Program-made: the position numbers and the translations under genes
The notes under the pieces: model-generated
The model's input: the letters and a program-made list of their open reading frames with translations, nothing else
The model's database searches: none
Told to the model about the DNA's origin: nothing
Part shown: in pieces, positions 1 through 64,000 of the stretch
Layout: each line of letters opens with the position of its first letter
Numbering within the stretch: the first letter of the stretch is position 1
Source: Bacteroidales bacterium UBA1184
GTDB taxonomy: Bacteria; Bacteroidota; Bacteroidia; Bacteroidales; ML635J-15
Assembly (NCBI GenBank): GCA_002310235.1
Contig: DBYO01000024.1
Location: 25,246-89,245 of the forward strand
Direction of reading: 5' to 3'
DNA length: 64,000 nucleotides

Positions 1-870
1 GAATTCAACGAAGCTTGCTTCTCAAATGCAGCAGGAACAATCCAAGTTGTTGAATCTCCTTATGGCGTTCACATCATTAAGATTAACTCGCAGACCAAGC
101 CTGTAAGAAAAGCTAAAATAGCTGTTCTTGACCAGGAAATAAAGTTCTCCGACAACACTTACGAAGCTGCTTTCCATGCTTCTAACAAGTTCATGGCAAC
201 AAGCCAAACTGCCGAAGATTTCGACAAGAATGCTACCGACCAGAAACTTAATGTAAGAATGGCAAACAGAATCACCGATATGAGCGACAACGTAATCCCA
301 GGCATCGACAATGGTCGTGAAATAGTTCGCTGGGCATTCAACGAAGACAGGAAAATTGGTGACGTATCAAATGTTTTCGAAAGCTCTGCACGTGACAAAT
401 TCCTCGTTGTAAAGCTCTCGAAGATTCGCGAAAAAGGTTTCACTCCTTTCGAGGATACCAAGGAAGTAATTGAACCGGAAGTAAGAAAGCAGATGAAGGC
501 AGAAAAGATGATGGCAGAAATGAAGGACATGACTGTTGAAGCTGTCGCACAAAAGTTTGAAGCTAAGACCGACACCCTCACCAACATCAACTTCGCAAGT
601 TTCTCACTGCAAGGTCTCGGACTTATCGAACCTAAGGTAAATGCAGTAGCAACCAGCCTCGAAGTAAACAAAGTTTCGGCTCCTATTGATGGCAACAACG
701 GCGTATATGTAATAAAGGTTTTGAAGCAAACTGCTGCTCCCGAAAAGCAAGACTTCGAAAACGACAAGCTTGCCAAGATGCAGGAATACCAGAGAAACTA
801 CTCTTACCGCATGAACAATGCTGTAAAGAAAATCATAAAGATGGACGACAGAAGAGCTAAGTTCTTCTAA
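1..870 (+). CDS. Peptidyl-prolyl isomerase, PpiD/SurA-like, C-terminal part (5' end outside window)
   Basis: Frame 1 is open from nt 1 (EFNEACFSNAAGTIQVVESPYGVHIIKINSQ..., parvulin-type PPIase signature) and runs into the listed 193..870 ORF. Stop TAA at 868-870 is followed by a hairpin terminator. Confidence 0.7.
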   Translation, partial: EFNEACFSNAAGTIQVVESPYGVHIIKINSQTKPVRKAKIAVLDQEIKFSDNTYEAAFHASNKFMATSQTAEDFDKNATDQKLNVRMANRITDMSDNVIPGIDNGREIVRWAFNEDRKIGDVSNVFESSARDKFLVVKLSKIREKGFTPFEDTKEVIEPEVRKQMKAEKMMAEMKDMTVEAVAQKFEAKTDTLTNINFASFSLQGLGLIEPKVNAVATSLEVNKVSAPIDGNNGVYVIKVLKQTAAPEKQDFENDKLAKMQEYQRNYSYRMNNAVKKIIKMDDRRAKFF

Positions 871-886
871 ACAAAGCATAATACAC

Positions 887-917
887 AAAAAAGAACCTTT
901 AACGAGGTTCTTTTTTT
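887..917 (+). terminator. Rho-independent terminator after the PPIase gene
   Basis: AGAACCT (892-898) pairs with AGGTTCT (905-911) and is followed by a T-run to 917. An A-run lies upstream. Confidence 0.75.
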
Positions 918-932
918 GTTTATACTGCCAAC

Positions 933-3332
933 ATGAAACGCATATTTCATTTTATAAAGCCATTCCTATTTGTCGCTTTTTGCTTCATAATAGCTATCAT
1001 ATTGACAAAAACTATAGAGTTTTTTGCAATAGAGATAGATCTGGATTTTGGAATATACGCGCGCTCAATAGCGACTAATCTCATTGTCTCCTGTCTTATT
1101 TGCCTCTGCATATTGCCAATATACCTTATAATAAATTATATATCGAAGAAAGGAGCATTACTTACTTTAGGCATACTACTATCAATTGTCCTATTGATGG
1201 AAATTTCGCTCGCCGTATATACAGCCCACAATGGAACGCTTTTGGGTGCAGAACTGCTCGTCAGACCAGCAGATGAATCTTTTATGGCAGTAAAGGGCGC
1301 TTTCGGAACATTTGTACCAATAATATCTGTGATTGCAATAATAACAGGCTTCACAACCATAGTAATGCTATTGTCGAAACTGAAAGTGCCAACAGGAATA
1401 CACATTGCTGCTCTTGCATTAATTCTACTTTCGATACCTTGCTCATTCTTTGTCCCAAAACTTATGCTCGATGATGAAGCGGCAAATAACTACATAAGTA
1501 GCAGAACATATTTTCTTATAAGCGATTGCATCGAATCGACAAAGTCAGATTCTGCAGACTACGACACCGATGCTATCAACACCTTTCTTGCCGACAACAA
1601 AGACTACTTAGTACTTGACCCCGCCTACCCCTTCGAGCGAATTGACAAAACCCCGGATAACCTTTCCGTATATTTTAACAATTTCAAGGGCAAACCCAAC
1701 ATTGTCATTCTAATCGTGGAATCGCTCGGATATGAATTTATGAATCCTCACATTGTCCCGTTTATTGATTCCATTGCAAAACAAGGACTATACTGGAAAA
1801 ACTGCCTGTCTGTATCAAACCGAAGTTTTGGTGCAATACCTGCTATAACATGTTCGTCAACAGGACCAAATGGCTTCCAATTCGGCAAAATGCCCGACCA
1901 CAACTCGCTGATTAAGATGCTAAAATCAAACGGATACCAAACCAATGCTTTTTATGCGGGCTACTGGACATTCGACTGCATATACGAGTACCTCAACGCA
2001 CAAGGAATCGACTATATGTCACCACTATGGCAAGAATACAAGAAAATAGCAGACAAGGAAGAAATAGGCACTGAATGGGGATACTACGACAATATAATGT
2101 TAGACAAAACCATTGAATACCTGAAGCAATCGAGAAACATTCCAAAGTTGAACCTTATTGTTACATTATCGTCACACGACAAATTTTCGAACAAAGACAA
2201 GACCCAGAAGAAATATATAGAGAAATTTGACAGCATAATATCTGAATACGGCGACGATTTTTGCGAAGCGGCAAGTAAAAACAAAGACTTTTGCGCTACT
2301 ATGCTGTACGTTGACGAATCAATAAGGGACTTTATGACCAAATACAAGGAACTAGACGGATACGAAAATACCATCTTTGTCATAACTGGAGACCATTCCT
2401 CTGCAATAACTATAAAAAGTAAGGTTGACAAACATCACGTACCACTAATAATATGGTCGCCAATGCTTAATTCCAACAAAGAATTTTCAAATATTGTAAC
2501 GCACAACGATATAGCGCCAAGCCTTACTACTCTGTTAAAAAACAAATATGACATTAACGCACCTTCAACAACACATTATATCGGAAACGGATTAATAACC
2601 GATAAAAAAAACAGTCACACGCAGAAACTTCTAATCGCAACCAGAGACAAAAGTTCAAAGCAGATGGTGTACGGCGACTATTTCATCGACATTGACCAAT
2701 ACGAAAGCACAAGGATATACAAGATTGACGACCAACTGAACCTAACAATAGTAGCAGACAATGATCTGCTAAAAGAGAAACTCACCGAAAAACTATATAA
2801 TTACAGAGATATAGTAAAATACACATACACGAACAACCGTATTACGAAAAAGCAATGGTCGGCAACCTTTAATATTGACACGTTGGAATGCAAAACCCTA
2901 GATGAAGAACTAACATTAAAGCATCCGGAAAACAAACCGTCGGAAGTCGGGAGGGAAATATGTAAAATATTCCCCCCATTTACACTTGATGCTAATATGA
3001 AATACAAAAATATACGTATATCTTTGGATGCTACAATAATACTTAGTAACGATAGAATTGACGCCGGAGAATACTTTTCTCTCGAGTTTACGTGCTACAA
3101 CAGCAAAAATCCAATTCTCTGCTCCGAAAACGTACTTATGGCAATAAACGAAGACAACATAAGAGAAAATACACCATATAGGATAAGCCTCTCGAAAGAT
3201 TTCCAATACGATAAGGACGTAGTAAATTTCTATATATTATCAATTGCAACAACAAACGACGATATCTGGTGGAATCCGAACTACCAGATCAAGATTACTG
3301 ACGCAACCTATTTAATCGAAGGATTATACTGA
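933..3332 (+). CDS. LTA-synthase / phosphoglycerol-transferase family membrane protein (sulfatase fold) with extra C-terminal domain
   Basis: ATG start. Five N-terminal hydrophobic helices are followed by alkaline-phosphatase/sulfatase-fold motifs (NIVILIVESLGYEF ... FVITGDHSS), as in LtaS-type enzymes. About 200 aa of unassigned C-terminal sequence. Confidence 0.75.
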   Translation: MKRIFHFIKPFLFVAFCFIIAIILTKTIEFFAIEIDLDFGIYARSIATNLIVSCLICLCILPIYLIINYISKKGALLTLGILLSIVLLMEISLAVYTAHNGTLLGAELLVRPADESFMAVKGAFGTFVPIISVIAIITGFTTIVMLLSKLKVPTGIHIAALALILLSIPCSFFVPKLMLDDEAANNYISSRTYFLISDCIESTKSDSADYDTDAINTFLADNKDYLVLDPAYPFERIDKTPDNLSVYFNNFKGKPNIVILIVESLGYEFMNPHIVPFIDSIAKQGLYWKNCLSVSNRSFGAIPAITCSSTGPNGFQFGKMPDHNSLIKMLKSNGYQTNAFYAGYWTFDCIYEYLNAQGIDYMSPLWQEYKKIADKEEIGTEWGYYDNIMLDKTIEYLKQSRNIPKLNLIVTLSSHDKFSNKDKTQKKYIEKFDSIISEYGDDFCEAASKNKDFCATMLYVDESIRDFMTKYKELDGYENTIFVITGDHSSAITIKSKVDKHHVPLIIWSPMLNSNKEFSNIVTHNDIAPSLTTLLKNKYDINAPSTTHYIGNGLITDKKNSHTQKLLIATRDKSSKQMVYGDYFIDIDQYESTRIYKIDDQLNLTIVADNDLLKEKLTEKLYNYRDIVKYTYTNNRITKKQWSATFNIDTLECKTLDEELTLKHPENKPSEVGREICKIFPPFTLDANMKYKNIRISLDATIILSNDRIDAGEYFSLEFTCYNSKNPILCSENVLMAINEDNIRENTPYRISLSKDFQYDKDVVNFYILSIATTNDDIWWNPNYQIKITDATYLIEGLY

Positions 3333-3334
3333 AA

Positions 3335-4054
3335 ATGAAAAAAATTTCTTTAATAATACTTGTAATATCGCTTATTTTCCACTGTTGCACAAATGTTGAC
3401 AGTCCATACCACTATCCTGAATCAAAAATGTGGGCGCACAAGGTCAACGATACAGCAATAGCAAAAGATAAGAGCAAAAAATTTGTAGGTCTGGAAGTCG
3501 ATGCCTTGTATTCCGAATACCAAGACAAAATATTTGTAGGGCACAACATAGAAGATACTGCAAACAATCTGACACTTGAAAACTGGTTCAACTATGTGGA
3601 GACTCCGTCGCAAAAACATTTCTGGTTAGACATAAAAAATCTTGACAAACACAATGCAAAAAATATAGCGAAAAAAATAGTCGGCATAATGAAACAACAC
3701 AATATGTCGGATAATGTTTTCGTCGAAAGTCCCGATATAAAAGCTCTAAAAAAAGTCAAAGAGTCAGGATTGAGAGTTATATTATGGACTGAGAATCTAA
3801 CATGGAACAATATAGATACCTCATCGTGGATAGAACACACCAAAAAGCACATAGACGAACTTAAACCCGACGCAATAAGCGAGGAATCGGGAATGTTTGA
3901 ACTGTTAACAGAATGCTTCCCCGAACAGAATATTCATCTGTGGCAAACATCAATGAAAACAAACGAGGTAGATACGGCAAAGTTAAAAGAATTATGTAGA
4001 AACAAATCGGTAAAGGTTATCCTAATTGACAATGAAGAGCCTATAGAATACTAA
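3335..4054 (+). CDS. Putative lipoprotein, GDPD / PI-PLC-like phosphodiesterase
   Basis: Starts 3 nt after the upstream stop. Signal peptide with Cys (LIFHCCTN). MWAHKVN ... GLEVDA ... FVGHN resembles the His/Glu-Asp/His pattern of glycerophosphodiester phosphodiesterases. Weak by-eye assignment. Confidence 0.45.
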   Translation: MKKISLIILVISLIFHCCTNVDSPYHYPESKMWAHKVNDTAIAKDKSKKFVGLEVDALYSEYQDKIFVGHNIEDTANNLTLENWFNYVETPSQKHFWLDIKNLDKHNAKNIAKKIVGIMKQHNMSDNVFVESPDIKALKKVKESGLRVILWTENLTWNNIDTSSWIEHTKKHIDELKPDAISEESGMFELLTECFPEQNIHLWQTSMKTNEVDTAKLKELCRNKSVKVILIDNEEPIEY

Positions 4055-4093
4055 AAATCCAAAATATTCTTAATTTTGCAATAAATTTTCTTA

Positions 4094-5662
4094 ATGATAT
4101 TCAAGCACTACACGGCAAATGACACAGCCATCATAAAGGGAGCAGCCATACTATTGATATGCCTGCACAATTTCTTTCACTGGCTGCCGCCATCACCAGG
4201 CGAAAACGAATTCCTTTTTTTGGCACAAAGAATCAGTAACCTATTCAACTTGCTGGCAGAGAAGCCACAGGAATTTGTAAATATAATTTTCAGTTACTTC
4301 GGCCATTTTGGAGTACAGTTGTTCCTGCTCATAAGCGGATACGGGCTTGCAATGTCGATGCTAAAAAAAGAACGCACTTGGCTGCCATTTTTCTGGGAAC
4401 GGATAAAGAAATTGTATCCTCTTCTTATCGTCGGAATAGTATTCCTTTTCTTGACGACAGTGCTTACTAACGGACGTCTTTTCACCGAAACCGAGCAAAC
4501 CGAACTATGCTATAAACTGCTGTTCATTCAAACGCTTGTACCCGGCTCGGCACTTACATTGAATGGCCCTTGGTGGTTTTTCGCACTTATACTGCAACTA
4601 TACATATTTTTCCCTTTACTATACCGACTTACAAAAAGGTTCGGATGGAAAGCTTTTCTCTCCATCTGCATATTATCTTATGCAATAATATTCATATACA
4701 AATTCCAACTTGGACTTTTCGACGGAGAAATGATAATGATGAATTTGCCCGGACATCTGCCGGAATTCTGTCTCGGAATCCTCTTGGCGACAAACAAACA
4801 ACCTAAAATCAGTATAGTCTGGCTTCTCGTTGCAATAGCCATCTTTATCCTCGGCAACTTCTACGAATATTTATATCCATTCACATTCCTTGCCATTACA
4901 GTAATAATAGTTTTTACATACCAAGGGTTGAAAGCTATTCCGATAAGAAAACGTGTCCTAAAAAAAGCACTGGTTCATTTCGGAGGAATATCAATGGCTA
5001 TTTTTGCTGTCCATGGTGCATTGAGGAATCCCGTTATCAAGGTTGCAATTATCTACGACAACGCTCTTTGGCATCTATTCGCAGGATTGGTATTCCTTAC
5101 AATAGTATGGCTTGCTGCAATCGCAGCAAAGCGACTATATGAACTGATGCTTAGACCAATCGAAAGGATACACATCAGCGAATGCCGTACATCGCGCATA
5201 CTGGGAATTACAGTACAATCCGGATTGGTCGCATTTCTAATATTCGTACTCGGATTTTATACTTATACATCCATTGATGCAAGACAAAAGGACAAAATAC
5301 AGTTCGGAGAACCTACACTATCCGCAAAAATAGGACAAAATGACACCTACTCAAGAATACTGGACTTCACAATCGACAAGGAATATTCAAATCTACAGTT
5401 GGACTGCAATATGGAATACAAGGCGACCGACAATTCAACGGAAACAATTCCAATTGTAATAGAAATCAAAGATGTACTTTGGCAAAAGATTGACATTCCC
5501 GCCGAATACGCAAAAGCAGACTTCAAAAAATTCAACCTTACATACAACTATGTCAAACCTTTCAACAAAAAATTGAAAGGTTCTACATTAAAAGTCTATT
5601 TCTGGAACCACAAAAGCGTTTCGGGGGAATTCAAAAACCTCGAAGCTTCAATATGTCATTAA
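4094..5662 (+). CDS. Acyltransferase family 3 (OafA-like) integral membrane O-acyltransferase with C-terminal extracytoplasmic domain
   Basis: About 10 hydrophobic helices. N-terminal IKGAAILLICLHNFFHW and later FGGISMAIFAVHG are typical of Acyl_transf_3. Soluble tail of about 130 aa after the last helix. Confidence 0.75.
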   Translation: MIFKHYTANDTAIIKGAAILLICLHNFFHWLPPSPGENEFLFLAQRISNLFNLLAEKPQEFVNIIFSYFGHFGVQLFLLISGYGLAMSMLKKERTWLPFFWERIKKLYPLLIVGIVFLFLTTVLTNGRLFTETEQTELCYKLLFIQTLVPGSALTLNGPWWFFALILQLYIFFPLLYRLTKRFGWKAFLSICILSYAIIFIYKFQLGLFDGEMIMMNLPGHLPEFCLGILLATNKQPKISIVWLLVAIAIFILGNFYEYLYPFTFLAITVIIVFTYQGLKAIPIRKRVLKKALVHFGGISMAIFAVHGALRNPVIKVAIIYDNALWHLFAGLVFLTIVWLAAIAAKRLYELMLRPIERIHISECRTSRILGITVQSGLVAFLIFVLGFYTYTSIDARQKDKIQFGEPTLSAKIGQNDTYSRILDFTIDKEYSNLQLDCNMEYKATDNSTETIPIVIEIKDVLWQKIDIPAEYAKADFKKFNLTYNYVKPFNKKLKGSTLKVYFWNHKSVSGEFKNLEASICH

Positions 5663-5681
5663 TCCTGAATCAAATTATTGA

Positions 5682-7034
5682 CTACCGACCCAAATCTTCT
5701 GGCTCAAGTCTCAACATATATGTGTAGGCGGCATTATCGTCAATTGATTCCTCGACACTGATACCTTTCTCATTTGCCTGCGACTTCACATTGTCGAGCC
5801 ATTCGGGAGTTGAAACGATTTCGTTCTTTATGTCATTTATTACCGACTGCTTGTACGAAGCATATATGCTATCAGCCGCATCGTAGTCGGACGGCGATTT
5901 TGCGACAAAAGAATAGTCGTATGAGGCAAGATATCGCCTGCAAAAGTTGAACGGAAACAGATGATTAGTCGCTTCGGTGCAAACAAGGAGAACAAATTCC
6001 TGTTCCTCAATCTCGCGTCGATAATCAATGTCATTTATCGACTGCACAGGATTTCTCTCTGGATAAATTGTGGTATTGTAGAACCAGAAACCACCATCGG
6101 AGAATATATTCTGCGGAATAGCCACATTCCACGCCCACACCGTCCACCAGTACGAATCCGAAATAGCAAGAACCTTGGGTTTGTAGCCGTCGTGAAAACC
6201 GAGAATAGGATTGTCGATGCGATTATGCTCGATCGGAAACATAAGATTCATCGACTTATATATGTCATCGTCTTGGTTGATAAGCGAATCGGAATCGACA
6301 AAACCGTCAATTGTAAAATAGGCATGTTTCTTTCCTGTTTTTGCTTCCATATACCTCGCAAGCGAATCCATTGCCAGCGATGCTGCATATATTGTCCAAT
6401 GCGCACCAAGATTACAATATATTGCCTTTTCGAAACCGCCCTTGTTGTCGCAGAAATACTTGTTAAAATCGATAAGATTCACACTGTCGCGAGCAAACTC
6501 TCCTACATATTCCTTGTAATTGTTTGTGGTATCAAGCTTTTTCAAATAATATTCGGGAATCATTTCCGGATAATACGAAGCTTTTCCTGGAGCAAAAACA
6601 GTAAGCAAAGTCACATTACGCACAGCAAGCATATCCTGCACCAGGCGTATCTGTCGTGCATTTTTACGGATCTTGTCCATCCCCACAAATGTTTCGCCAA
6701 TATAGCTTATTATATACGACTCCTCGAATAGCATTTTGTCCTTACCCGTAACAAATCCCTTTGTAGCATCTTTACCATAAATAGAATAGAGGTACTGATG
6801 ATAAAGCCTTATAAAAGTTTCACGGAACCCAAAATTTTCTTTGCTATACCTTTCAATACCGGCCTGATATTCGCCATTTTTGCAACTTGTAAACGAAAAT
6901 TTAGGCTTTTCTATCTTTTCCTCCGCTCCATTCAATTGTTTTATGTCAACGAAATGGAATTTTCCTTGCAGGAATATCGCTACGAAAACCAGCAATGTTA
7001 ATATGCACAATATTTGGGGAATCCTTTTTTTCAT
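5682..7034 (-). CDS. AlgJ/AlgX-like (DHHW-type) O-acetyltransferase accessory protein, membrane-anchored
   Basis: Single N-terminal anchor (ILCILTLLVFVAIFLQ). GAHWT motif in the position of the AlgJ/AlgX DxHW motif. Paralog of 7046..8557 and lies downstream of the MBOAT gene. The track start 7037 is TTG; ATG at 7034 is preferred. Confidence 0.55.
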   Translation of the reverse strand: MKKRIPQILCILTLLVFVAIFLQGKFHFVDIKQLNGAEEKIEKPKFSFTSCKNGEYQAGIERYSKENFGFRETFIRLYHQYLYSIYGKDATKGFVTGKDKMLFEESYIISYIGETFVGMDKIRKNARQIRLVQDMLAVRNVTLLTVFAPGKASYYPEMIPEYYLKKLDTTNNYKEYVGEFARDSVNLIDFNKYFCDNKGGFEKAIYCNLGAHWTIYAASLAMDSLARYMEAKTGKKHAYFTIDGFVDSDSLINQDDDIYKSMNLMFPIEHNRIDNPILGFHDGYKPKVLAISDSYWWTVWAWNVAIPQNIFSDGGFWFYNTTIYPERNPVQSINDIDYRREIEEQEFVLLVCTEATNHLFPFNFCRRYLASYDYSFVAKSPSDYDAADSIYASYKQSVINDIKNEIVSTPEWLDNVKSQANEKGISVEESIDDNAAYTYMLRLEPEDLGR

Positions 7035-7045
7035 CAAGTAAAATG

Positions 7046-8557
7046 CTACTCCGGTTTATGTTGATTGTAATACCATATTGCATCGCGCGTAACCGCCGAA
7101 TCGAGAGAAACATTCCATTTCTCAGCCTTCCGCCTTACATCATCGAGCCACTTTGGAGAACTATATATCTTGCTTTTTATCTTCTTTATGTATATGTCCT
7201 CATTTCTTACCTGCGGTACTCCCTCACCTCTCAGTTCCTCGAAATACGCCTCAGGATTATTGTAAAGAAGATACTTTGCGTCGCCAAGCATCACATCTTC
7301 GAGTTCGCGACCTTGCGAACTAGCCTTTTCCGAAAGCGACGCCATCCAATTTTTATCATTCTTCATAATTGAGATTATGTCATTCTGCACAGAATTTATT
7401 TTGCTGTCGCTGTAGCACAGATGGACAAGTGCATTTGGGATAAATCCATTGCCTAAATCATATATCATTGATGTGCAATAAGAAAGCATAACATAATCGG
7501 CCCCAAGCAATTCTGTTACCAAATCGATTTCGGACGTTGATGTGTAATTGGGAGAGAAATATACAGAACTATTGTAATACCAATACTGATAATCAGAAAA
7601 TATTGAATCCAATGGAACCTCATTGACAAAATTCCAAAAGAACGAATCTCCTATCACTATCAACTTCGGCTTTTCCGCTGTCGCGTCATCATCTACCGAC
7701 ACTGAAACATACATGCTGGAATCCTTGGGAATTTCTCTTATCAAATTCATCATCTTCTCAAGGTCATCATCAGGCTTGCGCGTTTTATCGCAATATGCCG
7801 AACCTATTTTTATATTGTGGATATTCTTTTTGCCAAGATGCTCCATATATCGGAAAAGCGTGTCGGCACTATGCACAGCTGCAATATTAGACCAATGAGT
7901 GCCCGTTTGTGGGAAAAGCGGATAATCGACCTTAGACTTCTGCTCTACAAAGTATTTTGAAAAGTCCACATAGTTTACGCCAATACTATCAAATAAATAT
8001 GGGTAATAATCGGCAGCCTTCACTCCCATCGGTTTTGTATATTTGTCGCCATCGGGAAGATGTTCTGGATATACGCGGTCTTTCCCAGGTTCAAGCATCA
8101 CAAACATAGTAACGCCAAATTCTTCGAGTATTTTCTGTATCTTGAACAAACGACTTGCCTCGGTTTGGAAATTATTCTTTATCACTTCGGGATCATCAGT
8201 GTATTTGTACATGCGGCTCTGATAATGATCGTCAACAAACCACGTCTCGTACAACCAATTATCCTGTCCAACAGAGACTCCCCATGCATTGGTCTTGTTA
8301 TAAAAATCCCACAAATACTGGTTGTAGCATCTTATCGCCCACTCCCTGAAACCGAAATTCTGCTTTGAATAATTTTCAAGATTATTTTGATATTCCCTAT
8401 CAATATAATCCTTCATAGTAAATTTAGGAAATGCTACTTCCACAACAACGCCATCAAGTTTTTTCATGTGGACAAAATGAGTCTTCTCCTGCAAGAATAT
8501 CAGAACGAAAACCAACATCGTCAGTATGCACAATATTCTAAGGACCCACTTCTCCAT
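7046..8557 (-). CDS. AlgJ/AlgX-like (DHHW-type) O-acetyltransferase accessory protein, membrane-anchored (paralog)
   Basis: The N-terminus is nearly identical in pattern to the neighbour (ILCILTMLVFVLIFLQEKTHFV). GTHWS motif. Its start ATG overlaps the MBOAT stop by 1 nt. Confidence 0.55.
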   Translation of the reverse strand: MEKWVLRILCILTMLVFVLIFLQEKTHFVHMKKLDGVVVEVAFPKFTMKDYIDREYQNNLENYSKQNFGFREWAIRCYNQYLWDFYNKTNAWGVSVGQDNWLYETWFVDDHYQSRMYKYTDDPEVIKNNFQTEASRLFKIQKILEEFGVTMFVMLEPGKDRVYPEHLPDGDKYTKPMGVKAADYYPYLFDSIGVNYVDFSKYFVEQKSKVDYPLFPQTGTHWSNIAAVHSADTLFRYMEHLGKKNIHNIKIGSAYCDKTRKPDDDLEKMMNLIREIPKDSSMYVSVSVDDDATAEKPKLIVIGDSFFWNFVNEVPLDSIFSDYQYWYYNSSVYFSPNYTSTSEIDLVTELLGADYVMLSYCTSMIYDLGNGFIPNALVHLCYSDSKINSVQNDIISIMKNDKNWMASLSEKASSQGRELEDVMLGDAKYLLYNNPEAYFEELRGEGVPQVRNEDIYIKKIKSKIYSSPKWLDDVRRKAEKWNVSLDSAVTRDAIWYYNQHKPE

Positions 8558-9972
8558 CAGAACCTGAAATAAATGAAAGGACTAAAACTTGAAACATTGA
8601 GTGCGGCAATGCTCATCAACAGCAAGAACATCGCCACTATCCATACCACAATGTGCTGCCAAGTGGAATATTCGGTATTGAATACAAATTTCTGCATTTT
8701 TTTGCCAAAGCCAAACAGAGCGACAAACGAAAATGCAAGTGCCACCACAAGTGTTGTCACAAACTGAGCATCGTGAATACTTACTGCTGCAAAGTCGAAA
8801 GAGAACAGACGCGTGATAAATGTCCAGCACTCTCCTATATTCTCGATTCTGAAAATTGCCCAACCAACCATCACGAGTATGAATGTGATCAGTACGCTTG
8901 GGACTTTGCCTATACGTTTATACACATTGCCGAGGAACAGTCTTTCCATGACAAGGAAAAAGCCGTGGTATGCACCCCAGATTACAAAGTTCCAGCTTGC
9001 GCCGTGCCAAAGTCCCGACAGCAGAAACACCACCCAGAGGTTGAAATACATACGCGGTTTCGAGCAACGGTTTCCGCCAAGCGGAATGTAAAGATAATTG
9101 CGCATGAATGAGCCGAGCGTCATGTGCCACCGTCTCCAAAACTCGCTTATGCTTGCCGAATTGTAAGGGTTGTCGAAGTTTTCGGGGAAGGAGAAGCCCA
9201 TTATCCGGCCAAGTCCTATTGCCATGTCAGAATAACCCGAAAAGTCGAAGTAAAGCTGCATGGTGTATGCCGCTATCACAATCCACGATGTGGCGGTGTC
9301 GAGTGTCGCCAAGTCACCAACAAGCATACTGTCAACCCAACGGCCAAGCACATCGGCAATAAGTATCTTCTTGCTCAAGCCGATTACAAAGCGGTAGAAT
9401 CCGTACAGGCATTCCGACCAGCTATGTTTGCGACCGGTAATCTGCCCTGCTATCTCGTTGTAGCGGACAATAGGTCCGGCAATAAGTTGCGGAAACATCA
9501 TTATGTAAACCATATAGTCCGACAGTTTCCTCATCGGCTGGTTTACCCCGCGGTAAGTATCAACGGTATAGGTAATACTTTGGAAAGTGAAAAACGAAAT
9601 ACCTACAGGAAGCAGAATCTTTATCCACTCAACTGGCTCGCTGCCAAATATTCCGCGTATGGCATTGATATTTTCCATTGTAAAGTTGCCATACTTGTAG
9701 TATGCAAGCAATCCGAGACTTATGGCAATTGAAATACCGCAAACAAGTTTTTTAAGACTTGTCTTTTCAAGCCTGCACATCAACTTTACAAGGAAAAAGT
9801 TCACTATGGTGGATGCCGTGAGCTGTATTACAAAGTCGGGGGCACCGTAGGCGTAGAAAACAATCGATGCCAGAAGCAATGTATAGTTGCGGAATTTGTT
9901 AGGCGTAACAAAATACAGCACCAGAAATGCCGGCAAAAAATACAAAAGAAATATGTTGCTGCTAAATACCAT
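8557..9972 (-). CDS. MBOAT family O-acyltransferase (AlgI/DltB/PatA-like)
   Basis: MVFSSNIFLLYFLPAFLVLYF N-terminus as in AlgI. FWRRWHMTL and GLWHGASWNFVIWG His motifs. Track start 9990 is TTG; ATG at 9972 gives the canonical N-terminus. Confidence 0.85.
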   Translation of the reverse strand: MVFSSNIFLLYFLPAFLVLYFVTPNKFRNYTLLLASIVFYAYGAPDFVIQLTASTIVNFFLVKLMCRLEKTSLKKLVCGISIAISLGLLAYYKYGNFTMENINAIRGIFGSEPVEWIKILLPVGISFFTFQSITYTVDTYRGVNQPMRKLSDYMVYIMMFPQLIAGPIVRYNEIAGQITGRKHSWSECLYGFYRFVIGLSKKILIADVLGRWVDSMLVGDLATLDTATSWIVIAAYTMQLYFDFSGYSDMAIGLGRIMGFSFPENFDNPYNSASISEFWRRWHMTLGSFMRNYLYIPLGGNRCSKPRMYFNLWVVFLLSGLWHGASWNFVIWGAYHGFFLVMERLFLGNVYKRIGKVPSVLITFILVMVGWAIFRIENIGECWTFITRLFSFDFAAVSIHDAQFVTTLVVALAFSFVALFGFGKKMQKFVFNTEYSTWQHIVVWIVAMFLLLMSIAALNVSSFSPFIYFRF

Positions 9973-9982
9973 CTTTCTTAAT

Positions 9983-11947
9983 TTATTCAATCACAATTTC
10001 ATAAACACGACCTTCGATATCGGACTTGTTGAACGGAATCAGTCCCTGCTCAAACACTATCGGTGGCCACCATTCCGAATAATGGTATTCCTGTGTTATG
10101 ATGCAGAGCATCTGATTGTTGGGAATCGACGTGACCTCATCGTTCATATACCCAACCACTTTCATATTGTCGGGCGAACTTCCCAATCGCCAGATAATTT
10201 CGGTGGGGCGCCATTCGATTTCGTAATAATAGTAGTCCTCGTTGAAAACATCGTTCGACATCGGGCTTTTGATAGTAAGTGCCTTGTACAAATCCGACCA
10301 ACGCATAGCCTCGTAAGTTGCCCCGTTGTAATTGATGTAATTTAATCCCGAAGCAAACTTCTTGGGCTGTGGGCAAGCCAAATCCCAGTTGGTACAGCAA
10401 TACATGATTTCATTATTGTGCATTGCATCGTCCTTTGGTGCTGGTTTATTATGGTAATACTGCTCAGGCCAGTACCTCGAAGCCTTAACTATCTCTATAT
10501 CAATCTCCGAATATTTGTTGAATGTCTCGCGCACAGGGTTTTCCGAGTCGTCGCCTTTGTCGATATAACCGCAGTTGTAGCAGCCACGGCGATTGTTCCA
10601 CGGATGATTATCCTGATATATCATCCAAAATGCATATGTAAGTCCGTTCCAAATATTGTGCTCGTTGAGCATTGACGGGAACTTTATCTTTCCACGATAT
10701 TTCCCGTATGTGAAGCCCAAACGCGTCTTTATGCCTGTCGATTCCTTTTTCATATTGTTGGCTTCGGAACCTGGGTTTACAATGCTTATATACTCGCCAT
10801 TTTCGGCAACTTTCACAGTGGAACACGGACTGTCGGTTATCTGCGGATAGTCCTGCAAGCGTTGCGAAGCAGGATATTTCTTGTCGCCATTCATATATTC
10901 CTCCAAAGTAAAATCGGAATTACCAATCACATCGCGCACTTCGGGGATATTGCGCAGCGTATATTGCTGGCTTACAGCAGGGAAAAACTGCTGATACAAT
11001 GCCTTCTGGTACAACGAATCGCTTGAACCACACTCGCTGCAAGAGGTGTCGATGGTGTATTCGGGCGTGCGGATGTTGAGCTCGTCAACAAAAACACCGT
11101 CCTTAGGTGTGATGACAGCCCTTGTTTTAAGCACTTTTTTGCTTTTTTCCACCACTATGTCTTCCGATTTGTTGTTGGCAAACCACTCGAAAGGATTTAC
11201 AAATTTGCCGTTTTCATCCGTAGCACCTATGTTTTTTATGTACTCGGGAATCTTAGCAAGACCTTTTTCGTTGCAAACTACAAGCATAAACGAATAGCAG
11301 CCCACGCGCGGGTTGCGTTTCCAACGGTGGTTTACATTCCCATCGGCATGGCGGTTGTTGGCAAGCACCCACTGAGCATCGAGAAACAACTGCTTATCAA
11401 CCGAATATCCGTTGTTTTTAGCTTTCTCCTTAATCGAAGCATACCATTCCGGCGAGCGCTTTATCATCTCTTCCGTCTTCTGTATCATCTCGTAGCTTGC
11501 AGTATTCTCCGTAATATCGCTGCCGTAATATATTTTCTCGTCGCGAGGATTGCCTACTATGCGAAAACTATCCTCAACCTTTTTTCCTTCGGAAATTTCC
11601 TTGAATCCAACAGAAACATCCTCCCAGCTTCCATAAAAATTCTCGCTACTCAACGAATCGCCTTCGGGGAACTTATAGGTTTCGTTTTGATAATAAATCT
11701 TATAGTACAACTTATCGCCATTCATCGACGGCACATCAAACGAAAATCTGAAGCCTCCGTCAGATGTCTGGCGCTCCGACGGCAACACAATACCATTAAG
11801 CACCACATCCTCCAAATCCATGTCAAGCGCAACAGTATCGTTTATCGAATCGAAATTTTCAATTGGATTGAAATTAAGAGTCTGACTGCTACACGACAAC
11901 AATACTGCCGAAACAGCAAATGATGCAAAAACAACCCAAAATCTCAT
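9983..11947 (-). CDS. Lipoprotein with glycoside hydrolase family 16-like catalytic domain
   Basis: Lipobox LLSCSS. The ExDxE motif EIDIE (nt 10493-10507) lies in the context KYSEIDIEIV, typical of GH16. Its ATG overlaps the ettA stop (TAATG). Confidence 0.6.
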   Translation of the reverse strand: MRFWVVFASFAVSAVLLSCSSQTLNFNPIENFDSINDTVALDMDLEDVVLNGIVLPSERQTSDGGFRFSFDVPSMNGDKLYYKIYYQNETYKFPEGDSLSSENFYGSWEDVSVGFKEISEGKKVEDSFRIVGNPRDEKIYYGSDITENTASYEMIQKTEEMIKRSPEWYASIKEKAKNNGYSVDKQLFLDAQWVLANNRHADGNVNHRWKRNPRVGCYSFMLVVCNEKGLAKIPEYIKNIGATDENGKFVNPFEWFANNKSEDIVVEKSKKVLKTRAVITPKDGVFVDELNIRTPEYTIDTSCSECGSSDSLYQKALYQQFFPAVSQQYTLRNIPEVRDVIGNSDFTLEEYMNGDKKYPASQRLQDYPQITDSPCSTVKVAENGEYISIVNPGSEANNMKKESTGIKTRLGFTYGKYRGKIKFPSMLNEHNIWNGLTYAFWMIYQDNHPWNNRRGCYNCGYIDKGDDSENPVRETFNKYSEIDIEIVKASRYWPEQYYHNKPAPKDDAMHNNEIMYCCTNWDLACPQPKKFASGLNYINYNGATYEAMRWSDLYKALTIKSPMSNDVFNEDYYYYEIEWRPTEIIWRLGSSPDNMKVVGYMNDEVTSIPNNQMLCIITQEYHYSEWWPPIVFEQGLIPFNKSDIEGRVYEIVIE

Positions 11948-13635
11948 TACTCCATCAATTTTCTGTACTTAATTCTGTGAGGATCGATGTCGCCCAAGCG
12001 CTTGCGCTTGTTCTCCTCGTATTCTGAGTATGATCCCTCGAAGAATACAACCTGCGAATCGCCTTCGAACGCCAAAATGTGAGTTGCAACACGGTCGAGG
12101 AACCAACGATCGTGGGTGATTACTACCGCGCAACCTGCAAAATCTTCCAAACCGTCTTCCAAAGCACGCAAGGTGTTTACATCAATATCGTTGGTAGGCT
12201 CATCAAGGAGCAATACGTTGGCTTCCGACTTCAATGTCAATGCCAGATGCAGACGGTTGCGCTCGCCACCCGACAGCACGCCGCACTTCTTTTCCTGGTC
12301 GGCACCACTGAAGTTGAAACGACCCACGTATGCACGCGCGTTAACCAACTTTCCTCCGAGCTGAACGAATTCTGCTCCTCCCGAAATTACCTCAAAAACG
12401 GTCTTTTCGGGGTCGATTGCTTCGTGAGCTTGGTCAACATAACCTATTTTTACAGTCTCGCCAATCTCGAAGCTTCCGCTGTCTGGCTGCACAAGTCCCA
12501 TCATCAAGCGGAAAAGCGTAGTCTTTCCTGCTCCGTTGGGACCAATAATACCGACGATTCCTGCAGGAGGTAGCGAGAAACTTAGGTTTTCGAACAACAA
12601 CTTGTCGCCGAATGCCTTGGTGATATTGTTGGCAACCAAAACCTTATCGCCCAGACGTGGTCCGTTGGGGATGAAGATTTCGAGTTTTTCTTCCTTCTGC
12701 TTTACATCCTCGTTAAGCATTCGGTCGTATGCCGACAGACGAGCTTTCGACTTGGTTCCACGCGCCTTTGGCGACATGCGCACCCACTCGAGCTCGCGTT
12801 CCAAAGTCTTGCGACGCTTCGAAGCAACTTTCTCCTCCATAGCCATTCGGGCGGTCTTCTGCTCCAACCACGACGAATAGTTGCCCTTCCACGGAATACC
12901 TTCGCCACGGTCGAGTTCGAGAATCCAACCGGCAACATTGTCGAGGAAGTAGCGGTCGTGAGTTACGCAGATTACTGTACCCTTATATTGCTGCAAGTGC
13001 TGTTCGAGCCAATGGATAGATTCGGCATCCAAGTGGTTGGTAGGCTCGTCGAGCAACAGGATATCGGGTTCGGTAAGCAATAGGCGGCATAATGCCACAC
13101 GACGGCGTTCGCCTCCCGAAAGGTGAGCTACCGACTCGTCGCCATCGGGACAACGCAAAGCATCCATGGCACGTTCGAGCTTCGAATCGATGTTCCAGGC
13201 GTCGGCGGCATCAATCTTGTCCTGCAGCTCGGCCTGACGGTTCATAAGTTTGTCCATCTTGTCAGGATCCTCGTAGTACTCGGGCAAACCGAACAAATCG
13301 TTTATCTCCTCGTACTCCTTAAGCATGGAGACTATTTCGTGTACGCCTTCTTCAACTATTTCCTTCACAGTCTTGCTGTTGTCGAGTTCCGGCTCCTGCG
13401 GTAGATAACCTACCGTGTATCCCGGAGAAAATGCAACTTCGCCCTCAAAAGCCTTGTCAACACCGGCGATTATTTTCAAGAGGGTGGATTTTCCCGAACC
13501 GTTGAGACCGATTATACCTATTTTCGCACCGTAGAAAAACGACAGGTAAATGTCCTTCAATATCTGCCTCTGCGGCGGAATCTTCTTGCTTACGTTGACC
13601 ATCGAAAAGATGATCTTGTTGTCTATATCACTCAT
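11947..13635 (-). CDS. ettA: Energy-dependent translational throttle protein EttA (ABC-F ATPase)
   Basis: Collinear by eye with E. coli EttA across its full length. Examples: DRYFLDNVAGWILELDRGEGIPW(K/E)GNYSSWLEQK, two Walker A sites, LSGGERRRVALCRLLL. Confidence 0.95.
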   Translation of the reverse strand: MSDIDNKIIFSMVNVSKKIPPQRQILKDIYLSFFYGAKIGIIGLNGSGKSTLLKIIAGVDKAFEGEVAFSPGYTVGYLPQEPELDNSKTVKEIVEEGVHEIVSMLKEYEEINDLFGLPEYYEDPDKMDKLMNRQAELQDKIDAADAWNIDSKLERAMDALRCPDGDESVAHLSGGERRRVALCRLLLTEPDILLLDEPTNHLDAESIHWLEQHLQQYKGTVICVTHDRYFLDNVAGWILELDRGEGIPWKGNYSSWLEQKTARMAMEEKVASKRRKTLERELEWVRMSPKARGTKSKARLSAYDRMLNEDVKQKEEKLEIFIPNGPRLGDKVLVANNITKAFGDKLLFENLSFSLPPAGIVGIIGPNGAGKTTLFRLMMGLVQPDSGSFEIGETVKIGYVDQAHEAIDPEKTVFEVISGGAEFVQLGGKLVNARAYVGRFNFSGADQEKKCGVLSGGERNRLHLALTLKSEANVLLLDEPTNDIDVNTLRALEDGLEDFAGCAVVITHDRWFLDRVATHILAFEGDSQVVFFEGSYSEYEENKRKRLGDIDPHRIKYRKLME

Positions 13636-13660
13636 GTTTATATTTTTACAAATGAAAGCA

Positions 13661-13668
13661 CAAAGATA
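13661..13668 (-). promoter_or_regulatory. Bacteroidetes -7 box (TAnnTTTG) upstream of ettA
   Basis: CAAAGATA on plus equals TATCTTTG on minus, 26 nt before the ettA ATG. Confidence 0.4.
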
Positions 13669-13700
13669 AGGAAAGATTCAAGAATTAGCTTCGATGATGC

Positions 13701-13821
13701 AAAAATTCAATAATTTAAAAATTCAAAGATTCAATAATTTAAAAATTCAAGGATTTGAGGGTTTGAAGATTTGAGGATTTGAGGATTTGAAGATTTGAGG
13801 ATTTGAGGGTTTGAGGATTTG
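13701..13821. repeat. 8-nt periodic tandem array (AAAATTCA/ATAATTTA grading into AGGATTTG/AAGATTTG units)
   Basis: Read directly: ...aaaattcaataatttaaaaattcaaagattcaataatttaaaaattcaaggatttgagggtttgaagatttgaggatttgaggatttgaagatttgagg... Confidence 0.9.
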
Positions 13822-13849
13822 CAGGGGATAATTTTAGGTTCCAAATCAC

Positions 13850-13905
13850 AAAGTCGCCCGAAAAAGTGTAAAGCAAGAAATAAAAGTCGCCCGAAAAAGT
13901 GTAAA
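13850..13905. repeat. Two identical 23-nt direct repeats at 33-nt spacing (AAAGTCGCCCGAAAAAGTGTAAA)
   Basis: Units at 13850-13872 and 13883-13905, 3' of the 374-aa ATPase gene. A plus-strand TATATTTG box follows at 13906-13913. Confidence 0.9.
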
Positions 13906-13952
13906 TATATTTGATTTTCAATGATTTACGAATACTCCTATTTGAGTATGCA

Positions 13953-15077
13953 TTATTTATACATTCTTTTAATCCACAATTCGAATAGTTTGTCGTAAAC
14001 GTTGTAAACATTTCGGTCCTGTGTGATGAAATCTTTTTCGAGAAGTCCCTTGGCTGCCGACAGAACAGAACTGGGCGACTGTAGCCTATGTTTCTTTACA
14101 AACTCTCCGCCCGATATGTTTTTTGCTTTACCATCCAATGCTATAGAAACAAGGAGGTCACGTTGCTTTTCGGGCATCTGGTACAAAATGGCTTCGTAGG
14201 TGTCTGACGAAAAATCAAGCAACTGCTCTATAGTGCTGTCAATCATATCAATAGTGCAAGTACCATTGGCTGGTGTCTTTACAAAAAGCAGGTTCATTAT
14301 GCGTTGCATATATGAGGTTATGCTGTCGAATTTTTCGTAAAGAGATGATATTACCTGCTTGTCGATGCTTTTGCCTGCTTCTTCGAAATGCTTGACAACG
14401 AACTCAGTGTATTTTTCAAGCGGGATTGGAGGAAGATTCATTATTGTTACTGACTGGAAAAAAGGTCGTGATGGCGATGCGAATATTGCACCCATAAGAT
14501 GTCGTTGCGAGCCAGAAAATATAAAGTGCGTGTTTGTACATTTTTGTATATAGGTGCGCAGTGTCGCTTCTATGTTTTTGTCGTTGTAGCGAGTGATTTG
14601 CTGAAATTCGTCAATTGCAACGAGGCATTTTTTGTCGGCAGATTCAAGATAACTGAAAATTTCGTCGAGCGAGACAGCAGGGTTTTCTATTTCGCCAATC
14701 CCTATGCTCCAGCTTGGATAGCCATTCATGTCGAATCCGATGTTATGCTTGAGAGACGAAACCGCGTTGATGAACTTTTCCCAGCTTTGGCGACCCTTGG
14801 ACTTTAGACCGTCGAGTACTGCCTTGCCCAAAAGGTTCACAAAATCGCGGACTGATGCCGTAGAATAAATGTCAACTATGAAGGTGTGGTACTTGTCACT
14901 TATTTCTGGCTGTGCGAAACAATGGTATATGAGGTCGGTCTTGCCGAGCCTGCGTGGAGAAATAAGTGCAAGGTTGTTCTCGTTTGTGAGCATCTGTACT
15001 ATGTTTTTTGTTTCTTTCTCCCTGTCGCAGAAATATTTAGATCCTGCATATCCGTTGGTTACAAATGGGTTATTCAT
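13953..15077 (-). CDS. Orphan ATP-binding protein (archaeal-type/STAND-like AAA ATPase with C-terminal wHTH-like region)
   Basis: Walker A SPRRLGKTDL and Walker B LVAIDEFQ. Length and layout resemble the multi-copy ATP-binding protein family of Bacteroidales. Confidence 0.7.
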   Translation of the reverse strand: MNNPFVTNGYAGSKYFCDREKETKNIVQMLTNENNLALISPRRLGKTDLIYHCFAQPEISDKYHTFIVDIYSTASVRDFVNLLGKAVLDGLKSKGRQSWEKFINAVSSLKHNIGFDMNGYPSWSIGIGEIENPAVSLDEIFSYLESADKKCLVAIDEFQQITRYNDKNIEATLRTYIQKCTNTHFIFSGSQRHLMGAIFASPSRPFFQSVTIMNLPPIPLEKYTEFVVKHFEEAGKSIDKQVISSLYEKFDSITSYMQRIMNLLFVKTPANGTCTIDMIDSTIEQLLDFSSDTYEAILYQMPEKQRDLLVSIALDGKAKNISGGEFVKKHRLQSPSSVLSAAKGLLEKDFITQDRNVYNVYDKLFELWIKRMYK

Positions 15078-15102
15078 AGTCTAAACATTTTGATTCACAA
15101 TG

Positions 15103-15110
15103 CAAAAGTA
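15103..15110 (-). promoter_or_regulatory. -7 box (TAnnTTTG) upstream of the 374-aa ATPase gene
   Basis: CAAAAGTA on plus equals TACTTTTG on minus, 26 nt before the ATG at 15077. Confidence 0.4.
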
Positions 15111-15128
15111 ATATTTTTTACATTTTCA

Positions 15129-15167
15129 TCATAAAATAATCATCAAAAAATGATGATTATTTTATGA
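15129..15167. repeat. Perfect 17-bp inverted repeat with A5 loop, just upstream of the ATPase -7 box (possible operator or hairpin)
   Basis: TCATAAAATAATCATCA-aaaaa-TGATGATTATTTTATGA. Confidence 0.85.
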
Positions 15168-15232
15168 TTATTACATAATGCATTGATAGACAATTTATTA
15201 CAACCGATTTTTATCTCTATTTATCTTGAAAT

Positions 15233-15339
15233 AACAACAGAGAACCGGCAATGCACCCTTGCAGTCATCGCGGAAGTCATGAGACTCAAGGTGATATGAA
15301 ATGAACCGATGAGAATCAGGCTGTCCGTGATCTCATACC
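15233..15339 (-). repeat. Conserved ~105-nt non-coding element, copy A (candidate structured RNA or MITE-like unit)
   Basis: The 76-nt core 15264-15339 differs at 2 positions from copy B. Conserved blocks on the minus strand: ATGAGATCACGGACAGCC ... CTTCCGCGATGAC. Confidence 0.85.
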
Positions 15340-15615
15340 TACAAAGAGATTTCATTCCGCTCAAGCCGCGGTGGCTTTTACTTTTTATTGGTAAAAAGTA
15401 AACAAAAACCATGTCCGCTGCGTCTGCTTCGCTAAAAATCAGCTGCTCTTCGCTAAAACGCAGGAACTTGTCTCCGTTTCACTCCGCCATCAAACAGCCT
15501 GCCTTTTTACGCTCCGTTTCGCCGATTTTCTTAACGCTCACCAGCCGATGCGGCAACCAAGGTATTGCTACGCAATGGTTTAATAAGTAATTATTGCTCC
15601 GTGAGATTACGTCAG

Positions 15616-15723
15616 AACAAACAGTGAACCGACAGTCCTCCCACACCGTCATCGCGGAAGCCATGAGACTCACGGTGATATGAAATGAACCGATGAGAAT
15701 CAGGCTGTCCGTGATCTCATACC
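15616..15723 (-). repeat. Conserved ~105-nt non-coding element, copy B
   Basis: Core at 15648-15723, 384 nt from copy A and in the same orientation. Confidence 0.85.
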
Positions 15724-15780
15724 AATAATGAGACAAGTAAAGCGTTCTTGCAATGCTCGAACGAAAAAGGTTTTACCACG

Positions 15781-15965
15781 AACCTTTAGCTCGGCGTAGC
15801 CACCCCTAGAAACTCAGAAACGGCGCCAGCCATAGAACGGCGAAGCCCTCAACGAAGTTAAACCCAGAAACGTGCGTAGCACATGAAACGGGCGAAGCCC
15901 ACAGAAACGGCGAAGCCATAGAAACTTAGAAACGGGCTTTAGCCCACGAAACGGGCTTTAGCCCC
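15781..15965. repeat. Degenerate tandem repeats of the GAAACGG(G)CGAAGCC / GAAACGGGCTTTAGCCC type
   Basis: Read directly: ...agaaacggcgccagccatagaacggcgaagccc...gaaacgggcgaagcccacagaaacggcgaagccatagaaacttagaaacgggctttagcccacgaaacgggctttagcccc. Confidence 0.8.
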
Positions 15966-16047
15966 AAAAAATGACACCCCCGAGGCGGGGAACCACGGAG
16001 GCATCACGTTCTATTTATTGTGTGTGTTAAACGAGGTTATGTATTCT

Positions 16048-16137
16048 AAATTTAAAAATTCAAAAATTTAAAAATTCAATGATTTAAAAATTCAATGATT
16101 TAAAAATTCAATGATTTAAAAATTCAAGAATTCAACG
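16048..16137. repeat. 16-nt (2x8) tandem array AAAATTCAATGATTTA immediately 3' of the giant gene
   Basis: At least three perfect ttaaaaattcaatgat units plus degenerate flanking units. Confidence 0.9.
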
Positions 16138-16142
16138 TTCAT

Positions 16143-19100
16143 TTATTGTTTTACGACTTTGCGGTTGATGACAAAGTCATTTGTTGCAACGCGTACCGTA
16201 TAGGTTGCCTCAGGCAAGCCGCCCAAATGCAATACCGTCTGGTAGCTGTTCTGCGGAGCATCGGCATCCTCGGTGTAAACAAGGCGACCAAGCACATCGT
16301 AAACATCGATGCGTGCCGGACGGTTGCTGAAGTTCTCGAGCTCTACCGTGAGTTCTCCGTTGAACGGGTTCGGGTAAGCCACAACCTCGGGTTCGCCAGA
16401 AGCCTCAACGCAGTTGGCAAGAACAATCTCCGATGCGGTGCGAGAGCCGTCGTAGTCGACCTGGACAAGGCGGTAGTAGTTATCGCCGCCACGTACACCG
16501 TAGTCGGTGTAGCTGTAGTCGATAGGCTCGATGCTATTGCCGGCTCCTGCAATACGTGCAACCTCGGTGAAGTTGATTGCATCGTCGGAACGTTCGAGCG
16601 AGAAGTAGTCATTGTTGCGTTCGCTAGCGGTAGTCCACTCAACGAGTGCCGACTTGCCGTTGCAGGTTGCGGTGAACGAAGTAAGCTCGATCGGCAATAC
16701 GGTATTATGGTCGGTTGAACCGAGGGTAATTATACCGTCGAAATTTCCAGCACGGGTGCGCGACAATGTCAGGATTTCACCCACGGTAATTGTTTGGTTC
16801 TCATTATCGAGCGATGCCGTACCTCCGATATTCTTCCAGCAGTCGTAGTGTGCTGCTGCAAAAATCTTATCGGCTTCACGACCTGAATAGTCCTGGTTGA
16901 AGTGTTCAAGCTGATTGCTAGCATCAACCTTGAGGGTTATGCTCGACAAGCTTGTGCTTGCACCAAGATTATCCATATCGACCTGCCAGTATTCGAAATT
17001 GCTTACGTGGTCAAGCTTAGGCAATCCATCGGCTTCGGGACACATATAGTTCTGGTTCCACCAATTTGGATATACATCAAGACCAAAACCAGCCTGACCT
17101 GTACCAGAAGCCCCTTCGTCACGCATGTGGTTGAACTTGACAGAAACGCCAGCATCGGTATTGGTTCCGATAGATGTTGCTATAGTTCCCAGCACACCAT
17201 CGGCACCTGTCGGGAAGGTAAATGCTCCGTTACCCTTCTTGGTTACGGTTCCATCGACATAGCTGTGGTAGCGTGCATTTGCATCGAAGATTGCACTTGA
17301 TCCGTCGTTGAAGAGAGCATTACCAGTAACGACACCATTCTTGAAGGTGGCAGTACCGTTGACGGTTATGCCGTTGGCAGCGGTTATTGTACCTGCTGAC
17401 GACTGGTCGAAGTTTACATTGTAGAATGCAAGCGGACCAGAATTGGTAATAGTCTGCAATGTTCCCTTGAACGCCACAGTACCTGCATTGCTGGTGAAAG
17501 TACCTGTATTGTTAAGGTCTCCGGCAAGGTTCAAAGTACCTGTGCTGCCGTCGAAAGTTCCTGAATTAACGAGGTCTCCTGCTACATCGATAGTACCCGT
17601 AGCTGTAATCGTACCGCTATTGTCGATATCCTGAGCAACCTCGAGATTTTTACCCGATGCAACTGTAACGCTAGCTCCACTACCGACAGTAAGGTTTTGT
17701 GCCTTGCCAGAAGTTTCTACGCTAGCCACCTGCGACATCTGTGCAGGCCAGCCTTTCCATACGCCTGAATTATGATTTCCATCCGAACATTGCGATGTTC
17801 CAATATAAACATTGGAAGATGATGTAGGCAATGTCGTACCACTTGATACCGAATATGTTCCGCTACCACTATTATATATATACCAGTTTGCAGCGGTATT
17901 CCAGTCGGTATTTGCCGCGCCACGCCATATGTAGTCGTAGTCGGTTGGCACATCTTCCGGCACCTTAATATCCACCACCTTGTGGAGAATACCACCGCAT
18001 CCAGCTGCATCGTACATCTCTACTCCAAATACATCGCTTGCCAGTTCCGGAGTTACGATAAGCTGAGTGATTGGATCGTGCGAATAAGGATATGTTGAAC
18101 CATTATGCATCCAACGTATATACTCAAGTGCTACCGGATTATTGCTTGCATCGTGTAGCGTGGCATCAAATTCAGCCTCCTCGCCCAAGCATATAACAGT
18201 CGGATCCAAATCTAGAATTGTAGGCTGTGTAACAGTATATGTGAATCCATTATCTTCGCTCCTACAGCCAAGATCGTCGATAAGCGTAAGGTTACAGCTA
18301 CGCAGCTCTCCAATAGTTACTGGAACTGAAGCAATATTTGCAATTGTAGGATGTATATAGAAGTCGGGACCTCCATTCGAATACACAAGATCATCGGTAG
18401 AAGTACCGCTACCAGGACAAACGCCAAGTTCTGTATTATCAAGACTTACAGTATATTTCCACGAATTGTCCTCAACTCCCTTCAAGGCTATCTCCCAGTT
18501 GAATATATAGCCGTTATCGTTTTCCCATGTGTCACATACCTGTATTTTCCAGTCACCATTAAGCTTGCAACCTACAAGGTTTTCGAAACCTTGCCAGGGC
18601 CTATAGAATCGGGTATGATTATCGACATCTGACTGCTCCACAACCATACTATTGGTGTCTCCTACCCTATGGTTCTGGGCATCCGTTACATATTCGTGAC
18701 CTGCATCATCGCCATAACTGTAATCATTATTGTTTGACCAGCAATAGTCAAATCCCTCTCCGAACGGATTGTACGCAGAATGACCTAAATGCTCATTTGA
18801 TATCCAGTCGTGCAAATTAGGTTTTCCAAACCCTAAAGAAGCCACTTTATGTTTACTCCATTCATAATTACCATAAGTATCACCTGTAGCAAGATTATTT
18901 GTATTATATTGATCTGCACTTTGATACCAGCCTTCGAACACATAATAAAATTCGCCATCACTAAAAGGCGCTGGGGTATTACCAGAATTTCTCATTCCTC
19001 TCAAATGTGCAAGCGCAGCATTATCCGACAATCCATCTTCGAAAGCAGTTGCCTCCTGCCTAACTCCTGTAGCGCTATAAGTACCGTCGACATATCTTAC

Positions 19101-22100
19101 AAATGTTCTCATAGCAACGCTTCCAATCTTATTACCGTCAGATACCCATTCTCCAGGACTTCCAGCATTTCCATATTTTCCATATGTTGCTTTACATTCT
19201 ATTATCTTATAATACCATTCATAAGTATCATCGTCAAGACCAGGAGGAGTAGCAGAAAAAGTATAATAATCCTGCAATATAACCACAGACTTTTCCTGTC
19301 CGGCAGGAGTCTTACAAATAAGCGAAATCTGCATGTCGCCAATATGGGAATGCTCCATATTTATGCGCACGTAGTCGATGTTTGAGGCATCGGTAATAAC
19401 AGTACTCTCCTTGAAGTCGGCAAAGGTAACTCTCGATTCATAACAATCACCAACTCCATCGGGAATGAAAGTTGTTTCGGCATGACCTTTTGTTGATTTA
19501 ATCTCAACCTGGTCGTTGTCGACTTCGATAATAGGCTCGGATACTACAGCAGGGTCACCGACGGTTATTTCCTTTGCCCTACCCACACATATATTTCCAA
19601 TATCCGGAGAATCGTCGTGCGTAACAAGGCCCTTCGACACGAATACGCGCAGAGGAATCTGCTCATGACAACCATTGTTTGCCGTTACAGTAAGCAGTAT
19701 GTCGTGACCTGTTGCATTTTCGACTGTATATGAGATACTGCCAGACGAGGATGTGAGATGGGCATTTCCGTCGTGGCGGTTAACATCCCACGAATAGGTA
19801 ATAGGCCGTGCGTTGGCAGGAATTCCATCCTTCTCTTCTACAGCAAGGGTAATCTCCGAACCCTTGCAAACATTAAATTTCTGAACACCGTTATCTGCCA
19901 CAACATTGCCTTCGTCATCTACCATGGAACCATCATTTGTGCCCTGCAGCGGTGTATTCTTTACTATATTCACATAGTCGCAGATAGTGTATTGCGCATA
20001 CAGGGTAATATCTTCGGTGAGCATTATTGATGCGCCTGGAGCATAAGTAGTTCCCGAGCCGTCCTGGGCTGTATTCCACGACAGGAATATACCGTCGCTA
20101 CACGAAGGTTCATCGCTCGATATTGTAGTTGGATAACCTTCTACACCATGGGTGGGAGGCATGGAGAAGGCTACACCACCAGTACAGTTTGCCGAAGTAT
20201 TGTAGGTGACGGTATGCAAGGTGCCTCCGTATATACAAAACTTGGTATTGGGGCGATAGGTATAATCTGTCATATTTGCAGACACCTCTTCTATATCATC
20301 ATTACTATAGTTATAACTATCGCTATAATATGAAATTACCGAATTAAAGCCTGTAGCAGTATATTTGAACTTATAATCCTGACCATGATATTCAGCAGAA
20401 TGATCATGAATAACGACCAACAGATTCTTAGTGTCGCTGTATACGAAAGGCTCGTCGAGTGTAAACGAGTTCCAGCCATTGGAACAGTTGAGCGGACCTG
20501 AATATACGAGATTGCTCCCAGATATGGCAGTAACCCAATCGCTTCCATCTGAAAATGACTCTTTGTTGGTCTCAACCATATATATATCTACATAATTCTT
20601 TTTGCTCATAGGCGTAGAATATGCATACTGGAATCCGATAGATGTTATTATACCTGCATCTAATCCGACTTCGGTACGCCTATACAGCATCTGCGTGTAT
20701 GAAAAGTTGTAATAATTGTTTAACGGCACCTTAAATGTTTCTGAACCTCCCGTACCTATTTTCGAGCAGTCGTCGGTAACCGTAACAGTAAACTCTGCCG
20801 TGCGGGCACAAAGGTCGGTATTGTCTGGTGTGTACTTTGCAATTATTACGGCACTTCCTTCGGCTACGCCTGTTATTATTCCTGCTGCACTTACAGTAGC
20901 TACATTGTCGTTGGACGAAACATACGACAATGCTCCAGGATATGTGGTTTGGTTGATACCATTGTTTACATATCCGCTTATGTCCAAGGTTGCAGGAGCA
21001 ACAATGCTACCCGATGTTGTTGTAAGCGTAAAAGTTCCAGGAATAGAAGTACACGCATGCTCTATACAGATATTGTCAATAACAACACTATAATACGAAC
21101 TGCTATTATACCACTTGAAGGCCAAGTATGCTCCCGACGGCATTGCTGCTGGAATTGTAAATTCATTCCGTCCTGTATATGAAGAACCACCATAATAATA
21201 TGAAGGAGTAGCAGTACCTATAGAAGTAAACGTAGATGCGTCGTTAGGATTTGTCATATAGCCGAATACCAATGTTCCACTGCTGGCATTTTCCCACCAT
21301 GCATTAAAACTTACCGCATCATTTTCCTGCAAGCCTTCAACATATGGAATTATAACATAGTTGCTATATCCAAAATAATCGTATTCATAATCCCAATCAT
21401 CATAATCATCGCCAGATGTGATGACTATTCCATTGCCATCCATAGCGAATGTTCCATTATATATGTGAGGAGCATAATTGGAATTATAATCTGCAACAGG
21501 TGTATGTCCAGAATTGCTATATAACCTCCTCCAGCAACTTGGCAGTCCTGCATCAATATTTATTTCATCCGTTGGCGATGCAAAACCATCGAAATCGAAG
21601 CAAACTGGAACCGTATATGGATTACACGAAACAGTTACATCGTATGTAACACTTGCTGGGCAGTAGTAAGTTCCTCCTACATGAGCAGCAGGAATATTTG
21701 CTGTAATAGTAGCAGAACCTTCGGTTACACCTGTTATGGCGACACCTGTGTTTGTCCCAGAAACCGTAGCAACCAAAGGATTGCTCGAAGTCCATGTTAC
21801 ATCGGTATTATTAGGATTAGTAAGAACCAAATTTACAGTAGCATCGACGGATACAGAACCCGATGCGGCAGGTAAAGATAATGCTGGTTCCGTACAGGGT
21901 GTACAGTTTGTAGTGTAACCTATATATGTTTGGGTATATCTATAAATTGAAATTGGGCTCTGCGAGGCACTTGCATAACAAGCGAATATTCCGTTTCCAT
22001 TATTATACTGCATCACCTTACGGCTATTTGTTCCTTGTGCCGTTATGGTTGCCGTACCACTTGATATGCTTATCACCCAACTTCCGTTGGCATCATTTAC

Positions 22101-24614
22101 GGCTTGCGTTTTCAATTGATTATTAGAAGAACTCGCAGCATAGATATATCCAGGGTTTGTAGCATCGTAGAACGCCCAAGTTCCACTTGTCGTTCCTGCC
22201 CTAAGGTCGAATTCGCAGACACTTGATGTCCATGTAATAGTAGAACTGCTCTTTGTTATTTCCGCCTTTCCTCTATTATTGGCATTTTGTGTTAGGCTCA
22301 TTGCAAAATCATAATCTTTTGCAGCAATAACTACCTTGTCGCCCACAGCAAGTAACGACGGAGATTCTACACGCGACCATGTCGGGGCAACACCGCTTTC
22401 GTATGCAAACACCGCATAGTAGGTTGTATTTGCCGAAACGTTTCCAGTAGGAGTTCTGAACAGGTCAGCTGGCGGATTGTCGGACGACCAGCTTGAATTT
22501 GCTGTCCAACCGACAAATACACGGTCGTAGCAATTATAACTGGTTGCATCGGTAGCAACTCCCGACGGAACCGTAAGCGCATAACTATTACCTATTGGAT
22601 AGTTCTGTGCAGTAAGATGTCCATCAATCGACCAGGTAACAGTATAGGTGGTGGTTGTACAGGATGTCACATAATTGGTATATGTGGTTGAAGGAATTGC
22701 TGCGGACAATTCAACATTATCAATACGAGCATTTTTACCACTATTACCATTTGAACTTGTATTTTTTAGAGTCAAATTAAAATTAGAAACACCACTTGTT
22801 GCTGTGATTGTCCAACTCTTATTAGAACCAGTTATAGTTATTCCTTGCGTTGTAGATGTTAATGCAAATATATTGTTCTGATTTGATAGGAAAGTCATTG
22901 TCATTTGTGTAGCACCTCCAGTTGGAATATTTGAAATGGTCCATGTATTATTGCCTTTGGAAAGCAACAATTCCGGAGCCGTTCCTCCTGCAATATTGTT
23001 ATTATATAGTTTAGTGTTATTATTACTTTGTGCATATGTAAGCGTTGCGCCACCATAAACGGTAGTACCCTCAAATCCGTATTCACTTGGTTTTTCATTA
23101 TCAGACCCTCCTGTCCATGTTTCGGACCACAGTGTAGTATTTACTGGTGCACCACTCGAAACATTTGCAAACACAGCATAATAAGTTACATCTGCGGCTA
23201 CGGATGCTCCTACAAGGTCACTACGTGAATACAACGGTGAAGGAGCACTATTTTGCGAACCAGATATAGGAGATGTTGTCCAGCCGACAAAAACCTTACC
23301 ACCACATGAAATTGTAGGGTCTGACTGCACCTGCCCATTAGTCAATGTAGATGTAGAAACGGTACTTGTACTACCATCAACAGACCATGTTACGGTATGT
23401 GGAGAAATTGCTCCTGTTACTGTTAATTTGTAATCCTCAACTTCTCCATAATTTGCAGAAATACATGGATCCACCGAATAAGAATACAACTGCTCTACAC
23501 GCATGCGATAGTCACCTGCTGCAGTATTAGCAGGTATAACAAACGAACTAGACCAATTATTTTGATTAATACTATTAGCTGAAGCTACTCGCTCCGTTGA
23601 ATTGTCAAAGACAAAATCCTTGTTCCAGTCAACCCATATTGCATAATTATAAGTATCACTATATCCTCTTCCTACAGAGAAATTTATTGTCGTCCCAGGA
23701 GCAGCCGACACATAATAGTCGTTATAATAATTGGTATAACCTCCAGAACCTTGAGTTGTATTAGTATTGCTAATATTATGTTCGCCACCAGTTGTAGTAA
23801 AAGATTTGATATAATCAGTGGAATAAGCATAACTTGGGGTACAATAGGAACCACCTCCTCCACCACCAGAAGTGGTCTGCGTAACAGTAATGTCATCGAT
23901 ATATAGATAATACATATTTGCAGCATATGTGCAATGAACAACTACTCTTACGCTTTGTCCCTTAAGCGCAGCATCCGTACTTGAGCCCGATACTTGTGCA
24001 TAAGTTTCATTAGTATAGGAAGCTGAACTAATAGCGTTGTATTTTGTTGCAGAAGCAACTGCGGCTGCAGTGGTCACGTCGCTTGCCTTTACGAAGAACA
24101 CTTCAAAAGTCTCTGGATAATAAGAACTTTCGACCCTCTCATACAGACTTACGCTTAGCCTTGTCATATTTGAGGAAACACTAAATGGTTCGGAAACCAA
24201 ATAGCAATTTGCCGCATAAGAAGAACTATATTCATACTTCGCACTATTTGAGACACTATATGCATAACTTGAAGTTGTATTAAGCGTCCAGTTATTGCCA
24301 TTACCAGTTTTGTATGCATACCAACCCGTGGAAGAATAGCTAGTGGAAATGCTACTCATTGCATCAAAGTTCTCAGACAACAGCTGTCCCCACGCTTCTC
24401 CTCCCATCATCATGCACAGGCAGAGAGCCAGAATTGTTAAAACGGATTTAAAATGTAAAAATTTGCTGCGGGAGGCTGCAGAATTAGCATCCAGGCAAAT
24501 TTGCTGTTTTTCAATAAGATTCCCTTTCTCCATAATAATCAATGTATTAGCAGTAGAGACAGCGTCCCTATATATTCCTAAATCGGTTGTCATATTTCCA
24601 CACTTCGTGCCCAT
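16143..24614 (-). CDS. Giant T9SS-sorted cell-surface protein (multi-domain adhesin-like)
   Basis: Single ORF of about 8.4 kb. Signal peptide ...SVLTILALCLCMMMGGEAWGQ and GEVED motif (ANYGEVEDYKL, ~23430-23455). Three Listeria-Bacteroides-type repeats (VFVGWT...YYAVFA), Big_2-like VTWTSSNPLVATVS, and P-domain-like halves (18481-19385). C-terminal T9SS type-A sorting domain (YPNPFNGELTVEL...YDVLGRLVY...TYTVRV). Start is uncertain: the track start 24629 is TTG, and in-frame ATGs lie at 24614, 24593 and 24533. Confidence 0.85.
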   Translation of the reverse strand: MGTKCGNMTTDLGIYRDAVSTANTLIIMEKGNLIEKQQICLDANSAASRSKFLHFKSVLTILALCLCMMMGGEAWGQLLSENFDAMSSISTSYSSTGWYAYKTGNGNNWTLNTTSSYAYSVSNSAKYEYSSSYAANCYLVSEPFSVSSNMTRLSVSLYERVESSYYPETFEVFFVKASDVTTAAAVASATKYNAISSASYTNETYAQVSGSSTDAALKGQSVRVVVHCTYAANMYYLYIDDITVTQTTSGGGGGGSYCTPSYAYSTDYIKSFTTTGGEHNISNTNTTQGSGGYTNYYNDYYVSAAPGTTINFSVGRGYSDTYNYAIWVDWNKDFVFDNSTERVASANSINQNNWSSSFVIPANTAAGDYRMRVEQLYSYSVDPCISANYGEVEDYKLTVTGAISPHTVTWSVDGSTSTVSTSTLTNGQVQSDPTISCGGKVFVGWTTSPISGSQNSAPSPLYSRSDLVGASVAADVTYYAVFANVSSGAPVNTTLWSETWTGGSDNEKPSEYGFEGTTVYGGATLTYAQSNNNTKLYNNNIAGGTAPELLLSKGNNTWTISNIPTGGATQMTMTFLSNQNNIFALTSTTQGITITGSNKSWTITATSGVSNFNLTLKNTSSNGNSGKNARIDNVELSAAIPSTTYTNYVTSCTTTTYTVTWSIDGHLTAQNYPIGNSYALTVPSGVATDATSYNCYDRVFVGWTANSSWSSDNPPADLFRTPTGNVSANTTYYAVFAYESGVAPTWSRVESPSLLAVGDKVVIAAKDYDFAMSLTQNANNRGKAEITKSSSTITWTSSVCEFDLRAGTTSGTWAFYDATNPGYIYAASSSNNQLKTQAVNDANGSWVISISSGTATITAQGTNSRKVMQYNNGNGIFACYASASQSPISIYRYTQTYIGYTTNCTPCTEPALSLPAASGSVSVDATVNLVLTNPNNTDVTWTSSNPLVATVSGTNTGVAITGVTEGSATITANIPAAHVGGTYYCPASVTYDVTVSCNPYTVPVCFDFDGFASPTDEINIDAGLPSCWRRLYSNSGHTPVADYNSNYAPHIYNGTFAMDGNGIVITSGDDYDDWDYEYDYFGYSNYVIIPYVEGLQENDAVSFNAWWENASSGTLVFGYMTNPNDASTFTSIGTATPSYYYGGSSYTGRNEFTIPAAMPSGAYLAFKWYNSSSYYSVVIDNICIEHACTSIPGTFTLTTTSGSIVAPATLDISGYVNNGINQTTYPGALSYVSSNDNVATVSAAGIITGVAEGSAVIIAKYTPDNTDLCARTAEFTVTVTDDCSKIGTGGSETFKVPLNNYYNFSYTQMLYRRTEVGLDAGIITSIGFQYAYSTPMSKKNYVDIYMVETNKESFSDGSDWVTAISGSNLVYSGPLNCSNGWNSFTLDEPFVYSDTKNLLVVIHDHSAEYHGQDYKFKYTATGFNSVISYYSDSYNYSNDDIEEVSANMTDYTYRPNTKFCIYGGTLHTVTYNTSANCTGGVAFSMPPTHGVEGYPTTISSDEPSCSDGIFLSWNTAQDGSGTTYAPGASIMLTEDITLYAQYTICDYVNIVKNTPLQGTNDGSMVDDEGNVVADNGVQKFNVCKGSEITLAVEEKDGIPANARPITYSWDVNRHDGNAHLTSSSGSISYTVENATGHDILLTVTANNGCHEQIPLRVFVSKGLVTHDDSPDIGNICVGRAKEITVGDPAVVSEPIIEVDNDQVEIKSTKGHAETTFIPDGVGDCYESRVTFADFKESTVITDASNIDYVRINMEHSHIGDMQISLICKTPAGQEKSVVILQDYYTFSATPPGLDDDTYEWYYKIIECKATYGKYGNAGSPGEWVSDGNKIGSVAMRTFVRYVDGTYSATGVRQEATAFEDGLSDNAALAHLRGMRNSGNTPAPFSDGEFYYVFEGWYQSADQYNTNNLATGDTYGNYEWSKHKVASLGFGKPNLHDWISNEHLGHSAYNPFGEGFDYCWSNNNDYSYGDDAGHEYVTDAQNHRVGDTNSMVVEQSDVDNHTRFYRPWQGFENLVGCKLNGDWKIQVCDTWENDNGYIFNWEIALKGVEDNSWKYTVSLDNTELGVCPGSGTSTDDLVYSNGGPDFYIHPTIANIASVPVTIGELRSCNLTLIDDLGCRSEDNGFTYTVTQPTILDLDPTVICLGEEAEFDATLHDASNNPVALEYIRWMHNGSTYPYSHDPITQLIVTPELASDVFGVEMYDAAGCGGILHKVVDIKVPEDVPTDYDYIWRGAANTDWNTAANWYIYNSGSGTYSVSSGTTLPTSSSNVYIGTSQCSDGNHNSGVWKGWPAQMSQVASVETSGKAQNLTVGSGASVTVASGKNLEVAQDIDNSGTITATGTIDVAGDLVNSGTFDGSTGTLNLAGDLNNTGTFTSNAGTVAFKGTLQTITNSGPLAFYNVNFDQSSAGTITAANGITVNGTATFKNGVVTGNALFNDGSSAIFDANARYHSYVDGTVTKKGNGAFTFPTGADGVLGTIATSIGTNTDAGVSVKFNHMRDEGASGTGQAGFGLDVYPNWWNQNYMCPEADGLPKLDHVSNFEYWQVDMDNLGASTSLSSITLKVDASNQLEHFNQDYSGREADKIFAAAHYDCWKNIGGTASLDNENQTITVGEILTLSRTRAGNFDGIITLGSTDHNTVLPIELTSFTATCNGKSALVEWTTASERNNDYFSLERSDDAINFTEVARIAGAGNSIEPIDYSYTDYGVRGGDNYYRLVQVDYDGSRTASEIVLANCVEASGEPEVVAYPNPFNGELTVELENFSNRPARIDVYDVLGRLVYTEDADAPQNSYQTVLHLGGLPEATYTVRVATNDFVINRKVVKQ

Positions 24615-24686
24615 AATAGGCGTTAACAAATAGATTAAAAATTAACACAAATAAAACCAACGAGCCTACGTATAATAAACTCGTTG

Positions 24687-24694
24687 CAAAAGTA
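24687..24694 (-). promoter_or_regulatory. -7 box (TAnnTTTG) upstream of the giant adhesin gene
   Basis: CAAAAGTA on plus equals TACTTTTG on minus. It lies upstream of all candidate starts. Confidence 0.35.
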
Positions 24695-24820
24695 TAATGT
24701 ATTTGCATTTTATAGGTAATATTACGCGGTTATTATACATACAAAAATATAAATAATACAACATTAAGTTTTTATTATACGAATAATGAGAAAGGAAAGA
24801 TGAAAGAGTTTTCTGATGGG

Positions 24821-25041
24821 CGAAACGGAAGAACAGGCGGACGGACGGGGCGAAAAGGCTGGAAGGCTAGAAGGCTAAAAGGCTGGAAGGCTAGAAGGCT
24901 GGAAGGCTAGAAGGCTGGAAGGCTAAAAGGCTAAAAGGCTGGAAGGCTAGAAGGCTAGAAGGCTGGAAGGCTAGAAGGCTGGAAGGCGAAAAGGCTAACA
25001 GGCTAACTGGCTAACAGGCGAATAGGCGAAAAGGCTAACAG
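24821..25041. repeat. 8-nt periodic array (AGGCTGGA / AGGCTAGA / AGGCTAAA units, ~25 units)
   Basis: Read directly: ggcgaaaaggctggaaggctagaaggctaaaaggctggaaggctagaaggctggaagg... Confidence 0.9.
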
Positions 25042-25129
25042 CCAAATTCAAACAACTTCAAACCCAAAGGCTACCGCAGCTATCGCTGCTACGTATATGT
25101 GACCCCGCTGGGGTATGTGGCGAGAAAAT

Positions 25130-25223
25130 ACCGCAATGTTTTTTGCCCCCTCGCCCTATGTAGGGGCAGGTTTAAACCTGCCCCTACATGGCGTTAAATT
25201 GGGGCAGGGCAAAAACCTGCGGT
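25130..25223. repeat. Nested hairpin element: perfect 15-bp inverted repeat inside a longer imperfect stem
   Basis: The inner stem ATGTAGGGGCAGGTT-taa-AACCTGCCCCTACAT lies within 25157-25191. The outer arms ACCGCAATGTTTTTTGCCCCCTCGCCC and GGGGCAGGGCAAAAACCTGCGGT are largely complementary. Confidence 0.8.
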
Positions 25224-25224
25224 A

Positions 25225-25310
25225 ATGACCATGAGATCACGGATAGCCGACCGCGACAACGCTCCCCCACCGTATCGCGTGTGCGCTCTGGCTTCCGCGA
25301 TGACGGAGGG
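25225..25310 (+). repeat. Conserved element, diverged copy C (opposite orientation to A/B)
   Basis: ATGAGATCACGGATAGCC (25231-25248) and GGCTTCCGCGATGACGG (25290-25306) match the two conserved blocks of A/B. The interior differs in both sequence and length. Confidence 0.75.
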
Positions 25311-25362
25311 AAAAGAAAAAACAAGTAACATTACTCGCTAGGAAAAACCGATTATTTCAAAA

Positions 25363-25457
25363 AGGCGGACAGGCGAACAGGCGGACGGACGGGGCTAAAA
25401 GGCTGGAAGGCGAAAAGGCTAAAAGGCGAACTGGCGAACAGGCTAACGGGCGACCTA
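25363..25457. repeat. Second 8-nt periodic array (xxxxxGGC units). Repeats the AGGCGGACGGACGGGGC.AAAAGGCTGGAAGGC leader seen at ~24834
   Basis: aggcggacaggcgaacaggcggacggacggggctaaaaggctggaaggcgaaaaggctaaaaggcgaactggcgaacaggctaacgggcgacc. Confidence 0.85.
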
Positions 25458-25483
25458 GATGCGCAATATAACACTGTGCAAAT

Positions 25484-25570
25484 GTTGGAAAAACGGACAA
25501 AATATTTTGTTTTTGTGTTGGAAAAACGGACAAAATAGATTAATTTTGCGTTGGAAAAACAGACAAAATA
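25484..25570 (+). repeat. Three 21-nt direct repeats at exact 33-nt spacing (GTTGGAAAAACGGACAAAATA) ending at the ATPase start codon
   Basis: Units at 25484, 25517 and 25550. The third has one mismatch, and its last A is the A of the ATG. Confidence 0.9.
25541..25548 (+). promoter_or_regulatory. -7 box (TAnnTTTG) for the AAA_14/DUF4143 ATPase gene, between direct repeats 2 and 3
   Basis: TAATTTTG lies 22 nt before ATG 25570. Confidence 0.4.
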
Positions 25571-26919
25571 TGATTAAACGAAAGATAGACAGATACTTAG
25601 CTGACTTTTACTCAAAGAACAAAAAGGCATTGCTTGTTACAGGAGCTAGACAAACAGGAAAATCCTTTTCGATTCGACAGTTCGGAAATACACATTTCGA
25701 CAATTTTGTGGAAATTAACTTTCATGAGCACCCCGAATTTGTTGCCATGCTATCGGAAGCAGAAGGAAGCAACGATATTATATTGAGATTGTCTGCATTT
25801 GCAAGCAAACCTCTGGTTAAGGGCAAGACATTGATCTTTTTTGACGAAGTGCAGGAATTTCCCGAAATTGTTACCGCCATAAAATTCCTTGTCGAAGAAG
25901 GGAGCTACAAGTATGTTCTTAGCGGCTCGCTACTCGGAATCGAACTTAACGATTTGCGTTCGGAACCTGTGGGATATTTGGACATAAAAGAAATGTTTCC
26001 GCTTGATATCGAGGAGTTTTTTACTGCCCTAGGCATAAGCCAAAAGGTGATAGATGCGGTAAGACTGGCATGGGAACAAAAGTCGCCTGTTGATTCGTAC
26101 GTCCACGGAAAACTAATGGAATTATTCAGGCTTTATCTTATTGTAGGTGGCATGCCAGCCGTTGTCCAAAAGTACATCGACACCAACAATCTACAGGAAG
26201 TGCTTGCCGAACAGCAGTCGATAATTAGGCTTTACAAACGCGACATCGCAAAGTACGACCGCAACAACAAGCTATATCTTGAAGAAATATTCGAATTGAT
26301 TCCACCCGAACTCAATGCAATGAACAAGCGTTTTATTCTCAAGAACCTAAACGAAAACATAAAGTTTTCGCGCTTCGAAAATAGTTTTATCTGGCTAAAG
26401 GATGCAGGAGTTGCAATCCCGGCATACAATGTAGAGGAGCCTACTTCACCACTAAAACTATCGCGTTCCCGCAGTTTGTTCAAGCTGTTCCAGAACGACT
26501 TGGGACTGCTTGCTGCGCAATATGCCGACGGCATACAGATTAGGATTTTGTCAAATGCAGCAGATATAAATTTTGGCTCTGTCTACGAAAATGCCGTTGC
26601 TCAGGAATTGCTGGCTCATGGTTTCGACCTATACTATTTCAATAGCAAGAAGCAGGGCGAACTAGACTTTGTTGTCGAACAAAGCGGAAAGATCGTACCA
26701 ATAGAAGTCAAATCGGGGAAAGATTACCGGAGGCACAACGCTTTGTCGAATGTGATGGGCAACAGCAACTATGGCATCGAATGCGCGTATGTGTTCTGCA
26801 ACGACAATGTGAGTCAATCGGGAAATGTTTATTATTTGCCTATTTATATGGTAGCCTTTATGGAGAAGAATGTTCCGGTTGACATTGTATATCGTTTAGA
26901 TTTGTCCGGATTGCAATGA
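25570..26919 (+). CDS. Orphan AAA ATPase (AAA_14 + DUF4143-like)
   Basis: MIKRKIDRYLADFYSKNKKALLVTGARQTGKS (Walker A) and LIFFDEVQ (Walker B). C-terminal ELDFVVE...IPIEVKSG is a restriction-endonuclease-like motif typical of DUF4143. The 37 codons upstream (from 25459) are translated direct repeats, so the start is placed at 25570. Confidence 0.8.
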   Translation: MIKRKIDRYLADFYSKNKKALLVTGARQTGKSFSIRQFGNTHFDNFVEINFHEHPEFVAMLSEAEGSNDIILRLSAFASKPLVKGKTLIFFDEVQEFPEIVTAIKFLVEEGSYKYVLSGSLLGIELNDLRSEPVGYLDIKEMFPLDIEEFFTALGISQKVIDAVRLAWEQKSPVDSYVHGKLMELFRLYLIVGGMPAVVQKYIDTNNLQEVLAEQQSIIRLYKRDIAKYDRNNKLYLEEIFELIPPELNAMNKRFILKNLNENIKFSRFENSFIWLKDAGVAIPAYNVEEPTSPLKLSRSRSLFKLFQNDLGLLAAQYADGIQIRILSNAADINFGSVYENAVAQELLAHGFDLYYFNSKKQGELDFVVEQSGKIVPIEVKSGKDYRRHNALSNVMGNSNYGIECAYVFCNDNVSQSGNVYYLPIYMVAFMEKNVPVDIVYRLDLSGLQ

Positions 26920-26952
26920 TAATTGCAGCGGAAAACAAATCTTCAAATCCAC

Positions 26953-29900
26953 CTACTCCACCTTCACTCTTATTCCCGTGCTATGGCTCGTATATTCGGG
27001 TGCGTACATGCTCTGGATAGTCGTTATGCCATTCGAGAAATTACCCTTCTGCGTAGCGATAACCTGATACTCGAACACGTAGGTGCCCTTTGGCAGAATA
27101 TCGATGAAGAAGTTGATGGAAGCATCCTTAATTGCCTGATAGTAGCCCAACGAATGCTTGAACCTATAGCCCGAAAGTTTTTCGGTTGGCTCGAACGCCG
27201 AAGCACGCATATCCTTCAGATGAACATATTCCATGTTGCGGTCAACTTCGATTTCGATGCGGACTGTAACCCTGTCGCCTACCTTGAGGTTGGCATTCTT
27301 CTGCGTGATAGGCACAATGACTTCCGTGCCGTTCTCCACACGGTTGACAAACAAATCCTTGCGAATCTTAAGCGGGGTATCCTCGAAGCCCTTTATCTTG
27401 TCGATGTCCTCAAAGTACTGCCAGTAAATACCGCCCCAAGCCACAGTGCTGTCGGCTTTGGTAACCGAAACATCGCCCCAGGTGCTCGAAATCTCGTCCT
27501 GCTTCCACATTTTCTTGTAGTAGCCGGTGCCGTCCTCGGTAGTTTCGGCAGCAAGGTCTATCTGCTTATCACCAAGAGAAATTACCGGATAGTCGGTTTC
27601 GCTGAGGATGCTTGTACCGTCGAGCAAAAGTGCATAAACGGCTTCGGCAGTGGCCTTGGTGGTCTTCCAGTTGGTAGTCTGCTTCTGCTTCAACAGCCAG
27701 ACTTTCATTTCGTTGACATCGTGAACCTCGCCAATCTCATCGAAAAGTTCAATAAGCAAGGCCTGAGTCTCAATGCCACTGTTGTACCAATACCAACCGC
27801 GCTCCAAATCCCAATACATACCAAGTTCCTCGCTATGCTGTGCATACTCCTTCAACGATGCCACAATATCCTTCACTGTTGCTGTGCGATCGCTGCGCTG
27901 CATTGCCAAGGCAAGCATTCCGCGCATGTAGAAACCCCACGACGGCCAGTCCTTCTCGCCAAGCTTCATATACACATCGAAAACCTTCTGCGTGGATTTG
28001 TCCATAGGGTATTTCTTCAGGAAGAACGAACGTACATATAAATAATGTATCTGAGTGTAACCAAGAGCTACCGCATTGTACTTTTTCTGCAAATCATAAA
28101 TTCTCTCGATTTCCCTGTCGATGTACTTTACAGCCTTCTTAATCATGCCTTCCATCGACGAGTCTGGAAATTTTACACCGAGTTTCTGCAGATGTCCGTA
28201 GTTGCCAACAATGTGCTGGGTGACATATAGGTTGTCGGGCATTCCGTCGAACCACGGGAAACCGCCGTTTGCCTTCTGCATCTTCGACAGTTTGTCGGTG
28301 GCTTTCTTGGTTTCGTCCTTTATGCGGTCAATATCGAAAAGTACACCTATATTATATTTACGTTCAGCTTCGTTTTCGGCATCGAGAAGCCAAGGCGAAT
28401 TTTCGAGCAAAACAGATTTCAGTTCCTCGTTGCGCTGCAGGTTCGACTTCAGAGCCTCGGCATCGGTCGATTTCCACTTGTTGAACATTTCCTCAATCTT
28501 TTTGTCGGAATTTGCCACGTGCGAAGCAATGAGGTTGGAATAAATGCGCGAGAAAGTCTGTTCGGCACATTCGTATGGATATTCCATCATGTAAGGCAGT
28601 GCTAGCACGGCGTACCAAGCCGGATTTGGCGTAAATTCGAGGGTGTATGAGTAGTTTTCGAGTGATTTCGACTTGTTGTTCTTCATAGCGTTGAACGAAA
28701 AATGCGTTGTTCCGGCACGACGCACCGGCAAAGGCATTGTCTCGGTCACCATCATACGATTGGTAAGTATCGGCAACACTTTTTCCTCGCCGTCGGAATG
28801 ACCTTCGGCAATAGCAACAATGCGCACTGCCACCGCGCCAATGCTCTTCGGAACAGAAATTTTCCATTCTACAGAAGTGTTGCGGCTTGCATCGGCAGAG
28901 AATGTTACAATATTGTTTTTCAGGAATTTATCTGTAATATCCTCGGAATTCTGAGTGTTTATGAATTCGATTTTTGCCTTGCCGCTGATTGTGTTTTCGG
29001 TGAGATTTGCGATCTTGGCCGAAATGTACATTTCGTCGCCCTCGCGCATGAAACGCGGCAGGTTTGGCGTTACCGAGACATTTTTCTGAGTTACCAACGA
29101 ACTGCTTACATCGCCTATTTTCATGTCCTTGGTGTGGGCAAGTCCCATCACGTTCCAGCGTGTCATGCTTTCGGGCATTGTGAAATTGATGAAAATATTA
29201 CCGTCCTGGTCGGTGGTAAGATTGCTAGCGAAATAGGCTGTCTCGTTGAAATTGGTACGCACTTCGGCATTGTCGAAAGCTTCGGCTTCCTCTTCAGAGA
29301 GTTCCTCCTCCATTTCAACAGCCTCGTTGAGCGCAACGGCATCGGCGGCTATCAAACTGGACTCCTCTTCGACAACACCTCCGGCAGCATTGGCTCTATA
29401 GAGTACGCGCCCGCTCTTGTAATCGGTTGCGTACGACGAATAGTAAGCACTTAGCACATTGAAGAAAACCGGTGTGGGATAAGGAGTATATTCATAGCGG
29501 TTAGATGCATAGACATAGCGTCTGGAATTGCTGTTTGAGTATCCAAAACCCTTATATTCGAAATTGTAGTTCATCGTATTCGACGAATATGGCCAGAAAT
29601 ACCATGAGTGCGACTTGTACGAATCGAGCGAAGCATCATAGACTGTGGCTGCAAGTTCTGCTTCGATGGGTTTGTCGAACTTGTCGGTAATCTTCATCTG
29701 CCACGACTCCTCTGATCCCGGCAAGGTCTTGTCGCGGAAAGTCACCAACTTGACATCCAATTGCTTATCGACGCGCGAAACGCTTATGGTTTTGCTTTCC
29801 TTATATGCTCTGCCATGACGCACAAAGATCGCAGTGACAAACACATCACCGTAGCACTTTTCGGTAATCGGAATATCAAAGCTCTTAACCTCGTTGCTCA

Positions 29901-32811
29901 GCTTCATGCTCTTTATTTCGAGTGCGCCCTTGCCTATCTGCAGTGTGTAGAAAACAGTAACATCGTCGAACGACGAACCAATACGCACCTGCACCTTATC
30001 GCCCACCTTTGCCGAGTATTTCGACACTTTGAAGTACGACGCCATTGGGTACGACATCTTGTCCGACGAGTTGTCGGTGATGTGGAAGTTTGTGGTGTCG
30101 GCTACCGGGTTGCCGTCCTTGTCCTTGGCAGTCATTATTATGCGATAGGAACCTGGCGTGAACTTCATCTTTTTGGTGATGGCGATTGGGGTTGTGTCGG
30201 CAGTATTCACAGAGCCTTTCAACATCGACGATGTAACTTTGCGATTATACAGCGTATTTTCGTCGCCATAGCCGAGTGCGGGACAAAGTTTTTCCCACTC
30301 CTCGCGGCTGTACATCTGCATGTCGGCGGTCTTTAGCCTTGCCACGGTTGCATGCGACGGCTCCTCGAGCTTGAAGATTTCGTAATCGACAGTCGCATCG
30401 ATGTGGCTGCCCGAAATGTTTTCGCTATATATTTTGAAGCTGTTGAAGTCGGCAATGTCAACGGTTTCGGAAATACTATTCGAAATCCATAGCGACTGGC
30501 GCGAAACCATGAACGACCTTTCTATGGTATGCGATTCGCCGTTGATGTCGGCAACTACAGCCGAAATTCTGTAACGGTTGGTATTGCTAAAGCACTGCTT
30601 GGCGACAAAACTAATGGTAAACTCACCGTTTTCGTCGGTCTTGATGGTTCCGTCGGCAAGAAGTTTCTTTTCGGAATTGCTATAACTCCACCAATAATAC
30701 GAATACGAAGAGCAGTTGACGGTGAAATTGACGTCGGCACCGCTGACGGGCACACCCGAATAGCTTTTTGCACGTCCCTTGATGCTTACCGAGTCGCCAA
30801 ACGACACCTCATCCTTAATGTAGTCCATCTCTATCTCGAAGGTAGGACGCTTGTATTCCTCCACTTTGATGTATTCCGAACCCGACGAGAATCCAGTACC
30901 GCGAGCTTCGATGTGGAAATTACCGGTAAGTACGTTTTCGGGAATCTTGAATTCACCATTAACACTTCCATACTGGTTAGATTTAAGATTTAGCGTAGCT
31001 ATTTCCTTGTAGTTGACATCCTTAAGCGTGACTTTTATGCTATCGTTAGGCACAACACTGAAATTGTTGTCCTTGCCGCGGTATTCGATAGCCTTGAAAT
31101 ACACGGTCTGTCCCGGACGATAAATCGCCCTGTCGGTGAATATCTTAATCGATGTGCGCTCCTTTTCTACCTCGTCCTGCTGGTAGTATCCGTAAACCGA
31201 GAAGCACATGTCGTCGTTGTCCTTTTTCAAGTAAATAATTGTGTTGTAATTGCATTTTTTTGTATCGAAACTGAAAATGCCATCGGCAGCGGTTTCGGTG
31301 TTAAGTAAGGTTTCGGTCTTGTTGTAGTCGCGCGTGGTGACTTTCACCTTTACCTTGTCGATAGGCTTGCCAGAATTTCGGTCAACAGCCATGTATTTGC
31401 CATCGTCGATGCGAAGCAAAGCAAAGCGAGAAACTGTGAGCATGGTAAAACTCTCGATTCTGGAGCTGTCGCTTTCGGCAAAGACAAGATAGAAACCTGT
31501 AGGCAGACCTTTTTCCACATAGTAGGTGCTGTGGGTAGAATAATCGTGAGCATCGGGAAGATTTATAGTGCCTTCGGTTACAGACTTACTTTCGTAGTAT
31601 TTGTTTACATTGGCTGAATTGGTATTGAAAGTTTCGTATTCCGAAGCCTTGTCCGACACTTTTACAACCTTGATTTTAGCTGTTTTTGTATTGGCATATT
31701 CAATGTAAAGCGGAATATTTTCGTTTGGATAAGTAACCTTGTCACCCGATATGCTTATTGATGGAAATGTGAGTTTAGAAAGCAGGTTGGAGCAATGGGT
31801 TACATACTTGCTATCCTTAAACTCTTCAATTGTGGAGGTCAGAAGGTTCACAGCCTCGATGCGGTCGGCAGCTGATTTTTTCGACAGACGGTCGGCAATC
31901 TCCTTGTTGATGAAAATCACGCTTTCGTTGCCCTTGTATTGTTTTGCGGCATCGGTGAAAAGTTCCATGATAAGGTCGTCCTTACCGCTTTGCTTGCTTG
32001 CGATATAACATATGCGGCGGTAGTCGGTAAATGCGTAAGCACTACTGTTGGGTTTGTTTTCTTTAAGCATCTGTTGCATGAAAAACAAAGTCGCCATTTC
32101 GGGATTTTGGTCGGTGTCGAGGATTTCTATTTTTGAGAAATCGTCGGCATTGCAAAAGAAGCTGTTGTCCAAATTGGTGCCTGTATATCTGTATAGTTTT
32201 GCAAGCTGATTGATAATCGAATATGCAATTTCATCGTAAAGTGTTGGGAAAAAGTCGTTTTCCTTGTTGTTGTCTCTGAAAAATTCCTTGTAATCGTCGG
32301 CAGCGACATTTTTCAGTTCGGCATTCAGCGCCAGCTTGTAATGACTGATTATCAGCTTCATGAACTCGTTTTTGTCGTAAAATTCGAGGCGCGAACCTTT
32401 TTTGTCGGCAGAATCGCTCACTGCCGAACGCGAATCGATCTGATAGCGATGACGCGAGTAGTAGTTCTGATACGAAGCACCGAGTAGGAAATTGCAAACA
32501 TGCTTACATGTGCCCGACTGGATTTTGGCTTGTTCCTCAAGAAAATCGACGGCTTTAAGGTTGCCGGTCTGCTCCGACTCGATAAGGAACTTGGTTTTGT
32601 ATGTTATTGCTTTTAACTGCTGATATGCATCGTTGTCCTTGGTTGCCATGTCGAGAATACTTTCGACCTTCTGCAAGGCGCTCTTGGGCAGATCCCTGTT
32701 TTCAAAACCAGTGACCTCGATCCACAATTTCTTGTATTTGTCGTCGGTTGTCTGAGCAAATGCAGAAACTGCCAATGCTACAAAAATAATTAAGGTTACT
32801 ATCTTCTTCAT
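26953..32811 (-). CDS. Bacterial alpha-2-macroglobulin family protein with thioester motif
   Basis: About 1950 aa with a signal peptide (MKKIVTLIIFVALAVSAFAQ). YPYECAEQTF thioester CxEQ motif at nt 28558-28569, and long MG-domain-like beta-rich repeats. Track start 32817 is TTG; ATG at 32811 is preferred. Confidence 0.9.
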   Translation of the reverse strand: MKKIVTLIIFVALAVSAFAQTTDDKYKKLWIEVTGFENRDLPKSALQKVESILDMATKDNDAYQQLKAITYKTKFLIESEQTGNLKAVDFLEEQAKIQSGTCKHVCNFLLGASYQNYYSRHRYQIDSRSAVSDSADKKGSRLEFYDKNEFMKLIISHYKLALNAELKNVAADDYKEFFRDNNKENDFFPTLYDEIAYSIINQLAKLYRYTGTNLDNSFFCNADDFSKIEILDTDQNPEMATLFFMQQMLKENKPNSSAYAFTDYRRICYIASKQSGKDDLIMELFTDAAKQYKGNESVIFINKEIADRLSKKSAADRIEAVNLLTSTIEEFKDSKYVTHCSNLLSKLTFPSISISGDKVTYPNENIPLYIEYANTKTAKIKVVKVSDKASEYETFNTNSANVNKYYESKSVTEGTINLPDAHDYSTHSTYYVEKGLPTGFYLVFAESDSSRIESFTMLTVSRFALLRIDDGKYMAVDRNSGKPIDKVKVKVTTRDYNKTETLLNTETAADGIFSFDTKKCNYNTIIYLKKDNDDMCFSVYGYYQQDEVEKERTSIKIFTDRAIYRPGQTVYFKAIEYRGKDNNFSVVPNDSIKVTLKDVNYKEIATLNLKSNQYGSVNGEFKIPENVLTGNFHIEARGTGFSSGSEYIKVEEYKRPTFEIEMDYIKDEVSFGDSVSIKGRAKSYSGVPVSGADVNFTVNCSSYSYYWWSYSNSEKKLLADGTIKTDENGEFTISFVAKQCFSNTNRYRISAVVADINGESHTIERSFMVSRQSLWISNSISETVDIADFNSFKIYSENISGSHIDATVDYEIFKLEEPSHATVARLKTADMQMYSREEWEKLCPALGYGDENTLYNRKVTSSMLKGSVNTADTTPIAITKKMKFTPGSYRIIMTAKDKDGNPVADTTNFHITDNSSDKMSYPMASYFKVSKYSAKVGDKVQVRIGSSFDDVTVFYTLQIGKGALEIKSMKLSNEVKSFDIPITEKCYGDVFVTAIFVRHGRAYKESKTISVSRVDKQLDVKLVTFRDKTLPGSEESWQMKITDKFDKPIEAELAATVYDASLDSYKSHSWYFWPYSSNTMNYNFEYKGFGYSNSNSRRYVYASNRYEYTPYPTPVFFNVLSAYYSSYATDYKSGRVLYRANAAGGVVEEESSLIAADAVALNEAVEMEEELSEEEAEAFDNAEVRTNFNETAYFASNLTTDQDGNIFINFTMPESMTRWNVMGLAHTKDMKIGDVSSSLVTQKNVSVTPNLPRFMREGDEMYISAKIANLTENTISGKAKIEFINTQNSEDITDKFLKNNIVTFSADASRNTSVEWKISVPKSIGAVAVRIVAIAEGHSDGEEKVLPILTNRMMVTETMPLPVRRAGTTHFSFNAMKNNKSKSLENYSYTLEFTPNPAWYAVLALPYMMEYPYECAEQTFSRIYSNLIASHVANSDKKIEEMFNKWKSTDAEALKSNLQRNEELKSVLLENSPWLLDAENEAERKYNIGVLFDIDRIKDETKKATDKLSKMQKANGGFPWFDGMPDNLYVTQHIVGNYGHLQKLGVKFPDSSMEGMIKKAVKYIDREIERIYDLQKKYNAVALGYTQIHYLYVRSFFLKKYPMDKSTQKVFDVYMKLGEKDWPSWGFYMRGMLALAMQRSDRTATVKDIVASLKEYAQHSEELGMYWDLERGWYWYNSGIETQALLIELFDEIGEVHDVNEMKVWLLKQKQTTNWKTTKATAEAVYALLLDGTSILSETDYPVISLGDKQIDLAAETTEDGTGYYKKMWKQDEISSTWGDVSVTKADSTVAWGGIYWQYFEDIDKIKGFEDTPLKIRKDLFVNRVENGTEVIVPITQKNANLKVGDRVTVRIEIEVDRNMEYVHLKDMRASAFEPTEKLSGYRFKHSLGYYQAIKDASINFFIDILPKGTYVFEYQVIATQKGNFSNGITTIQSMYAPEYTSHSTGIRVKVE

Positions 32812-32845
32812 ATTCAAATTGATGTTTCAATGTTTATTATAAACG

Positions 32846-32853
32846 CAAAGTTA
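32846..32853 (-). promoter_or_regulatory. -7 box upstream of the alpha-2-macroglobulin gene
   Basis: CAAAGTTA on plus equals TAACTTTG on minus, 35 nt before ATG 32811. Confidence 0.4.
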
Positions 32854-32905
32854 GGTAAAATATTTTGATTGGTGGAATGCATAAATTGTACCAGCATTTT
32901 TGTTT

Positions 32906-32957
32906 AGTTGAAAGTTCAAAGTTGAAAGTTGAAAGAAGTTCAAGGTTCAACGTTCAA
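32906..32957. repeat. 7-nt periodic array (AGTTGAA/AGTTCAA) upstream of ssb
   Basis: agttgaaagttcaaagttgaaagttgaaagaagttcaaggttcaacgttcaaaa. Confidence 0.85.
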
Positions 32958-32973
32958 AATCGTAAAAAATATT

Positions 32974-32981
32974 TATCTTTG
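32974..32981 (+). promoter_or_regulatory. -7 box upstream of ssb
   Basis: TATCTTTG lies 17 nt before ATG 32998. Confidence 0.4.
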
Positions 32982-32997
32982 CAGAAAAATTTTCGAT

Positions 32998-33480
32998 ATG
33001 TACCTAAACAAAGTTATGCTTATTGGACGGCTTGGTGTAAAGCCCGAAATTCGTTATGTAAAAGAAGATACACCAGTGGCAACATTCCGTATGGCGACCA
33101 CAGAACCTTACCGCACAAAGGAAGGTGAAAGACGCGAAAATACCGAATGGCACAATATAGTTGCATGGCGCAACCTCGCTAAATTCTGCGAAACCTACCT
33201 CGACAAAGGTATGCTTGTTTACGTGGAAGGACGTCTGCAGACACGCTCATGGCAGGGACAAGACAACGCCACACATTACACTACCGAAATCCTAGCCGAC
33301 ACAATTCGCATGATGGAACCGAAATCGGCTCGCGATGGACAGCCCTTAACACAGGGCGCATCAATGCCACAGCCCGCCGAAGCTCAGCCATTTGCCGACC
33401 AGCCGGCACAGAGCCCAGTCGCAGCAGAGCCTAGCGCATTCCAGCCAGCAGCAGAACCAGAAGACGATTTACCATTCTAA
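32998..33480 (+). CDS. ssb: Single-stranded DNA-binding protein
   Basis: MYLNKVMLIGRLGVKPEIRY...TEWHNIVAWRNLAE-like OB fold, Pro/Gln/Ala-rich linker and acidic tail DDLPF. ATG at 32998 is chosen over the longer track ORF, which starts inside a heptamer array. Confidence 0.9.
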   Translation: MYLNKVMLIGRLGVKPEIRYVKEDTPVATFRMATTEPYRTKEGERRENTEWHNIVAWRNLAKFCETYLDKGMLVYVEGRLQTRSWQGQDNATHYTTEILADTIRMMEPKSARDGQPLTQGASMPQPAEAQPFADQPAQSPVAAEPSAFQPAAEPEDDLPF

Positions 33481-33552
33481 TGCATATTGGAAATTTGAAA
33501 TATTAAAATATTAATTTGTACGGGCGCGTTTTAAACACGCCCCTCATTCAAA

Positions 33553-34854
33553 ATGGATCCCGACCCTTATAATCAATCGACAATAATAGGAATTATCGTT
33601 GTGGTAATTCTGCTCGTATGCTCCGGACTTGTTTCGGCAAGCGAGACTGGCTTTTTCGGACTTTCGGCAGGCGACAAGGAAAAAATCCGCAAGGCTAAGA
33701 CCGCAAAGGGAAAACTTATTGCAAAACTGCTGTCGAACCCCGAAAAACTGTTGGCTACAATACTTGTAGCCAACAATTTCATCAACATTGCAATAGTGAT
33801 AATCACAGCATTCCTGTCGGACAGGATTTTTGCCCACATCGACAATACAGTGCTCATAATTGTACTGCAAACCGTTGTCATTACATTCATAATCTTACTG
33901 TTCGGCGAGATGATACCAAAGATTCTGGCGGCAAAATATCCGCTGTCGATTTCAAAGTTAATGGCTTATCCTCTTTGGATACTCGAGCCGCTGTGCTTCC
34001 CGTTCAGCATAATCCTCATAAAATCGACCAATGCTGTAAAAAAACGTTTGCAGAAAAAGCACACTTCCGAAATCAGCATCGAAGACCTCTCGCAAGCCAT
34101 CGAACTTGCATCAGACGACCTTAAGGACGACCGCGAAATGCTTGAGGACATCGTCGCCTCTTCGTCGCTCGATGCCCGCGAAGTAATGACCTCGCGCGTG
34201 GATGTATTCGCCATCGAGTACGACTCAAAATTCTCGAAGGTAATTGGCGACATCGTGGAATCGGGATTTTCACGAATACCTGTTTACGAAGACAATCTCG
34301 ACAACGTCATGGGTATTCTTTACATCAAGGACGTGCTTGCCCATGTGGACGAACACGATTTCGACTGGCATAAGCTTATTCGTCCGCACTTTATTGTCCC
34401 CGAAACCAAGAAGATAAACGACCTTTTGTCCGACTTCCAGTCGAAGAAGATGCATATTGCAATCGTAATCGACGAATACGGAGGTGTGAGCGGAATTGTA
34501 ACGCTTGAGGACATCTTGGAAGAATTTGTGGGCGAAATTCACGACGAGTTCGATACCGACGAAGACATGTTCAAGAAGATTGACGACCGCACCTACGAAT
34601 TCGACGCCAAGACCAGCATTGTCGATTTCTGCAAAATTGTGAATGTTGACTACGAATTGTTCCAGGAAACAAAGGGCGAATCGGAAACTCTTGCGGGAAT
34701 GCTGCTCGAAATAAACCAGGAAATCCCAGCCAAGAACAAAACCATCAGCATCAAGGATTTTGATTTTACCGTAACGGCATCTAACGAGCGTAGAATAAAG
34801 AAGATACGTGTCAAACTGCCAAAAACTGAAAATACCGACACCGATGAAAAATAA
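33553..34854 (+). CDS. gldE: Gliding-motility/T9SS-associated protein GldE (DUF21-CBS-CorC)
   Basis: N-terminal DUF21 helices, a CBS pair, and a CorC/HlyC C-terminal domain (GIVTLEDILEEFVGEIHDEFD). Classic ssb-gldE-gldD neighbourhood. Confidence 0.85.
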   Translation: MDPDPYNQSTIIGIIVVVILLVCSGLVSASETGFFGLSAGDKEKIRKAKTAKGKLIAKLLSNPEKLLATILVANNFINIAIVIITAFLSDRIFAHIDNTVLIIVLQTVVITFIILLFGEMIPKILAAKYPLSISKLMAYPLWILEPLCFPFSIILIKSTNAVKKRLQKKHTSEISIEDLSQAIELASDDLKDDREMLEDIVASSSLDAREVMTSRVDVFAIEYDSKFSKVIGDIVESGFSRIPVYEDNLDNVMGILYIKDVLAHVDEHDFDWHKLIRPHFIVPETKKINDLLSDFQSKKMHIAIVIDEYGGVSGIVTLEDILEEFVGEIHDEFDTDEDMFKKIDDRTYEFDAKTSIVDFCKIVNVDYELFQETKGESETLAGMLLEINQEIPAKNKTISIKDFDFTVTASNERRIKKIRVKLPKTENTDTDEK

Positions 34855-35440
34855 GATTCTTGCTATAATACTAGTCGTAGGACTTGCGATGCTTTGCGCC
34901 TGTGGCGAAAAAGCTTACGCGCCACGTCCCAGAGGCTATTTCCGCATCGATTTTCCAGAGAAAACCTATAAGCAGTACAACGGCGAATGCCCTTTCACGT
35001 TCGAGATTCCAGAATATTCGTATCTAATAAAGGAGAAGGAAGACAATTGCTGGTTCGACATCTATTTCCCGAAGTACAAGGCAACAGTGTATTTGACCTA
35101 CCGTGGCATAGACAACAGCAAATACAGCGAAATAGACACACTGCTCAACGATGCCCACGACTTTGCATACAAACACACCATAAAAGCCGACGCCATTGAG
35201 GAAAACATTTTCGAGAAGGATTCGTCGCGGGTTTACGGATGCCTATATAACATCAAAGGGAATGTAGCCTCACAGGTACAGTTTTTCCTCACCGACAGCA
35301 CTACGCATTTCATGCGCGGCTCGCTATATTTCGAAGCACGCCCCAACAAGGATTCGCTTGCCCCAGTGGTCGATTTTGTCCGCGAGGACATCGAACATTT
35401 TATGGAGAGTTTTGAGTGGAAGGATTCAAAAATTCAATGA
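34844..35440 (+). CDS. gldD: Gliding-motility/T9SS-associated lipoprotein GldD
   Basis: MKNKILAIILVVGLAMLCACG lipobox and PRPRGYFRIDFPEKTY, typical of the GldD N-terminus. Overlaps the gldE stop by 11 nt. ATG at 34844 is chosen over the track start 34808. Confidence 0.75.
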   Translation: MKNKILAIILVVGLAMLCACGEKAYAPRPRGYFRIDFPEKTYKQYNGECPFTFEIPEYSYLIKEKEDNCWFDIYFPKYKATVYLTYRGIDNSKYSEIDTLLNDAHDFAYKHTIKADAIEENIFEKDSSRVYGCLYNIKGNVASQVQFFLTDSTTHFMRGSLYFEARPNKDSLAPVVDFVREDIEHFMESFEWKDSKIQ

Positions 35441-35541
35441 TTCAAAGATTCAATGATTCAAAGATTCAACAATTTGAAAATTTGGCTTACGCCGAGCTAA
35501 AGGTTGATGATTTGAAAATTTGATGATTTGAAAATTCAAAT
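35423..35541. repeat. 8-nt periodic array (A..ATTCA then A..ATTTG units) overlapping the gldD stop, interrupted by a 22-nt unrelated motif
   Basis: gattcaaaaattcaatgattcaaagattcaatgattcaaagattcaacaatttgaaaatttg[GGCTTACGCCGAGCTAAAGGTT]gatgatttgaaaatttgatgatttgaaaattcaaa. Confidence 0.85.
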
Positions 35542-35579
35542 CGTAAATCAATTGTCCATTATTCATTATCCATTGTCAA

Positions 35580-36305
35580 TTGTTAATTCATAAATCCATA
35601 TTACCTGACAATTCCCTTCTAGCCTTCTGGAAAATGGAGGAGACTGAGGAGCAGCTGCGCACAATGTGCGACCTGTGCGACGAAGACCTGAAGGTAATCG
35701 GGAACAACTCAGCCCACAAGCGCCGCATAGAACTGCTATCGGTACGGGCATTGCTAAAGGCTGTCGGCATAAACCAGACAATACACTACAACGACCGTAG
35801 GCCATATCTCAACAAAGGCTACATCTCGATAAGCCATTCTGCCGACATTGCCGCAATAATCTATAATCCCGACTTCCCGGTCGGCATCGACATCGAAAAA
35901 ATATCGCCAAAGATACAACACATAGCCTCACGTGTATTCTCCGACAAGGAACTTGCAGCAGCCAATGGCGACCTTGAAAAACTGACCGTCCTCTGGAACT
36001 GCAAGGAGTGCGTCGTCAAGCTTTCAAACGACGATGGTATCGATTTCCAGGAAATGATAGAAGTAGATATACCATCCGATTTTTTGCTTCAGGATAATAT
36101 CTGCCAAGAAAAACCCATTGTCAACCTTCAGCTCAGCGAAGCTAATTATCCATTATCAATTGTACATTATCAATTACCCATTATCCATTGTACATTAAAA
36201 AAATCAGAGCACACTAAGGTTTTCTCGCTTTCCGCGATGAAAATTGAAGGAAATACTGTTGTGTGGGGAAGGCTTGATGATTGGACTGGAGGCAGACACA
36301 TATAG
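35580..36305 (+). CDS. 4'-phosphopantetheinyl transferase superfamily protein (Sfp-type)
   Basis: SISHSADIAAII, GIDIEKIS and LWNCKECVVK motifs. The only in-frame start upstream of the conserved LLAFWKMEETEEQL segment is TTG at 35580. The C-terminal third carries a copy of an intergenic-type repeat (36140-36200). Confidence 0.65.
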   Translation: MLIHKSILPDNSLLAFWKMEETEEQLRTMCDLCDEDLKVIGNNSAHKRRIELLSVRALLKAVGINQTIHYNDRRPYLNKGYISISHSADIAAIIYNPDFPVGIDIEKISPKIQHIASRVFSDKELAAANGDLEKLTVLWNCKECVVKLSNDDGIDFQEMIEVDIPSDFLLQDNICQEKPIVNLQLSEANYPLSIVHYQLPIIHCTLKKSEHTKVFSLSAMKIEGNTVVWGRLDDWTGGRHI

Positions 36306-36318
36306 CCAGCAAGCCTGC

Positions 36319-36350
36319 CTTTCAATTTTCAACTTTCAATTTTCAACTTT
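36319..36350. repeat. 7-nt periodic array (CTTTCAA/TTTTCAA) after the PPTase gene
   Basis: ctttcaattttcaactttcaattttcaacttt. Confidence 0.85.
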
Positions 36351-36375
36351 TTATTGTTATTCCAAAAACATTTTC

Positions 36376-36383
36376 TACTTTTG
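36376..36383 (+). promoter_or_regulatory. -7 box upstream of the OmpA/zinc-ribbon gene
   Basis: TACTTTTG lies 33 nt before ATG 36416. Confidence 0.4.
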
Positions 36384-36415
36384 CTAAAAATTATAATGAT
36401 TAAATTCGGAATTTT

Positions 36416-37978
36416 ATGAAAAGATTGATAGTATTAGCATTGGCAACATTATTTTTGTCTTTTGCAGCAAATGCTCAGATTGGCAACCTGATTAGAAACA
36501 AGCTCAACCAGAAGGTCGAAGAAGGTGTAAACAATGCCATCGACAAGGCAGTTGACAATGCCGTTGACAAGACTTTCGAGAATACGCAGAAAGCCATTGA
36601 AAAGGAAAAGAACGACAACTCCAAAACAGTTCACGACGATGCTCACGACAATGGTGGCTGGACTTGTCCGGCATGTGGAGCAAAAGGTAATACCGGTAAT
36701 TTCTGCAAGGAATGTGCAGCCAAGAAGCCTGGAGCATCATCACAGGAAACCAACACTGCTGACGAAAGCGGTTGGACCTGCCCTGCCTGCGGACACAAGG
36801 GCAACAATGGCAAGTTCTGCAACGAGTGCGGAGCCAAGAAGCCCGAAGAGTCGACCGCTTCGGCAACTTGGAAGTGTGAAAAATGCGGACACGAAGGCAA
36901 CAAGGGTAAGTTCTGCGACGAGTGCGGTGCTCCGAAGGGCGCAGTAAATGTTGAAGGAAAGAAAAGCGACTTCGTCCCTGGTGAAATTGTAATTTTCGAA
37001 GATAAAGTTATTGGAGAACAAGTTGGGGAATTCCCTTCAAAATGGGATCTTGTAAGAGGAAATGCAGAAATTGCAAGAGTTGGAGGAGAATTAGCCATTG
37101 CAATGAATAAAGATGACAGTTGGATTTCACCATTGATGAAAGACGGCAGCAAGAATTATCTCGGCGATGTTTTCACGATTGAGTATGATATGCTTTTTGA
37201 TGACACTGAAAAGAATGGCGCACCATCCATAGAACTTGATATTATGAATGAAAATTCAAGTCGCGACAATGAACTTTTCACTATTACATATTGGTTGGGA
37301 GGCGACAGACACAGTTTTGATTGCCACTATTGTCTTTCATCAGAATCTTCTTTTACATACAAACAAGGTAGTTCTAGGTCAGAATCAGGAACTTATAACG
37401 ATGGAAAATGGCATCATTACGCATTGTCCTTCAACAAGAGAGCTATTAAGTTCTATGTAGATGGAAATAGAATTATCAATGTTCCTAATGCTAAGCCTGG
37501 AGCTGGCTGGGTAACATTGTTTTCAAGTGGAGGAAGCAAGGATACTTATATTAAGAACTTCCGCATTGGAAAGGGTGCTGTGGAACTCTATGACCGCAAT
37601 GCTACGGACATAACTGAGGTAGAAAGAGCTATCGCTCAGAGTGGGAAATTTGTAACCAACAATATTCTCTTTGTAACAGGAAAGGCAGACCTAAAGCCTG
37701 AGAGCATGGAGGAAATCAAGAAGGTTGCAGAATATATGAAGAAGAATCCTAATGCAAGGTTTGAGGTTCAAGGTCACTGCGACAACCAAGGTTCTGACCA
37801 GGTAAACGACCCATTGTCGGAACAAAGGGCTCAAGCTGTTGTAAAGGCACTTGTTGATTTGGGTTGCGACAGTTTCAATCTTAGGGCTGTTGGCAAGGGT
37901 TCACACGAACCAGTTGCTGACAATAGTACTGAAGAAGGTAGAGCCAAGAACAGAAGGGTAGAATTTGTGAAGAAATAA
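36416..37978 (+). CDS. OmpA-family protein with three tandem zinc-ribbon-like repeats and a LamG/ConA-like domain
   Basis: Signal peptide MKRLIVLALATLFLSFAANAQ. Three repeats of GWTCPACG.KGN.GKFC.ECGAKKP (nt 36658-36940). KWHHYALSF / IKFYVDG is LamG-like. C-terminal OmpA_C region (FVTGKADL...RAKNRRVEF). Confidence 0.8.
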   Translation: MKRLIVLALATLFLSFAANAQIGNLIRNKLNQKVEEGVNNAIDKAVDNAVDKTFENTQKAIEKEKNDNSKTVHDDAHDNGGWTCPACGAKGNTGNFCKECAAKKPGASSQETNTADESGWTCPACGHKGNNGKFCNECGAKKPEESTASATWKCEKCGHEGNKGKFCDECGAPKGAVNVEGKKSDFVPGEIVIFEDKVIGEQVGEFPSKWDLVRGNAEIARVGGELAIAMNKDDSWISPLMKDGSKNYLGDVFTIEYDMLFDDTEKNGAPSIELDIMNENSSRDNELFTITYWLGGDRHSFDCHYCLSSESSFTYKQGSSRSESGTYNDGKWHHYALSFNKRAIKFYVDGNRIINVPNAKPGAGWVTLFSSGGSKDTYIKNFRIGKGAVELYDRNATDITEVERAIAQSGKFVTNNILFVTGKADLKPESMEEIKKVAEYMKKNPNARFEVQGHCDNQGSDQVNDPLSEQRAQAVVKALVDLGCDSFNLRAVGKGSHEPVADNSTEEGRAKNRRVEFVKK

Positions 37979-37987
37979 TATGTAACA

Positions 37988-38212
37988 ATGTCGCGCTTAC
38001 AATTGAACAAAATAGAATACCTCGTATGCTGCATAGGAAGTTTTGCTGAGCGTTTCGCTATTACAAATGCAAAAGCTTATAACTATCTTGGCAAGTATGG
38101 AGGATTTGACTTTCTTATCAAGCACTACGACATTGAACATACATTCTCGATTGACGAAGCAATAAATGATATCACAAGAATCTGTAGCCGCAACGGAGGA
38201 TATTTGCAATGA
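37988..38212 (+). CDS. DUF3791-like small protein
   Basis: 74 aa. IEYLVCCIGSFAERFAI...AYNYLGKYGGFDFLIKHYDIEHT matches my recollection of the DUF3791 pattern. Its stop overlaps the next start (ATGA). Confidence 0.55.
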   Translation: MSRLQLNKIEYLVCCIGSFAERFAITNAKAYNYLGKYGGFDFLIKHYDIEHTFSIDEAINDITRICSRNGGYLQ

Positions 38213-38691
38213 TACATCTTTTCCATGGTTCGAACATTCCGATAGAAGTCATCGACTTTTCTTTTTGCCATAAAGGGAAAGACTTTGGTCGTGGTTTTTA
38301 TCTAAGTGACAACCTAGAACAGGCAGAAAAGATGGCTAAGCTTGTTACATACAGAGAGGAATTTGGAGAACCTACTGTCAGTTCTTTCATGTTCGACGAA
38401 TCTTGCATGACTAATGGTATATTATCGGTAAAGCGTTTCGATTCATATAGCGCAGAGTGGGCAAACTTTATCATTCAAAACCGAACACACAAGCAAGATA
38501 CGAACATTCATTCCTACGATATTATATATGGTCCAATCGCTAATGATACTGTTGGCGTACAAATTCGCAGGTTCATGCAACAATATATAGATGTTGAGAG
38601 GCTAATCGAAGAATTAAAATACATACATCCTACTTTCCAGTACTATTTTGGAACCGAAACAGCATTGCAATACCTAAAGAAAATAAAATGA
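38209..38691 (+). CDS. DUF3990-like protein (possible ART-fold enzyme)
   Basis: 160 aa. LFHGS ... GRGFYLS ... YDIIYGPIANDTVG ... QYYFGTETAL matches my recollection of DUF3990. ATGA overlaps on both sides. Confidence 0.6.
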   Translation: MIHLFHGSNIPIEVIDFSFCHKGKDFGRGFYLSDNLEQAEKMAKLVTYREEFGEPTVSSFMFDESCMTNGILSVKRFDSYSAEWANFIIQNRTHKQDTNIHSYDIIYGPIANDTVGVQIRRFMQQYIDVERLIEELKYIHPTFQYYFGTETALQYLKKIK

Positions 38692-38933
38692 CTGTAGAGG
38701 AAAAACATAAGAACGATGTACAATTCCTGATAGAATGTCTCTCGCAGGACTTAGTTGTCATGATTATGGAAGATTTAGGCGTTGAACTGAGGCAGGCGTT
38801 TGACATATTGTACAATTCTCATACTTATAGAAAGTTGGAAAACGAATCCACGGGACTATGCTATCAGAGCAGCGTATATGTATTCGATTATCTGATGAAC
38901 GAACTAAAATCACAGCAGAGAGGAATAATGTAA
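38688..38933 (+). CDS. Second DUF3791-like small protein
   Basis: 81 aa helical protein (FLIECLSQDL...AFDILYNSHTYRKLENESTGL) in the position usually held by a second DUF3791 gene. Confidence 0.5.
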   Translation: MTVEEKHKNDVQFLIECLSQDLVVMIMEDLGVELRQAFDILYNSHTYRKLENESTGLCYQSSVYVFDYLMNELKSQQRGIM

Positions 38934-38955
38934 AACCAAATAAAAACTTAATAAT

Positions 38956-39390
38956 ATGAAAAGGACATTTTTAGCACTTATGTGCATTGCAAGTATAGCC
39001 TTAATGACTGCTTGCGGTAACAACAAGGAACAAAACACCGACAAAACCAGCGAATCCGCTGCCGAATCTGTAGAACAAGCAAAAGGTTCTGCTCCAGAAT
39101 CTGTTACAAGGACAAAATGGTTTTCTGAATCAGAAAACAGTACATATCGTTTGACTATCAGCGTCGAGGATAATGCAAATCTTTTCTTCACGAAGTATGA
39201 CGATGATGGCAATCTGCAGGATAGCGGCAATTTGTTTGGTGATGTCACATATAGCAACGGTGAAGGCAGTATTCCTCTTGGCGAAAATGGAAATGTTGTT
39301 GACAAGGCTACATTTACTGTCAGCGACAAGGAGATGAAGTTTACTTTTAAGGGTGAGACTGTAACAATGAAGCAAAAATCAATAGATTAA
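38956..39390 (+). CDS. Hypothetical lipoprotein
   Basis: MKRTFLALMCIASIALMTACGNNK lipobox. No recognisable motif. Confidence 0.6.
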   Translation: MKRTFLALMCIASIALMTACGNNKEQNTDKTSESAAESVEQAKGSAPESVTRTKWFSESENSTYRLTISVEDNANLFFTKYDDDGNLQDSGNLFGDVTYSNGEGSIPLGENGNVVDKATFTVSDKEMKFTFKGETVTMKQKSID

Positions 39391-39404
39391 CACAATACGT
39401 TCAG

Positions 39405-40067
39405 ATGATTATGAAAAAAAATGTTTTAATACAGATTCTTGTTTTATTGGCATTAGTATTCGCCAATGCAGGGTTCGCACAGACATATATGCCCGAAAAG
39501 GTCGGCACAAAAATCACCTACGTTGACAAGGACGCAAAGGGCAAGATAATACAGGCCTTCAGGTACGAGATAACCGACGTACAGAAGGACGAAGGCAAGA
39601 CCACAATACTTTTCGACATTGTTTGGCTGAAGGACAACTTCAAGGAGACTGGCGAAGTGTATAAGGGCAAGGTTTGGAGTGCCGACGGCTATTTCCACAC
39701 CGACGTACGCTATGCTCTCGGTTCGCTGGCTTCGATGGTAAATATCGACTCGATAAAGGGTCACACCATTATCCTTCCAGAACATCCGTCGAATGGCGAA
39801 AAGCTCGACGACTGCCACATTACTGGTCCCGGCATAGGCATTAACAATACCAACATTGCCGTTACCACCGGACAGAGCGTAACAACCAACGCCGGCACAT
39901 TCGACTGCATCCGCGTTGATTCGGAAGACAGCGCACAGATACTTTTCGTAAAGGTAAACGTAAGCTCAAAGCAGTGGTGGAAACTTGGCGTAGGCGCCAT
40001 AAAGTACGAATCGTACAACAAGAAAGGCAAGATGACGCTCAACAGGGAACTGTACTCTATAGAGTAG
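39405..40067 (+). CDS. Hypothetical secreted protein
   Basis: Signal peptide (MKKNVLIQILVLLALVFANAGFAQ) and beta-rich composition. An alternative ATG lies at 39411. Confidence 0.6.
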   Translation: MIMKKNVLIQILVLLALVFANAGFAQTYMPEKVGTKITYVDKDAKGKIIQAFRYEITDVQKDEGKTTILFDIVWLKDNFKETGEVYKGKVWSADGYFHTDVRYALGSLASMVNIDSIKGHTIILPEHPSNGEKLDDCHITGPGIGINNTNIAVTTGQSVTTNAGTFDCIRVDSEDSAQILFVKVNVSSKQWWKLGVGAIKYESYNKKGKMTLNRELYSIE

Positions 40068-40125
40068 TTGAGAGTTGAGAGTTGAAAGTTGAGAGTTGAA
40101 AGTTGAGAGTTGAAAGTTGAAAGTC
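40066..40125. repeat. 7-nt periodic array (AGTTGAG/AGTTGAA) starting at the stop codon of 39405..40067
   Basis: tagttgagagttgagagttgaaagttgagagttgaaagttgagagttgaaagttgaaagt. Confidence 0.9.
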
Positions 40126-40219
40126 GCAGTCAGTAACAAAAAAATTTGCAGCATTGCAGAATATTCATTTTATTTGCAAAAAATAATTTATTCATAATTT
40201 AAATAAAGGAGATAAACTC

Positions 40220-40630
40220 ATGGCAGAAGAACTCGAAAACAAGCCTGCAGAAAACAATGCAGCACAAGCAGAGGTTACACCAGAAGATGTACAGAACAAC
40301 AAGGCATTTGCAATTCTTGCATATTTCTGGCTATTAGTATTGGTTCCAATATTCGCAGCTAAAGAATCGAAATTTGCTCGTTTCCATGCAAACCAGGGTC
40401 TCGTACTTTGTATAGTTGAAACAGCATGGTGGTTGATCAACTTCATCATAACCGCAATATTGATTCACACTTTGTCGTGGAGTACTTTGTGGTTATTGTC
40501 GTTGTGGGGTGTAATATACTGGTTGGTTAGCGTTGGTATTTTCGTATTCGCTATCATCGGTATTGTAAACGCAGCACAGGGAAGCGTAAAACCGTTACCA
40601 ATTTTTGGCAAATACAAAATCTTGAAGTAA
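40220..40630 (+). CDS. DUF4870-like small membrane protein
   Basis: AAGGAG precedes the ATG. FAILAYFWLLVLVPIFAAKESKFARFHANQGL motif and three further helices. Hairpin terminator downstream. Confidence 0.65.
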   Translation: MAEELENKPAENNAAQAEVTPEDVQNNKAFAILAYFWLLVLVPIFAAKESKFARFHANQGLVLCIVETAWWLINFIITAILIHTLSWSTLWLLSLWGVIYWLVSVGIFVFAIIGIVNAAQGSVKPLPIFGKYKILK

Positions 40631-40652
40631 GCGGATCTTAATTTTAAATACG

Positions 40653-40680
40653 ACGGCTCTCAATAGGGAGCCGTTTTTGT
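40653..40680 (+). terminator. Rho-independent terminator after the DUF4870-like gene
   Basis: ACGGCTC pairs with GAGCCGT and is followed by TTTTT. Confidence 0.7.
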
Positions 40681-40723
40681 AAAAATTTCTCGTAAAACCT
40701 ATTCACAAGTCAGTTTATTTTTT

Positions 40724-40731
40724 TAGATTTG
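40724..40731 (+). promoter_or_regulatory. -7 box upstream of pruA
   Basis: TAGATTTG lies 34 nt before ATG 40765. Confidence 0.4.
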
Positions 40732-40764
40732 CGAAACAAAAAAATAACTTAAACAAAAAATATT

Positions 40765-42405
40765 ATGAATAACGCATTATTCTCATTCAGAGAACCTAAG
40801 AACGAACCGGGATTCTCATACGCACCCGGAACTCCAGAAAGACAGCTATTGAAAGAAGAACTCGAACGTCAGTTCAACCAGTGCATCGAAATTCCTTGCA
40901 TCATTGGCGGTAAGGAAGTTAAGACCGGTGACATGGGCAAGGTTGTTATGCCTACAAACCACAAGCATGTGCTTGCAAAGTACCACAAGGTTGGCAAGAA
41001 GGAAGTACAGATGGCTATCGATGCTGCATTGGCAGCTAAGAAGCAGTGGGAAGACACTCCATGGATCGAACGCGCTTCCATTATGATGCGAATCGGCGAA
41101 CTCCTTTCAAAGAAGTACAGATATGTAATCAACGCAGCTACAATGCTCGGACAGGGCAAGAACCCGATGCAGGCTGAAATCGACAGCGCACAGGAAACTA
41201 TCGACTTCCTCCGCTTCAACTCATACTTCGCATCGAAGATTTACGCTCAGCAGCCAATATCCGACAATTCGGTGCTCAACCGCAACGAATACCGCGCAAT
41301 GGAAGGATTTGTTTACGCAATCACTCCTTTCAACTTCACATCAATCGCTTGCAACCTCAACATTTCGCCAGTATTGATGGGTAATGTTACTATTTGGAAG
41401 CCGGCAACAACCGCTATCCTCTCCAACTACTACCTGATGAAGATTTTCCAGGAAGCAGGTTTGCCAGACGGCGTTATCAACTTCCTCCCAGGCAAGGGCT
41501 CGGTTATCAGCAGCGTAGCTTTCACTTCTCCACACCTTGCTGGTATCCACTTCACCGGAAGCACATCTACTTTCAAGGCATTCTGGAAGCAGATCGGCGA
41601 CAACATCGACAAGTACAACACTTATCCTAAGATTGTCGGCGAAACTGGCGGTAAGGACTTCATCTTTGCACACAAGTCGGCTGACCCACGCGAACTCGCA
41701 GTTGCAATCGTTCGTGGTGCTTTCGAATTCCAGGGACAGAAGTGCTCGGCAGCTTCACGCGCATACATTCCAAAGTCGTTGTGGAACGAAACCTTGAAGA
41801 ATGTTAAGGAAATGATGAAGACCGTAAAGGTCGGTGATGTATTCGACTTCACAAACTTCGTAAACGCAGTTATCGACGAAGAATCGTTCGACAAGATTGC
41901 CGGCTACATCGACAGAGCAAAGAAGTCGCGCAAGGCTAAAATCGCTCTCGGTGGAACATACGACAAGAAGGTCGGTTACTTCATCGACCCGACCATCATC
42001 GTTACTACCGACCCGCACTACGAGGCTATCCAGGAAGAAATGTTCGGTCCGGTAATCACAGTTTTCGTTTACGACGACGACAAATATACCGAAACCCTTC
42101 ACCTCTGCGACGAAACTTCGCCATACGCACTTACAGGTTCAATCTTTGCAAAGTGCCGTTATGCAATCATCGAAGCAGAAAATGTACTTCGCCATGCAGC
42201 AGGTAACTTCTACATCAACGACAAGCCGACTGGAGCAGTTGTAGGCAACCAGCCATTCGGCGGTGCTAGAGCTTCGGGAACCAACGACAAGGCAGGTAGC
42301 GAACTCAACCTTTACAGGTGGATTAGCACTCGCTCGATTAAGGAAACTTTCTGCCCACCGACAGAATACGGTTATCCTTTCCTTGGCGCAGACAAAAAGA
42401 AATAA
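40765..42405 (+). CDS. pruA: L-glutamate gamma-semialdehyde (1-pyrroline-5-carboxylate) dehydrogenase
   Basis: ALDH superfamily (ETGGKDF, FEFQGQKCSA catalytic Cys, GARASGTNDKAGS). The ~540-aa PruA-type length and termini match. Confidence 0.9.
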   Translation: MNNALFSFREPKNEPGFSYAPGTPERQLLKEELERQFNQCIEIPCIIGGKEVKTGDMGKVVMPTNHKHVLAKYHKVGKKEVQMAIDAALAAKKQWEDTPWIERASIMMRIGELLSKKYRYVINAATMLGQGKNPMQAEIDSAQETIDFLRFNSYFASKIYAQQPISDNSVLNRNEYRAMEGFVYAITPFNFTSIACNLNISPVLMGNVTIWKPATTAILSNYYLMKIFQEAGLPDGVINFLPGKGSVISSVAFTSPHLAGIHFTGSTSTFKAFWKQIGDNIDKYNTYPKIVGETGGKDFIFAHKSADPRELAVAIVRGAFEFQGQKCSAASRAYIPKSLWNETLKNVKEMMKTVKVGDVFDFTNFVNAVIDEESFDKIAGYIDRAKKSRKAKIALGGTYDKKVGYFIDPTIIVTTDPHYEAIQEEMFGPVITVFVYDDDKYTETLHLCDETSPYALTGSIFAKCRYAIIEAENVLRHAAGNFYINDKPTGAVVGNQPFGGARASGTNDKAGSELNLYRWISTRSIKETFCPPTEYGYPFLGADKKK

Positions 42406-42425
42406 TAAGTATTAATTCAAACTAT

Positions 42426-42456
42426 GGGCGGAGACAAAAAACTCCGCCTTTTTTTT
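42426..42456 (+). terminator. Rho-independent terminator after pruA
   Basis: GGGCGGAG pairs with CTCCGCC and is followed by eight T. Confidence 0.8.
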
Positions 42457-42486
42457 GGCATAGCATTTGAATAACAAATATTTTGT

Positions 42487-42494
42487 TACTTTTG
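42487..42494 (+). promoter_or_regulatory. -7 box (with TTTG at 42466-42469 as a possible -33) upstream of the CW-repeat protein gene
   Basis: TACTTTTG lies 29 nt before ATG 42523. A TTTG lies 17 nt upstream of the box. Confidence 0.45.
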
Positions 42495-42522
42495 TATTAA
42501 TAATTTTAAAAACGTATAAAAT

Positions 42523-43212
42523 ATGAGAAACGTACTATCGATTTCATTCTTTATGATTTTCACACTTGCAGCATGCTGCGTATATGCGCAGAAACCAAGA
42601 ACACAAACCTTACAAAATAACTCCAATAGGAGGACTAATACTACTTCCGCAACAAATCTTAACCTTACAAATACAAAACCTTCATGCTGGGAGATTAGAA
42701 ACAAGGAAAGTGGTGACAGAGAATATCGTTGGGACACAGAAGCCAATGTAATACGTTGGATTGATGGAATGAGAACCCAGCACAACGAAACATACCAGTA
42801 TTCAGCTAGCGTAAATACTGATGTTAATTCTTGCGATGCCTGCAACGAAAAATTTCAACCGAAGAAATGCTGGAAGATAACCGCCACCAAGAACGGACAA
42901 GGATTAGAACAGTACATGTGGGCAACCGAAAACGTAGCTCGCCGTAAAATTACAAACTTGCAAGCCGACGGCTACCAGCAGGCAAAATATGTTGAAACTC
43001 CCGCCAATGATGAAAAATCGTGCCAGGCTCCTCCAGCAAATACAACCACCAACGAAATTGCATGCTGGAAAATTACTATTGGAATCACTGTCACATATAG
43101 ATGGTGCTACGAACGAGACGCTCAGTCAATCGTAAATAACGCTATAAATTCGGGACAATCCGCCTCGTACGAGCTTTCGCCAAACAAGACTAAAGATAAT
43201 TGCTACGAATAA
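42523..43212 (+). CDS. Hypothetical secreted Cys-rich protein with three internal CW(K/E)I repeats
   Basis: Signal peptide. CWEIRNKESGDREYRWDTE, CWKITATKNGQGLEQYMWATE and CWKITIGITVTYRWCYE recur at roughly 55-60-aa spacing. Confidence 0.6.
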   Translation: MRNVLSISFFMIFTLAACCVYAQKPRTQTLQNNSNRRTNTTSATNLNLTNTKPSCWEIRNKESGDREYRWDTEANVIRWIDGMRTQHNETYQYSASVNTDVNSCDACNEKFQPKKCWKITATKNGQGLEQYMWATENVARRKITNLQADGYQQAKYVETPANDEKSCQAPPANTTTNEIACWKITIGITVTYRWCYERDAQSIVNNAINSGQSASYELSPNKTKDNCYE

Positions 43213-43215
43213 AAC

Positions 43216-43242
43216 AAAAAAGTGGCATTCGCCACTTTTTTT
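43216..43242. terminator. Bidirectional hairpin terminator between convergent genes
   Basis: AAAAA-AGTGGC-attc-GCCACT-TTTTTT. The A-run and T-run flanks allow use on both strands. Confidence 0.7.
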
Positions 43243-43280
43243 GTTTTAATACATTTGCACAAAGCATTACACAACTGCCA

Positions 43281-43322
43281 ACTGTTAACTTTCAACTTTA
43301 AACTTTCAACTCTCAACTCAAA
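43281..43322. repeat. 7-nt periodic array (CTTTCAA family) between convergent genes
   Basis: actgttaactttcaactttaaactttcaactctcaactcaaa. Confidence 0.8.
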
Positions 43323-43326
43323 TACC

Positions 43327-44679
43327 TCACCATGCCCAAACCAACAATCCTCCACAGATTATAATTCCACTCACAACCAAGTCTATTATGCAAAATCCCA
43401 TAATATCCTTGGCATTGAGTTTTGCTATTGCAAGTGCAGGAATTGCCCAGAAAGGCTGAATTAAGTTTGTCCACGCATCACCCCACGAAATAGCCATGCC
43501 CGTCAGTCCCGGATCGACAGCAAGGTTTGCTCCGGCAGTGAACATAATAGGTGCCTGTATAGCCCAGTGTCCCCCACCCGACGGCACAAACATATTGAGC
43601 ACAGCAGCACATAAGAAAGTAAGCAGCGGATATGTCTGTGGTGTGGAAACCGATATGCAAGCATCACTTATTACAGTTCCGAGACAAATGCCCGATTCTC
43701 CAACTCCAGTGATAATTCCCATTATGCCGGCATAGAACGGAAACTGCAACAATATGCCTGCAGCCCCAGTTGCCGACTTAGTAAAAGCATGCACGTATGC
43801 AAGCGGTGTTTTGTGAAGAATTACACCGAGAAACAAAAACAGCATTATCACCGAGTTTAGATCAAGCGAACCTCCACGGAAAAACAGTTTTATTGTAAGG
43901 TAAGTCAATCCCAACAATGCTATTATCCAACTCAATATGCGGCTGTTTTCCATCTTCTCGGCAGGAGTGCTGCCTTTTTCATCCTTCACTGGCTCATCTT
44001 CGGCAAGCAGTTCGGGATTTATTGCTACTACTTTGTCGGCTTTAGGATGCATAAGAGCATTTACTGCGACAAGCGCGACTATTATCAAAGCGACAATAAC
44101 AATATTGTAAGGGCTAAGTACCGTGTCTGTTATCGGAATAGGATTTTCCAAGGCACCGCGAGTGACCTCCTTGAGCCCAGAACCCTGTGTAGCCATCGTA
44201 AGCGGAATAGAACCCGACAGACCAGCATGCCACACTACAAAGCCACTGTACGCCGAAGCAATGAGCAGACGATAATCGACTCCAGGCAACTTGCGAGCAA
44301 TCTCCTTGGCGAAAATCACGCCCACGATAAGTCCGAAGCCCCAATTGAGCCAACAAGCAAGCGACGAAATAGCTGTCACCAATGCTATTGCACCCATGGG
44401 CTTCTTTGGCAGCGAAGCCAAACGGCTTATTCCTTTCTTTATTAACGGAGCCGATGCCAGAGTGGAGCCACACACCAACACCAAAGCCATCTGCATTGCA
44501 AAGGCCAGTAGCGACCATACTCCGTTTCCCCAGTTCTCGACCACCTCGAGAGGTGTCTGATGACAAACCGGCATGGCTATCAAAAAAGCAACTACAGTGA
44601 GTATCACTGCAAAGATAAATGGTTCAGGCAGAAGTTTCTGCACCAATTTTACGCAGCCATTTATTATTTTCTGAAACAT
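43327..44679 (-). CDS. atoE: Short-chain fatty acid transporter (AtoE family)
   Basis: Collinear by eye with E. coli AtoE (LPEPFIFA, WGNGVWSLLAFAMQMALVLV, VPSGGGHWAIQAP, QPFWAIPALAIA). Confidence 0.9.
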   Translation of the reverse strand: MFQKIINGCVKLVQKLLPEPFIFAVILTVVAFLIAMPVCHQTPLEVVENWGNGVWSLLAFAMQMALVLVCGSTLASAPLIKKGISRLASLPKKPMGAIALVTAISSLACWLNWGFGLIVGVIFAKEIARKLPGVDYRLLIASAYSGFVVWHAGLSGSIPLTMATQGSGLKEVTRGALENPIPITDTVLSPYNIVIVALIIVALVAVNALMHPKADKVVAINPELLAEDEPVKDEKGSTPAEKMENSRILSWIIALLGLTYLTIKLFFRGGSLDLNSVIMLFLFLGVILHKTPLAYVHAFTKSATGAAGILLQFPFYAGIMGIITGVGESGICLGTVISDACISVSTPQTYPLLTFLCAAVLNMFVPSGGGHWAIQAPIMFTAGANLAVDPGLTGMAISWGDAWTNLIQPFWAIPALAIAKLNAKDIMGFCIIDLVVSGIIICGGLLVWAW

Positions 44680-44695
44680 ATTCTGAAATTTTACG

Positions 44696-44703
44696 CAAAA
44701 ATA
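44696..44703 (-). promoter_or_regulatory. -7 box upstream of the atoE-like gene
   Basis: CAAAAATA on plus equals TATTTTTG on minus, 17 nt before the ATG. Confidence 0.35.
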
Positions 44704-44745
44704 AAAAAATTACGCAAACAGTTTTGTCTGTTTAAAAACAAACTA

Positions 44746-44753
44746 TACCTTTG
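44746..44753 (+). promoter_or_regulatory. -7 box upstream of the NUDIX fusion gene
   Basis: TACCTTTG lies 20 nt before ATG 44773. Confidence 0.4.
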
Positions 44754-44772
44754 AGTAGAATTTACACAAACC

Positions 44773-45675
44773 ATGGAACACGGCTATACATACAAGTACC
44801 CACATCCTGCAGTCACAGCCGACTGCGTGGTTTTCGGATTCAACGGACAAGATCTGAAGATCCTGCTCATCGAACGAGGAAACGATCCATACAAAGGTTG
44901 CTGGGCTTTCCCTGGCGGCTTCATGAACATCGACGAAACAGCAGAACAATGCGCAAAACGCGAGCTTAAGGAGGAAACAGGACTTGACATTGCAAACATC
45001 GAGCAATTCCACACTTTCACCGATGTGAACCGCGACCCACGCGAAAGGGTTATCACAGTGGCATTCTTCGGTTTTGCAAGACTTTCAGCAGTAAAAGGTA
45101 ACGACGATGCGGCTAGCGCACAATGGTTTGCAATAAACGACATTCCACGCCTTGCCTTCGACCACGACAAAATACTTCACATGGCTATGCAAACTCTCAG
45201 AAATAAAGTCATCGCCAAACAACTATCCAACTCTATTGCCAATTTCACAGAAACAGAACAGCAAAAAATTTTAGATATGATACAAGAACAAAAAACAGAA
45301 CGCATTACTCCAGAATATATAAGCTCACTTGACAAAGACGAAATTTTTGTCTTCGGTAGCAATCTTTCAGGACATCATGGCGGAGGTGCAGCAAGAATAG
45401 CACTGGACAAATTTGGTGCAATATGGGGACAAGGCGTCGGCCTGCAAGGACAAAGCTACGGCATCCCGACCATGCAGGGTGGTGTAGATACCATAAAGCC
45501 TTACGTTGATGAATTTATTGAGTTTGCAAAGGTGCATACAGAATATAAATTTCTGGTAACACGCATCGGTTGCGGAATTGCAGGCTTTACCGACCAAGAA
45601 ATCGCTCCACTGTTCAGGAACGCCCAGACACTCGAAAACGTATGGTTACCAAAGAGTTTCATAAAGAACATGTAA
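44773..45675 (+). CDS. NUDIX hydrolase (NrtR/ADP-ribose pyrophosphatase-like) fused to a Gly-rich Rossmann-like C-terminal domain
   Basis: Nudix box GGFMNIDETAEQCAKRELKEETGL with HPAVTADCVVF and LAFDHDKIL flanks. The C-terminal ~110 aa (from ~45340) read IFVFGSNLSGHHGGGAARIALDKFGAIWGQGVGLQGQSYGIPT. Confidence 0.8.
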   Translation: MEHGYTYKYPHPAVTADCVVFGFNGQDLKILLIERGNDPYKGCWAFPGGFMNIDETAEQCAKRELKEETGLDIANIEQFHTFTDVNRDPRERVITVAFFGFARLSAVKGNDDAASAQWFAINDIPRLAFDHDKILHMAMQTLRNKVIAKQLSNSIANFTETEQQKILDMIQEQKTERITPEYISSLDKDEIFVFGSNLSGHHGGGAARIALDKFGAIWGQGVGLQGQSYGIPTMQGGVDTIKPYVDEFIEFAKVHTEYKFLVTRIGCGIAGFTDQEIAPLFRNAQTLENVWLPKSFIKNM

Positions 45676-45783
45676 AATTTCACACATATTCAAAAAATGT
45701 TGTAAACTTGCATTTATTATCCAAAATCGGGAATGGAACGATTTTTGAAAATAGGCGTAGAAACAAAATTGGGAGGAACTGAT

Positions 45784-46437
45784 ATGAAAACAAAAGCAAT
45801 AGCTATCGCATTTGCAATCATAGCATTAACATCGCTACCATTTGCAATGAACGGACAGGAAAACGAAACTTACTTGACCGAGCCCGACACCAACACATCC
45901 ACATACGACTACAAAGACGCCCCAAGAAATGAAATCAGTGCTAGCATTGGCGTTGTATCTGCTTTCGGAGGCGTATTCGACTTCTTCAAGGTTCTCATCG
46001 AAGGTGTAGGCAACGGAATTGCAGGAAATAAAACCGATACAAAATTCATCGGAACATACGGACTCGACTACTACTATCAGGTGAATAAATGGTTCCGTCC
46101 AGGTGCAAAAGTTGTCTATGAAGGCCTTACAACAACCATACGAGACTCAACCAATGCGATAGTCAACCACTACAACACATCCACATTGTCGGTTATGGCA
46201 AGCAGCCAGTTCTCGTACCTCAACAAAAAACACGTCAAGTTGTATTCGGGTATCGACCTTGGCATTGGTACCATATTCGACGACAACAAGAAGGGCTCGG
46301 GAACTACCTCTACATTCTGCGCCTTCAACGTGACTGTCATCGGAATACGTGTCGGAAACGACAATATCTTCGGTCTAGTTGAGACAAATATTGGAATGGA
46401 CGCCCTAATAAAAGCAGGATTCGGAGCCCGATTCTGA
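45784..46437 (+). CDS. Hypothetical outer-membrane beta-barrel-like protein
   Basis: GGAGG lies 9 nt upstream of ATG 45784. Signal peptide MKTKAIAIAFAIIALTSLPFAMNGQ, alternating beta-strand pattern and C-terminal ...GFGARF (terminal Phe). Confidence 0.5.
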   Translation: MKTKAIAIAFAIIALTSLPFAMNGQENETYLTEPDTNTSTYDYKDAPRNEISASIGVVSAFGGVFDFFKVLIEGVGNGIAGNKTDTKFIGTYGLDYYYQVNKWFRPGAKVVYEGLTTTIRDSTNAIVNHYNTSTLSVMASSQFSYLNKKHVKLYSGIDLGIGTIFDDNKKGSGTTSTFCAFNVTVIGIRVGNDNIFGLVETNIGMDALIKAGFGARF

Positions 46438-46451
46438 TGTGCTTTTGATAC

Positions 46452-46486
46452 AAAAAAAGAAAGGCAGCCACAAAAGCTGCCTTTCT
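46452..46486. terminator. Hairpin terminator between the OMP-like gene and lpxA (best U-run on the minus strand)
   Basis: AGAAAGGCAGC (46458-46468) pairs with GCTGCCTTTCT (46476-46486). The A7 tract on the plus side gives a U-run for the lpxA transcript. Confidence 0.65.
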
Positions 46487-46505
46487 TCTCATATAACATA
46501 TAAAA

Positions 46506-47291
46506 CTATTCTTTCTCGCCTGTTCCTCTGATGATTCCCCTATTAGAATTGCGAAGGAAAAGCACTATTTCGTCGCGCTCCTTGGTAGCAGGAAGTTCGT
46601 TCTCGATATACTCGAGAGCCTGGCTTACATTCAATCCCTTGTTGTAGAGAACCCTGTAAATATCCTGAATGTTATTTATCATCTCGTTGGTAAATCCACG
46701 ACGACGAAGTCCGATGGAATTAACACCCGAATAAGCCAGCGGATTTCTTGCTGCGCGAATATATGGAGGGACGTCCTTGCCAACCAGCGAATTACCGGCA
46801 AACATAGTGTGCGCACCAATGTGGCAGAACTGATGTACAAGAGTGTTGGCGCTTAGGATAGCAAAATCGTCAACGACAACCTCGCCAGCCAGAGTGGCAC
46901 CATTCACAAGTATCACATTGTTTCCGACAACACAGTCGTGAGCTACATGGCAATAAGCCATTATAAGGCAGTTGGAACCTATTACGGTACGTCCCTTGGC
47001 AAGTGTGCCGCGGCTTACTGTAACGCATTCGCGAATCATAGTATTGTCGCCGATTTCGGCAGTAGTCTTTTCGCCCTTGAACTTAAGATCCTGCGGGATG
47101 GCTGCAATTACAGCTCCTGGGAATATCTTGCAGTTCTTGCCTATCTTTGCGCCTTCCATTATGGTGGCGTGCGGACCTATCCAAGTACCCTCACCTATCT
47201 CAACATTTTTCTCTATATATGCAAACGGTTCAATTATAACGTTTTCGGCTATCTTGGCCGACGGATGAACATATGCAAGTGGTTGATTCAT
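46506..47291 (-). CDS. lpxA: Acyl-ACP--UDP-N-acetylglucosamine O-acyltransferase
   Basis: Left-handed beta-helix hexapeptide repeats. N-terminus AYVHPSAKIAENVIIEPFAYI, and the C-terminal helical domain has the YIENE-type ending typical of LpxA. Confidence 0.95.
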   Translation of the reverse strand: MNQPLAYVHPSAKIAENVIIEPFAYIEKNVEIGEGTWIGPHATIMEGAKIGKNCKIFPGAVIAAIPQDLKFKGEKTTAEIGDNTMIRECVTVSRGTLAKGRTVIGSNCLIMAYCHVAHDCVVGNNVILVNGATLAGEVVVDDFAILSANTLVHQFCHIGAHTMFAGNSLVGKDVPPYIRAARNPLAYSGVNSIGLRRRGFTNEMINNIQDIYRVLYNKGLNVSQALEYIENELPATKERDEIVLFLRNSNRGIIRGTGEKE

Positions 47292-47299
47292 GTCTAAAA

Positions 47300-48205
47300 T
47301 TATCTGTTTAGTAAATAATGTCTTAAATCTTTTGATAGCTGCGTATTAGCCGAATGCCCTGGACGAACAGCGTCTATTCTTGCATTGAAACGGAAACCGC
47401 ACAATGCGAGGTCGCCAATGATGTCGAGCAACTTATGGCGTGCCGGCTCGTTGTCGAACTGAAGCTTCAAGGTGTTGAGGATTCCGCTTTCCTGAGCCTT
47501 TATGCTTTCCTTTCCGCAAATAGCAGCTATGCGGTCGTACTCGCTCTGAGGCAACACCTTATCAACAACAACAATGGCATTGTCGAGGTCTCCACCTTTT
47601 ATAAGGTTCATTTTGAGCAAAGGCTCTATTTCGCTTAGAAAGACAAATGTCCTGCAGTTTGCAATCTCTGAAGCAAAGCCATCAAGGTTGGAAAGTTCGG
47701 CCGTCTGCGCTGGCATGGCAGCCCCATAATCCACAAGCACCTTAACGCTATAGCTGTCCGAAGGGTTAATGGTGATCTCTGTTCCTTTGCCATTCGAATA
47801 ATGTATTGGCTCGGCAATGTCGAGAACTCTTAGTTCGGCATCCTGTTCCACTACACCAACTTTGGCATAGCCTTCTACATAATATTTAGAACTGCCGTCG
47901 AGGATTGGGACTTCGGGACCATCAATGCAAAACTCGGCATTGTCGATACCCATAGCATAGGTAGCTGCAAGCAGATGTTCTATTGTGCTGACACTTATAC
48001 CGTTTTCTTCGATTGTTGTACCTCTCGAAGTTGCATTAACGTTGTCGGCAACAGCCTTTACTCGCGGACAACCGTCCAAGTCTGTCCTAACAAATACATA
48101 TCCGCTATTGGGTTCGGCAGGCTTTATCGTCAATGTTGACTCCTTGCCAAAATGCAAACCTCTTCCAGTTAGTCTTATTTCTGCAGCAATTGTCTTTTGC
48201 TTCAT
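47300..48205 (-). CDS. lpxC: UDP-3-O-acyl-N-acetylglucosamine deacetylase (stand-alone, no FabZ fusion)
   Basis: Collinear with E. coli LpxC (GRGLHFGK, STIEHLLAA, PILDGSS, HKLLDIIGDLAL). 301 aa; lpxA starts 9 nt after its stop. Confidence 0.9.
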   Translation of the reverse strand: MKQKTIAAEIRLTGRGLHFGKESTLTIKPAEPNSGYVFVRTDLDGCPRVKAVADNVNATSRGTTIEENGISVSTIEHLLAATYAMGIDNAEFCIDGPEVPILDGSSKYYVEGYAKVGVVEQDAELRVLDIAEPIHYSNGKGTEITINPSDSYSVKVLVDYGAAMPAQTAELSNLDGFASEIANCRTFVFLSEIEPLLKMNLIKGGDLDNAIVVVDKVLPQSEYDRIAAICGKESIKAQESGILNTLKLQFDNEPARHKLLDIIGDLALCGFRFNARIDAVRPGHSANTQLSKDLRHYLLNR

Positions 48206-48227
48206 TATACGCTTATAAAAATTCGTG

Positions 48228-48235
48228 CAAAGGTA
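48228..48235 (-). promoter_or_regulatory. -7 box upstream of lpxC
   Basis: CAAAGGTA on plus equals TACCTTTG on minus, 23 nt before the ATG. It sits in the 154-nt gap after rnc. Confidence 0.4.
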
Positions 48236-48359
48236 GTATTAATTTTGTTAATACTAAAAACTTTTTTTGCACCTACACAATAAATGCAGCGAATACTCGT
48301 TGTAACACAGATATAAACCACAAAACTTTTAGAGGAAAATATATCAGAACTACACCTTT

Positions 48360-49082
48360 TTACAGCTCTCTACCTAATATTTTCAGCACCTCATACGAAG
48401 CCATCTGCTCGGCTTCCTTCTTTGTCCAGCCCTTACCGCTAGCTATAAACTTGCCATCAATGCATACTTCGGTAACAAAATGATATAGTTTTTCGCAACC
48501 TTCCATGCACTCAAAGGTGTCGATTATAAGTGCAAACTTTTCCTTTTGTGAATACTGAAGCAAACGCGACTTGTAGTCGCTATTGTGTTTCATAAGATTC
48601 TCGACGTCGAAAAAGCGAGTGAAGATGTTTCGTATAAATTTCTCGCATATCGAATAGCCTCTGTCGAAGTATATTGCGCCAACCAGCGCTTCGAACGAGT
48701 TACCGGTTATGTTTTTAAGTTCGTTTGCCCTACCCTCCTTATATTGCATTAGCTTCTTGAGATCCAATTCGGTAGCCACGCGATTGAGACTCTTGCGGCT
48801 CACCAGCATCGACCTTAGCACCGACAACTCGCCTTCCGACGACTTGGGGTATTTCTCATAAAGCATAACGCTTGCAATAACGCTTATTATCGAATCGCCT
48901 AGAAACTCCAGTCGCTCGTTGTTGTAGCGTATCTCTTTTTGCTTCTTATTTGCCGAAGCATGACGAAGCGCCATCTTGTAATACAAGATTTCCTTGGGTT
49001 TGAAACCCAAAACCATCTTAAGTTGTTTCCTTAATTTTTCGTCCTTGGGATTTTTCTTCTTAAAAAGAAAAGACAGAAACAT
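48360..49082 (-). CDS. rnc: Ribonuclease III
   Basis: NERLEFLGDSII signature and a C-terminal dsRBD (GKGWTKKEAEQMASYEVL). Its start overlaps the fabF stop by 1 nt. Confidence 0.9.
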   Translation of the reverse strand: MFLSFLFKKKNPKDEKLRKQLKMVLGFKPKEILYYKMALRHASANKKQKEIRYNNERLEFLGDSIISVIASVMLYEKYPKSSEGELSVLRSMLVSRKSLNRVATELDLKKLMQYKEGRANELKNITGNSFEALVGAIYFDRGYSICEKFIRNIFTRFFDVENLMKHNSDYKSRLLQYSQKEKFALIIDTFECMEGCEKLYHFVTEVCIDGKFIASGKGWTKKEAEQMASYEVLKILGREL

Positions 49083-50332
49083 TACTCGGACATTTTTTTG
49101 AAAATGATGGATGTATTGTGACCGCTGAATCCGAATGCGTTCGACATGGCGAAATCGACATTGCGCTTTTGGGCCTTATGCAATGTAAGATTAAGTCTGC
49201 GGTCAATTTTTTCGTCAAACTGCTTGTGGTTAATTGTCGGAGGTACTATGCCCTCGTTTATTGCAAAAATGCAGAACATCGATTCGATAGCTCCAGCAGC
49301 ACCGAGTAGGTGACCTACTTCCGACTTGGTGGAACTGATGTTCAAATTGTAAGCATGCTCACCGAAAACTTTCTGTATTGCAAGTATTTCGGGGAGATCG
49401 CCGATAGGAGTGGATGTTGCATGAGCATTTATGTAGTCGATCTTTTCGGGAGCGACACCTGCATTTTTCAATGCATTGCTCATTGCAATCACACCGCCTA
49501 ATCCTTCGGGATGAGGAGCGGTAATATGGTAGGCATCGGCCGAAAGACCAACACCTGCAACCTCGGCGTAAATCTTTGCACCGCGGTTCTTTGCATGCTC
49601 GTACTCCTCGAGTACAAGAGCACAGCCGCCCTCGCCCATCACAAATCCGTCGCGCGTAGCGCAGAACGGACGCGATGCCGTCATGTATTCATCGTTGTTT
49701 TTCGACATTGCCTGCATCGACTGGAAACCTTCCATTCCAACCTCGTTGACCGAAGCTTCGGAACCACCCGTCACTATCATGTCGGCCATGCCGAGACGGA
49801 TGAGGTTTACAGAGTCGATGATGGCATTTGCCGACGATGCACACGCCGATACCGTGTTGTAGTTCGGCCCCATTAGTCCATACCTTATAGAAATGGTTCC
49901 GGCAGCTATGTCGGCAATCATCTTAGGTATGAAAAATGGAGAGAACCTTGAAACAGCACTGCCCGCATAGTCGAGAATCTCACCGAAAATAGTGTTCGAT
50001 CCGCCAATTCCCGAAGCCCAGATTACACCAGCCCTCGTCTTGTCGATTGTATTGAAATCGACTCCACTGTTCTTTATGGCCTCGTCGGAAGCTATAAGAG
50101 CAAACTGGCAGAACCTATCGAGCTTGCGGAGCTCTTTACGGTCGAAATATTGCTCGGGATTAAAATTCTTTACCGTGCAAGCAAATTTGGTCTTAGAAGA
50201 AGAGGTGTCGTAGGTGTCTATAAGGGCAGAACCACTCACACCGTCACGAACGTTGTTCCACGTTTCGAGACACGTCAGTCCAACGGGCGATATTGCGCCC
50301 ATGCCGGTTACGACAACCCTCTTAAGATCCAT
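49082..50332 (-). CDS. fabF: Beta-ketoacyl-ACP synthase II
   Basis: Active-site context SACASSANAI, HATSTPIGD and GHLLGAAGA. 416 aa, located directly after acpP. Confidence 0.95.
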   Translation of the reverse strand: MDLKRVVVTGMGAISPVGLTCLETWNNVRDGVSGSALIDTYDTSSSKTKFACTVKNFNPEQYFDRKELRKLDRFCQFALIASDEAIKNSGVDFNTIDKTRAGVIWASGIGGSNTIFGEILDYAGSAVSRFSPFFIPKMIADIAAGTISIRYGLMGPNYNTVSACASSANAIIDSVNLIRLGMADMIVTGGSEASVNEVGMEGFQSMQAMSKNNDEYMTASRPFCATRDGFVMGEGGCALVLEEYEHAKNRGAKIYAEVAGVGLSADAYHITAPHPEGLGGVIAMSNALKNAGVAPEKIDYINAHATSTPIGDLPEILAIQKVFGEHAYNLNISSTKSEVGHLLGAAGAIESMFCIFAINEGIVPPTINHKQFDEKIDRRLNLTLHKAQKRNVDFAMSNAFGFSGHNTSIIFKKMSE

Positions 50333-50337
50333 GCTAT

Positions 50338-50574
50338 TTACTTGATGTGCGCTTCAATATAAGCTATTGCAGCTCCTACTGTAGTGAGATTTTCTGCGTC
50401 AGTGTCAGGAATTTCAACACCAAATTCCTTTTCAAATTCCATTGTCAATTCTACTGTATCCAATGAATCAGCACCCAAATCGGAGATGAAACTTGCTTCT
50501 GGTGTTACTTCGGCTTCGTCAACGCCTAATTTCTCAACTATAATACTTTTTACTCTAGATGCAATGTCTGACAT
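50338..50574 (-). CDS. acpP: Acyl carrier protein
   Basis: 78 aa with the [11 protein letters not shown] phosphopantetheine attachment motif. Confidence 0.95.
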
Positions 50575-50730
50575 AAAACTTTAATTTTAGTTAATAAATT
50601 ACATTAAAAAAAAATCGCCGCAAAATAACAAAAATCATTTCAGATAGTCAAACTTTTTTTAATTCTTTTTGCCCATGACATTTTTTTTTGTGTTCTTTGC
50701 ATTGATAATCAAAACATAAAGGACAAAACT

Positions 50731-51315
50731 ATGGACAAAACCACAAAAATAGCGTTATTTGCCTCTGGCTCAGGTACAAACGTCGAAAATATAGCAAATT
50801 ATTTCAATGGCAAAACCACCGCGAAACCCGTATGTGTGCTCTGCAACAAGCCCGACGCCTACGTTCTGGAGCGAGCAAAACGTCTAGGACTCGACTCGAT
50901 GACCTTCAACCGCGCCGATTTCAACGACGGAAAACGAATAATGGAATACCTTAATAAATATAACATCGACATGATAGTCCTCGCTGGCTTCCTCTGGCTG
51001 GTTCCACAGTACCTAATCGATGCTTATCCAGGTCGCATAGTGAACATACACCCGGCGTTGTTGCCAAAGTTCGGAGGAAAGGGCATGTACGGCATGCACG
51101 TACATGAGGCCGTGAAGCAGAGCGGCGAAACCGAAACCGGCATCACCATCCACCTCATCGACGGCAACTACGACCAGGGCAGCACGGTTTTCCAGGCAAA
51201 GGTGCAGGTTAGCCCCAACGACTCTCCCGACGACATAGCAACCAAGGTACACGCACTCGAATACGAATATTATCCAAAAGTGATAGAAGAAATAGCAAAA
51301 TCAGTTAAAAGTTAA
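50731..51315 (+). CDS. purN: Phosphoribosylglycinamide formyltransferase
   Basis: ALFASGSGTN, IVLAGFLWLVP and NIHPALLPKFGGKGMYG motifs. 194 aa. Confidence 0.9.
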   Translation: MDKTTKIALFASGSGTNVENIANYFNGKTTAKPVCVLCNKPDAYVLERAKRLGLDSMTFNRADFNDGKRIMEYLNKYNIDMIVLAGFLWLVPQYLIDAYPGRIVNIHPALLPKFGGKGMYGMHVHEAVKQSGETETGITIHLIDGNYDQGSTVFQAKVQVSPNDSPDDIATKVHALEYEYYPKVIEEIAKSVKS

Positions 51316-51340
51316 AAGTTGAAAGTTGGAAGTTTATAGT
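51297..51340. repeat. 7-nt periodic array (AAGTTAA/AAGTTGA) spanning the purN stop
   Basis: aaatcagttaaaagttaaaagttgaaagttggaagtttatagtt. Confidence 0.8.
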
Positions 51341-51446
51341 TCCAGCGTTACGCTCGGAAAAGGTTGTCCGTTGTTGTCAAGGTTGTCGTAAAAAGGGGAA
51401 ACGACAACTAGAACAACAATCACTATTCTGCTCTGGTGCTTTTTGA

Positions 51447-51496
51447 ATTCTGCACAAATCATTGCAAACCGGCGCAACGCATTGCGCCGCTACAAT
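51447..51496 (+). repeat. Left copy of the 50-nt direct repeat bracketing the RHS islet
   Basis: attcTgcacaaatcattgcaaaccggcgcaAcgcattgcgccGctacaat. 47 of 50 nt are identical to 63541-63590. Contains the hairpin GGCGCAA-cgca-TTGCGCC. Confidence 0.9.
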
Positions 51497-51716
51497 AATT
51501 GAAACATTGCGTACTGTCATGTTTGAAACATGATCCGACATAGAAACGCCGCAGGGGCGGATTACAAACCCACCCCTGCGTATTGTGATTGAGTATTATG
51601 CTGCATAGAATCGACTCGTGCCTACATCACATAGCATCTGCATTGACCTCTCATTTGTATTGCCTCTTACTATAACAGAAGAAAGTCTAACAAATTTCGT
51701 TTCGTATCTTTGATGT

Positions 51717-52331
51717 TCAATCCATAACTCTTTGCTCCTTATTAGCACGTTCTTTAAACCGCCCTTTCATAAAAATTTCCATACGCTTTTTCACTTCAAT
51801 AGAATCGTACACTTCCAATAATTTTTTTTCAAGATATTTTTGTGTGCTACTATCAGCCTCAATTCCAGAAATTCCATTCACAAAAATTGTGTCATTCAAT
51901 TTAATTAAAGGAATGTTTATGTAAAACCCGTTTATATTATCATTAATGCGAACAAAAAATAATCCAACACATTGTACCAAATCAACACTTGTGATATATG
52001 GTCTAATACTAATAGTTTCTTTCTTATCAAATATAGTATCTTGTAAAAATACTCTTTTTAAATTTTCCAATTCATAAGATTTGAAACACCTTTTTGATAT
52101 TGTATCATTTAAACCAAAAAGTTCTACATTTTTGACATATTTTTCATCCGCAGCGTATGATCCATAAGGTTTTGGTCTCATCGTATTCGGCCTCCATATA
52201 AGGTGAATTTTACTTACCCCGTTTTTATTTTTTTCCTTTCGCTGAGGATAAAAACTAGAGTAAAACCATGTAGGGCAGCAAGATGTTAATTGTAACAACG
52301 ATATAATTAGTATGAATTTTATTATCCTCAT
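51717..52331 (-). CDS. Lipoprotein, candidate immunity protein for the upstream RHS toxin
   Basis: Start ATG lies 1 nt after the RHS gene stop. Lipobox LLQLTSCC. AT-rich like the toxin tip. No recognisable family. Confidence 0.5.
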   Translation of the reverse strand: MRIIKFILIISLLQLTSCCPTWFYSSFYPQRKEKNKNGVSKIHLIWRPNTMRPKPYGSYAADEKYVKNVELFGLNDTISKRCFKSYELENLKRVFLQDTIFDKKETISIRPYITSVDLVQCVGLFFVRINDNINGFYINIPLIKLNDTIFVNGISGIEADSSTQKYLEKKLLEVYDSIEVKKRMEIFMKGRFKERANKEQRVMD

Positions 52332-52332
52332 A

Positions 52333-55300
52333 TTAATTATAAGTTTTTATAAATTGTTTTCTCTGATATACTTCACGGCACATTGCAGGATACTCACTCT
52401 TATAACAATTATTACGCAAATATTTACTTTGGAACAAATGCGTTTCTTCATGTGCACCATTACCATGAATATACTCCTCTATAGACCTGTAAGGGTGCAT
52501 TTTATCAAACTTTTCTAATCCAGAATCTCTATATGCATCACTATAAACATCATTTCTATCGCTATTTCCACTCAAAACATTACTAGGATCAGCCGATATA
52601 TCTGTAGAACTACCATCTGGATTTATTAATATAGAACTAGAATAATCGTTGTCTTTTTTATCGCCAAAGTAATATGTCGAGATATAAATATGATTGTTTT
52701 CAGCAATTCCAGGTATTCTAGAGTACCCATTAGTTTCACCATCGTTATCTTCGATAAACATCGGTTTATCTGTAACATGTATATAAAACATTTTCCTTGA
52801 TCTTAGCATTCTCATAACGCCACGAGTTCCGCATTTTGTTAGAGTTCTTGCATTAATATATCGTTCGGTACCACGATCTTTCGCTTCTTGAGAATATTCA
52901 AATTTTTTAGTCTTTTTATTGTAAGTCACTCCATCTATCTTCCTTCCATCCGGGTCTCTAAGCATTATCGGATTTCCAGCGCAATACATATACGGGCTCA
53001 TGCTCGGATACTTGTCGCTCATCGGGTCCACACTAAGCCACATCATAATATTGTCGGTGTAGTATCGTGCGCCAAAGTAATTGTAGCCACTTTCGCTATC
53101 CTTTTCCTTTGCAGAGAAGGTGTAGGGGGATACATATCTGTCTCTGTGCTTGTCAACAAGAACTTCTCCGTATGGCATATACTGCAGGTACTGGTAGAAC
53201 TCGCCATGGTGGTTGGTAAGTGCCGATACGCTGCCCTGGTGGTTGTAGTGGTAGTAGAACTTTACAGGATCGAAATGAACATAATTGCCGCGGGCATATA
53301 CAATATCGCCTCTGTAGCCGACAGAATCAAGAGCATGCTGAACCTGCTTTCTAAGTCCGTAAATGAATTCTCTTTCGGTTCTGTTGTTTATTACTTCTAC
53401 CCCACTAGCATAATAATCACGTTCGGCAAAAGGAACGATCTCAGTACAAATTCTCTCTTCACCAACAAAGTAGTGCTTGTAAAGGCTACGATTGTCAATT
53501 GTTATTTGCTGTGTAGGATAGAATGTCTTGTCAAGTTCAATATCGCGGTTCATTAGCCTTTCGTTTCTATAGGCGTCAGTAACCATTCCCGAGAACTTCC
53601 ATACACGTTCGCCATCGGCATCATACAGATATGCAGCAACAGCACCTCTACCGCTTGGACGGGACATTTGACGTCCGTTTTCATCAACCATCCTGTCGCT
53701 TATTGCAGCAAGGCGGTTTTCCTCGTTGAAGTAAAGTTCGCGGACTTCTGGTCGCGGCGCCGCTCCTGGGACTATACATCTTTTTATATTGCCGTTGGCA
53801 TCCCATAAATATTTATTTGGACCAATTTTTGTCACAGCGTGAGGTTTCTGTGGATTTTCGTACGCATAGCCGTCCCTACGGTCGAAAACAGACACTTCCC
53901 CGTCTATATTATTGTGACCATTAAGAATATAGTCTCTTATATTTCCTGCCGGAGAATACGACATCTCAAAATGGTAACCAGCATCTATACCATTACTACG
54001 ACCATCAGATTTCACAAGACGATTGAGATTGTCGTACATGTACTCATAGCTGTACTGGAAATCGCCATCATTGCTTATGCCTACGATATTATAAACATCG
54101 TCATATTGATAGTGTATATCTTGTAAAACACAACCATCGCCGGCAAAACTACTCATATGCTCCAACTGCAGACTGAGCTCGTTGTATTCATAGCGATTGT
54201 ACGCACCGTTACCGTATTTACAATTGATGCGGTGGCCGTACTTGTCGTAACGAATATCGCCAACTATAATTTCTTCGCGCGAGTTCATATTGGACGAAAT
54301 CATACTCTCAAGTTTTCCAGCATTATCGTACCTATATCTAACAGTTTCACCATCGGGATATGTCATGTCCATAATACGTCCCCAGGTATCATACGTCCAC
54401 ATAGTCTTAAAAAGCATTAATTGTCCGTCTGGCATTGCAAAGGTACGAATATCTTTCACAATATCTCCCATTTCGTTGTAAAAATATTCTTGTACGCGCA
54501 CTCCGTCCTGGCGTTTGGTTACAAGACCAGCGCTCATTCCGTCGTTGATTCCTCCGTACTCGTAGTAAACGTCCATCTCTGAATTATTGGGGTAATGTAT
54601 CTCCTTAAGCCTGTCACCCATGTAAACGTAGTTTACTTCTTCACCCCTATTCTCCAACTTCTGGGTAACCTTACTAATAAGGTTGCCATTACTATAGGTA
54701 TAGCTTGTGTGTCCTGCATCGGGATGATAGCGAGAAACAAGACGTCCGAGCATATCGTAATAATATTTAGTACTATTATCCTCTGGATCAATACTTGCTA
54801 CCAACTCGCCCATCGGAGAATATATAAACTTAGTGGTTATACCGTCCGACTCGCTTGCCTGTTTTGTAGTGGTCTGCAATCCGCGGGAATCGGTATAGGA
54901 CATTAGTTCCCTGCCGAGCGGATCGCGAGTTGTTACAAGCATTGCCAATTGTCCCAATGCATCCTCCGATACATCATACGATTTTTCAATAAACTTTCCA
55001 TCTGGAGTTATTGTAGTCAAAACACGATCCATGCAGTCGTAGGTATATTTAGTAGGATTTTCAAACGAAGTTTGCAGGAATCCATCATCTTCTGTATTAA
55101 CAGTCACCTCGGCTGGCTGATAGCTTCCTACTACTCGGCCGTAATCGTCGTAAACATTCTTACCCGAAGCTACAAACTTTTCTACTCTGTCCACCACCGA
55201 CTTGCGTGCAGTCTGCATAGTTCGTCCAAGACCGTCGCATACCGTCTGCGTTACAAAGGTATTGCCTCTATTAATTGCATCTTTATGTATAACTCTTGCC

Positions 55301-58300
55301 CAACGTGGAGAACGGTTTCTCAATTCGTCCCAATATTTGAACTTCAGCGAATATTCCTGATCCATTGGACCTGTAATAGTATTTATTTTACCATCGGAAT
55401 AATAAGTATATACCATTCTTGTTCCGTTAGGAGCTGTAATTACTGTGGGTTTTCCAAACCTATAATCGTAACCTTCCAAAGTTGTGTTCAACCAGGCCTC
55501 TGTCTGATTTTGGTCGTTTATAAAATTCACCCCAATATTCGAAAGGTAAGTATGGGTCGCATCGTCGTAAGTATATATATAAAACATACGGTTCGGATAT
55601 GTAACCCCTATCAGATTTCCATTAGATTCTTCATAAGTGTACATGGTACTTTCCCATGTGTTTTCTGTAACAAAATTTCTGACCTGGAATATTTTACCGT
55701 TTTCGGTGTACTCGCGCTCAAACTTTCTTAAAAGCTGATTATCAGCCGACTTGACAGTCATTTCTGACATCATATCCAACAAGTTCTTGGTTCTATTAGG
55801 AACATAGGTCATTTCAGCCTTTACATATTCATCGGGTCGGTAATTATTGGTGTAACTTGTAATATTTCCGTATTTACCATACTTATAGTGCTTTACCGAA
55901 ACCAATTCATTCGAACCATAAACGATAGTCTGTTCCGACTCCAAGCGAGGATATACCTCCTGCTCACTACCACATTCATAGTCAGCCACTACTTCTCCTG
56001 TATTCAAGTCGTTGAGGGTCCAGTTATAGTCGGTACTTGTCTGCAAAACATCTCTAGCATCAAGAACTTCATCCCTGTATTTCAGTCCGTGACGCAATCC
56101 GTTTTCGGTAATGTAATATTCCTTTTGCTTTCTTAGCTCTTCAGAATTATCATGATTAACAATTCTAGTTGTCACTTCGGCAAATCCGTAGCTTTCGCGC
56201 TCAATGCGGTGATACTTCATGCCTGAATATTCAAATTGGTAATGTAAGTAGTCGCTACCATCTTCGAAATCTCCATCGTTATCGAGTACCGTCAATTCCG
56301 ACATCAACCATTTGCTGTGAGGATTATCTGCATTAGGATACAATAGAGAATACGAGATTTCGTATTCGCCAAAAGCGGGAGTTGTAACCTTCTTAAGGAT
56401 ATCGCGCCTCATCGGCTTTCCGTACTTTACAGAAGCACTCCTATTAACAAAATTCAATATATCAACAGCGCCGTCACCGTTTATATCCATCACTCTTGTC
56501 TTCTCTTTGCTAATGGTATATAGGAAGTCTGCGTATAAGCTTGCCGTTACTTTTAGGTTCTCTACAGGGAAGCCAACACTTCCTGAACCATTTACAGAAA
56601 TATTATGTGTGTGGTTATTAGACAAATCACTGTCAAAATTATTAACAGATATTGGCATTGCATAAAATCCTCTTCCATTGTTATAATAAACATTTATTCC
56701 ACTACCGTTTTTCTCAACAATGTCAACTAAACCATCCGAATTAATATCCATCATTGTGGCATTGTCAAAACTCTTATTACTATTCACATTTATGCCACCA
56801 GAAAACGAGAAATTGCTCGTATTATAACTCATTGGTAATGGTAAGAACTGCCACAAATTATTTAAAAGATCTAATAAGCTCGAATTGCTTTTATTAGAAG
56901 AAACATGACCTGGTGTAATAGATATAGGATATCGTTTAGAGAACTTGTATCCCATATTGTACTCCACATAATATCTGTCTTCATCATCATTGAAAGTTAC
57001 AATATCGGGCAGACCATCGGAATTGACATCTATATATGAATCTAGTACATTGTTTTCAGAAGCACTTGTATTTAGACCCATTGACGGAATATTCATTTCC
57101 GTAGATTCTGGACTTGTTCCCTTTCCCTTGATAATATTTGGTTTAAAAGAAATAGACCCTCCGTTTGATTTGCCTTTGCTGTAACTTGTATATACATCCT
57201 CGTGCTCATCGGCAAACCTTAAAATATTGTTAGACATGTCGCCATTGGGCAAGGTATATTGTATTTGTCTTATTCCAACAATATCGGGATAACCGTCGCC
57301 ATTCATATCCATCATATCGCTAAAGCCTTTTGTCCAAGTATTAGTGTGGTTGTACCCTATCTGATTACTACTTATAACAGCGAGAGAGGCTGAGAACGAA
57401 AGATTCTGTGTTTTTGACACTTTGTTTACTACAGGGAAGTGTCTAGAACCTAATGGATCATCAAAATTAGGCAATGCATCGCCATGCTCGGCAAAACCAT
57501 CAGAGTCTTGCTGCATATTTTCAAATTCATGCCTTGCATAATCCAAACCTATACCGCTACCAATAGAGCCATATACAGGATCAGGTTGCTGATTGGGAGC
57601 TGCGTTATGATTAGGCTTAACAAAAGCACTTCTAAACGGATCCATCCACCTTTCATTGCTCAAGTCGGTCAACATTGGCACAAACATGTGCATAAGTGGA
57701 TACTCCGACAGGGGACCATTGTTTACATAGTCTTCCAAATTCTGAGCATAATCGTCATTTTGATGATTAGAATTAGACTGACGTACTAGTCTGGTAAGAC
57801 TAGGATCTCCTGTTATATTATTTAATTCATCCTCAGTAGCATAAATTTTGTCGAAGTTGAATAAATGGAATGGTATTGCTTCGTAAGGATATATCTCAGC
57901 TACTCCGTCAGGAGTAATTCCTTCTTGAACATCAACTGGAGTCTTTACTATCAAAGTGTCCAAATAAGAGAACTGGCCCCATCCGCGATACATATTTCCA
58001 CCCATATATATCTTTTTAGCAGGATGTTTTGCATAAAGACCAGCAAAGTAACTTAATGGTACATTACTGCTAGCATTGCGGACTGCAACTTTGCTATTTG
58101 CATAATAATCATACTCTTCGTCATCTTCGGCAAACTCACTATTAATATTTTTAATTGTGTAATCGAAATATACATTATAAAAATCTCTTCCTCTAGGCAA
58201 AGTGAAAGACAACTCTTCTTGCCCATTTAGAAGCAACCTTTTGACTTTATTCTGGTTCAAAGTCTTTACTGTTAAATATATTTCCGCATCTTGATTGTTG

Positions 58301-61300
58301 CTGCGAAGATGGTTCACCAATTCAGAATTGGGAGTCACAATATAGCGTCCAGGCCTCAAATTATATGGTCGCGACATACATAATTGATTGGAGTATATGC
58401 TCATATTGAGTGAGGGATGATATGTTTCCCTATCCTGAACATTCTCACCGACATATTTAACGCTACTAGAAAACGAAATGTCGCTCCAATCGACATTACT
58501 GTTCGACCGCAATTCGAAAAGCAATTGGTCTTGTTCAGCGACAGGAAGAGATGCATTAATTATTTCAACAGATGGTATATCCTGCACGTTATCGTTGCTA
58601 AGGAAGATCTCACTATATTCTTCTAGAACCACGCGAGTGTAAGTATCATCATCGTTGTGTTTATTATGAACTACAAAAAATTCCAAGGTATCGCTCTTGG
58701 GTCTCGTAGCATGAAGGGATACCGAGAAATTCACTTCACCGTCAAAAGTTGAATAAAATGCGCTTCCATCCTGTACTACCGCATCAGCATTGTACTCATA
58801 ATGCAACAATGGCTTATCATCGGCATCAGTGCTATTTGCACCAATCTGTCCAACATAATTTACTATTTGTTGTGGGGTATGCTCATCTATAAGCGGATAT
58901 CGAGGGATTATCTCAATACTAAATGCATTAAAGATATCAATAGTCTCTTCACTATTAGAATGAACATGAAATAATATGTGTCCATCTTTGGGAATAAATA
59001 CATTATATTCATGTATTCCACAATCCTTATAAAATCTAGCATCCTGAAATGGGTATTCTTCACTATAAAACAGAAGGCTATCGGCTTTATATACATTATA
59101 TCCCATGACACATGATCCTCTAGTTCCATATTCATCGTGAGTATAGTCTGCAACTTTAAAATATATATGGAAAGGATGTCCCATTGGTAACGGATTTCTC
59201 CACAATACCACAGCATCACGCTTAGCTTCTTTTTTGTCAGGTTCCATACTCATATCAACATTGCCATCATACTCAAACTTATAGCATTGGTCGTAACGAG
59301 ATCTTTGTTCAGGATCATTCTCCCAATCTGTAAATTGTGGGATTCCTTCATTATCGGGGAAATTGATATATACAGTATTGCCAGAAACAAAATCTACAAA
59401 TCCATCCCCATTTACATCCAAGAAATAATCCGAATTTATTGTCTTTGTCATAGAATAGTTGCCACCTATCTGACCTTTGACAAACTGATTGAAAAACAAC
59501 TCGATACCTACGCTATTTGTTTTACTTGCCGATTTACCAAGTCTAGGTATGGTAAGCGAATGTGGTCTATCTACAAACGACACATAATTACCATCGCTTA
59601 TATAACCTTTGTAAAATTTAATAATATCTCCATTTTTTTCTACGCGGTCAACAACGCCATCGCCATTAAGGTCGATAATCTGAGTTTTCTGGTTGTTGAT
59701 ATCGTAAGAATAATGATAATTGACACCTATTGAGTTATTTTTGAGCATTGGCATAGCATCAACAAAACCAACGCTAGCGCTTCCTCCCACATTAATGGCA
59801 TAACTCGTATTCTTGCTAAGGTTAGACAATTCTTCTGTCTCTTCAACTTGACTACCATACACAACGGCCGGTTCTCCTACAGACATAGACAATGGTGTTC
59901 CTTCTTCAAAAGAAATCTCGTCATCCGAGAAATAATCGAAAGTATGTACATAAAAGCCTTGTCTCTGAATATCATCAAAATTTTGGTTTTCCATACCAGG
60001 ATCGGTAATTTCAGCTATTGCCACAAGTCTCCTTTTCGGCAAATTGCCATGATTCTCATTAAGAGAACCAGCCACTTCATACTTGAACCTATAACATTTT
60101 ACAAAATTGTTATCATAGGTAACCGTTATTTTCGAAAGCATTCTCATATCCGAAGTAAAGAATCCGTAGTTCGCCAATAATGAAGGGGTAACAGGTGTTT
60201 CATCATATTCAAATATCACATGGTATTTACCTGCCTCCAATTGCTGGTCTTCATATTCCCTTGATGTATATATTATTTCCGAAACTCGCATTTGCTTAGC
60301 CAATGGACGCAGTCCTAGCATAGACTCATCTTCAGTTTCTGTTTCTATATCATAAACATATTCTACAGTGTTTCCATACAGGTCTTTCATTTTAGCCAAT
60401 CCCCATACTGCGATGTTGTCATCAGGGTCATCGCCAGCCAACGAGAATCTTAATGCGGTATTTTCTTCCTGTACTTTGTCACCATAAATGTAATTAACAC
60501 CATTGCGGTCTGTTACTTCCCACCAATAGTTTTTCGGAGAGTCTCCGTGTCGCTTTATTTTATCAAACTTACCCTCGTTCAGATATGCATATGTCTTTTC
60601 TGCACCTCTCTCTCCTCCTCTTTCGACATACAAAGGTTTGTGGCGTGTAATTATTGTAGTATTAGGATCTTCCTCCGACTCTACTATAGCCTCACCGTTC
60701 ACAAGGTACGATTCTGACTCTACATCGGCCGAATATAGAGGCACACCCCAGCGGGTATCAACCGTTATGCTCGGGATGCTGAGGCTCCAGCCGGGACCCA
60801 TAAATCCGTCCTTAACGTCGCTGCTGTACGAAATGGAAATCTGCGGCGCCATACCGTTTCTTCCTGCCGGTATCTGTATGGGGTAGTTCATAGAACAATT
60901 TCCACTATTGTTGGCTGTAGGAGCCTGCATTATGGTCATTCCCTCCAGTGGATTTGCATACTCTATGCCTCGTATGCTTGTGTTAGCATAACCGCTTGCA
61001 TCGGGAATTTCGGGCTGAGTAAGAATTCCATTTATAAAATCGGTAAAATGATCGGTACTGGTCACCACAAGCTGGTGCTTGTGATCGATGCTGTCGATAG
61101 GCATGCATACCCACTGCGACTGATCTTCATCGTAGAAGAACGTCCTTATATCGTCGGGACGATAACCTGCAGGAATGAGCGAGGTGTCGTATCCTATGCT
61201 CAACTGCAACGGCTTGTTGAACTTTCCGTGAGGAAGACAACGGTAACCTCCGTAAGTTGAGGTTACGTTTACCAGACCGTAATCGAGTTCGGGCAACTCA

Positions 61301-61644
61301 TTGCCGCGCAAACCACGAACGGTTAAGTCCTTTTCGGAACTTACTGCTCCCATAGGAATCTCCAGAACAATGCTTCCTGCCGAAATCTTACATGCTTCCA
61401 AACTTGATATTTTCCTCTCTATAAACAGAATTGCATCTGACGATTCTGCGTCAAATGCATCTGTATTTCCATAATTCTCACTTGATTTGTCATCGGCACT
61501 TTCCATACCAGATGGATCTGCCATAGACTTACTCAAAAAATCATACTGCAATTCTGCAGATTTGCTCGATATTCTGTGCAACGAAATACCAAGCGATAAA
61601 ACAATGATACCTACTATAATAGGTATAATGACCTTATTATTCAT
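52333..61644 (-). CDS. SpvB / FG-GAP / RHS-repeat protein (Tc-toxin TcB-TcC-like fusion) with polymorphic C-terminal toxin
   Basis: 3103 aa with an N-terminal TM helix (IIPIIVGIIVLSLGISL). SpvB-like GMAPQISISYSSDVKDGFMGPGWSLSIPSITVDTRWGVPLY (~60730-60882). Six DxNGDGxxD loops and a TcdB-middle-like YHRIERESYGFAEV. Many YD repeats (e.g. YTYDCMDRVLTTITPDGKF, YYYDMLGRLVSRYHPDAGHTSYTY). RHS core end SVDPMSDKYPSMSPYMYCAGNPIMLRDPDG. Confidence 0.9.
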   Translation of the reverse strand: MNNKVIIPIIVGIIVLSLGISLHRISSKSAELQYDFLSKSMADPSGMESADDKSSENYGNTDAFDAESSDAILFIERKISSLEACKISAGSIVLEIPMGAVSSEKDLTVRGLRGNELPELDYGLVNVTSTYGGYRCLPHGKFNKPLQLSIGYDTSLIPAGYRPDDIRTFFYDEDQSQWVCMPIDSIDHKHQLVVTSTDHFTDFINGILTQPEIPDASGYANTSIRGIEYANPLEGMTIMQAPTANNSGNCSMNYPIQIPAGRNGMAPQISISYSSDVKDGFMGPGWSLSIPSITVDTRWGVPLYSADVESESYLVNGEAIVESEEDPNTTIITRHKPLYVERGGERGAEKTYAYLNEGKFDKIKRHGDSPKNYWWEVTDRNGVNYIYGDKVQEENTALRFSLAGDDPDDNIAVWGLAKMKDLYGNTVEYVYDIETETEDESMLGLRPLAKQMRVSEIIYTSREYEDQQLEAGKYHVIFEYDETPVTPSLLANYGFFTSDMRMLSKITVTYDNNFVKCYRFKYEVAGSLNENHGNLPKRRLVAIAEITDPGMENQNFDDIQRQGFYVHTFDYFSDDEISFEEGTPLSMSVGEPAVVYGSQVEETEELSNLSKNTSYAINVGGSASVGFVDAMPMLKNNSIGVNYHYSYDINNQKTQIIDLNGDGVVDRVEKNGDIIKFYKGYISDGNYVSFVDRPHSLTIPRLGKSASKTNSVGIELFFNQFVKGQIGGNYSMTKTINSDYFLDVNGDGFVDFVSGNTVYINFPDNEGIPQFTDWENDPEQRSRYDQCYKFEYDGNVDMSMEPDKKEAKRDAVVLWRNPLPMGHPFHIYFKVADYTHDEYGTRGSCVMGYNVYKADSLLFYSEEYPFQDARFYKDCGIHEYNVFIPKDGHILFHVHSNSEETIDIFNAFSIEIIPRYPLIDEHTPQQIVNYVGQIGANSTDADDKPLLHYEYNADAVVQDGSAFYSTFDGEVNFSVSLHATRPKSDTLEFFVVHNKHNDDDTYTRVVLEEYSEIFLSNDNVQDIPSVEIINASLPVAEQDQLLFELRSNSNVDWSDISFSSSVKYVGENVQDRETYHPSLNMSIYSNQLCMSRPYNLRPGRYIVTPNSELVNHLRSNNQDAEIYLTVKTLNQNKVKRLLLNGQEELSFTLPRGRDFYNVYFDYTIKNINSEFAEDDEEYDYYANSKVAVRNASSNVPLSYFAGLYAKHPAKKIYMGGNMYRGWGQFSYLDTLIVKTPVDVQEGITPDGVAEIYPYEAIPFHLFNFDKIYATEDELNNITGDPSLTRLVRQSNSNHQNDDYAQNLEDYVNNGPLSEYPLMHMFVPMLTDLSNERWMDPFRSAFVKPNHNAAPNQQPDPVYGSIGSGIGLDYARHEFENMQQDSDGFAEHGDALPNFDDPLGSRHFPVVNKVSKTQNLSFSASLAVISSNQIGYNHTNTWTKGFSDMMDMNGDGYPDIVGIRQIQYTLPNGDMSNNILRFADEHEDVYTSYSKGKSNGGSISFKPNIIKGKGTSPESTEMNIPSMGLNTSASENNVLDSYIDVNSDGLPDIVTFNDDEDRYYVEYNMGYKFSKRYPISITPGHVSSNKSNSSLLDLLNNLWQFLPLPMSYNTSNFSFSGGINVNSNKSFDNATMMDINSDGLVDIVEKNGSGINVYYNNGRGFYAMPISVNNFDSDLSNNHTHNISVNGSGSVGFPVENLKVTASLYADFLYTISKEKTRVMDINGDGAVDILNFVNRSASVKYGKPMRRDILKKVTTPAFGEYEISYSLLYPNADNPHSKWLMSELTVLDNDGDFEDGSDYLHYQFEYSGMKYHRIERESYGFAEVTTRIVNHDNSEELRKQKEYYITENGLRHGLKYRDEVLDARDVLQTSTDYNWTLNDLNTGEVVADYECGSEQEVYPRLESEQTIVYGSNELVSVKHYKYGKYGNITSYTNNYRPDEYVKAEMTYVPNRTKNLLDMMSEMTVKSADNQLLRKFEREYTENGKIFQVRNFVTENTWESTMYTYEESNGNLIGVTYPNRMFYIYTYDDATHTYLSNIGVNFINDQNQTEAWLNTTLEGYDYRFGKPTVITAPNGTRMVYTYYSDGKINTITGPMDQEYSLKFKYWDELRNRSPRWARVIHKDAINRGNTFVTQTVCDGLGRTMQTARKSVVDRVEKFVASGKNVYDDYGRVVGSYQPAEVTVNTEDDGFLQTSFENPTKYTYDCMDRVLTTITPDGKFIEKSYDVSEDALGQLAMLVTTRDPLGRELMSYTDSRGLQTTTKQASESDGITTKFIYSPMGELVASIDPEDNSTKYYYDMLGRLVSRYHPDAGHTSYTYSNGNLISKVTQKLENRGEEVNYVYMGDRLKEIHYPNNSEMDVYYEYGGINDGMSAGLVTKRQDGVRVQEYFYNEMGDIVKDIRTFAMPDGQLMLFKTMWTYDTWGRIMDMTYPDGETVRYRYDNAGKLESMISSNMNSREEIIVGDIRYDKYGHRINCKYGNGAYNRYEYNELSLQLEHMSSFAGDGCVLQDIHYQYDDVYNIVGISNDGDFQYSYEYMYDNLNRLVKSDGRSNGIDAGYHFEMSYSPAGNIRDYILNGHNNIDGEVSVFDRRDGYAYENPQKPHAVTKIGPNKYLWDANGNIKRCIVPGAAPRPEVRELYFNEENRLAAISDRMVDENGRQMSRPSGRGAVAAYLYDADGERVWKFSGMVTDAYRNERLMNRDIELDKTFYPTQQITIDNRSLYKHYFVGEERICTEIVPFAERDYYASGVEVINNRTEREFIYGLRKQVQHALDSVGYRGDIVYARGNYVHFDPVKFYYHYNHQGSVSALTNHHGEFYQYLQYMPYGEVLVDKHRDRYVSPYTFSAKEKDSESGYNYFGARYYTDNIMMWLSVDPMSDKYPSMSPYMYCAGNPIMLRDPDGRKIDGVTYNKKTKKFEYSQEAKDRGTERYINARTLTKCGTRGVMRMLRSRKMFYIHVTDKPMFIEDNDGETNGYSRIPGIAENNHIYISTYYFGDKKDNDYSSSILINPDGSSTDISADPSNVLSGNSDRNDVYSDAYRDSGLEKFDKMHPYRSIEEYIHGNGAHEETHLFQSKYLRNNCYKSEYPAMCREVYQRKQFIKTYN
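52336..52938 (-). other. C-terminal variable toxin domain of the RHS protein (201 aa after DPDGRK) with HExxH motif
   Basis: DPDG is encoded at 52945-52956. HEETH is encoded at 52438-52452, near the C-terminus (GNGAHEETHLFQ). The region is visibly more AT-rich than the adjacent RHS shell. Confidence 0.6.
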
Positions 61645-61661
61645 AACTTTATTTTATTTTT

Positions 61662-63269
61662 TTAATATACAACTATTGTCTTCGAAAGTTTGTCGGCTGC
61701 CGTACTTACTTCTATCAAGTATGTACCAGACATTTCAATATGCTTCTTTACCTCATAATGCTTCAATCCATCAATCTTGCTGTTCCAGATAAGCTTACCG
61801 TCAACACCAACTATTCTAATGTTGAATTTCTGTGCATCGGCGAGGTCAACGGTAACAACAAAATCACCATAGCATGGATTCGGGAAAACATCAACTCCCA
61901 TTATCCTTGTATCAATGCTTCCGTCCAATCTTGAATCGGAATTGTTATGTCCACCATTTCCAGTATTGTCATTTCTACCAAAATCGCTATTGGTATAACC
62001 GTCTGCAGCTTCTGCAATTTCTTGCTCTATCTGCTCTTCCAGAACTTTGTCAACGAATACCGTACCGAAACTGAATCTGTCGAACCCACTACCGTCGGTA
62101 TCCCATTTTATATTATTATAGTAATAATAGCCATCTGCATCTGCCGAATCGGGAGCAAAAGTCTCCATTTCACCTGGCATATATGTAAGACTGTCGGTGC
62201 GAACTATGAAAAGATTCGGAGCAAGAGTATCGGAAAGATTTTCGTATTTCAACTTCAGGTTTACTGGCATCATATGGAAATCTTGTCCAATGGTGGCGAT
62301 TTTCCACTCTTTAAGCGACCTTACATAAAATTCTGCATTACGTCCAGAATATATGGTGTCGGCTGTTGAACTTAACGATTCTCCATTGCTGGTTACTACA
62401 AGGTAATTGCCATCTTTAAGGACAACCTCGTTTTTCCTGTTGCTTTCGCGCAGGTTACCTACATATATTGCGAGCTCAGAAGATGCACAATTGGCACCGC
62501 ACTGTTTCTGGTGTACTCCATAACCATCGTCGCGGCATAGCACTGCCATTTCGTAGGGATACTCCGAATTTTCTTCGTAACGCCATATAGTGTCGTTTGC
62601 AGAATTTATAAGATCAAGGCCCTGCACTGTTATGCTGTGCTTCATCACAAGGTAACTATAAACCTTGCAAATATCAAGAGCATCAATTTGCTTGTCAAAA
62701 AACATGAACTCGGAAATCTTTCCGCAAAACTGTGTACTGTCGTCTCCAAACAATTTAACATGCGAATCGTCGCTTATTTCAAGCCCAGCCCACTTGTCCA
62801 TGTATAAATTTATCACCGCCGACGCAATAGTCGTGTCGGCAAATGTTATCAGACGACCACTGCGCTTACGCAATGTCTGAGTTGTAAAATGTATGTTCTC
62901 AATCGAATCCGGCACAATAGCCCATAATGTGGAAGGCGATTTGCTACCGGTTGGTTCGTAAACAACAAACACATTAATGTCCGAATTACGTTTCATCTTG
63001 TATGGTACAAGCAAACCCTTTTCGCCATTCTTATACGAAATGCACGGGTTGTAATTCATAAAACCGTCGGCCTTAGATTCAAAAATAACCTTATCACCTT
63101 TTTCGCTCTTCGACAACAGTTTTACAATACTGTCGTTGTCCGAAACCGCTTGAACCCAGACACTGGGAGTTAACAAGCCTTTCTGTGCATAAATAGATGC
63201 ACTCGATAACAGCATAATTGCTGTAAACACGCAATAATAAAAACGCAATGTTTTTCTGTATGCCCTCAT
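61662..63269 (-). CDS. T9SS-sorted secreted protein with LamG-like region, first gene of the RHS operon
   Basis: Signal peptide (AIMLLSSASIYAQ). KISEFMFFDKQID is LamG-like. Gly/Asn/Asp-rich linker. C-terminal T9SS type-A domain (VFPNPCYGDFVVTVDL...GTYLIEVS...TIVVY). 17 nt upstream of the RHS gene. Confidence 0.75.
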   Translation of the reverse strand: MRAYRKTLRFYYCVFTAIMLLSSASIYAQKGLLTPSVWVQAVSDNDSIVKLLSKSEKGDKVIFESKADGFMNYNPCISYKNGEKGLLVPYKMKRNSDINVFVVYEPTGSKSPSTLWAIVPDSIENIHFTTQTLRKRSGRLITFADTTIASAVINLYMDKWAGLEISDDSHVKLFGDDSTQFCGKISEFMFFDKQIDALDICKVYSYLVMKHSITVQGLDLINSANDTIWRYEENSEYPYEMAVLCRDDGYGVHQKQCGANCASSELAIYVGNLRESNRKNEVVLKDGNYLVVTSNGESLSSTADTIYSGRNAEFYVRSLKEWKIATIGQDFHMMPVNLKLKYENLSDTLAPNLFIVRTDSLTYMPGEMETFAPDSADADGYYYYNNIKWDTDGSGFDRFSFGTVFVDKVLEEQIEQEIAEAADGYTNSDFGRNDNTGNGGHNNSDSRLDGSIDTRIMGVDVFPNPCYGDFVVTVDLADAQKFNIRIVGVDGKLIWNSKIDGLKHYEVKKHIEMSGTYLIEVSTAADKLSKTIVVY

Positions 63270-63295
63270 AAATTTATCGTTTTAATGTTCGTGTG

Positions 63296-63303
63296 CAAAA
63301 ATA
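63296..63303 (-). promoter_or_regulatory. -7 box upstream of the T9SS-partner/RHS/immunity operon
   Basis: CAAAAATA on plus equals TATTTTTG on minus, 27 nt before ATG 63269. A very AT-rich ~240-nt tract lies upstream. Confidence 0.4.
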
Positions 63304-63540
63304 TTTTATTTTCATTAACATTACTAAACAATATTTTTACATTATACTTTATCAGAAAATTTTTTAAATATTATAGATAAGAATTTATATAATATGCAAA
63401 ATTGAGTGTTCGAAAAATTTGTTAAAGGACTACCTTTTCAAAAGAAATAAAACATAAACGTACAATATTTACAATTTTAGAATAACGAATTACATTTTTT
63501 TAGAATTGGATCTGTGTGCGGATGCAATATTTTGCGTCTC

Positions 63541-63590
63541 ATTCAGCACAAATCATTGCAAACCGGCGCAGCGCATTGCGCCTCTACAAT
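63541..63590 (+). repeat. Right copy of the 50-nt direct repeat bracketing the RHS islet
   Basis: attcAgcacaaatcattgcaaaccggcgcaGcgcattgcgccTctacaat. Confidence 0.9.
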
Positions 63591-63665
63591 CTTCGAATCA
63601 TCAAATCAATCGAACATCACACCTCGTAACCTTTAGCTCGGCTTTGCCAAATCGTAAATAATATT

Positions 63666-63673
63666 TATTTTTG
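63666..63673 (+). promoter_or_regulatory. -7 box upstream of the endonuclease I gene
   Basis: TATTTTTG lies 18 nt before ATG 63691. Confidence 0.4.
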
Positions 63674-63690
63674 CACAAAAATATTTGCTG

Positions 63691-64000
63691 ATGAACTTTT
63701 TGTCGAAAACCATTATTTTTGCAGCTTGCCTCTGCGCTACAACTGCATTCGCACAGGTTCCCGCCGGATACTACAACTCCACTCGCGACCTCTGCGACGA
63801 AGAACTGCGGCAACAACTACATACAATAATCAAAAATCACCTGGAACTTGACTACACTCAGTTGTGGGCAAAATTCCACCAAACCGACATGCGCAACGGA
63901 GATACTATTTGGGACATATACTCCGACTGCACTTTCATATACTCCGCCGATCAGTGTGGAAACTACAGCGAAGAATGCGACTGCTACAACCGCGAACACT
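63691..64000 (+). CDS. Extracellular endonuclease I family protein (3' end outside window)
   Basis: My own translation from ATG 63691: MNFLSKTIIFAACLCATTAFAQVPAGYYNS...LRQQLHTIIKNH..LDY..LW......D.....IWDIYS......DQCGNYSEECDCYNREH. This is the Endonuclease_1 N-terminal pattern. The frame stays open to the window end. Confidence 0.7.
   Translation, partial: MNFLSKTIIFAACLCATTAFAQVPAGYYNSTRDLCDEELRQQLHTIIKNHLELDYTQLWAKFHQTDMRNGDTIWDIYSDCTFIYSADQCGNYSEECDCYNREH

Follow-up and report, generated by a model that had tools for sequence, protein, structure and literature searches.

The 64-kb stretch of rumen Bacteroidales DNA analysed here (the window) carries three similar elements, copies A, B and C, which flank a giant adhesin-like gene and lie between two ATPase genes. 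This arrangement raises the question whether the copies serve their neighbors or belong to something larger. An earlier note on this DNA had described the gene layout correctly, with an ATPase gene and a 2828-aa gene on the minus strand and a second ATPase gene on the plus strand, and had read the copies as elements directed at the ATPase genes. The features are listed below; A, B and C are all in the seed of the covariance model R1, so that their R1 scores are not independent evidence.

13953-15077, minus strand: ATPase_2/AAA_14 gene (Pfam), a neighbor and not part of the element
15225-15260: weaker copy of the 3' extension module, after copy A
15261-15339, minus strand (orientation of the model): copy A, a single ~75-nt hairpin unit, R1 58.4 bits; (A)GTCAT head on the plus strand, fold -26.0 kcal/mol, z -2.8 on plus
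15345-15600, minus strand: element X, a separate dispersed structured repeat of ~200-250 nt between B and A
15604-15644, minus strand: 3' extension module of the subfamily (GGTGTGGGAGGACTGTCGGTTCACTGTTTGTTCTGAC), following copy B
15645-15723, minus strand: copy B, hairpin unit, R1 66.2 bits; CGTCAT head on the plus strand at 15645, facing away from the giant gene, fold -31.4 kcal/mol, z -4.8 on plus
16143-24629, minus strand: adhesin-like gene, 2828 aa, between B/A and C
25127-25222: long imperfect palindrome before copy C, with a perfect 16+16-nt inverted repeat
25160-25187: GTAG-type REP palindrome GTAGGGGCAGGTTTAAACCTGCCCCTAC at the tip of the long palindrome
25228-25307, plus strand: copy C, hairpin unit, R1 70.7 bits; CGTCAT head on the minus strand at 25307, facing away from the giant gene, fold -35.3 kcal/mol on minus
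25571-26919, plus strand: AAA_14 + DUF4143 ATPase gene (Pfam), a neighbor and not part of the element

The three copies are homologous and non-coding, and their coordinates and similarity were confirmed. In a repeat search A and B are 88% identical across 114 nt, and the near-identity claimed for their cores is borne out by an alignment in which the ~72-nt cores differ at two positions. Copy C has two 18-nt blocks in common with A and B, in inverted orientation. These had been described as two conserved blocks around a different interior; the blocks exist, but they are not separate motifs. They pair together to form the basal stem of a single hairpin (ATCACGGA-C/T-AGCC with GGCT-TCCGCGAT); the supposedly different interior of C is the upper part of the same ~75-nt hairpin, with an apical part that is canonical for the family (ACAACGCTCCCC..CCGTATCGCGTG). 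A search of the 64-kb window with R1 gave no matches beyond A, B and C. Iterative nhmmer, which is independent of the model seed, ties the three to 49 more copies in the same genome.

In total we found 53 covariance-model matches in the 2.8-Mb genome to which the window belongs (G000), all of them between long ORFs and mostly arranged as back-to-back doublets. The usual doublet has its heads facing out and combines one short-loop with one long-loop unit: among 20 doublets in G000, all intergenic, 18 are heads-out and 18 are such heterodimers. Eight of 24 sampled congeners hold the family, with 22 to >110 copies each, and doublets make up 96 of the 119 clusters in related MAGs. The genes between neighboring doublets in these MAGs are ordinary membrane-protein genes and not transposases. 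Occupancy varies between species. One doublet (C32) is filled in five species and empty in four, another (C5) is private to G000, and about 20 loci filled in relatives are empty in G000. Many inserts carry 10-125 extra nt outside the hairpins together with short direct duplications. The duplications are seen at many sites, though not everywhere, with lengths of 2-9 nt, or of about 14-20 nt in the case of the cassette site described below, and the insert ends vary. These extra nucleotides and duplications are not explained by hairpin-directed cutting.

Read on the strand opposite to the one chosen in the earlier note, the unit is (C)GTC-AT-stem...stem-AT-CTCC. From the head it consists of an unpaired (C)GTC tag, an AT-initiated basal stem, two covarying stem tiers, an apical loop and an unpaired CTCC-like tail, 69-75 nt from tag to tail or 75-81 nt when aligned with three flank bases per side. 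The basal stem of the main family is 8 bp long (ATTCCGCA/TGCGGAAT) and encloses an interior of about 55 nt that folds into two further helices; the hairpins are also typified by GTCATTCCGCA. Pairs 9-76, 10-75 and 16-69 are nearly invariant A-U/U-A. Among 145 copies from related MAGs, the stems pair in 97.6% of cells, as compared with 78.2% in shuffles and 35-42% in slid controls, and 14 of 19 stem pairs show changes on both sides; RNAalifold on 42 copies from G000 itself gave compensatory changes at 13 of 19 pairs. A conserved structure-forming element had thus been proposed with good reason, as more copies with compensatory changes exist, although the particular helices suggested for it (CACCGU/ACGGUG and similar) are not preserved elsewhere in the subfamily. 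Conservation is at the nucleotide level, as had been argued: the best reading frame is open in 98 of the 145 copies and units are 75, 80 or 81 nt long. A protein-coding reading of the copies was rejected because no frame is conserved.

Within the family, A, B and C fall into a divergent subfamily with the basal stem TCRCGG (ATCGCGGA/TCCGTGAT in the window copies) and a 3' extension of its own, and copy A is a singleton within the TCACGG/GCGAT subfamily. The 3' extension module also occurs at C49:4729-4911, C3:63380-63537, C32:55893-56049 and C34:7359-7515, and in a related genome, G008. Short forms of the hairpin number only 7-8 copies in G000 and have another stem type; in marine MAGs they stand beside long forms.

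In favor of a reading of the copies as structured cis-regulatory RNAs or small RNAs, transcribed toward the adjacent STAND/AAA ATPase genes and controlling them, the strong covariation shows selection for pairing, and every copy stands upstream of an ATPase gene in the sense orientation, A and B before the ATPase_2 gene and C before the DUF4143 ATPase gene. Across the family, G-U pairs also favor the proposed RNA strand, opposite to the CGTC strand (83 G-U versus 25 A-C, mainly from two columns). The window copies themselves, however, fold worse on that strand (z -2.6, -0.3 and -1.5) than on the CGTC strand (z -4.8, -2.8 and -2.4). The better fold of the CGTC strand agrees with the directional recognition that has been reported for NTS, hairpins of the NTS/SRM type that were described together with SsnA-type GIY-YIG single-stranded DNA nucleases (Chenal et al. 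2025, Nat Commun 16:2388, PMC11893778). The doublets are pseudo-palindromic and show no orientation preference relative to transcription, which speaks against a strand-specific RNA pointing at the ATPase genes. When all AAA_14 and ATPase_2 matches were mapped against all copies, the association itself had to be rejected: the genome holds about 30 such genes and 53 hairpin copies, yet only 2 of about 30 family loci, both in the window, adjoin one. At the syntenic G008 locus the ATPase_2 gene is missing while the hairpins are retained; 81-91%-identical copies of this gene lie elsewhere in G010, G011 and G019. The AAA_14 + DUF4143 gene is syntenic in G008 (97% identity). Its likely start is the ATG at 25571, while the listed ORF begins at 25459, and three 33-nt direct repeats at 25483-25581 overlap this longer form. 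No Rfam family was matched by the window at gathering scores, its region giving only noise at E up to 10, and a scan of 18 canonical loci yielded tRNAs and noise only. As the same frame moreover flanks nuclease genes (see below), we regard control of the ATPase genes by these copies as highly improbable. The outcome foreseen in the earlier note for this case, a plain repeat, applies in part: the repeat is not associated with ATPase genes, yet it is structured and of a known hairpin-repeat kind.

The copies share their intergenic regions with other repeats. Element X, which separates B from A, occurs in 3-22 copies per genome in the same nine genomes as the hairpin family; it has an alifold energy of -47.0 kcal/mol (-36.2 kcal/mol on the other strand), 50 G-U against 4 A-C and compensatory pairs. 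It has no Rfam match and diverse neighboring genes, and it is not present in viral contigs. Six GTAG-type palindromes of the GTAGGGGCAGGTTTAAACCTGCCCCTAC sort are found in the genome, and the long-palindrome module before copy C is conserved in G008. The C-terminal part of the giant gene has paralogues at four more places (C13, C26, C32, C34), of which those on C32 and C34 are again C-terminal parts of giant genes with a family hairpin unit ≤1 kb from an end. As an inverted pair around the giant gene, A/B and C might be sites of recombination through which the 9.5-kb adhesin segment (15.7-25.2 kb) is inverted, giving phase variation. We find this hardly credible: the identity between the sites is limited to the two 18-nt blocks, there is no recombinase gene in the vicinity, order and orientation are unchanged in G008, and most family members are adjacent doublets that enclose nothing.

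In relatives, some doublets enclose a gene. In one congener, one related MAG and one rumen metagenome contig, a gene for a ~115-aa GIY-YIG (Ssn-like) protein lies exactly in the middle of a doublet. In the congener G019 (contig C68, locus L309) the 117-aa GIY-YIG gene sits between units scoring 79.5 and 86.9 bits; the gene on the metagenome contig (L253) is 75% identical to it and lies between units of 85.5 and 75.0 bits; the MAG RUG12182 (L181) has a frameshifted copy with units of 64.1 and 88.9 bits on either side. In both cassettes whose unit lengths were compared (L309 and L253) the long-loop unit is on the gene-start side, and both cassette insertion sites are empty in G000. The rumen proteins match Pfam GIY-YIG and have no NCBIfam match; their nearest PDB chains, UPF0213 proteins, are weak hits (E about 1e-4). 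Their homologues are ~100 aa long, are named 'GIY-YIG nuclease family protein' and occur across phyla. The rumen proteins are putative members of the Ssn clade, for which we take the CDD entry cd10448 (GIY-YIG_unchar_3). The same termini with unrelated interiors were found in marine Salibacteraceae MAGs, which belong to another order of Bacteroidota. One of these marine MAGs (G041) has three ~100-aa GIY-YIG genes, each flanked by long and short hairpin forms, whose proteins are 43-44% identical to that of G019.

The cognate gene is rare among the repeat-holding rumen genomes, having been found in only one of nine family-holding relatives, G019, itself 74% complete. In G000 a Pfam scan found no small GIY-YIG gene and the best tblastn hit had E = 0.07 (assembly 90.9% complete), and none was found in G021 despite 100% completeness and >105 copies. 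The hairpins that flank another Ssn-like gene, in G010 and G011, are short and of a different kind, and no hairpin-gene-hairpin cassette was found for the subfamily of A, B and C. The heads of the hairpins around the giant adhesin-like gene face outward, which is the polarity of unit-gene-unit in the Ssn cassette.

The nuclease genes within some doublets and the resemblance to SRMs would be incidental if the units were ordinary MITEs moved by a DDE transposase. Doublet termini are indeed inverted, filled and empty sites often differ by inserts with 2-9-bp AT-rich direct duplications (such as ATTCTAAAC, AAATAAT and AAAATAAT), and a larger element that has the terminal inverted repeats CTATATACAAGTTGAC / GTCAACATGTATATAG and a duplication of 8 bp contains one subfamily. 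This last case is best read as a doublet carried within a different MITE, though, and the extra flanks outside the hairpins differ between copies, so that there is no common transposon end. The stems covary rather than keep one transposase-binding sequence, and in another order of Bacteroidota the termini recur beside small GIY-YIG genes while the interiors do not. We therefore consider an origin as DDE-transposase MITEs unlikely. Mobilization as REPINs by a genome-encoded RAYT (REP-associated Y1 transposase) appears less probable still. The doublet architecture is REPIN-like, and the genome contains five RAYT-like genes and one IS200-like gene, of which the RAYT on C34 has orthologues (≥70% identity) only in family-holding genomes. 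But the nine family-positive genomes also share element X, which suggests one subclade, and if they are one subclade this co-occurrence has little weight. No RAYT locus is flanked by units and no unit was found at any of 11 Y1-transposase loci; a 14-nt unit match just 3' of the RAYT gene on C43 was judged to be due to chance. Three marine MAGs with 2-32 units each have no homologue of the C34 RAYT; for Y1 transposases, the one with 32 units has no match, one has a sub-threshold match with stop codons and one has a match above the Pfam cut-off. The usual RAYT substrate is moreover present separately, as GTAG-type palindromes, one of them inside each of two RAYT genes, and CGTC REPs have been reported without RAYT association (Di Nocera et al. 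2013, BMC Genomics 14:522, PMC3733652).

We conclude that A, B and C likely belong, as diverged units standing alone ("orphan" members), to a dispersed family of long DNA hairpins built on the CGTC-REP/SRM frame, and that the family, judged by its sequences, is a long-hairpin variant of the known Ssn-type system. The full form of the element, found in relatives at sites empty in G000, is a doublet with the ~115-aa single-domain GIY-YIG (Ssn-like) gene at its center. By analogy with Neisseria SsnA (PMC11893778), the nuclease would bind the hairpin on one strand of single-stranded DNA and cut beside the tag, and gene-less doublets and singletons would then be non-autonomous or decayed derivatives. 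Because no Ssn-like gene is detectable in G000, within the limits of its assembly, the 53 copies of this genome, A, B and C among them, are probably inert relics, though unassembled DNA may contain the nuclease gene. The copies form part of a repeat mosaic with which the intergenic DNA around the giant surface-protein genes is filled. If they have an effect at present it would be a secondary one, with recombination or uptake of hairpin-gene-hairpin DNA, mRNA 3'-end stability and replication pausing as candidates. We also entertain, as a rather doubtful extension, that the doublet-plus-nuclease cassette is the autonomous parent of the whole repeat population, its nuclease not only cutting the hairpin but also mobilizing the doublets or driving their copying, in a REPIN-like life cycle that depends on a GIY-YIG enzyme. 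In that case the three-tier hairpins, with their length, might be a lineage-specific extension of the recognition site, and the heads-out pair around the adhesin gene might act like NTS-gene-NTS in Neisseria, marking surface-protein genes for restricted or biased recombination.

For annotation of the window this means that the three elements, and the spurious ORFs lying over them, are to be labeled as repeat units and not as ATPase regulators. Which agent is responsible for the spread of CGTC-type REPs has stood unanswered since 2013 (PMC3733652), and the 2025 work, in which a small nuclease reads such hairpins, left open their spread and role outside Neisseria (PMC11893778). The rumen Bacteroidales clade offers a natural comparison set in this regard, comprising species whose long-form hairpin doublets number in the hundreds, a species whose nuclease gene is intact and lies exactly within a doublet, another whose gene at this site is frameshifted and several, G000 included, with none, along with clean empty sites for both cassette locations. 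Whether the nuclease drives repeat expansion and what becomes of the repeats after its loss can be tested in this clade.

Among known systems, REP/BIME elements and the REPIN-RAYT systems of Bertels and Rainey have a GTAG tag, and the gene they enclose is a Y1 HUH transposase. The present family resembles them in its dispersed palindromic units, inverted doublets, mosaic intergenic clusters and gene-carrying full form; it differs in its CGTC tag, in that the enclosed gene encodes a GIY-YIG nuclease and in that the RAYT genes of this genome are not flanked by the units. The Correia/NEMIS elements of Neisseria are structured MITEs. They share with our family the ~150-nt intergenic foldback inserts, presence/absence polymorphism and short target duplications at some sites, whereas the family described here has neither a fixed DDE-bound terminal inverted repeat nor a consistent duplication length, and its stems covary.

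The CGTC-tagged REPs (CGTC-1 to CGTC-4, dRS3 of Neisseria, RPE-4/-6 of Rickettsia) are defined by the tag, a stem starting with AT and a short tail, and occur mostly as dimers with no flanking transposase (PMC3733652). The rumen units likewise have an unpaired CGTC/TGTC tag, an 8-bp basal stem starting with AT, within the 8-9 bp and with A-T at positions 1 and 2 as in CGTC REPs, and a short unpaired tail. They are mainly inverted extragenic dimers, often heterodimers, have no flanking transposase and coexist with GTAG REPs. The published loop of 4-5 nt and total of 20-40 bp are exceeded by the ~55-nt structured interior, and the tail is CTCC instead of CCA.

The family also bears a close resemblance to NTS/SRM. 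SRMs are 20-50 nt long with a loop of N(0-5), whereas the rumen units measure 69-75 nt, have three covarying stem tiers with a conserved apical loop and form obligate heterodimers of a short-loop and a long-loop unit. From the published degenerate SRM pattern they deviate in two ways, by an interior beyond the allowed length and by an A-T pair at a stem position that calls for G. Their hosts belong to the phylum Bacteroidota (rumen), and the nuclease gene is missing from most repeat-holding genomes, including G000, so that the flanking of a small single-domain GIY-YIG gene typical of SRMs is seen in relatives and in the marine G041 and not in the window's own genome. The SRM head HGTCWY followed by a hairpin stem is present in canonical units (CGTCATTCCGCA), in B and C (CGTCATCGCGGA) and in A (AGTCATCGCGGA), the base before GTC being C in 53, T in 38 and A in 35 of 132 copies (126/132 together). 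As to the SRM tail RNCYNB (AATCYRG in NTS), the canonical end GGAATCTCC fits, while the end of the window copies, GTGATCTCAT, departs at the last position from the final B of this pattern. The family termini GTCATTCCGC...GCGGAATCTCC match the published NTS CGTCATTCCCGCG..CGCGGGAATCYRG (PMC11893778), and with the CGTC/TGTC tag, the AT-initiated stem and the ATCT-type tail they agree near letter-for-letter with the NTS termini (CGTCATTCC...GGAATCY). As in the NTS system, two inverted motifs enclose a small single-domain GIY-YIG gene, and hundreds of intergenic copies cluster beside surface-protein genes.

A repeat search of the window confirmed the element at three places, A and B as a direct pair (88% identity over 114 nt, 2 mismatched positions in the core alignment) and C in inverted orientation, with two 18-nt blocks in common with A/B. 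The conserved block GAGATCACGGA(C/T)AGCC is complementary to the block GGCTTCCGCGATGAC, with one base bulged, which makes each copy a single long hairpin. The two blocks described in the earlier note are thus real, not as separate motifs but as arms that pair with each other, and the interior of C, which does differ, is just another upper stem of the same hairpin. The family model matched A, B and C and nothing else in the window (58-71 bits).

Features of the window, and further sites of the short repeat
13953-15077, minus strand: ATPase_2/AAA_14 gene
15261-15339, minus strand: hairpin unit, copy A
15345-15600, minus strand: element X, a separate dispersed repeat
15645-15723, minus strand: hairpin unit, copy B
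15755-15810: short repeat AACCTTTAGCTCGGCGTAGCCA, also in many unit flanks, e.g. G000:C48:5727-5985 and C30:12165-12423
16143-24629, minus strand: 2828-aa adhesin-like gene
25228-25307, plus strand: hairpin unit, copy C
to 26919, plus strand: AAA_14+DUF4143 ATPase gene
15800-15970, 16034-16143, 24817-25060 and 25359-25452: arrays and mini-hairpin runs

Copy B gave partial BLAST matches on many contigs of its own assembly, G000 (2.8 Mb, 53 contigs, 90.9% complete), where we counted 52 family copies by iterative nhmmer and 53 with a covariance model, all located between long ORFs and often 5-40 nt off a gene end. The canonical unit reads AGGAGA-TTCCGCA-TAG-(two more stem tiers and a loop with CGTTCCKTA)-TGCGGAA-TGAC, and subfamily stems differ by compensatory change (ATTCCGCA/TGCGGAAT, ATTTCGGA/TCCGAAAT, ATCGCGGA/TCCGCGAT). 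RNAalifold on 42 copies found both sides changed in 13 of 19 pairs; among 145 copies from related genomes 14 of 19 pairs show double changes, and the share of cells that pair is 97.6%, compared with 78% for shuffles and 35-42% with slid partners. No reading frame is kept among the copies, in line with the earlier claim of conservation at the nucleotide and not the protein level. Rfam scans of the window, its region and canonical family loci matched no family to the hairpin element. Twenty doublets of back-to-back units take in 40 of the 53 copies in G000. Eighteen are arranged heads-out, the head being the (C)GTC-tagged end (GTCATTCCGC...GCGGAATCTCC-(short spacer)-GGAGATTCCGC...GCGGAATGAC), and 18 of the 20 pair one short-loop (~69 nt) with one long-loop (~75 nt) unit; unit order in G000 doublets shows no preference in regard to the direction of flanking genes. 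A, B and C represent a divergent subfamily with the basal stem TCRCGG and a 3' extension GGGAGGACTGTCGG..., whose members are mostly singletons.

The family is present in 8 of 24 sampled congeners, with 22 to >110 copies each as lower bounds, and no copies were found in the remaining 16, nor, save one marginal match, in 16 other families of the order. The eight positive congeners and G000 also have element X in common; because all nine carry it too, these genomes appear to form one subclade. A pattern scan across genomes of 185,579 species located the termini in rumen Bacteroidales MAGs of cattle, buffalo, yak and deer, and also, with unrelated interiors, in marine Flavobacteriales (Salibacteraceae), in which short 26-30-nt forms, e.g. 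CGTCATTCCCGTGAAGGCGGGAATCT, occur near long forms.

Comparison of loci between relatives revealed filled and empty sites. Five species have, and four lack, the doublet on contig C32; a 9-bp direct repeat ATTCTAAAC marks the filled site. The doublet on C5 is private to G000 and stands in place of ~55 nt seen in six relatives. About 20 loci are empty in G000 but filled in related MAGs. The inserts there measure 180-390 nt; AT-rich duplications of 2-8 bp are frequent, and the additional sequence outside the hairpins varies. A larger element, with the terminal inverted repeats (TIR) CTATATACAAGTTGAC...GTCAACATGTATATAG and 8-bp A/T-rich target duplications, encloses one doublet subfamily; it is a separate MITE with the hairpin doublet as cargo:
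TIR-bounded doublet subfamily: L161, L171, L126 (related MAGs); G000:C32:66666-66824, C16:21019-21177, C14:5984-6110

In the congener G019 the place exactly between one short-loop unit (79.5 bits) and one long-loop unit (86.9 bits) is occupied by a GIY-YIG gene of 117 aa (L309:1412-1765, minus strand). The rumen metagenome contig L253 has a 75%-identical gene between two units, and the MAG RUG12182 (L181) a frameshifted copy, likewise between two units, at the same site as in G019, after a 356-aa GTPase-like gene; at this site a diverged repeat of the GTPase-like gene's last ~14-20 nt comes after the cassette. Unit lengths were compared in the G019 cassette (L309) and in L253, and in both the unit on the side of the gene start is the long-loop one. 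G000 is empty at both cassette sites, the flanks abutting within 3 and 12 nt. An Ssn-like nuclease is linked to the hairpin family by these three cassette instances. The marine MAG G041 has five small GIY-YIG genes, and all three examined are flanked by long and short hairpin forms. Another Ssn-like gene (54-59% identical), found in G010 and G011, lies amid arrays of short TGTCATGCTGAA...TTCAGCATCTG hairpins. By Pfam, the sole GIY-YIG match in G000 is a 597-aa, UvrC-sized ORF and no small gene was found; tblastn of three Ssn-like proteins against G000 gave noise only. G021 (100% complete, >105 units) also has no small GIY-YIG gene. The family is a real structured repeat, a long-hairpin variant of the CGTC-REP/SRM (Ssn-related motif) kind, and looks orphaned in G000.

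As a side observation, this second Ssn-like gene of G010/G011 is located, at L302 (G011:C32:19100-21500), inside an array of alternating short hairpins TGTCATGCTGAATTTATTTCAGCATCTG and GTCATCCTGAACTTGTTTCAGGATCT that start ~67 nt apart, so that each type recurs every ~133 nt; G000 has kept 7-8 hairpins of this type and the gene is absent.

The earlier note saw in A, B and C hints of a structured RNA, each copy pointing at a neighbouring ATPase gene. Pfam supports the gene layout, giving an ATPase_2/AAA_14 and an AAA_14+DUF4143 protein, but not control of these genes by the units: among ~30 AAA_14/ATPase_2 genes in G000 only the two loci of the window adjoin units, and the relative G008 retains hairpins and element X yet is without the ATPase_2 gene. 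A strand-specific RNA does not fit doublets without orientation bias, and for the window copies it is the CGTC strand, not the strand proposed, that gives the better fold. The reading as an ATPase-directed RNA is very probably wrong. Nor was the suggested inversion of the 15.7-25.2 kb segment seen in G008, which is collinear with the window. The ATPase_2/AAA_14 gene is absent from this otherwise syntenic G008 locus and in G010, G011 and G019 (81-91% identity) is placed away from the homologue of the neighbouring ABC gene; this is the behaviour of a variable or mobile gene.

A RAYT (REP-associated Y1 transposase) was considered as mobiliser of the units and rejected: RAYT loci are not flanked by units, co-occurrence is probably confounded by subclade, no homologue of the co-occurring RAYT was found in the marine MAGs, and the GTAG palindromes are a separate family. 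Only six GTAG-type REP palindromes (GTAGGGGCAGGTTTAAACCTGCCCCTAC) were found in G000, one at window 25160-25187. Two lie in frame inside two closely related RAYT genes (G000:C34:42113 and G000:C43:39024; L047 1723-1759), where the palindrome is conserved in G002 and G021.

Several other repeats were noted. Element X, a dispersed repeat of ~200-250 nt, has a nested fold well supported on the minus strand (G-U 50 vs A-C 4), and its long-range helix AAAATCGG/CCGATTTT shows compensatory changes. It occurs 3-22 times in each of the nine family-holding genomes, with 63 matches in rumen metagenome contigs. No Rfam family matches it, and the neighbouring gene is not constant among copies. In G000 and G008 hairpin units lie on both sides of it; elsewhere it stands alone. 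The short repeat AACCTTTAGCTCGGCGTAGCCA (and complement) is often found within doublets or next to them, and some X copies have it at their 5' end. At 15128-15168, ~50 nt ahead of the start codon of ATPase_2, 18+18 nt of A/T alone form a perfect palindrome (ATCATAAAATAATCATCA / TGATGATTATTTTATGAT), a possible operator or bidirectional terminator. Three 33-nt direct repeats (TGTTGGAAAAACGGACAAAATA...) at 25483-25581 extend into the DUF4143 ATPase gene, which probably starts at ATG 25571 and not at the ORF start 25459. Both flanks of the giant gene are filled by 8-nt-period arrays (GGCTNRAA, ATTYAAWR) and mini-hairpin runs (GAAACGGGCGAAGCCC); these, the hairpins, X and the GTAG palindrome jointly make up a BIME/NIME-like mosaic.

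Regarding the giant gene, B and A have their heads at the low-coordinate end and C has its head at the high-coordinate end; all three are directed outward from the 2828-aa gene, the same polarity as unit-gene-unit in the Ssn-like cassette. Units also lie ≤1 kb from other giant genes of G000 (C32:46298-55354, C34:7916-13219, C49:5564-9187 and two on C38), for the most part as singletons and several from the A/B/C subfamily; the C32 and C34 genes have a C-terminal region in common with the window's gene. These units are as likely to stem from co-duplication of gene and flank as from targeted insertion. The 2.8-Mb assembly contains 51 ORFs of ≥1200 aa, six with a hairpin unit ≤1 kb away, and A/B/C-subfamily units beside such ORFs are far above chance, an excess for which co-duplication may account.

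On the opposite strand the unit reads (C)GTC-AT-stem...stem-AT-CTCC. CGTC-tagged REPs are defined by a CGTC tag, a stem of 8-9 bp that begins with AT and a short tail; dimers predominate, no transposase is associated, and Neisseria dRS3 was equated with CGTC-1 (Di Nocera et al. 2013, PMC3733652). Tag, AT-initial stem and short tail are alike in our family. The Neisseria SRM, NTS (CGTCATTCCCGCGMAVGCGGGAATCYRG), is a subset of dRS3; SsnA, a ~100-aa GIY-YIG nuclease, binds and cuts it in single-stranded form and on just one of the strands, and ssn genes across phyla have SRMs on their flanks as a rule (Chenal et al. 2025, PMC11893778). In the same study NTS-gene-NTS DNA gave poorer transformation, and NTS were clustered around surface-protein genes. 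The placement of units around the giant gene is suggestive of a resemblance, by analogy, to these NTS clusters.

Follow-up and report, generated by a model that had tools for sequence, protein, structure and literature searches.

A DUF3791-DUF3990 gene triad of Bacteroidales belongs to the candidate system PDC-M13 and encodes a predicted ADP-ribosyltransferase-fold protein with two small partners

Three overlapping genes in a 64,000-nt stretch of Bacteroidales bacterium UBA1184 (contig DBYO01000024.1; hereafter the window) are an ordinary member of the candidate system PDC-M13, and the protein encoded by the middle gene is predicted to be a minimal ADP-ribosyltransferase (ART)-fold protein. 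We think it on balance probable that the triad works as a three-component ART-toxin module of the toxin-antitoxin or abortive-infection type, which is the most likely of the readings weighed here. ART-fold toxins such as DarT, CmdT, ParT, RES and RhsP2 have repeatedly been a source of new targets and chemistry, and DUF3990, the family of the middle protein, is a large and experimentally unexplored branch of the ART superfamily. In rumen genomes PDC-M13 ranks with the most frequent defence-type calls, 3324 loci having been tallied in rumen MAGs (PMC13356809). The module is a very common one among Bacteroidales of the gut and rumen, and the locus in the window is a routine member and a good experimental target.

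Results

The triad corresponds to PDC-M13

The first gene (P1; 37988..38212, + strand) encodes 74 aa, the second (P2; 38209..38691, + strand) 160 aa and the third (P3; 38688..38933, + strand) 81 aa. The open reading frame list and the raw sequence agree on these lengths and on the two ATGA overlaps reported in the initial annotation, one at 38209..38212 (+ strand) that joins the stop of P1 to the start of P2, and the other at 38688..38691 (+ strand) that joins the stop of P2 to the start of P3, an arrangement pointing to translational coupling. On conspecific contigs from cow rumen, genes called independently form the identical trio (74/160/81 aa). When searched with PADLOC, the three adjacent, co-directional genes matched PDC-M13 A, B and C in order and at full length (PDLC04435, E 1.6e-24 for P1; PDLC04438, E 2.6e-45 for P2; PDLC04444, E 1.3e-16 for P3), and no PADLOC models beyond PDC-M13, M10 and M42 were matched by the three proteins. 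We found no structural difference between PDC-M13 and the window locus.

PDC-M13 is one of 145 candidate phage-defence systems proposed by 'guilt-by-embedding' (Payne et al., bioRxiv 10.1101/2024.01.29.577857), the same work having detected the candidates inside loci for BREX, DISARM or type I RM. Since PDC-M13 is a purely bioinformatic candidate, membership in it gives no mechanism. The initial annotation had stated that no function was demonstrated for the triad; this holds, the literature having yielded no experimental work on the triad and none on anti-phage activity of PDC-M13, and what that annotation had missed is the existing PADLOC catalogue entry.

The triad starts 9 nt after the stop of an OmpA-family gene and is followed, 22 nt downstream of P3, by the start of a lipoprotein-like gene, in line with the flanks described earlier. 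Given these short gaps, the triad may be co-transcribed with both. The neighbours inspected in the window (CorC, GldD, PPTase, the OmpA-like gene, lipoproteins and an aldehyde dehydrogenase) are housekeeping genes, and the triad does not lie within a defence island there. No + strand terminator was found inside the triad, and a scan for sigma-70-type promoters at the triad returned a number of sites not above that in shuffles. A tentative Bacteroides −7 box at 37959..37967 was dropped because it did not match TAnnTTTG exactly. Inverted heptad arrays at 36319..36350 and 40066..40124 flank the block formed by the OmpA-family gene, the triad and the lipoprotein gene; since these same AGTTGAA arrays also occur at other intergenic sites of the window, we rejected their reading as terminal inverted repeats.

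P2 is predicted to adopt a minimal ART fold

P2 matched Pfam DUF3990 (PF13151) with E 3.9e-45 and 153.7 bits (cut-off 32.2) over profile positions 2-151 of 152, bearing out the family that had been recognised from its motifs, all of which are present in this protein: LFHGS at residues 4-8, GRGFYLS at 27-33, YDIIYGPIANDT at 103-114 and QYYFGTETAL at 144-153. The family is broad: its profile is matched by 5409 clusters (50% identity), of which 2044 reach E ≤ 1e-10, and standalone forms of 156-170 aa predominate among the best 150 of the 5409 representative clusters.

DUF3990 is assigned to the Pfam ART clan (PMC7955679), so that the ART placement suggested by the initial annotation stands. Furthermore, 43 of 56 diverse DUF3990 proteins matched the ART-PolyVal family (PF18760) in sequence, with a best E of 1.3e-6; the window P2 itself scored 15.1 bits against PF18760 (gathering score 31.2) and aligned over residues 3-44 only. 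The AF2 model of P2 (pLDDT 92.8) gave Foldseek matches in the PDB of which ranks 1-20 were all members of the ART superfamily (RES, tankyrase, Arr, KptA, PARP-1 and diphtheria toxin), headed by the RES toxin 9r35_A (E 5.5e-3, prob 0.98, TM 0.46-0.50). Against BFVD, the same model matched ART-PolyVal proteins with E down to 1.2e-6. Sequence and profile searches with P2 against the PDB returned nothing significant. The profile comparisons that the initial annotation had proposed with DarT, Tpt1/KptA and PARP found no counterpart for P2: the Pfam models of DarT, RES, PTS_2-RNA (Tpt1/KptA) and PARP were unmatched at E ≤ 0.1, and among the DUF3990 relatives the PARP profile was matched by 2 of 56, at E 0.04.

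ART-PolyVal is thus the nearest ART family to P2, and the two have the N-terminal H-G-[ST] and G-x-Y-x-[ST] motifs in common. They differ in architecture: ART-PolyVal domains lie within very large multidomain polyvalent proteins of phages and conjugative elements, whereas P2 is a standalone protein of 160 aa with two small partners. The median pI of the P2 family is 6.4, and nucleic-acid-modifying ARTs are typically basic, unlike the near-neutral P2.

The conserved residues suggest an H-Y-[D/Q] rather than an H-Y-E core

Residue conservation was counted over 98 representatives, each denominator being the number that have a residue at the column. H6 was present in 92/92 and Y31 in 93/93 DUF3990 representatives, position 8 was S or T in 89/92 and position 33 was T or S in 89/93. 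In the P2 model, H-G-[ST] is held by strand 1 (residues 2-8) and Y-x-[ST] by strand 2 (residues 30-33). We take the combination of H-G-[ST] and G-F-Y-x-[ST] to be typical of transferases of the H-Y clade.

The H-Y-E core proposed by the initial annotation therefore stood in its fold, supported by the Pfam clan and by Foldseek, and in its invariant His and Tyr, and failed in its later Glu, as E150 (the Glu of GTE) is kept in 28/83 representatives and is not conserved. Three other polar residues are conserved: D104 (94/95), placed directly before strand 5 (residues 105-109); Q144 (82/84), inside strand 6 (residues 143-147) in a Q-[YI]-x-F motif; and D113 (83/93). On this basis, 'H-Y-E' is better read as 'H-Y-[D/Q]', and the candidates for the third catalytic position would be D104 or Q144, with D113 also to be named. 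The Q-[YI]-x-F motif resembles the E-Y-I-V motif of diphtheria toxin and PARP; classical transferase chemistry would be weakened should Q144 prove structurally equivalent to the Glu of those proteins. Among the invariant or near-invariant positions of the family, the window P2 is intact at H6, G7, D25-F26-G27, G29-F30-Y31, W84, N91-R92 and D104, as well as at the conserved G108-P109, A111, D113 and Q144.

P1 and P3 belong to separate small families

The initial annotation had assigned both flanking proteins to DUF3791, which proved right for P1 and not for P3. P1 matched PF12668 over the entire profile (positions 1-60 of 60; E 1.8e-22, 79.5 bits, gathering cut-off 25) and carries every invariant residue of the family (Y47, H51, T52, S54, D61, C66 and G70-G71). 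Its AF2 model (pLDDT 86) is all-helical with four helices, for which Foldseek found no fold match in the PDB (best E 1.8), and the P1 profile gave nothing significant against PDB sequences, a similarity to an IclR HTH (E 0.41) being at chance level. The idea of an HTH antitoxin thus finds no support. HTH, RHH and AbrB domains were absent from both P1 and P3 in the Pfam search, and profile searches with both proteins and the fold search with P1 recognised no antitoxin domain in either protein, whether DNA-binding or protease-labile.

P3 had no Pfam match at E ≤ 0.1, and 4 of the 53 members of its family matched PF12668 weakly (best E 0.0052, under the cut-off). Because a database search with P3 retrieved P3 alone and a search with P1 retrieved 5 relatives only, the alignments of both families were built from the flanking open reading frames of genome loci. 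In the alignment of the P3 family (53 members), E16, A37, Y42, S44, T46, L57, Y64, L69 and E72 are conserved, and the family is very acidic with a median pI of 4.4. The P3 profile found nothing significant among PDB sequences, a match to the UBA region of TDP2 (E 0.013) being at chance level. We rejected the possibility that P1 and P3 are paralogues and treated them as separate families, since P1 and P3 did not match each other in BLASTP, the cross-HMM searches gave E ≥ 0.04 and hhalign of the two families gave a probability of 11-16%. In a P3-like::P1-like fusion on pBF9343, Pfam DUF3791 is restricted to the P1-like half. The third gene thus appears to encode a separate domain family that has no Pfam model, an acidic domain with the pattern 'Y-x-S-x-T-Y ... 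G-L-Y-Y-Q'; a very distant kinship between P3 and DUF3791 is possible, and beyond this a relationship is not established.

The three genes keep their order and are in part fused

The P1-P2-P3 order is retained in essentially all of 81 genomic loci: it is exact in 70, and the others include three tandem doubles, three cuts at contig ends and two split toxin genes. That three families keep one order across 81 loci shows that the arrangement is not due to chance, and the near-universal co-occurrence answers the question of whether the genes travel together that had been raised earlier. P1 and P2 overlap by exactly 4 nt at 63 of 78 junctions, and P2 and P3 do so at 37 of 77, the other P2/P3 junctions being within about 10 nt. 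The tandem doubles (L032, L034 and L066) are divergent duplicates of the triad, and in L050 and L072 the split toxin gene lies next to intact partners. Relatives of the triad are rare in viral contigs (29 among 2.9 million), and those at 27-34% identity retain the P1-P2-P3 order. When the window genes were compared with their two closest relatives, dN was 0.10-0.33 and dS was saturated for all three, indicating purifying selection on the P1, P2 and P3 genes.

Three kinds of natural fusion were found. A DUF3990::P3-like fusion with the P3 domain at the C-terminus occurs in 14 of the best 150 representatives, a P3-like::P1-like fusion is carried by pBF9343, and a P1-like::DUF3990 fusion is represented by one weak case (P0255). 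The first two suggest that P1, P2 and P3 form one complex, and the three kinds together lead us to predict a ternary one.

The module is patchily distributed and partly plasmid-borne

Species-representative genomes gave 581 matches, and most copies of the module are chromosomal. It is also carried by 86 plasmids, those of the widespread pBF9343 family among them, in which it adjoins a hypothetical/zeta-toxin pair in an apparent maintenance region. The distribution is patchy and covers Bacteroidota, Firmicutes and Moraxella plasmids. A census of the flanks in other genomes found mostly heterogeneous housekeeping genes or genes of unknown function; as defence-type neighbours were few, we dropped a defence island as the general setting.

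In the window and in two related loci (L001 and L004), an OmpA-family gene precedes the triad by 9-23 nt and a lipoprotein gene follows it by 12-43 nt, gaps at which the triad may share a transcript with both. This context is confined to a few related rumen Bacteroidales, and the flanks elsewhere are unrelated. The GC content of the triad is 35-38% versus 45-50% for nearby housekeeping genes, and its identity to L001 is 58-82%, that of the neighbouring genes being 92%. An empty-site search with the exact downstream protein showed that all conspecific contigs have the triad in the same place, and therefore no presence/absence polymorphism was seen.

Discussion

The triad has several traits of type II toxin-antitoxin systems, namely a compact co-directional operon of small genes with coupled translation and a distribution that is patchy and mobile, and departs from them in having no antitoxin with a recognisable DNA-binding domain. 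In the mechanism that we favour, P2 would be a minimal NAD+-binding enzyme of the predicted ART fold, translated together with P1 and P3 by means of the ATGA overlaps and kept inactive by being bound with two helical proteins, P1 and the very acidic P3, in a single complex, where P1 would act as the neutralising partner and P3 as a regulatory or sensor subunit. A trigger, perhaps infection by a phage or the loss of the replicon that encodes the module, would disturb the complex, and the freed P2 would either spend NAD+ on ADP-ribosylating an essential target or consume NAD+ outright, bringing growth to a stop. A simple labile antitoxin would fit P3 poorly because P3 is often permanently fused to the toxin domain. 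The heterogeneous flanks, tandem copies, split toxins, plasmid carriage, low GC content and divergence of the triad together argue for a conflict or mobile character. A bolder form of this reading, in which the triad is a new ART-based immune or addiction system whose H-Y-[D/Q] enzyme is sister to ART-PolyVal, has two helical domains not described before, DUF3791 and the acidic domain, as neutraliser and sensor, and works on a target or by a chemistry new to ART toxins, can be put forward only tentatively; if it is true, the system would rank with the commonest defence-type modules that Bacteroidales of the gut and rumen carry.

Other readings share parts of this evidence. The module could serve plasmid or genomic-island addiction by post-segregational killing, with P2 as toxin, P1 and P3 as neutralisers and the carrier DNA stabilised, and have no role in phage defence. 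The 86 plasmid records, the place of the pBF9343 copy beside the zeta-toxin pair, the window copy lying among housekeeping genes and not in a defence island, and the mere 29 relatives in 2.9 million viral contigs would all suit such a role; we nevertheless consider it unlikely, given that PDC-M13 was derived from copies inside BREX, DISARM or RM-I loci, that the 581 matches in species-representative genomes reflect mostly chromosomal copies, and that addiction and abortive infection can coexist in toxin-antitoxin modules. It seems quite doubtful, too, that P2 degrades NAD+ as a NADase or NAD+ phosphorylase like RES/MbcT, causing growth arrest by NAD+ depletion, instead of transferring ADP-ribose. 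The R-E-S signature and the Pfam RES model are unmatched, the H-G-[ST] and G-F-Y-x-[ST] motifs are those we associate with the H-Y transferase clade, and the nearest relatives by both sequence and fold are ART-PolyVal domains; the top PDB match to the RES toxin of an Xre-RES pair (9r35_A), at TM-scores of only 0.46-0.50, fits a shared minimal ART core. On the side of NAD+ degradation are that match itself, the small size and near-neutral pI of P2, the absence of reversal enzymes (macrodomain, ARH and NADAR) from the 25 most frequent flanking Pfam families, and the Gln (Q144) that may hold the position of the classical catalytic Glu.

DUF3990 also forms the toxin tip at the C-terminus of T6SS Rhs effectors, such as Serratia Rhs5 and Enterobacter RhsA (PMC4524185, PMC10763514), and a small immunity gene comes after each such Rhs-borne toxin (PMC4524185, PMC10763514, PMC12165300). 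On this pattern the triad could be read as an orphan polymorphic-toxin cassette together with its immunity genes, kept as a leftover of or reservoir for T6SS/Rhs competition and not as an intracellular toxin-antitoxin module, which we find highly improbable. P2 starts at Met1 with its putative catalytic His at residue 6 and lacks a delivery region, be it of the PAAR, Rhs, VgrG or another type; Rhs, PAAR and VgrG genes were not found near the triad in the window, nor were delivery genes among the commonest families of the flank census. Unlike the Rhs toxins, P2 has coupled small genes on both sides, the upstream one being translationally coupled to the toxin gene in 63/78 loci, and the standalone forms of 156-170 aa prevail among the best 150 of 5409 clusters. 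We give equally little credence to the reading of the triad as a non-toxic NAD-dependent modifying enzyme under the control of two regulatory subunits, serving ordinary physiology and in this genome perhaps tied to the flanking envelope genes. The close fit of the triad between OmpA-family and lipoprotein genes in the window, L001 and L004 is what speaks for it; that context is limited to the few related rumen Bacteroidales with unrelated flanks elsewhere, the spread over Bacteroidota, Firmicutes and Moraxella plasmids is patchy, and the tandem divergent copies, the split toxin genes and the use of DUF3990 as an Rhs toxin point to a conflict system.

Knowing the target of DUF3990 and the roles of its two partner domains would explain a very abundant module of the gut microbiome and probably a class of T6SS effectors as well. 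The handles added here are the candidate catalytic residues H6, Y31, D104 and Q144, the treatment of P3 as a separate family, and the three kinds of fusion.

Among characterised systems, DarTG resembles the triad in having an ART-fold toxin in a compact toxin-antitoxin or defence operon, but the triad has no Pfam or PADLOC match to DarT and no macrodomain antitoxin, and P2 is near-neutral while DarT is a basic DNA-binding protein. Xre-RES and MbcTA have a comparably minimal ART-fold toxin (about 145-160 aa) and supply the best solved-structure matches (9r35_A and 6gw6_A); these reach a TM of only 0.45-0.50 at 11-14% identity, P2 does not match Pfam RES, its candidate residues are H/Y/D-or-Q in place of the R-E-S signature, and the triad has no Xre-type HTH antitoxin. 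CmdTAC, a toxin-antitoxin-chaperone system whose mRNA ADP-ribosyltransferase is activated by phage infection and blocks growth (PMC11618068), is not homologous to the triad, which has helical partners of 74-81 aa in the order small-ART-small and no SecB-like chaperone. As a three-component system in which two partners keep an ART-fold effector inactive, CmdTAC provides the best experimentally tested parallel to the arrangement that we propose.

Gene anatomy and co-occurrence

The three genes lie on the + strand, P1 at 37988-38212 (74 aa), P2 at 38209-38691 (160 aa) and P3 at 38688-38933 (81 aa), and are joined by ATGA start/stop overlaps at 38209-38212 (P1/P2) and 38688-38691 (P2/P3). These ORFs and overlaps, together with the protein motifs quoted in the initial annotation, are all present in the ORF list and window sequence, and gene calling on conspecific cow-rumen metagenome contigs returned the identical three genes. 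Since dN is 0.10-0.33 against saturated synonymous sites in comparisons with the two nearest relatives (L001, L002), purifying selection acts on all three genes.

The expectation that the genes would co-occur elsewhere held. We fetched 80 loci out of 581 relatives in species-representative genomes and, with the window, found the exact order P1-like, DUF3990, P3-like in 70/81; the remainder comprised two divergent triads in tandem (3/81), a triad interrupted by a contig end (3/81), a split DUF3990 with intact partners (2/81), an additional P3-like gene (2/81) and an ORF-calling artefact (1/81). The 4-nt overlap is conserved at 63/78 P1/P2 junctions and 37/77 P2/P3 junctions, and viral-contig relatives of merely 27-34% identity retain the order; a single locus, L081, has the permuted order P3-P1-DUF3990. 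Fusions also occur: in 14 of the top 150 representative proteins DUF3990 is followed by a C-terminal P3-like domain (E 2e-19 to 3e-4), and on the plasmid pBF9343 a 149-aa protein joins P3-like residues 19-78 (E 2e-16) to P1-like residues 83-148 (E 8e-11), its gene overlapping the next DUF3990 gene by 4 nt. One representative (P0255) is an apparent DUF3791-like::DUF3990 fusion on weak evidence. P1, P2 and P3 thus form one unit with obligate co-occurrence.

Each tandem locus (L032 1180-3558, L034 3833-5731, L066 3603-5552) holds two complete copies, with partner proteins 21-35% identical to the window's, and suggests duplicated modules of diverged specificity. The split DUF3990 genes, two ORFs each (L050 4974-5483, L072 2676-3155), could reflect toxin pseudogenisation or sequencing error. 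A near-identical family of IMG/VR human-gut viral or prophage contigs (L088-L107) carries a distant triad (~30% identity) followed by a fourth, DUF3791-like gene; example viral-contig loci are L096 5732-7126, L083 5986-6914 and L095 5941-6914. Other viral contigs encode, downstream of DUF3990 and overlapping it by 4 nt, a 155-aa protein that resembles DUF3791 at its N-terminus.

The locus belongs to a catalogued candidate system

One correction to the initial annotation is that the system had been catalogued before, as PDC-M13, an abundant candidate of which this locus is an ordinary member. In PADLOC-DB, P1, P2 and P3 match PDC-M13A (E 1.6e-24), PDC-M13B (E 2.6e-45) and PDC-M13C (E 1.3e-16) at full length, in the order A-B-C. 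PDC systems derive from Payne et al. (bioRxiv 10.1101/2024.01.29.577857): from cassettes lying within BREX, DISARM and type I RM loci, that study published 145 'phage defence candidates', explicitly as candidates. In rumen genomes PDC-M13 is among the commonest calls, with 3324 loci (PMC13356809). A full-text literature search found no experimental study of a DUF3990/DUF3791/PDC-M13 module, in line with the earlier statement that no function had been demonstrated.

In Pfam, P1 is a member of DUF3791 (E 1.8e-22, complete profile) and P2 of DUF3990 (E 3.9e-45), as had been recognised by eye; the P2 N-terminus also weakly matches ART-PolyVal (E 0.042), and P3 matched no family. NCBIfam gave nothing useful for the three proteins, and the sole PHROGs match was a weak one to P2. 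Both flanking proteins had been assigned to DUF3791, which stands for P1 and is not supported for P3. Only 4/53 members of the P3 family (alignment A2) weakly touch PF12668, and neither BLASTP nor cross-HMM searches nor hhalign linked it significantly to the P1 family; P3, not demonstrably DUF3791 by sequence, therefore represents a domain family without a Pfam model. The family is conserved across loci (consensus ...ALDxLYxSxTYxKLExPxTGLYYQSxVYVF..LxxE) and strongly acidic (median pI 4.4). The P1 family (alignment A3) conserves Y47, H51-T52-x-S54, D61, C66 and G70-G71 near the C-terminus; its AF2 model has four helices (pLDDT 86), and a search of the PDB found no fold match.

P2 is predicted to adopt an ART fold

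The placement of the 160-aa protein in the ART class was borne out. P2 is an ART-fold protein on several lines of evidence. DUF3990 belongs to the Pfam ART clan (PMC7955679), and the AF2 model of P2 built from 40 homologues is confident (pLDDT 92.8, pTM 0.86; strands 2-8, 30-33, 56-62, 74-76, 105-109, 143-147 and 156-158). Foldseek matches to the PDB were all weak, with exclusively ART-superfamily proteins in the top twenty: the RES toxin of Xre-RES ranked first (9r35_A, E 5.5e-3, prob 0.98, TM 0.46-0.50), and tankyrases, Arr, KptA, PARP-1 and diphtheria toxin were among the others. Among predicted viral structures the top match, at E 4e-12 and TM 0.75, was an unnamed relative from a virus, followed by many phage ART-PolyVal domain proteins, e.g. 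of Salmonella phage Mutine (E 1.2e-6). At the sequence level, 43/56 diverse DUF3990 proteins matched ART-PolyVal (best E 1.3e-6) and 2/56 matched PARP. Sequence searches against the PDB were empty, so no close relative has a solved structure. P2 itself matched none of the DarT, RES, Tpt1/KptA and PARP profiles, most of which the initial annotation had singled out for comparison.

Among 98 representatives sharing no more than 50% identity with one another, conservation falls on H6-G7-[ST]8, D25-F26-G27-x-G29-F30-Y31-x-[TS]33, W84, N91-R92, D104-[IV]-[IV]-x-G108-P109-[VI]-A111-[DN]-D113 and Q144-[YI]-x-F-x-[TS], and the window copy retains every one of these residues. With a His closing strand 1 and a Tyr in strand 2, the family fits the H-Y clade of ARTs, whose motif is given as H-Y-[EDQ]. 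Of the H-Y-E core proposed earlier, His and Tyr thus survive and the Glu does not: E150, of 'GTE', is retained in 28/83. The third catalytic position is more plausibly D or Q, with D104, immediately ahead of the fifth strand, and Q144, whose Q-Y-x-F strand may resemble the E-Y-I-V strand of PARP/diphtheria toxin, as candidates.

Proposed mechanism and alternatives

An ART toxin with small partners, as first proposed, seems largely right. With moderate confidence, we consider a three-component toxin-antitoxin or abortive-infection module the most likely mechanism. P2 would be an NAD+-using ART-fold toxin, made alongside P1 and P3 by coupled translation and silenced by binding them in a complex of all three. 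Infection, or loss of the DNA that carries the module, would perturb this arrangement and set P2 free, and P2 would then modify an essential target by ADP-ribosylation or use up NAD+. Because P3 is often permanently fused to the toxin, we favour P1 as main neutraliser; P3 may be a regulatory or sensor domain in cis or trans, comparable to fused toxin-antitoxins. The triad may act in the manner of CmdTAC, where an ART effector forms part of a three-component module (PMC11618068), or of Xre-RES/MbcTA. It is nevertheless no member of CmdTAC, Xre-RES/MbcTA, DarTG, Tpt1 or PARP, because profiles do not match, the partners differ and the macrodomain, SecB-like and Xre components of DarTG, CmdTAC and Xre-RES are absent.

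Rival readings, each less likely, differ in role and chemistry. The triad could be a non-toxic regulated enzyme; toxicity of P2 is indirectly supported because DUF3990 serves as the toxin tip of T6SS Rhs effectors and because split toxin genes occur. It could also be an orphan polymorphic-toxin cassette, or P2 could be an NADase, not a transferase. An addiction-only role is a further reading: relatives sit on 86 plasmids (Bacteroides, Phocaeicola, Parabacteroides, Clostridium, Moraxella and others). Flanking genes vary among loci, and only a few are of defence type (AAA-ATPase_like with PDDEXK_9, AAA_21, EcoRI methylase, BrxL). The DUF3990 family is an accessible starting point for finding what may be a new ART activity.

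Genomic setting

Hosts are chiefly Bacteroidales (Prevotella/Segatella, Bacteroides, Phocaeicola, Paludibacteraceae, Muribaculaceae), with some Firmicutes. On B. fragilis pBF9343 (L110, NC_006873.1, 3555-5615) the fusion gene and its DUF3990 neighbour immediately precede a hypothetical/zeta-toxin pair, which makes two adjacent putative toxin modules. There the 86-aa hypothetical gene after DUF3990 overlaps the zeta-toxin family gene, and an OmpA family gene lies ~1.1 kb upstream.

In the window, as originally described, the triad sits between an OmpA-family gene (9 nt upstream) and a lipoprotein gene (22 nt downstream) in housekeeping surroundings, an arrangement common to the syntenic MAG L001 and all conspecific contigs. 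Its GC (35-38%) is below that of nearby housekeeping genes, and it shares 58-82% identity with the L001 triad, against 92% for the downstream neighbours.

From a signal-peptide-like N-terminus, the OmpA-family protein (36416-37978, + strand, 520 aa) runs through three zinc-ribbon repeats in tandem (GWTCPACG..GKFC.ECGA; DNA repeats 36647-36944) and a ConA/laminin-G-like region to an OmpA domain at the C-terminus; this architecture is unusual, cysteine zinc ribbons being unexpected in an exported envelope protein. Intergenic tandem arrays of 7-8-nt units (AGTTGAA/CTTTCAA, AAGGCTAG, GATTCAAA, AGGATTTG and others) occur in many regions, usually right past a stop codon: 32906-32958, 36319-36350, 40066-40124, 43279-43318 and 51303-51334, and further at 13700-13821, 16048-16135, 24849-25038, 25363-25453, 35423-35536 and 36144-36197. 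The window contains 18 matches to the AGTTGAA-type pattern versus 0.02 expected, and two inverted-orientation arrays of this window-wide family bracket the OmpA-triad-lipoprotein block. A very long ORF (26953-32817, - strand, 1954 aa) overlaps several + strand ORFs >100 aa.

Follow-up and report, generated by a model that had tools for sequence, protein, structure and literature searches.

A probable TcdB/TcaC-class toxin operon with a conserved T9SS-tagged partner gene in Bacteroidales bacterium UBA1184

The stretch of DNA analysed here (the window, 64 kb of contig DBYO01000024.1 from Bacteroidales bacterium UBA1184) contains, at the coordinates first annotated, three co-directional genes on the minus strand, with 17 nt between genes 1 and 2 and 1 nt between genes 2 and 3 (Table 1). 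A promoter box and a terminator-like hairpin flank the two ends of this unit. The box fits TAnnTTTG, which we take to be the Bacteroidetes promoter consensus; since the motif is not enriched across the window (72 matches against 62 expected), the case for the box is one of position. The box and the hairpin were absent from the initial annotation, as were the HFTDFIN domain, the propeller insertion, and the HExxH toxin domain described below. Neither a TcA-sized gene nor a T6SS gene was found within the window, where, of the two remaining giant ORFs, one encodes a T9SS cargo protein of 2828 aa and the other an alpha-2-macroglobulin. The source organism encodes further T9SS cargo as well as GldD.

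Table 1. Positions of the features of the three-gene unit, numbered within the 64-kb window.
Feature	Position	Strand	Basis or remark
Promoter box, Bacteroidetes-type -7 (TATTTTTG = TAnnTTTG)	63296..63303	-	27-34 nt 5' of first ATG
Gene 1, 535-aa secreted DUF8202 protein with T9SS type-A C-terminal sorting domain	61662..63269	-	Partner of RHS gene, conserved directly 5'
Predicted Sec signal peptide, gene 1 aa 1-28 (...SASIYA/QKG)	63186..63269	-	From translation
DUF8202 region, gene 1 aa ~30-410	62040..63182	-	Precomputed Pfam PF26628; alignments A1-A3
T9SS type-A C-terminal domain, gene 1 aa 456-535	61665..61904	-	Pfam PF18962, TIGR04183
Gene 2, 3103-aa SpvB-propeller-RHS polymorphic toxin (fused TcB+TcC-like shell)	52333..61644	-	Pfam, TIGRFAM, PDB matches
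N-terminal hydrophobic helix, aa 5-22, Sec signal or signal anchor	61579..61632	-	Translation
N-terminal domain, aa ~80-207, ending DHFTDFIN, putative ZU5-type autoproteolytic	61024..61407	-	Homolog alignment
SpvB/TcaC N-terminal shell domain, aa 246-464	60253..60909	-	Pfam PF03534, E 2.5e-21
FG-GAP propeller blades 1-2, aa ~640-754 (DLNGDGVVD, DVNGDGFVD)	59383..59727	-	AF2 pLDDT about 90
β-rich propeller insertion (~690 aa), aa 755-1440, motif MYRGWGQFSY	57325..59382	-	Profile conservation and AF2
FG-GAP propeller blades 3-6, aa ~1441-1735	56440..57324	-	Loop motifs and Pfam FG-GAP_3
TcdB_toxin_midN, aa 1710-1827, containing YHRIERESYGFAEV	56164..56517	-	Pfam PF12256, E 2.6e-8
YD/RHS-repeat shell, aa ~1830-2821	53182..56157	-	Pfam RHS_repeat, TIGR01643, NF041261
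Rhs-associated core, aa 2822-2900 (...WLSVDP...NPIMLRDPDG)	52945..53181	-	TIGR03696, E 1.8e-16
Toxin domain, aa 2901-3103 (~200 aa), invariant HExxH (HEETH) and downstream Glu	52336..52944	-	Homolog alignment
Gene 3, 204-aa candidate immunity lipoprotein, signal and lipobox LTSC	51717..52331	-	1 nt past toxin stop codon
Terminator-like hairpin	51550..51580	-	14-bp stem, 9 GC pairs, 137 nt 3' of gene 3

The initial annotation gave the gene 1 protein a signal peptide, a LamG-like region, and a T9SS type-A sorting domain. The last of these was upheld, and a Sec signal peptide is predicted from the translation. Residues 2–30 form a helix in the AF2 model and the signal-peptide cleavage site is a putative one. 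The sorting domain was matched by Por_Secre_tail (residues 461–533, Pfam E 1.6e-6) and by TIGR04183 (32.5 bits, cutoff 23). Its AF2 model (pLDDT about 85) was searched with Foldseek and resembles substrate sorting domains in complex with the SprA translocon (8gl8_D, 8gl6_D; probability 1.0, TM 0.70–0.71, RMSD 2.9). The LamG-like region was not confirmed, with no Pfam match even at E ≤ 10 and a low-confidence AF2 model for the N-terminal part of the protein. Conserved motifs of the DUF8202 region include YLxxKYG and NNIxWDTDGSG.

The gene 2 product is, from its sequence, a one-chain equivalent of the TcB and TcC shell of Tc toxins. Pfam and TIGRFAM domains and PDB sequence matches bear out the fused BC-cocoon order first proposed for it, and the six FG-GAP loops, the TcdB-middle segment, and the core ending in NPIMLRDPDG are all present. 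The top PDB sequence match is TcdB2-TccC3 (E 2e-24), followed by YenC2 and YenB. By region, the SpvB domain matched YenB and the SpvB N-domain, the YD/RHS shell matched TcdB2-TccC3, YenC2, Tse5, and teneurin-like structures, and a profile of the core matched TccC3, YenC2, and Rhs cores. This core is predicted to be an aspartyl autoprotease that frees the toxin within the shell, its catalysis presumably being that of TcC and Rhs proteins. The protein has no T9SS sorting domain of its own. Its N-terminal helix has no clear signal-peptidase site in the translation, and homologs likewise begin with signal-like segments.

Two regions of gene 2 are less familiar. The HFTDFIN-type domain is present in 120 of 120 homologs, half of which (60/120) carry the motif [DN]HF[ST]; H139, F140, and D142 are invariant in the alignment (A5). 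Cleavage is predicted at HF/T (aa 200/201). The sole family matched by several members of the domain was Pfam ZU5 (4 of 19, best E 0.045), PDB sequences gave no match, and a ZU5 membership is accordingly weak. The second region divides the six-bladed propeller, whose D-x-N/S-x-D-G-x-x-D loops lie at residues 658, 743, 1446, 1539, 1633, and 1720, into two blades and four. This insertion is retained at the profile level in 122 of 122 homologs and its core was modeled well (AF2 pLDDT 85–95). A Pfam search gave no match and a fold search of the PDB gave nothing significant, only weak β-sandwich or jelly-roll matches. A comparison with a 98%-identical allele placed 26 of 49 substitutions in the insertion, and this hot spot of allelic difference suggests an exposed, interacting surface.

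The C-terminal domain of gene 2 matched no Pfam family, Tox-MPTase models included, and no PDB entry. Its family numbers 45 clusters among 1.84 billion representatives, is C-terminal in every case, and retains four invariant residues (H165, E166, H169, and E184), from which a zinc metallopeptidase of a small undescribed family is predicted. This domain is carried as well by short proteins with leftover Rhs-core sequence, which look like orphan tips. Homologs that share the shell end instead in Peptidase_M23, GH108 with PG_binding_3, Phage_lysozyme2, TseH, Ntox21, Toxin-JAB1, or Peptidase_M91.

Gene 3 had been put forward as a lipoprotein that protects its producer. The lipobox was found (MRIIKFILIISLLQLTSC); the protein matched no Pfam or TIGRFAM family, and in other assemblies the ORF was started at Met51 to give 154 aa. 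Within the same species, gene 3 is retained alongside the toxin. Its position makes it a candidate immunity protein, and the assignment is uncertain because a homologous toxin domain at another locus, L033 (57% identity, E 1.7e-65), is followed directly by metG with no immunity ORF.

The pairing of genes 1 and 2 was examined in both directions. Every locus found by starting from DUF8202 has a giant SpvB-RHS gene just 3' of it: those of the same species and of a 23%-identical lineage, four of four genome loci (Marinilabiliales, Bacteroides, Saprospiraceae, and Flavobacterium), and all three contigs of P0182. Starting from the RHS gene, DUF8202 was recovered in Apibacter and three further loci. 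It also lies upstream in 51 of the 61 metagenome loci collected with the RHS N-domain (84%), or 51 of 56 (91%) when restricted to GC < 0.6. The DUF8202/SpvB-RHS gene pair is conserved across Bacteroidota, and the co-occurrence check suggested at the outset returned a very strong linkage. The partner is missing in high-GC relatives and in a MAG labelled Thermodesulfobacteriota. Since, to our knowledge, only members of the Bacteroidota/FCB group possess T9SS, the partner tracks T9SS. The absence of a nearby TcA gene was first noted for this locus, and none of the approximately 100 related loci examined has a TcA-sized gene.

The class itself has been described. The "TcdB/TcaC export pathway" toxins of Zhang, de Souza, Anantharaman, Iyer, and Aravind (2012, PMC3482391) are defined in its passages on them by a signal peptide, SpvB, an integrin-like propeller, RHS, and diverse C-terminal toxins, often with ZU5 N-terminal to SpvB, and Bacteroidetes members are listed. 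Gene 2 fits that definition exactly; a point of difference is its HExxH toxin domain, which has no Pfam counterpart. The TcdB, SpvB, and TcaC passages of PMC3482391 mention neither the DUF8202/T9SS partner nor the propeller insertion. In Apibacter, SpvB/TcdB-Rhs genes adjoin genes with T9SS type-A sorting domains and an association with T9SS was proposed (Steele & Moran 2021, PMC8125069), without family-wide quantification or a mechanism. An Apibacter locus examined here holds the same gene pair, with DUF8202 and Por_Secre_tail directly 5' of the SpvB-RHS gene; it differs in the length of the partner (1025 aa versus 535 aa), in the toxin tip, and in belonging to a different Bacteroidota order. 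The novelty claimed for a T9SS-linked BC-cocoon toxin was therefore overstated, while its delivery route is, as claimed, experimentally uncharacterised.

Other known systems share parts of this arrangement. The TANFOR toxins of Bacteroidetes are also polymorphic toxins that lack a sorting domain, have Sec signals and neighborhoods rich in T9SS sorting-domain proteins, and were hypothesised to be exported by T9SS (Jana, Salomon & Bosis 2020, PMC7073777). Their N-terminal and repeat architecture is unrelated, with no RHS shell, and their neighbors are SprB-repeat proteins rather than DUF8202. An RHS shell, core autoprotease, C-terminal toxin, and downstream gene are likewise found in Bacillus subtilis WapA and in the T6SS toxins Tse5 and RhsA. 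In WapA and the T6SS Rhs toxins, the downstream genes confer immunity and the toxins serve interbacterial competition. Gene 2 differs from the T6SS toxins in lacking both a PAAR or VgrG-binding N-terminus and neighboring T6SS genes, and from WapA in belonging to a diderm host, where an outer membrane must still be crossed.

From this evidence, the locus is read, with slightly better than even confidence in the explanation as a whole, as a chromosomal operon, in a T9SS-bearing Bacteroidota host, that encodes a polymorphic toxin of the TcdB/TcaC (SpvB-propeller-RHS) class. The toxin precursor would be exported by Sec and released from its membrane anchor by the ZU5-like domain through a cut at HF/T, and the aspartyl protease of the Rhs core would sever the toxin domain inside the closed shell. 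Lacking a sorting domain, the shell would rely on the DUF8202 protein to cross the outer membrane by T9SS or be retained on it. The partner might serve as its carrier or adaptor at the SprA translocon, or might anchor the shell at the surface. TcA would play no part. Passage would require that a folded shell of approximately 340 kDa fit the translocon, and no established precedent for such piggy-back transport was found in the literature searched. We infer T9SS dependence of the RHS toxin only from gene order. Upon contact with a competitor, the metallopeptidase would be released into the target envelope, and the periplasm-facing lipoprotein would shield the producer.

A different role for the partner is possible, if distinctly less probable. 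The toxin would be the same, and DUF8202 would be secreted separately by T9SS to act outside as a dock, adhesin, receptor-binding subunit, or shell-opening trigger, standing in for the receptor-binding part of TcA while the shell exits by some other route, for instance dedicated small OMPs, vesicles, or lysis. Cargo with a type-A sorting domain usually ends up exposed on the cell surface. This arrangement accounts for the conserved pairing equally well, and DUF8202 proteins range from about 420 to more than 1200 aa, some with added β-rich, adhesin-like regions. In one subfamily, two small OMP_b-brl-like barrel genes lie 5' of DUF8202 in the operon; these hint at another outer-membrane route and count against T9SS passage of the shell. 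However, the operon in the window has no OMP genes, and an OMP-barrel HMM matched none of the window ORFs. The tight 17-nt spacing and fixed gene order would be expected of a physical complex that assembles ahead of export, though they do not settle the matter.

The closest solved structures belong to true Tc toxins, and orphan TcC genes and BC genes distant from TcA are known (Song 2021). Gene 2 could on those grounds be the BC subunit of an ABC toxin against eukaryotic cells, with its TcA pentamer encoded elsewhere and the T9SS protein and lipoprotein unrelated to delivery; the missing immunity gene at L033 and the Peptidase_M91 of some relatives, described in Pfam as "Effector protein", agree. 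We consider this highly improbable. The BC subcomplexes of Photorhabdus (TcdB2-TccC3) and Yersinia entomophaga (YenB-YenC2) share with gene 2 the SpvB N-domain, FG-GAP propeller, TcdB-mid, YD/RHS shell, core autoprotease, and variable C-terminal toxin. In contrast to them, gene 2 is one chain rather than two, adds a signal or anchor and a ZU5-like domain, and has the insertion breaking the propeller that docks on TcA. No TcA-sized gene lies in the 64-kb window or in any of the approximately 100 related loci examined, the 84–91% linkage being to the T9SS-tagged DUF8202 protein instead. Many relatives bear antibacterial tips, peptidoglycan hydrolases of no use against eukaryotes, and some family loci hold arrays of immunity genes with orphan tips. 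There is similarly very little to commend an RHS protein that stays in the inner membrane or periplasm of its producer, perhaps as an abortive or altruistic toxin turned on its own cell or as an envelope structure, with gene order reflecting co-regulation only: the unclear signal-peptidase site would suit it, but the autocleavage-like HFTDFIN motif just past the anchor argues for release, variable C-termini and orphan tips are hallmarks of polymorphic toxins, and the variation focused in the insertion suggests an exposed surface.

Returning to the operon as a delivered polymorphic toxin, the varied C-termini of the family, several of which are peptidoglycan hydrolases, identify that family as an antibacterial polymorphic toxin system. 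The interbacterial, periplasm-directed action proposed in the initial annotation is supported at the level of the family, by the Peptidase_M23, GH108, phage-lysozyme, and TseH-like C-termini of homologs. This pairing of genes is found widely and has been noted in print before. Together, the peptidoglycan-directed toxins of relatives and the lipobox of gene 3 suggest that the target lies in the periplasm.

In the ORF listing, the three minus-strand genes that the initial annotation had placed in one operon have exactly the coordinates claimed, as do their spacers of 17 nt (gene 1/gene 2) and 1 nt (gene 2/gene 3). Since a Bacteroidetes-type TAnnTTTG box lies 5' of the three genes and a GC-rich hairpin 3' of them, they plausibly form one transcription unit. 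The operon is flanked by housekeeping genes (purN, fabF, rnc, lpxC and lpxA), and its GC content (~0.38–0.42) is not atypical for the window.

Positions of the operon genes, their flanking signals and the parts of the gene 2 protein
Feature	Position	Strand	Basis or remark
Gene 1, 535 aa (DUF8202 partner)	61662-63269	-	ORF listing
Gene 2, 3103 aa (SpvB-RHS toxin)	52333-61644	-	ORF listing
Gene 3, 204 aa (lipoprotein)	51717-52331	-	ORF listing
Bacteroidetes-type TAnnTTTG box	63296-63303	-	27-34 nt 5' of first ATG
GC-rich 14-bp hairpin	51580-51550	-	137 nt past last stop codon
SpvB/TcB N-terminal domain	gene 2 residues 246-464	-	PF03534, E 2.5e-21
FG-GAP propeller	gene 2 loops at 658, 743, 1446, 1539, 1633, 1720	-	
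Propeller insertion	57325-59382 (gene 2 aa 755-1440)	-	
TcdB_toxin_midN	gene 2 residues 1710-1827	-	PF12256, E 2.6e-8
RHS/YD repeats	gene 2	-	RHS_repeat, TIGR01643
Rhs_assc_core	gene 2 residues 2822-2900	-	TIGR03696

Upstream of the operon and divergent from it is a gene for a T9SS-tagged Endonuclease_1 protein (~63690-64000, +) that runs off the window. Its equivalent is found at 8515-9579 of L001, a related locus in other DNA, and other assemblies of the same species have a divergent gene with Endonuclease_1 and Por_Secre_tail domains 5' of the operon. In the related loci L012 and L095, too, the module has genes for secreted nucleases nearby (Endonuclease_1 or Endonuclease_NS), which may be coincidence. 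Elsewhere in the window, a 2828-aa T9SS cargo (16143-24629, -) composed of GEVED, Big_2, Listeria-Bacteroides repeat, P_proprotein and Por_Secre_tail regions is flanked by two ATPase genes (13953-15077, -, ATPase_2/AAA_14; 25459-26919, +, AAA_14 and DUF4143). The ORF of a bacterial alpha-2-macroglobulin of 1954 aa (26953-32817, -; MG2, A2M_BRD, A2M and bMG10) is overlapped by one of 372 aa that runs in the other direction. One MBOAT gene and two AlgX-like SGNH genes form a cluster (5682-9990, -) which, taken with an Acyl_transf_3 gene (4094-5662, +), looks like a polysaccharide O-acetylation system. A gene for the gliding-motility lipoprotein GldD (34808-35440, +) fits a T9SS/gliding-type Bacteroidota host. 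Other CTD proteins of the window or contig are, together with GldD, indirect signs of a T9SS; SprA and PorV were not seen within the 64-kb window.

Gene 1 carries both the N-terminal Sec signal peptide and the C-terminal TIGR04183/PF18962 match by which T9SS type-A cargo is recognized, in agreement with the initial annotation. The sorting domain occupies residues 461-534 (PF18962, E 1.6e-6; TIGR04183, 32.5 bits with a cutoff of 23 bits). An AF2 model calculated from 23 sequences had a mean pLDDT of 54.8 and was reliable only over the last ~80 residues (pLDDT ~85). This CTD model superposes on the SprA-bound substrate CTDs 8gl8_D and 8gl6_D (Foldseek probability 1.0, TM 0.70-0.71, RMSD 2.9), these being the CTDs of RemA/RemZ in SprA complexes. 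The LamG-like region that had also been assigned to gene 1 was not recovered: no LamG-type model matched in Pfam at E<=10, Foldseek returned just generic Ig, FN3 and β-sandwich matches with no LamG-type fold, and the N-terminal region was modeled with a pLDDT below 50. Because the model is reliable in the CTD alone, the fold can neither confirm nor exclude LamG. The precomputed family of P0001, the database protein identical to gene 1, and of all its relatives is PF26628 (DUF8202), a family without mention in the papers found by literature searches.

The pairing of DUF8202 with RHS is meaningful, as the linkage between homologs of gene 1 and SpvB/RHS genes is strong from both sides. A search of genome contigs with a DUF8202-alignment profile found four loci, from Marinilabiliales, Bacteroides, Saprospiraceae and Flavobacterium, the source genome not being among these. 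In 4/4 of these loci, found by DUF8202 patterns alone, a giant RHS homolog starts <=40 nt 3' of DUF8202. A DUF8202 relative with 23% identity adjoins, on the 5' side, a 2766-aa SpvB-RHS gene, and the same arrangement is present in 3/3 contigs of the subfamily of the database protein P0182. When approached from RHS, DUF8202 was found directly 5' in Apibacter and in three further loci. Of 79 metagenome loci found through the HFTDFIN domain of the toxin, the 61 whose upstream sequence extended for 3 kb or more were counted; a same-strand DUF8202 gene lies upstream in 51 of them (51/56 at GC<0.6), and the CTD profile was also matched in 45 of those 51. A subfamily of ~422-aa DUF8202 proteins has no Pfam CTD call, ends in a CTD-like strand (...SYKLISK) and includes one member named a T9SS type-A sorting protein by NCBI.

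Of the ten counted loci that lack DUF8202, five are high-GC contigs and two are tandem RHS arrays with a cut-off upstream region; the remaining three are L057, where a different Por_Secre_tail protein is 5' of RHS, and two more. A MAG labelled Thermodesulfobacteriota also has RHS with no DUF8202 partner. An argument from the absence of the partner in monoderm relatives was rejected, since the high-GC loci, at ~35% identity to a Nonomuraea protein, are too distant from it for their taxon to be assigned.

The module, represented by at least 576 matching metagenome stretches and by 232 protein clusters, also has variant layouts. One consists of two small OMP-like barrel genes, DUF8202 and RHS. 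Tandem OMP_b-brl-like genes of ~240-250 aa lie directly 5' of a ~422-aa DUF8202 gene in L012:335-3054, L014:3212-5963, L015:3239-5984 and L095:8527-11275, and the pair might be a dedicated outer-membrane component. In eight metagenome loci DUF8202 is located two genes upstream, behind a shorter SpvB-RHS gene. The order in this 'double shell' layout is a long DUF8202, an SpvB/TcdB-mid/RHS protein of 1430-1690 aa and an RHS toxin of ~3100-3500 aa (L031:2254-19120, L082:141-19501 and L084:1842-19207; also L032, L034, L059, L085 and L088).

Gene 2 unites the domain order of TcB and TcC in one chain, as had been claimed, with PF03534, PF12256, RHS_repeat and TIGR03696 matches and a match to the TcdB2-TccC3 sequence in the PDB. 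Among solved structures its closest relatives are TcdB2-TccC3 (E 2e-24) and YenC2/YenB; teneurin-like and T6SS Rhs proteins come next. Its Rhs core matches TccC3 and YenC2 in both PDB sequence and profile searches. Four features of the protein had been left out of the initial annotation: an N-terminal domain, a split in the propeller, the Asp motifs of the Rhs core and the toxin tip. In TcC and Rhs proteins, two core Asp motifs form an autoprotease. Two Asp-containing motifs are kept in the gene 2 core (WLSVDP ... RDPDG), which is a predicted aspartyl autoprotease.

The N-terminal domain (residues ~80-207) is present in all 120 database homologs and ends in the motif [DN]HFTDFIN, where H, F and D are invariant and a T or S adjoins HF. 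Domains of the ZU5/UPA type have an autocleavage site, HF|S, which the HFTDFIN motif resembles. ZU5 is the sole Pfam family matched by several members of the N-terminal domain family, and the matches are weak (4/19, best E 0.045). The profile of the domain matched neither ZU5 nor anything else among PDB sequences, and the single gene 2 sequence had no Pfam or NCBIfam match in this region, even at E<=10.

The six FG-GAP loops are split 2+4 by an insertion of ~690 aa, for which no Pfam or NCBIfam match was found, even at E<=10. The insertion is kept at profile level in 122/122 relatives examined, one of them from Nonomuraea, with the motif FGxLYRGWGQF. An AF2 model of the propeller with its insertion (pLDDT 72.9) is mostly β in the insertion with a confident core, and the insertion model had no Foldseek match in the PDB at E<=1e-3. 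When the window protein is compared to a 98%-identical allele (L001:11626-20937), 26 of the 49 substitutions fall within the insertion, which makes up 22% of the protein; 13 are within aa 1275-1292 and six within aa 1421-1429. A second cluster is located at aa 2746-2819. Since the allelic substitutions cluster in the insertion, they suggest local recombination or diversifying selection on what may be an exposed surface.

Homologs of gene 2 share a common body and differ in sequence past the DPxG cleavage motif. The C-terminal families verified were Peptidase_M23, GH108 with PG_binding_3, Phage_lysozyme2, TseH-like, Ntox21, Toxin-JAB1, Peptidase_M91, DUF6973 and DUF5675. Because several of these toxins degrade peptidoglycan, the family is predicted to act against bacteria, as a polymorphic toxin system aimed at the envelope, and the interbacterial, periplasm-directed action proposed in the initial annotation is supported at the level of the family. 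A different HELGH domain stands at the end of the closest cross-species relative, the database protein P0010 (partner 68% identical).

The toxin tip of gene 2, its last 203 residues, belongs to a small family, which accounts for 45 clusters in a set of 1.84 billion representatives and is C-terminal in all of them. All 25 sequences aligned have an HExxH motif and a Glu 15 residues past the second His (alignment H169 and E184). HExxH with a third zinc ligand marks the Tox-MPTase-like zincins, of which the tip is a candidate member. It matches no described family: the single sequence had no Pfam or NCBIfam match to E<=10, member-by-member scans gave nothing consistent, and the family profile matched just the Rhs-core remnant in the PDB. 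Such remnants are kept on many short members, as expected for displaced 'orphan tips'. The HExxH tip is an undescribed putative toxin.

Downstream of the toxin gene, the lipoprotein candidate is present as claimed: gene 3 starts 1 nt past the toxin stop and opens with a lipoprotein signal that includes a lipobox (...LLQLTSC). Within the species it accompanies the toxin in three further contigs, some assemblies start the ORF at Met51 to give 154 aa, and its single sequence had no Pfam or NCBIfam family even at E<=10. In Bacteroidota, the residues after the lipoprotein Cys are known to bear on surface export. Those following the lipobox Cys of gene 3 are not acidic, which suggests a periplasm-facing lipoprotein. 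An immunity role is plausible but unproven, since the RHS protein of the related locus L033 (9731-18943) has a tip homologous to that of the window (57% identity, E 1.7e-65) with no immunity ORF in 18944-19100; metG follows 158 nt on, after a hairpin and a TAnnTTTG box. The lack of an immunity ORF in L033 is hard to explain if the toxin is harmful to its producer.

From the architecture found here, a six-step passage from export to killing is inferred as the most likely mechanism. The gene 2 precursor would be exported by Sec and cut off its anchor by the ZU5-like domain, after which the Rhs core would free the toxin inside the shell. DUF8202, via its T9SS CTD, would couple the shell to outer-membrane passage or surface retention. 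The HExxH toxin would then enter the envelope of a competitor, and the gene 3 lipoprotein would shield the producer. A more specific proposal is tentative and rather doubtful: that the DUF8202-CTD protein is a dedicated T9SS carrier or adaptor that brings a folded, CTD-less Rhs shell of ~340 kDa through or onto the outer membrane, with the propeller insertion as a docking or receptor-binding module, in a form of TcA- and T6SS-independent contact killing that is widespread in Bacteroidota. In the main rival reading DUF8202 is secreted on its own and serves as a dock or adhesin, not as a carrier; the other steps of the mechanism would be unchanged.

Much of the body of gene 2 is compatible with a true TcA-dependent Tc toxin: it shares an SpvB/TcB N-domain, a TcdB middle region and an RHS/YD shell with the Tc BC subcomplex, an Rhs core closes the shell in both, and the C-terminus varies among gene 2 homologs. 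However, the BC subcomplex docks on TcA with a contiguous six-bladed propeller, whereas that of gene 2 is split, and Tc toxins have a pentameric translocator, TcA (VRP1/TcdA-type). As the initial annotation had stated, no TcA-like gene adjoins the operon: neither a TcA-sized gene nor a T6SS gene is present within the 64-kb window, and no TcA is found next to the related loci examined. This reading is unlikely, as is one in which the protein is never delivered. The six-step model is preferred to both.

In the sections of Zhang 2012 (PMC3482391) on the 'TcdB/TcaC export pathway' toxin class, Bacteroidetes members, an association with ZU5 and metallopeptidase tips are listed, and ZU5 domains are placed N-terminal to SpvB. 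The class is defined in those sections by a signal peptide, SpvB, an integrin-like propeller and RHS, and by a body that is conserved while the tips vary; all of this is found in gene 2 and its homologs. A cognate immunity gene directly downstream is expected of the class; in that place the window has a candidate, the lipobox ORF without a family, and L033 has none. Apibacter Rhs proteins with SpvB/TcdB N-termini adjoin T9SS type-A sorting-domain genes, for which an association with the T9SS was proposed (Steele & Moran 2021, PMC8125069); a parallel proposal exists for TANFOR toxins (Jana 2020, PMC7073777). The genomes of 'Ca. Ornithobacterium hominis' contain an rhs gene that exceeds 9 kb and bears both SpvB and TcdB signatures, as well as displaced tips. 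The initial annotation is therefore a sound interpretation of a real, widespread module, the principle of which is not new, as both the module and its T9SS adjacency are already in print. The novelty claimed was overstated, and holds for the putative delivery route alone, for which literature searches found no experimental test of T9SS dependence. The window contributes a new HExxH toxin tip and no new principle; the analysis adds counts of the linkage across the family and brings to light the propeller insertion and the HFTDFIN domain.

So far, the T9SS as an antibacterial weapon has been put forward as a hypothesis (Jana 2020, PMC7073777; Steele & Moran 2021, PMC8125069). With the well-defined parts of the module (CTD, HFT motif, propeller insertion and Rhs-core aspartates) and its cultured carriers in Apibacter, Flavobacterium and Prevotella, this hypothesis is open to direct genetic test. 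The module is very common in Bacteroidota, and its T9SS-tagged partner is almost always tied to the toxin by gene order. It bears on how Rhs shell toxins with neither T6SS nor TcA partners exit diderm cells and enter their targets. If true, the carrier proposal would establish hitch-hiking export via the T9SS for the first time and would give this secretion system a defined role in interbacterial antagonism.
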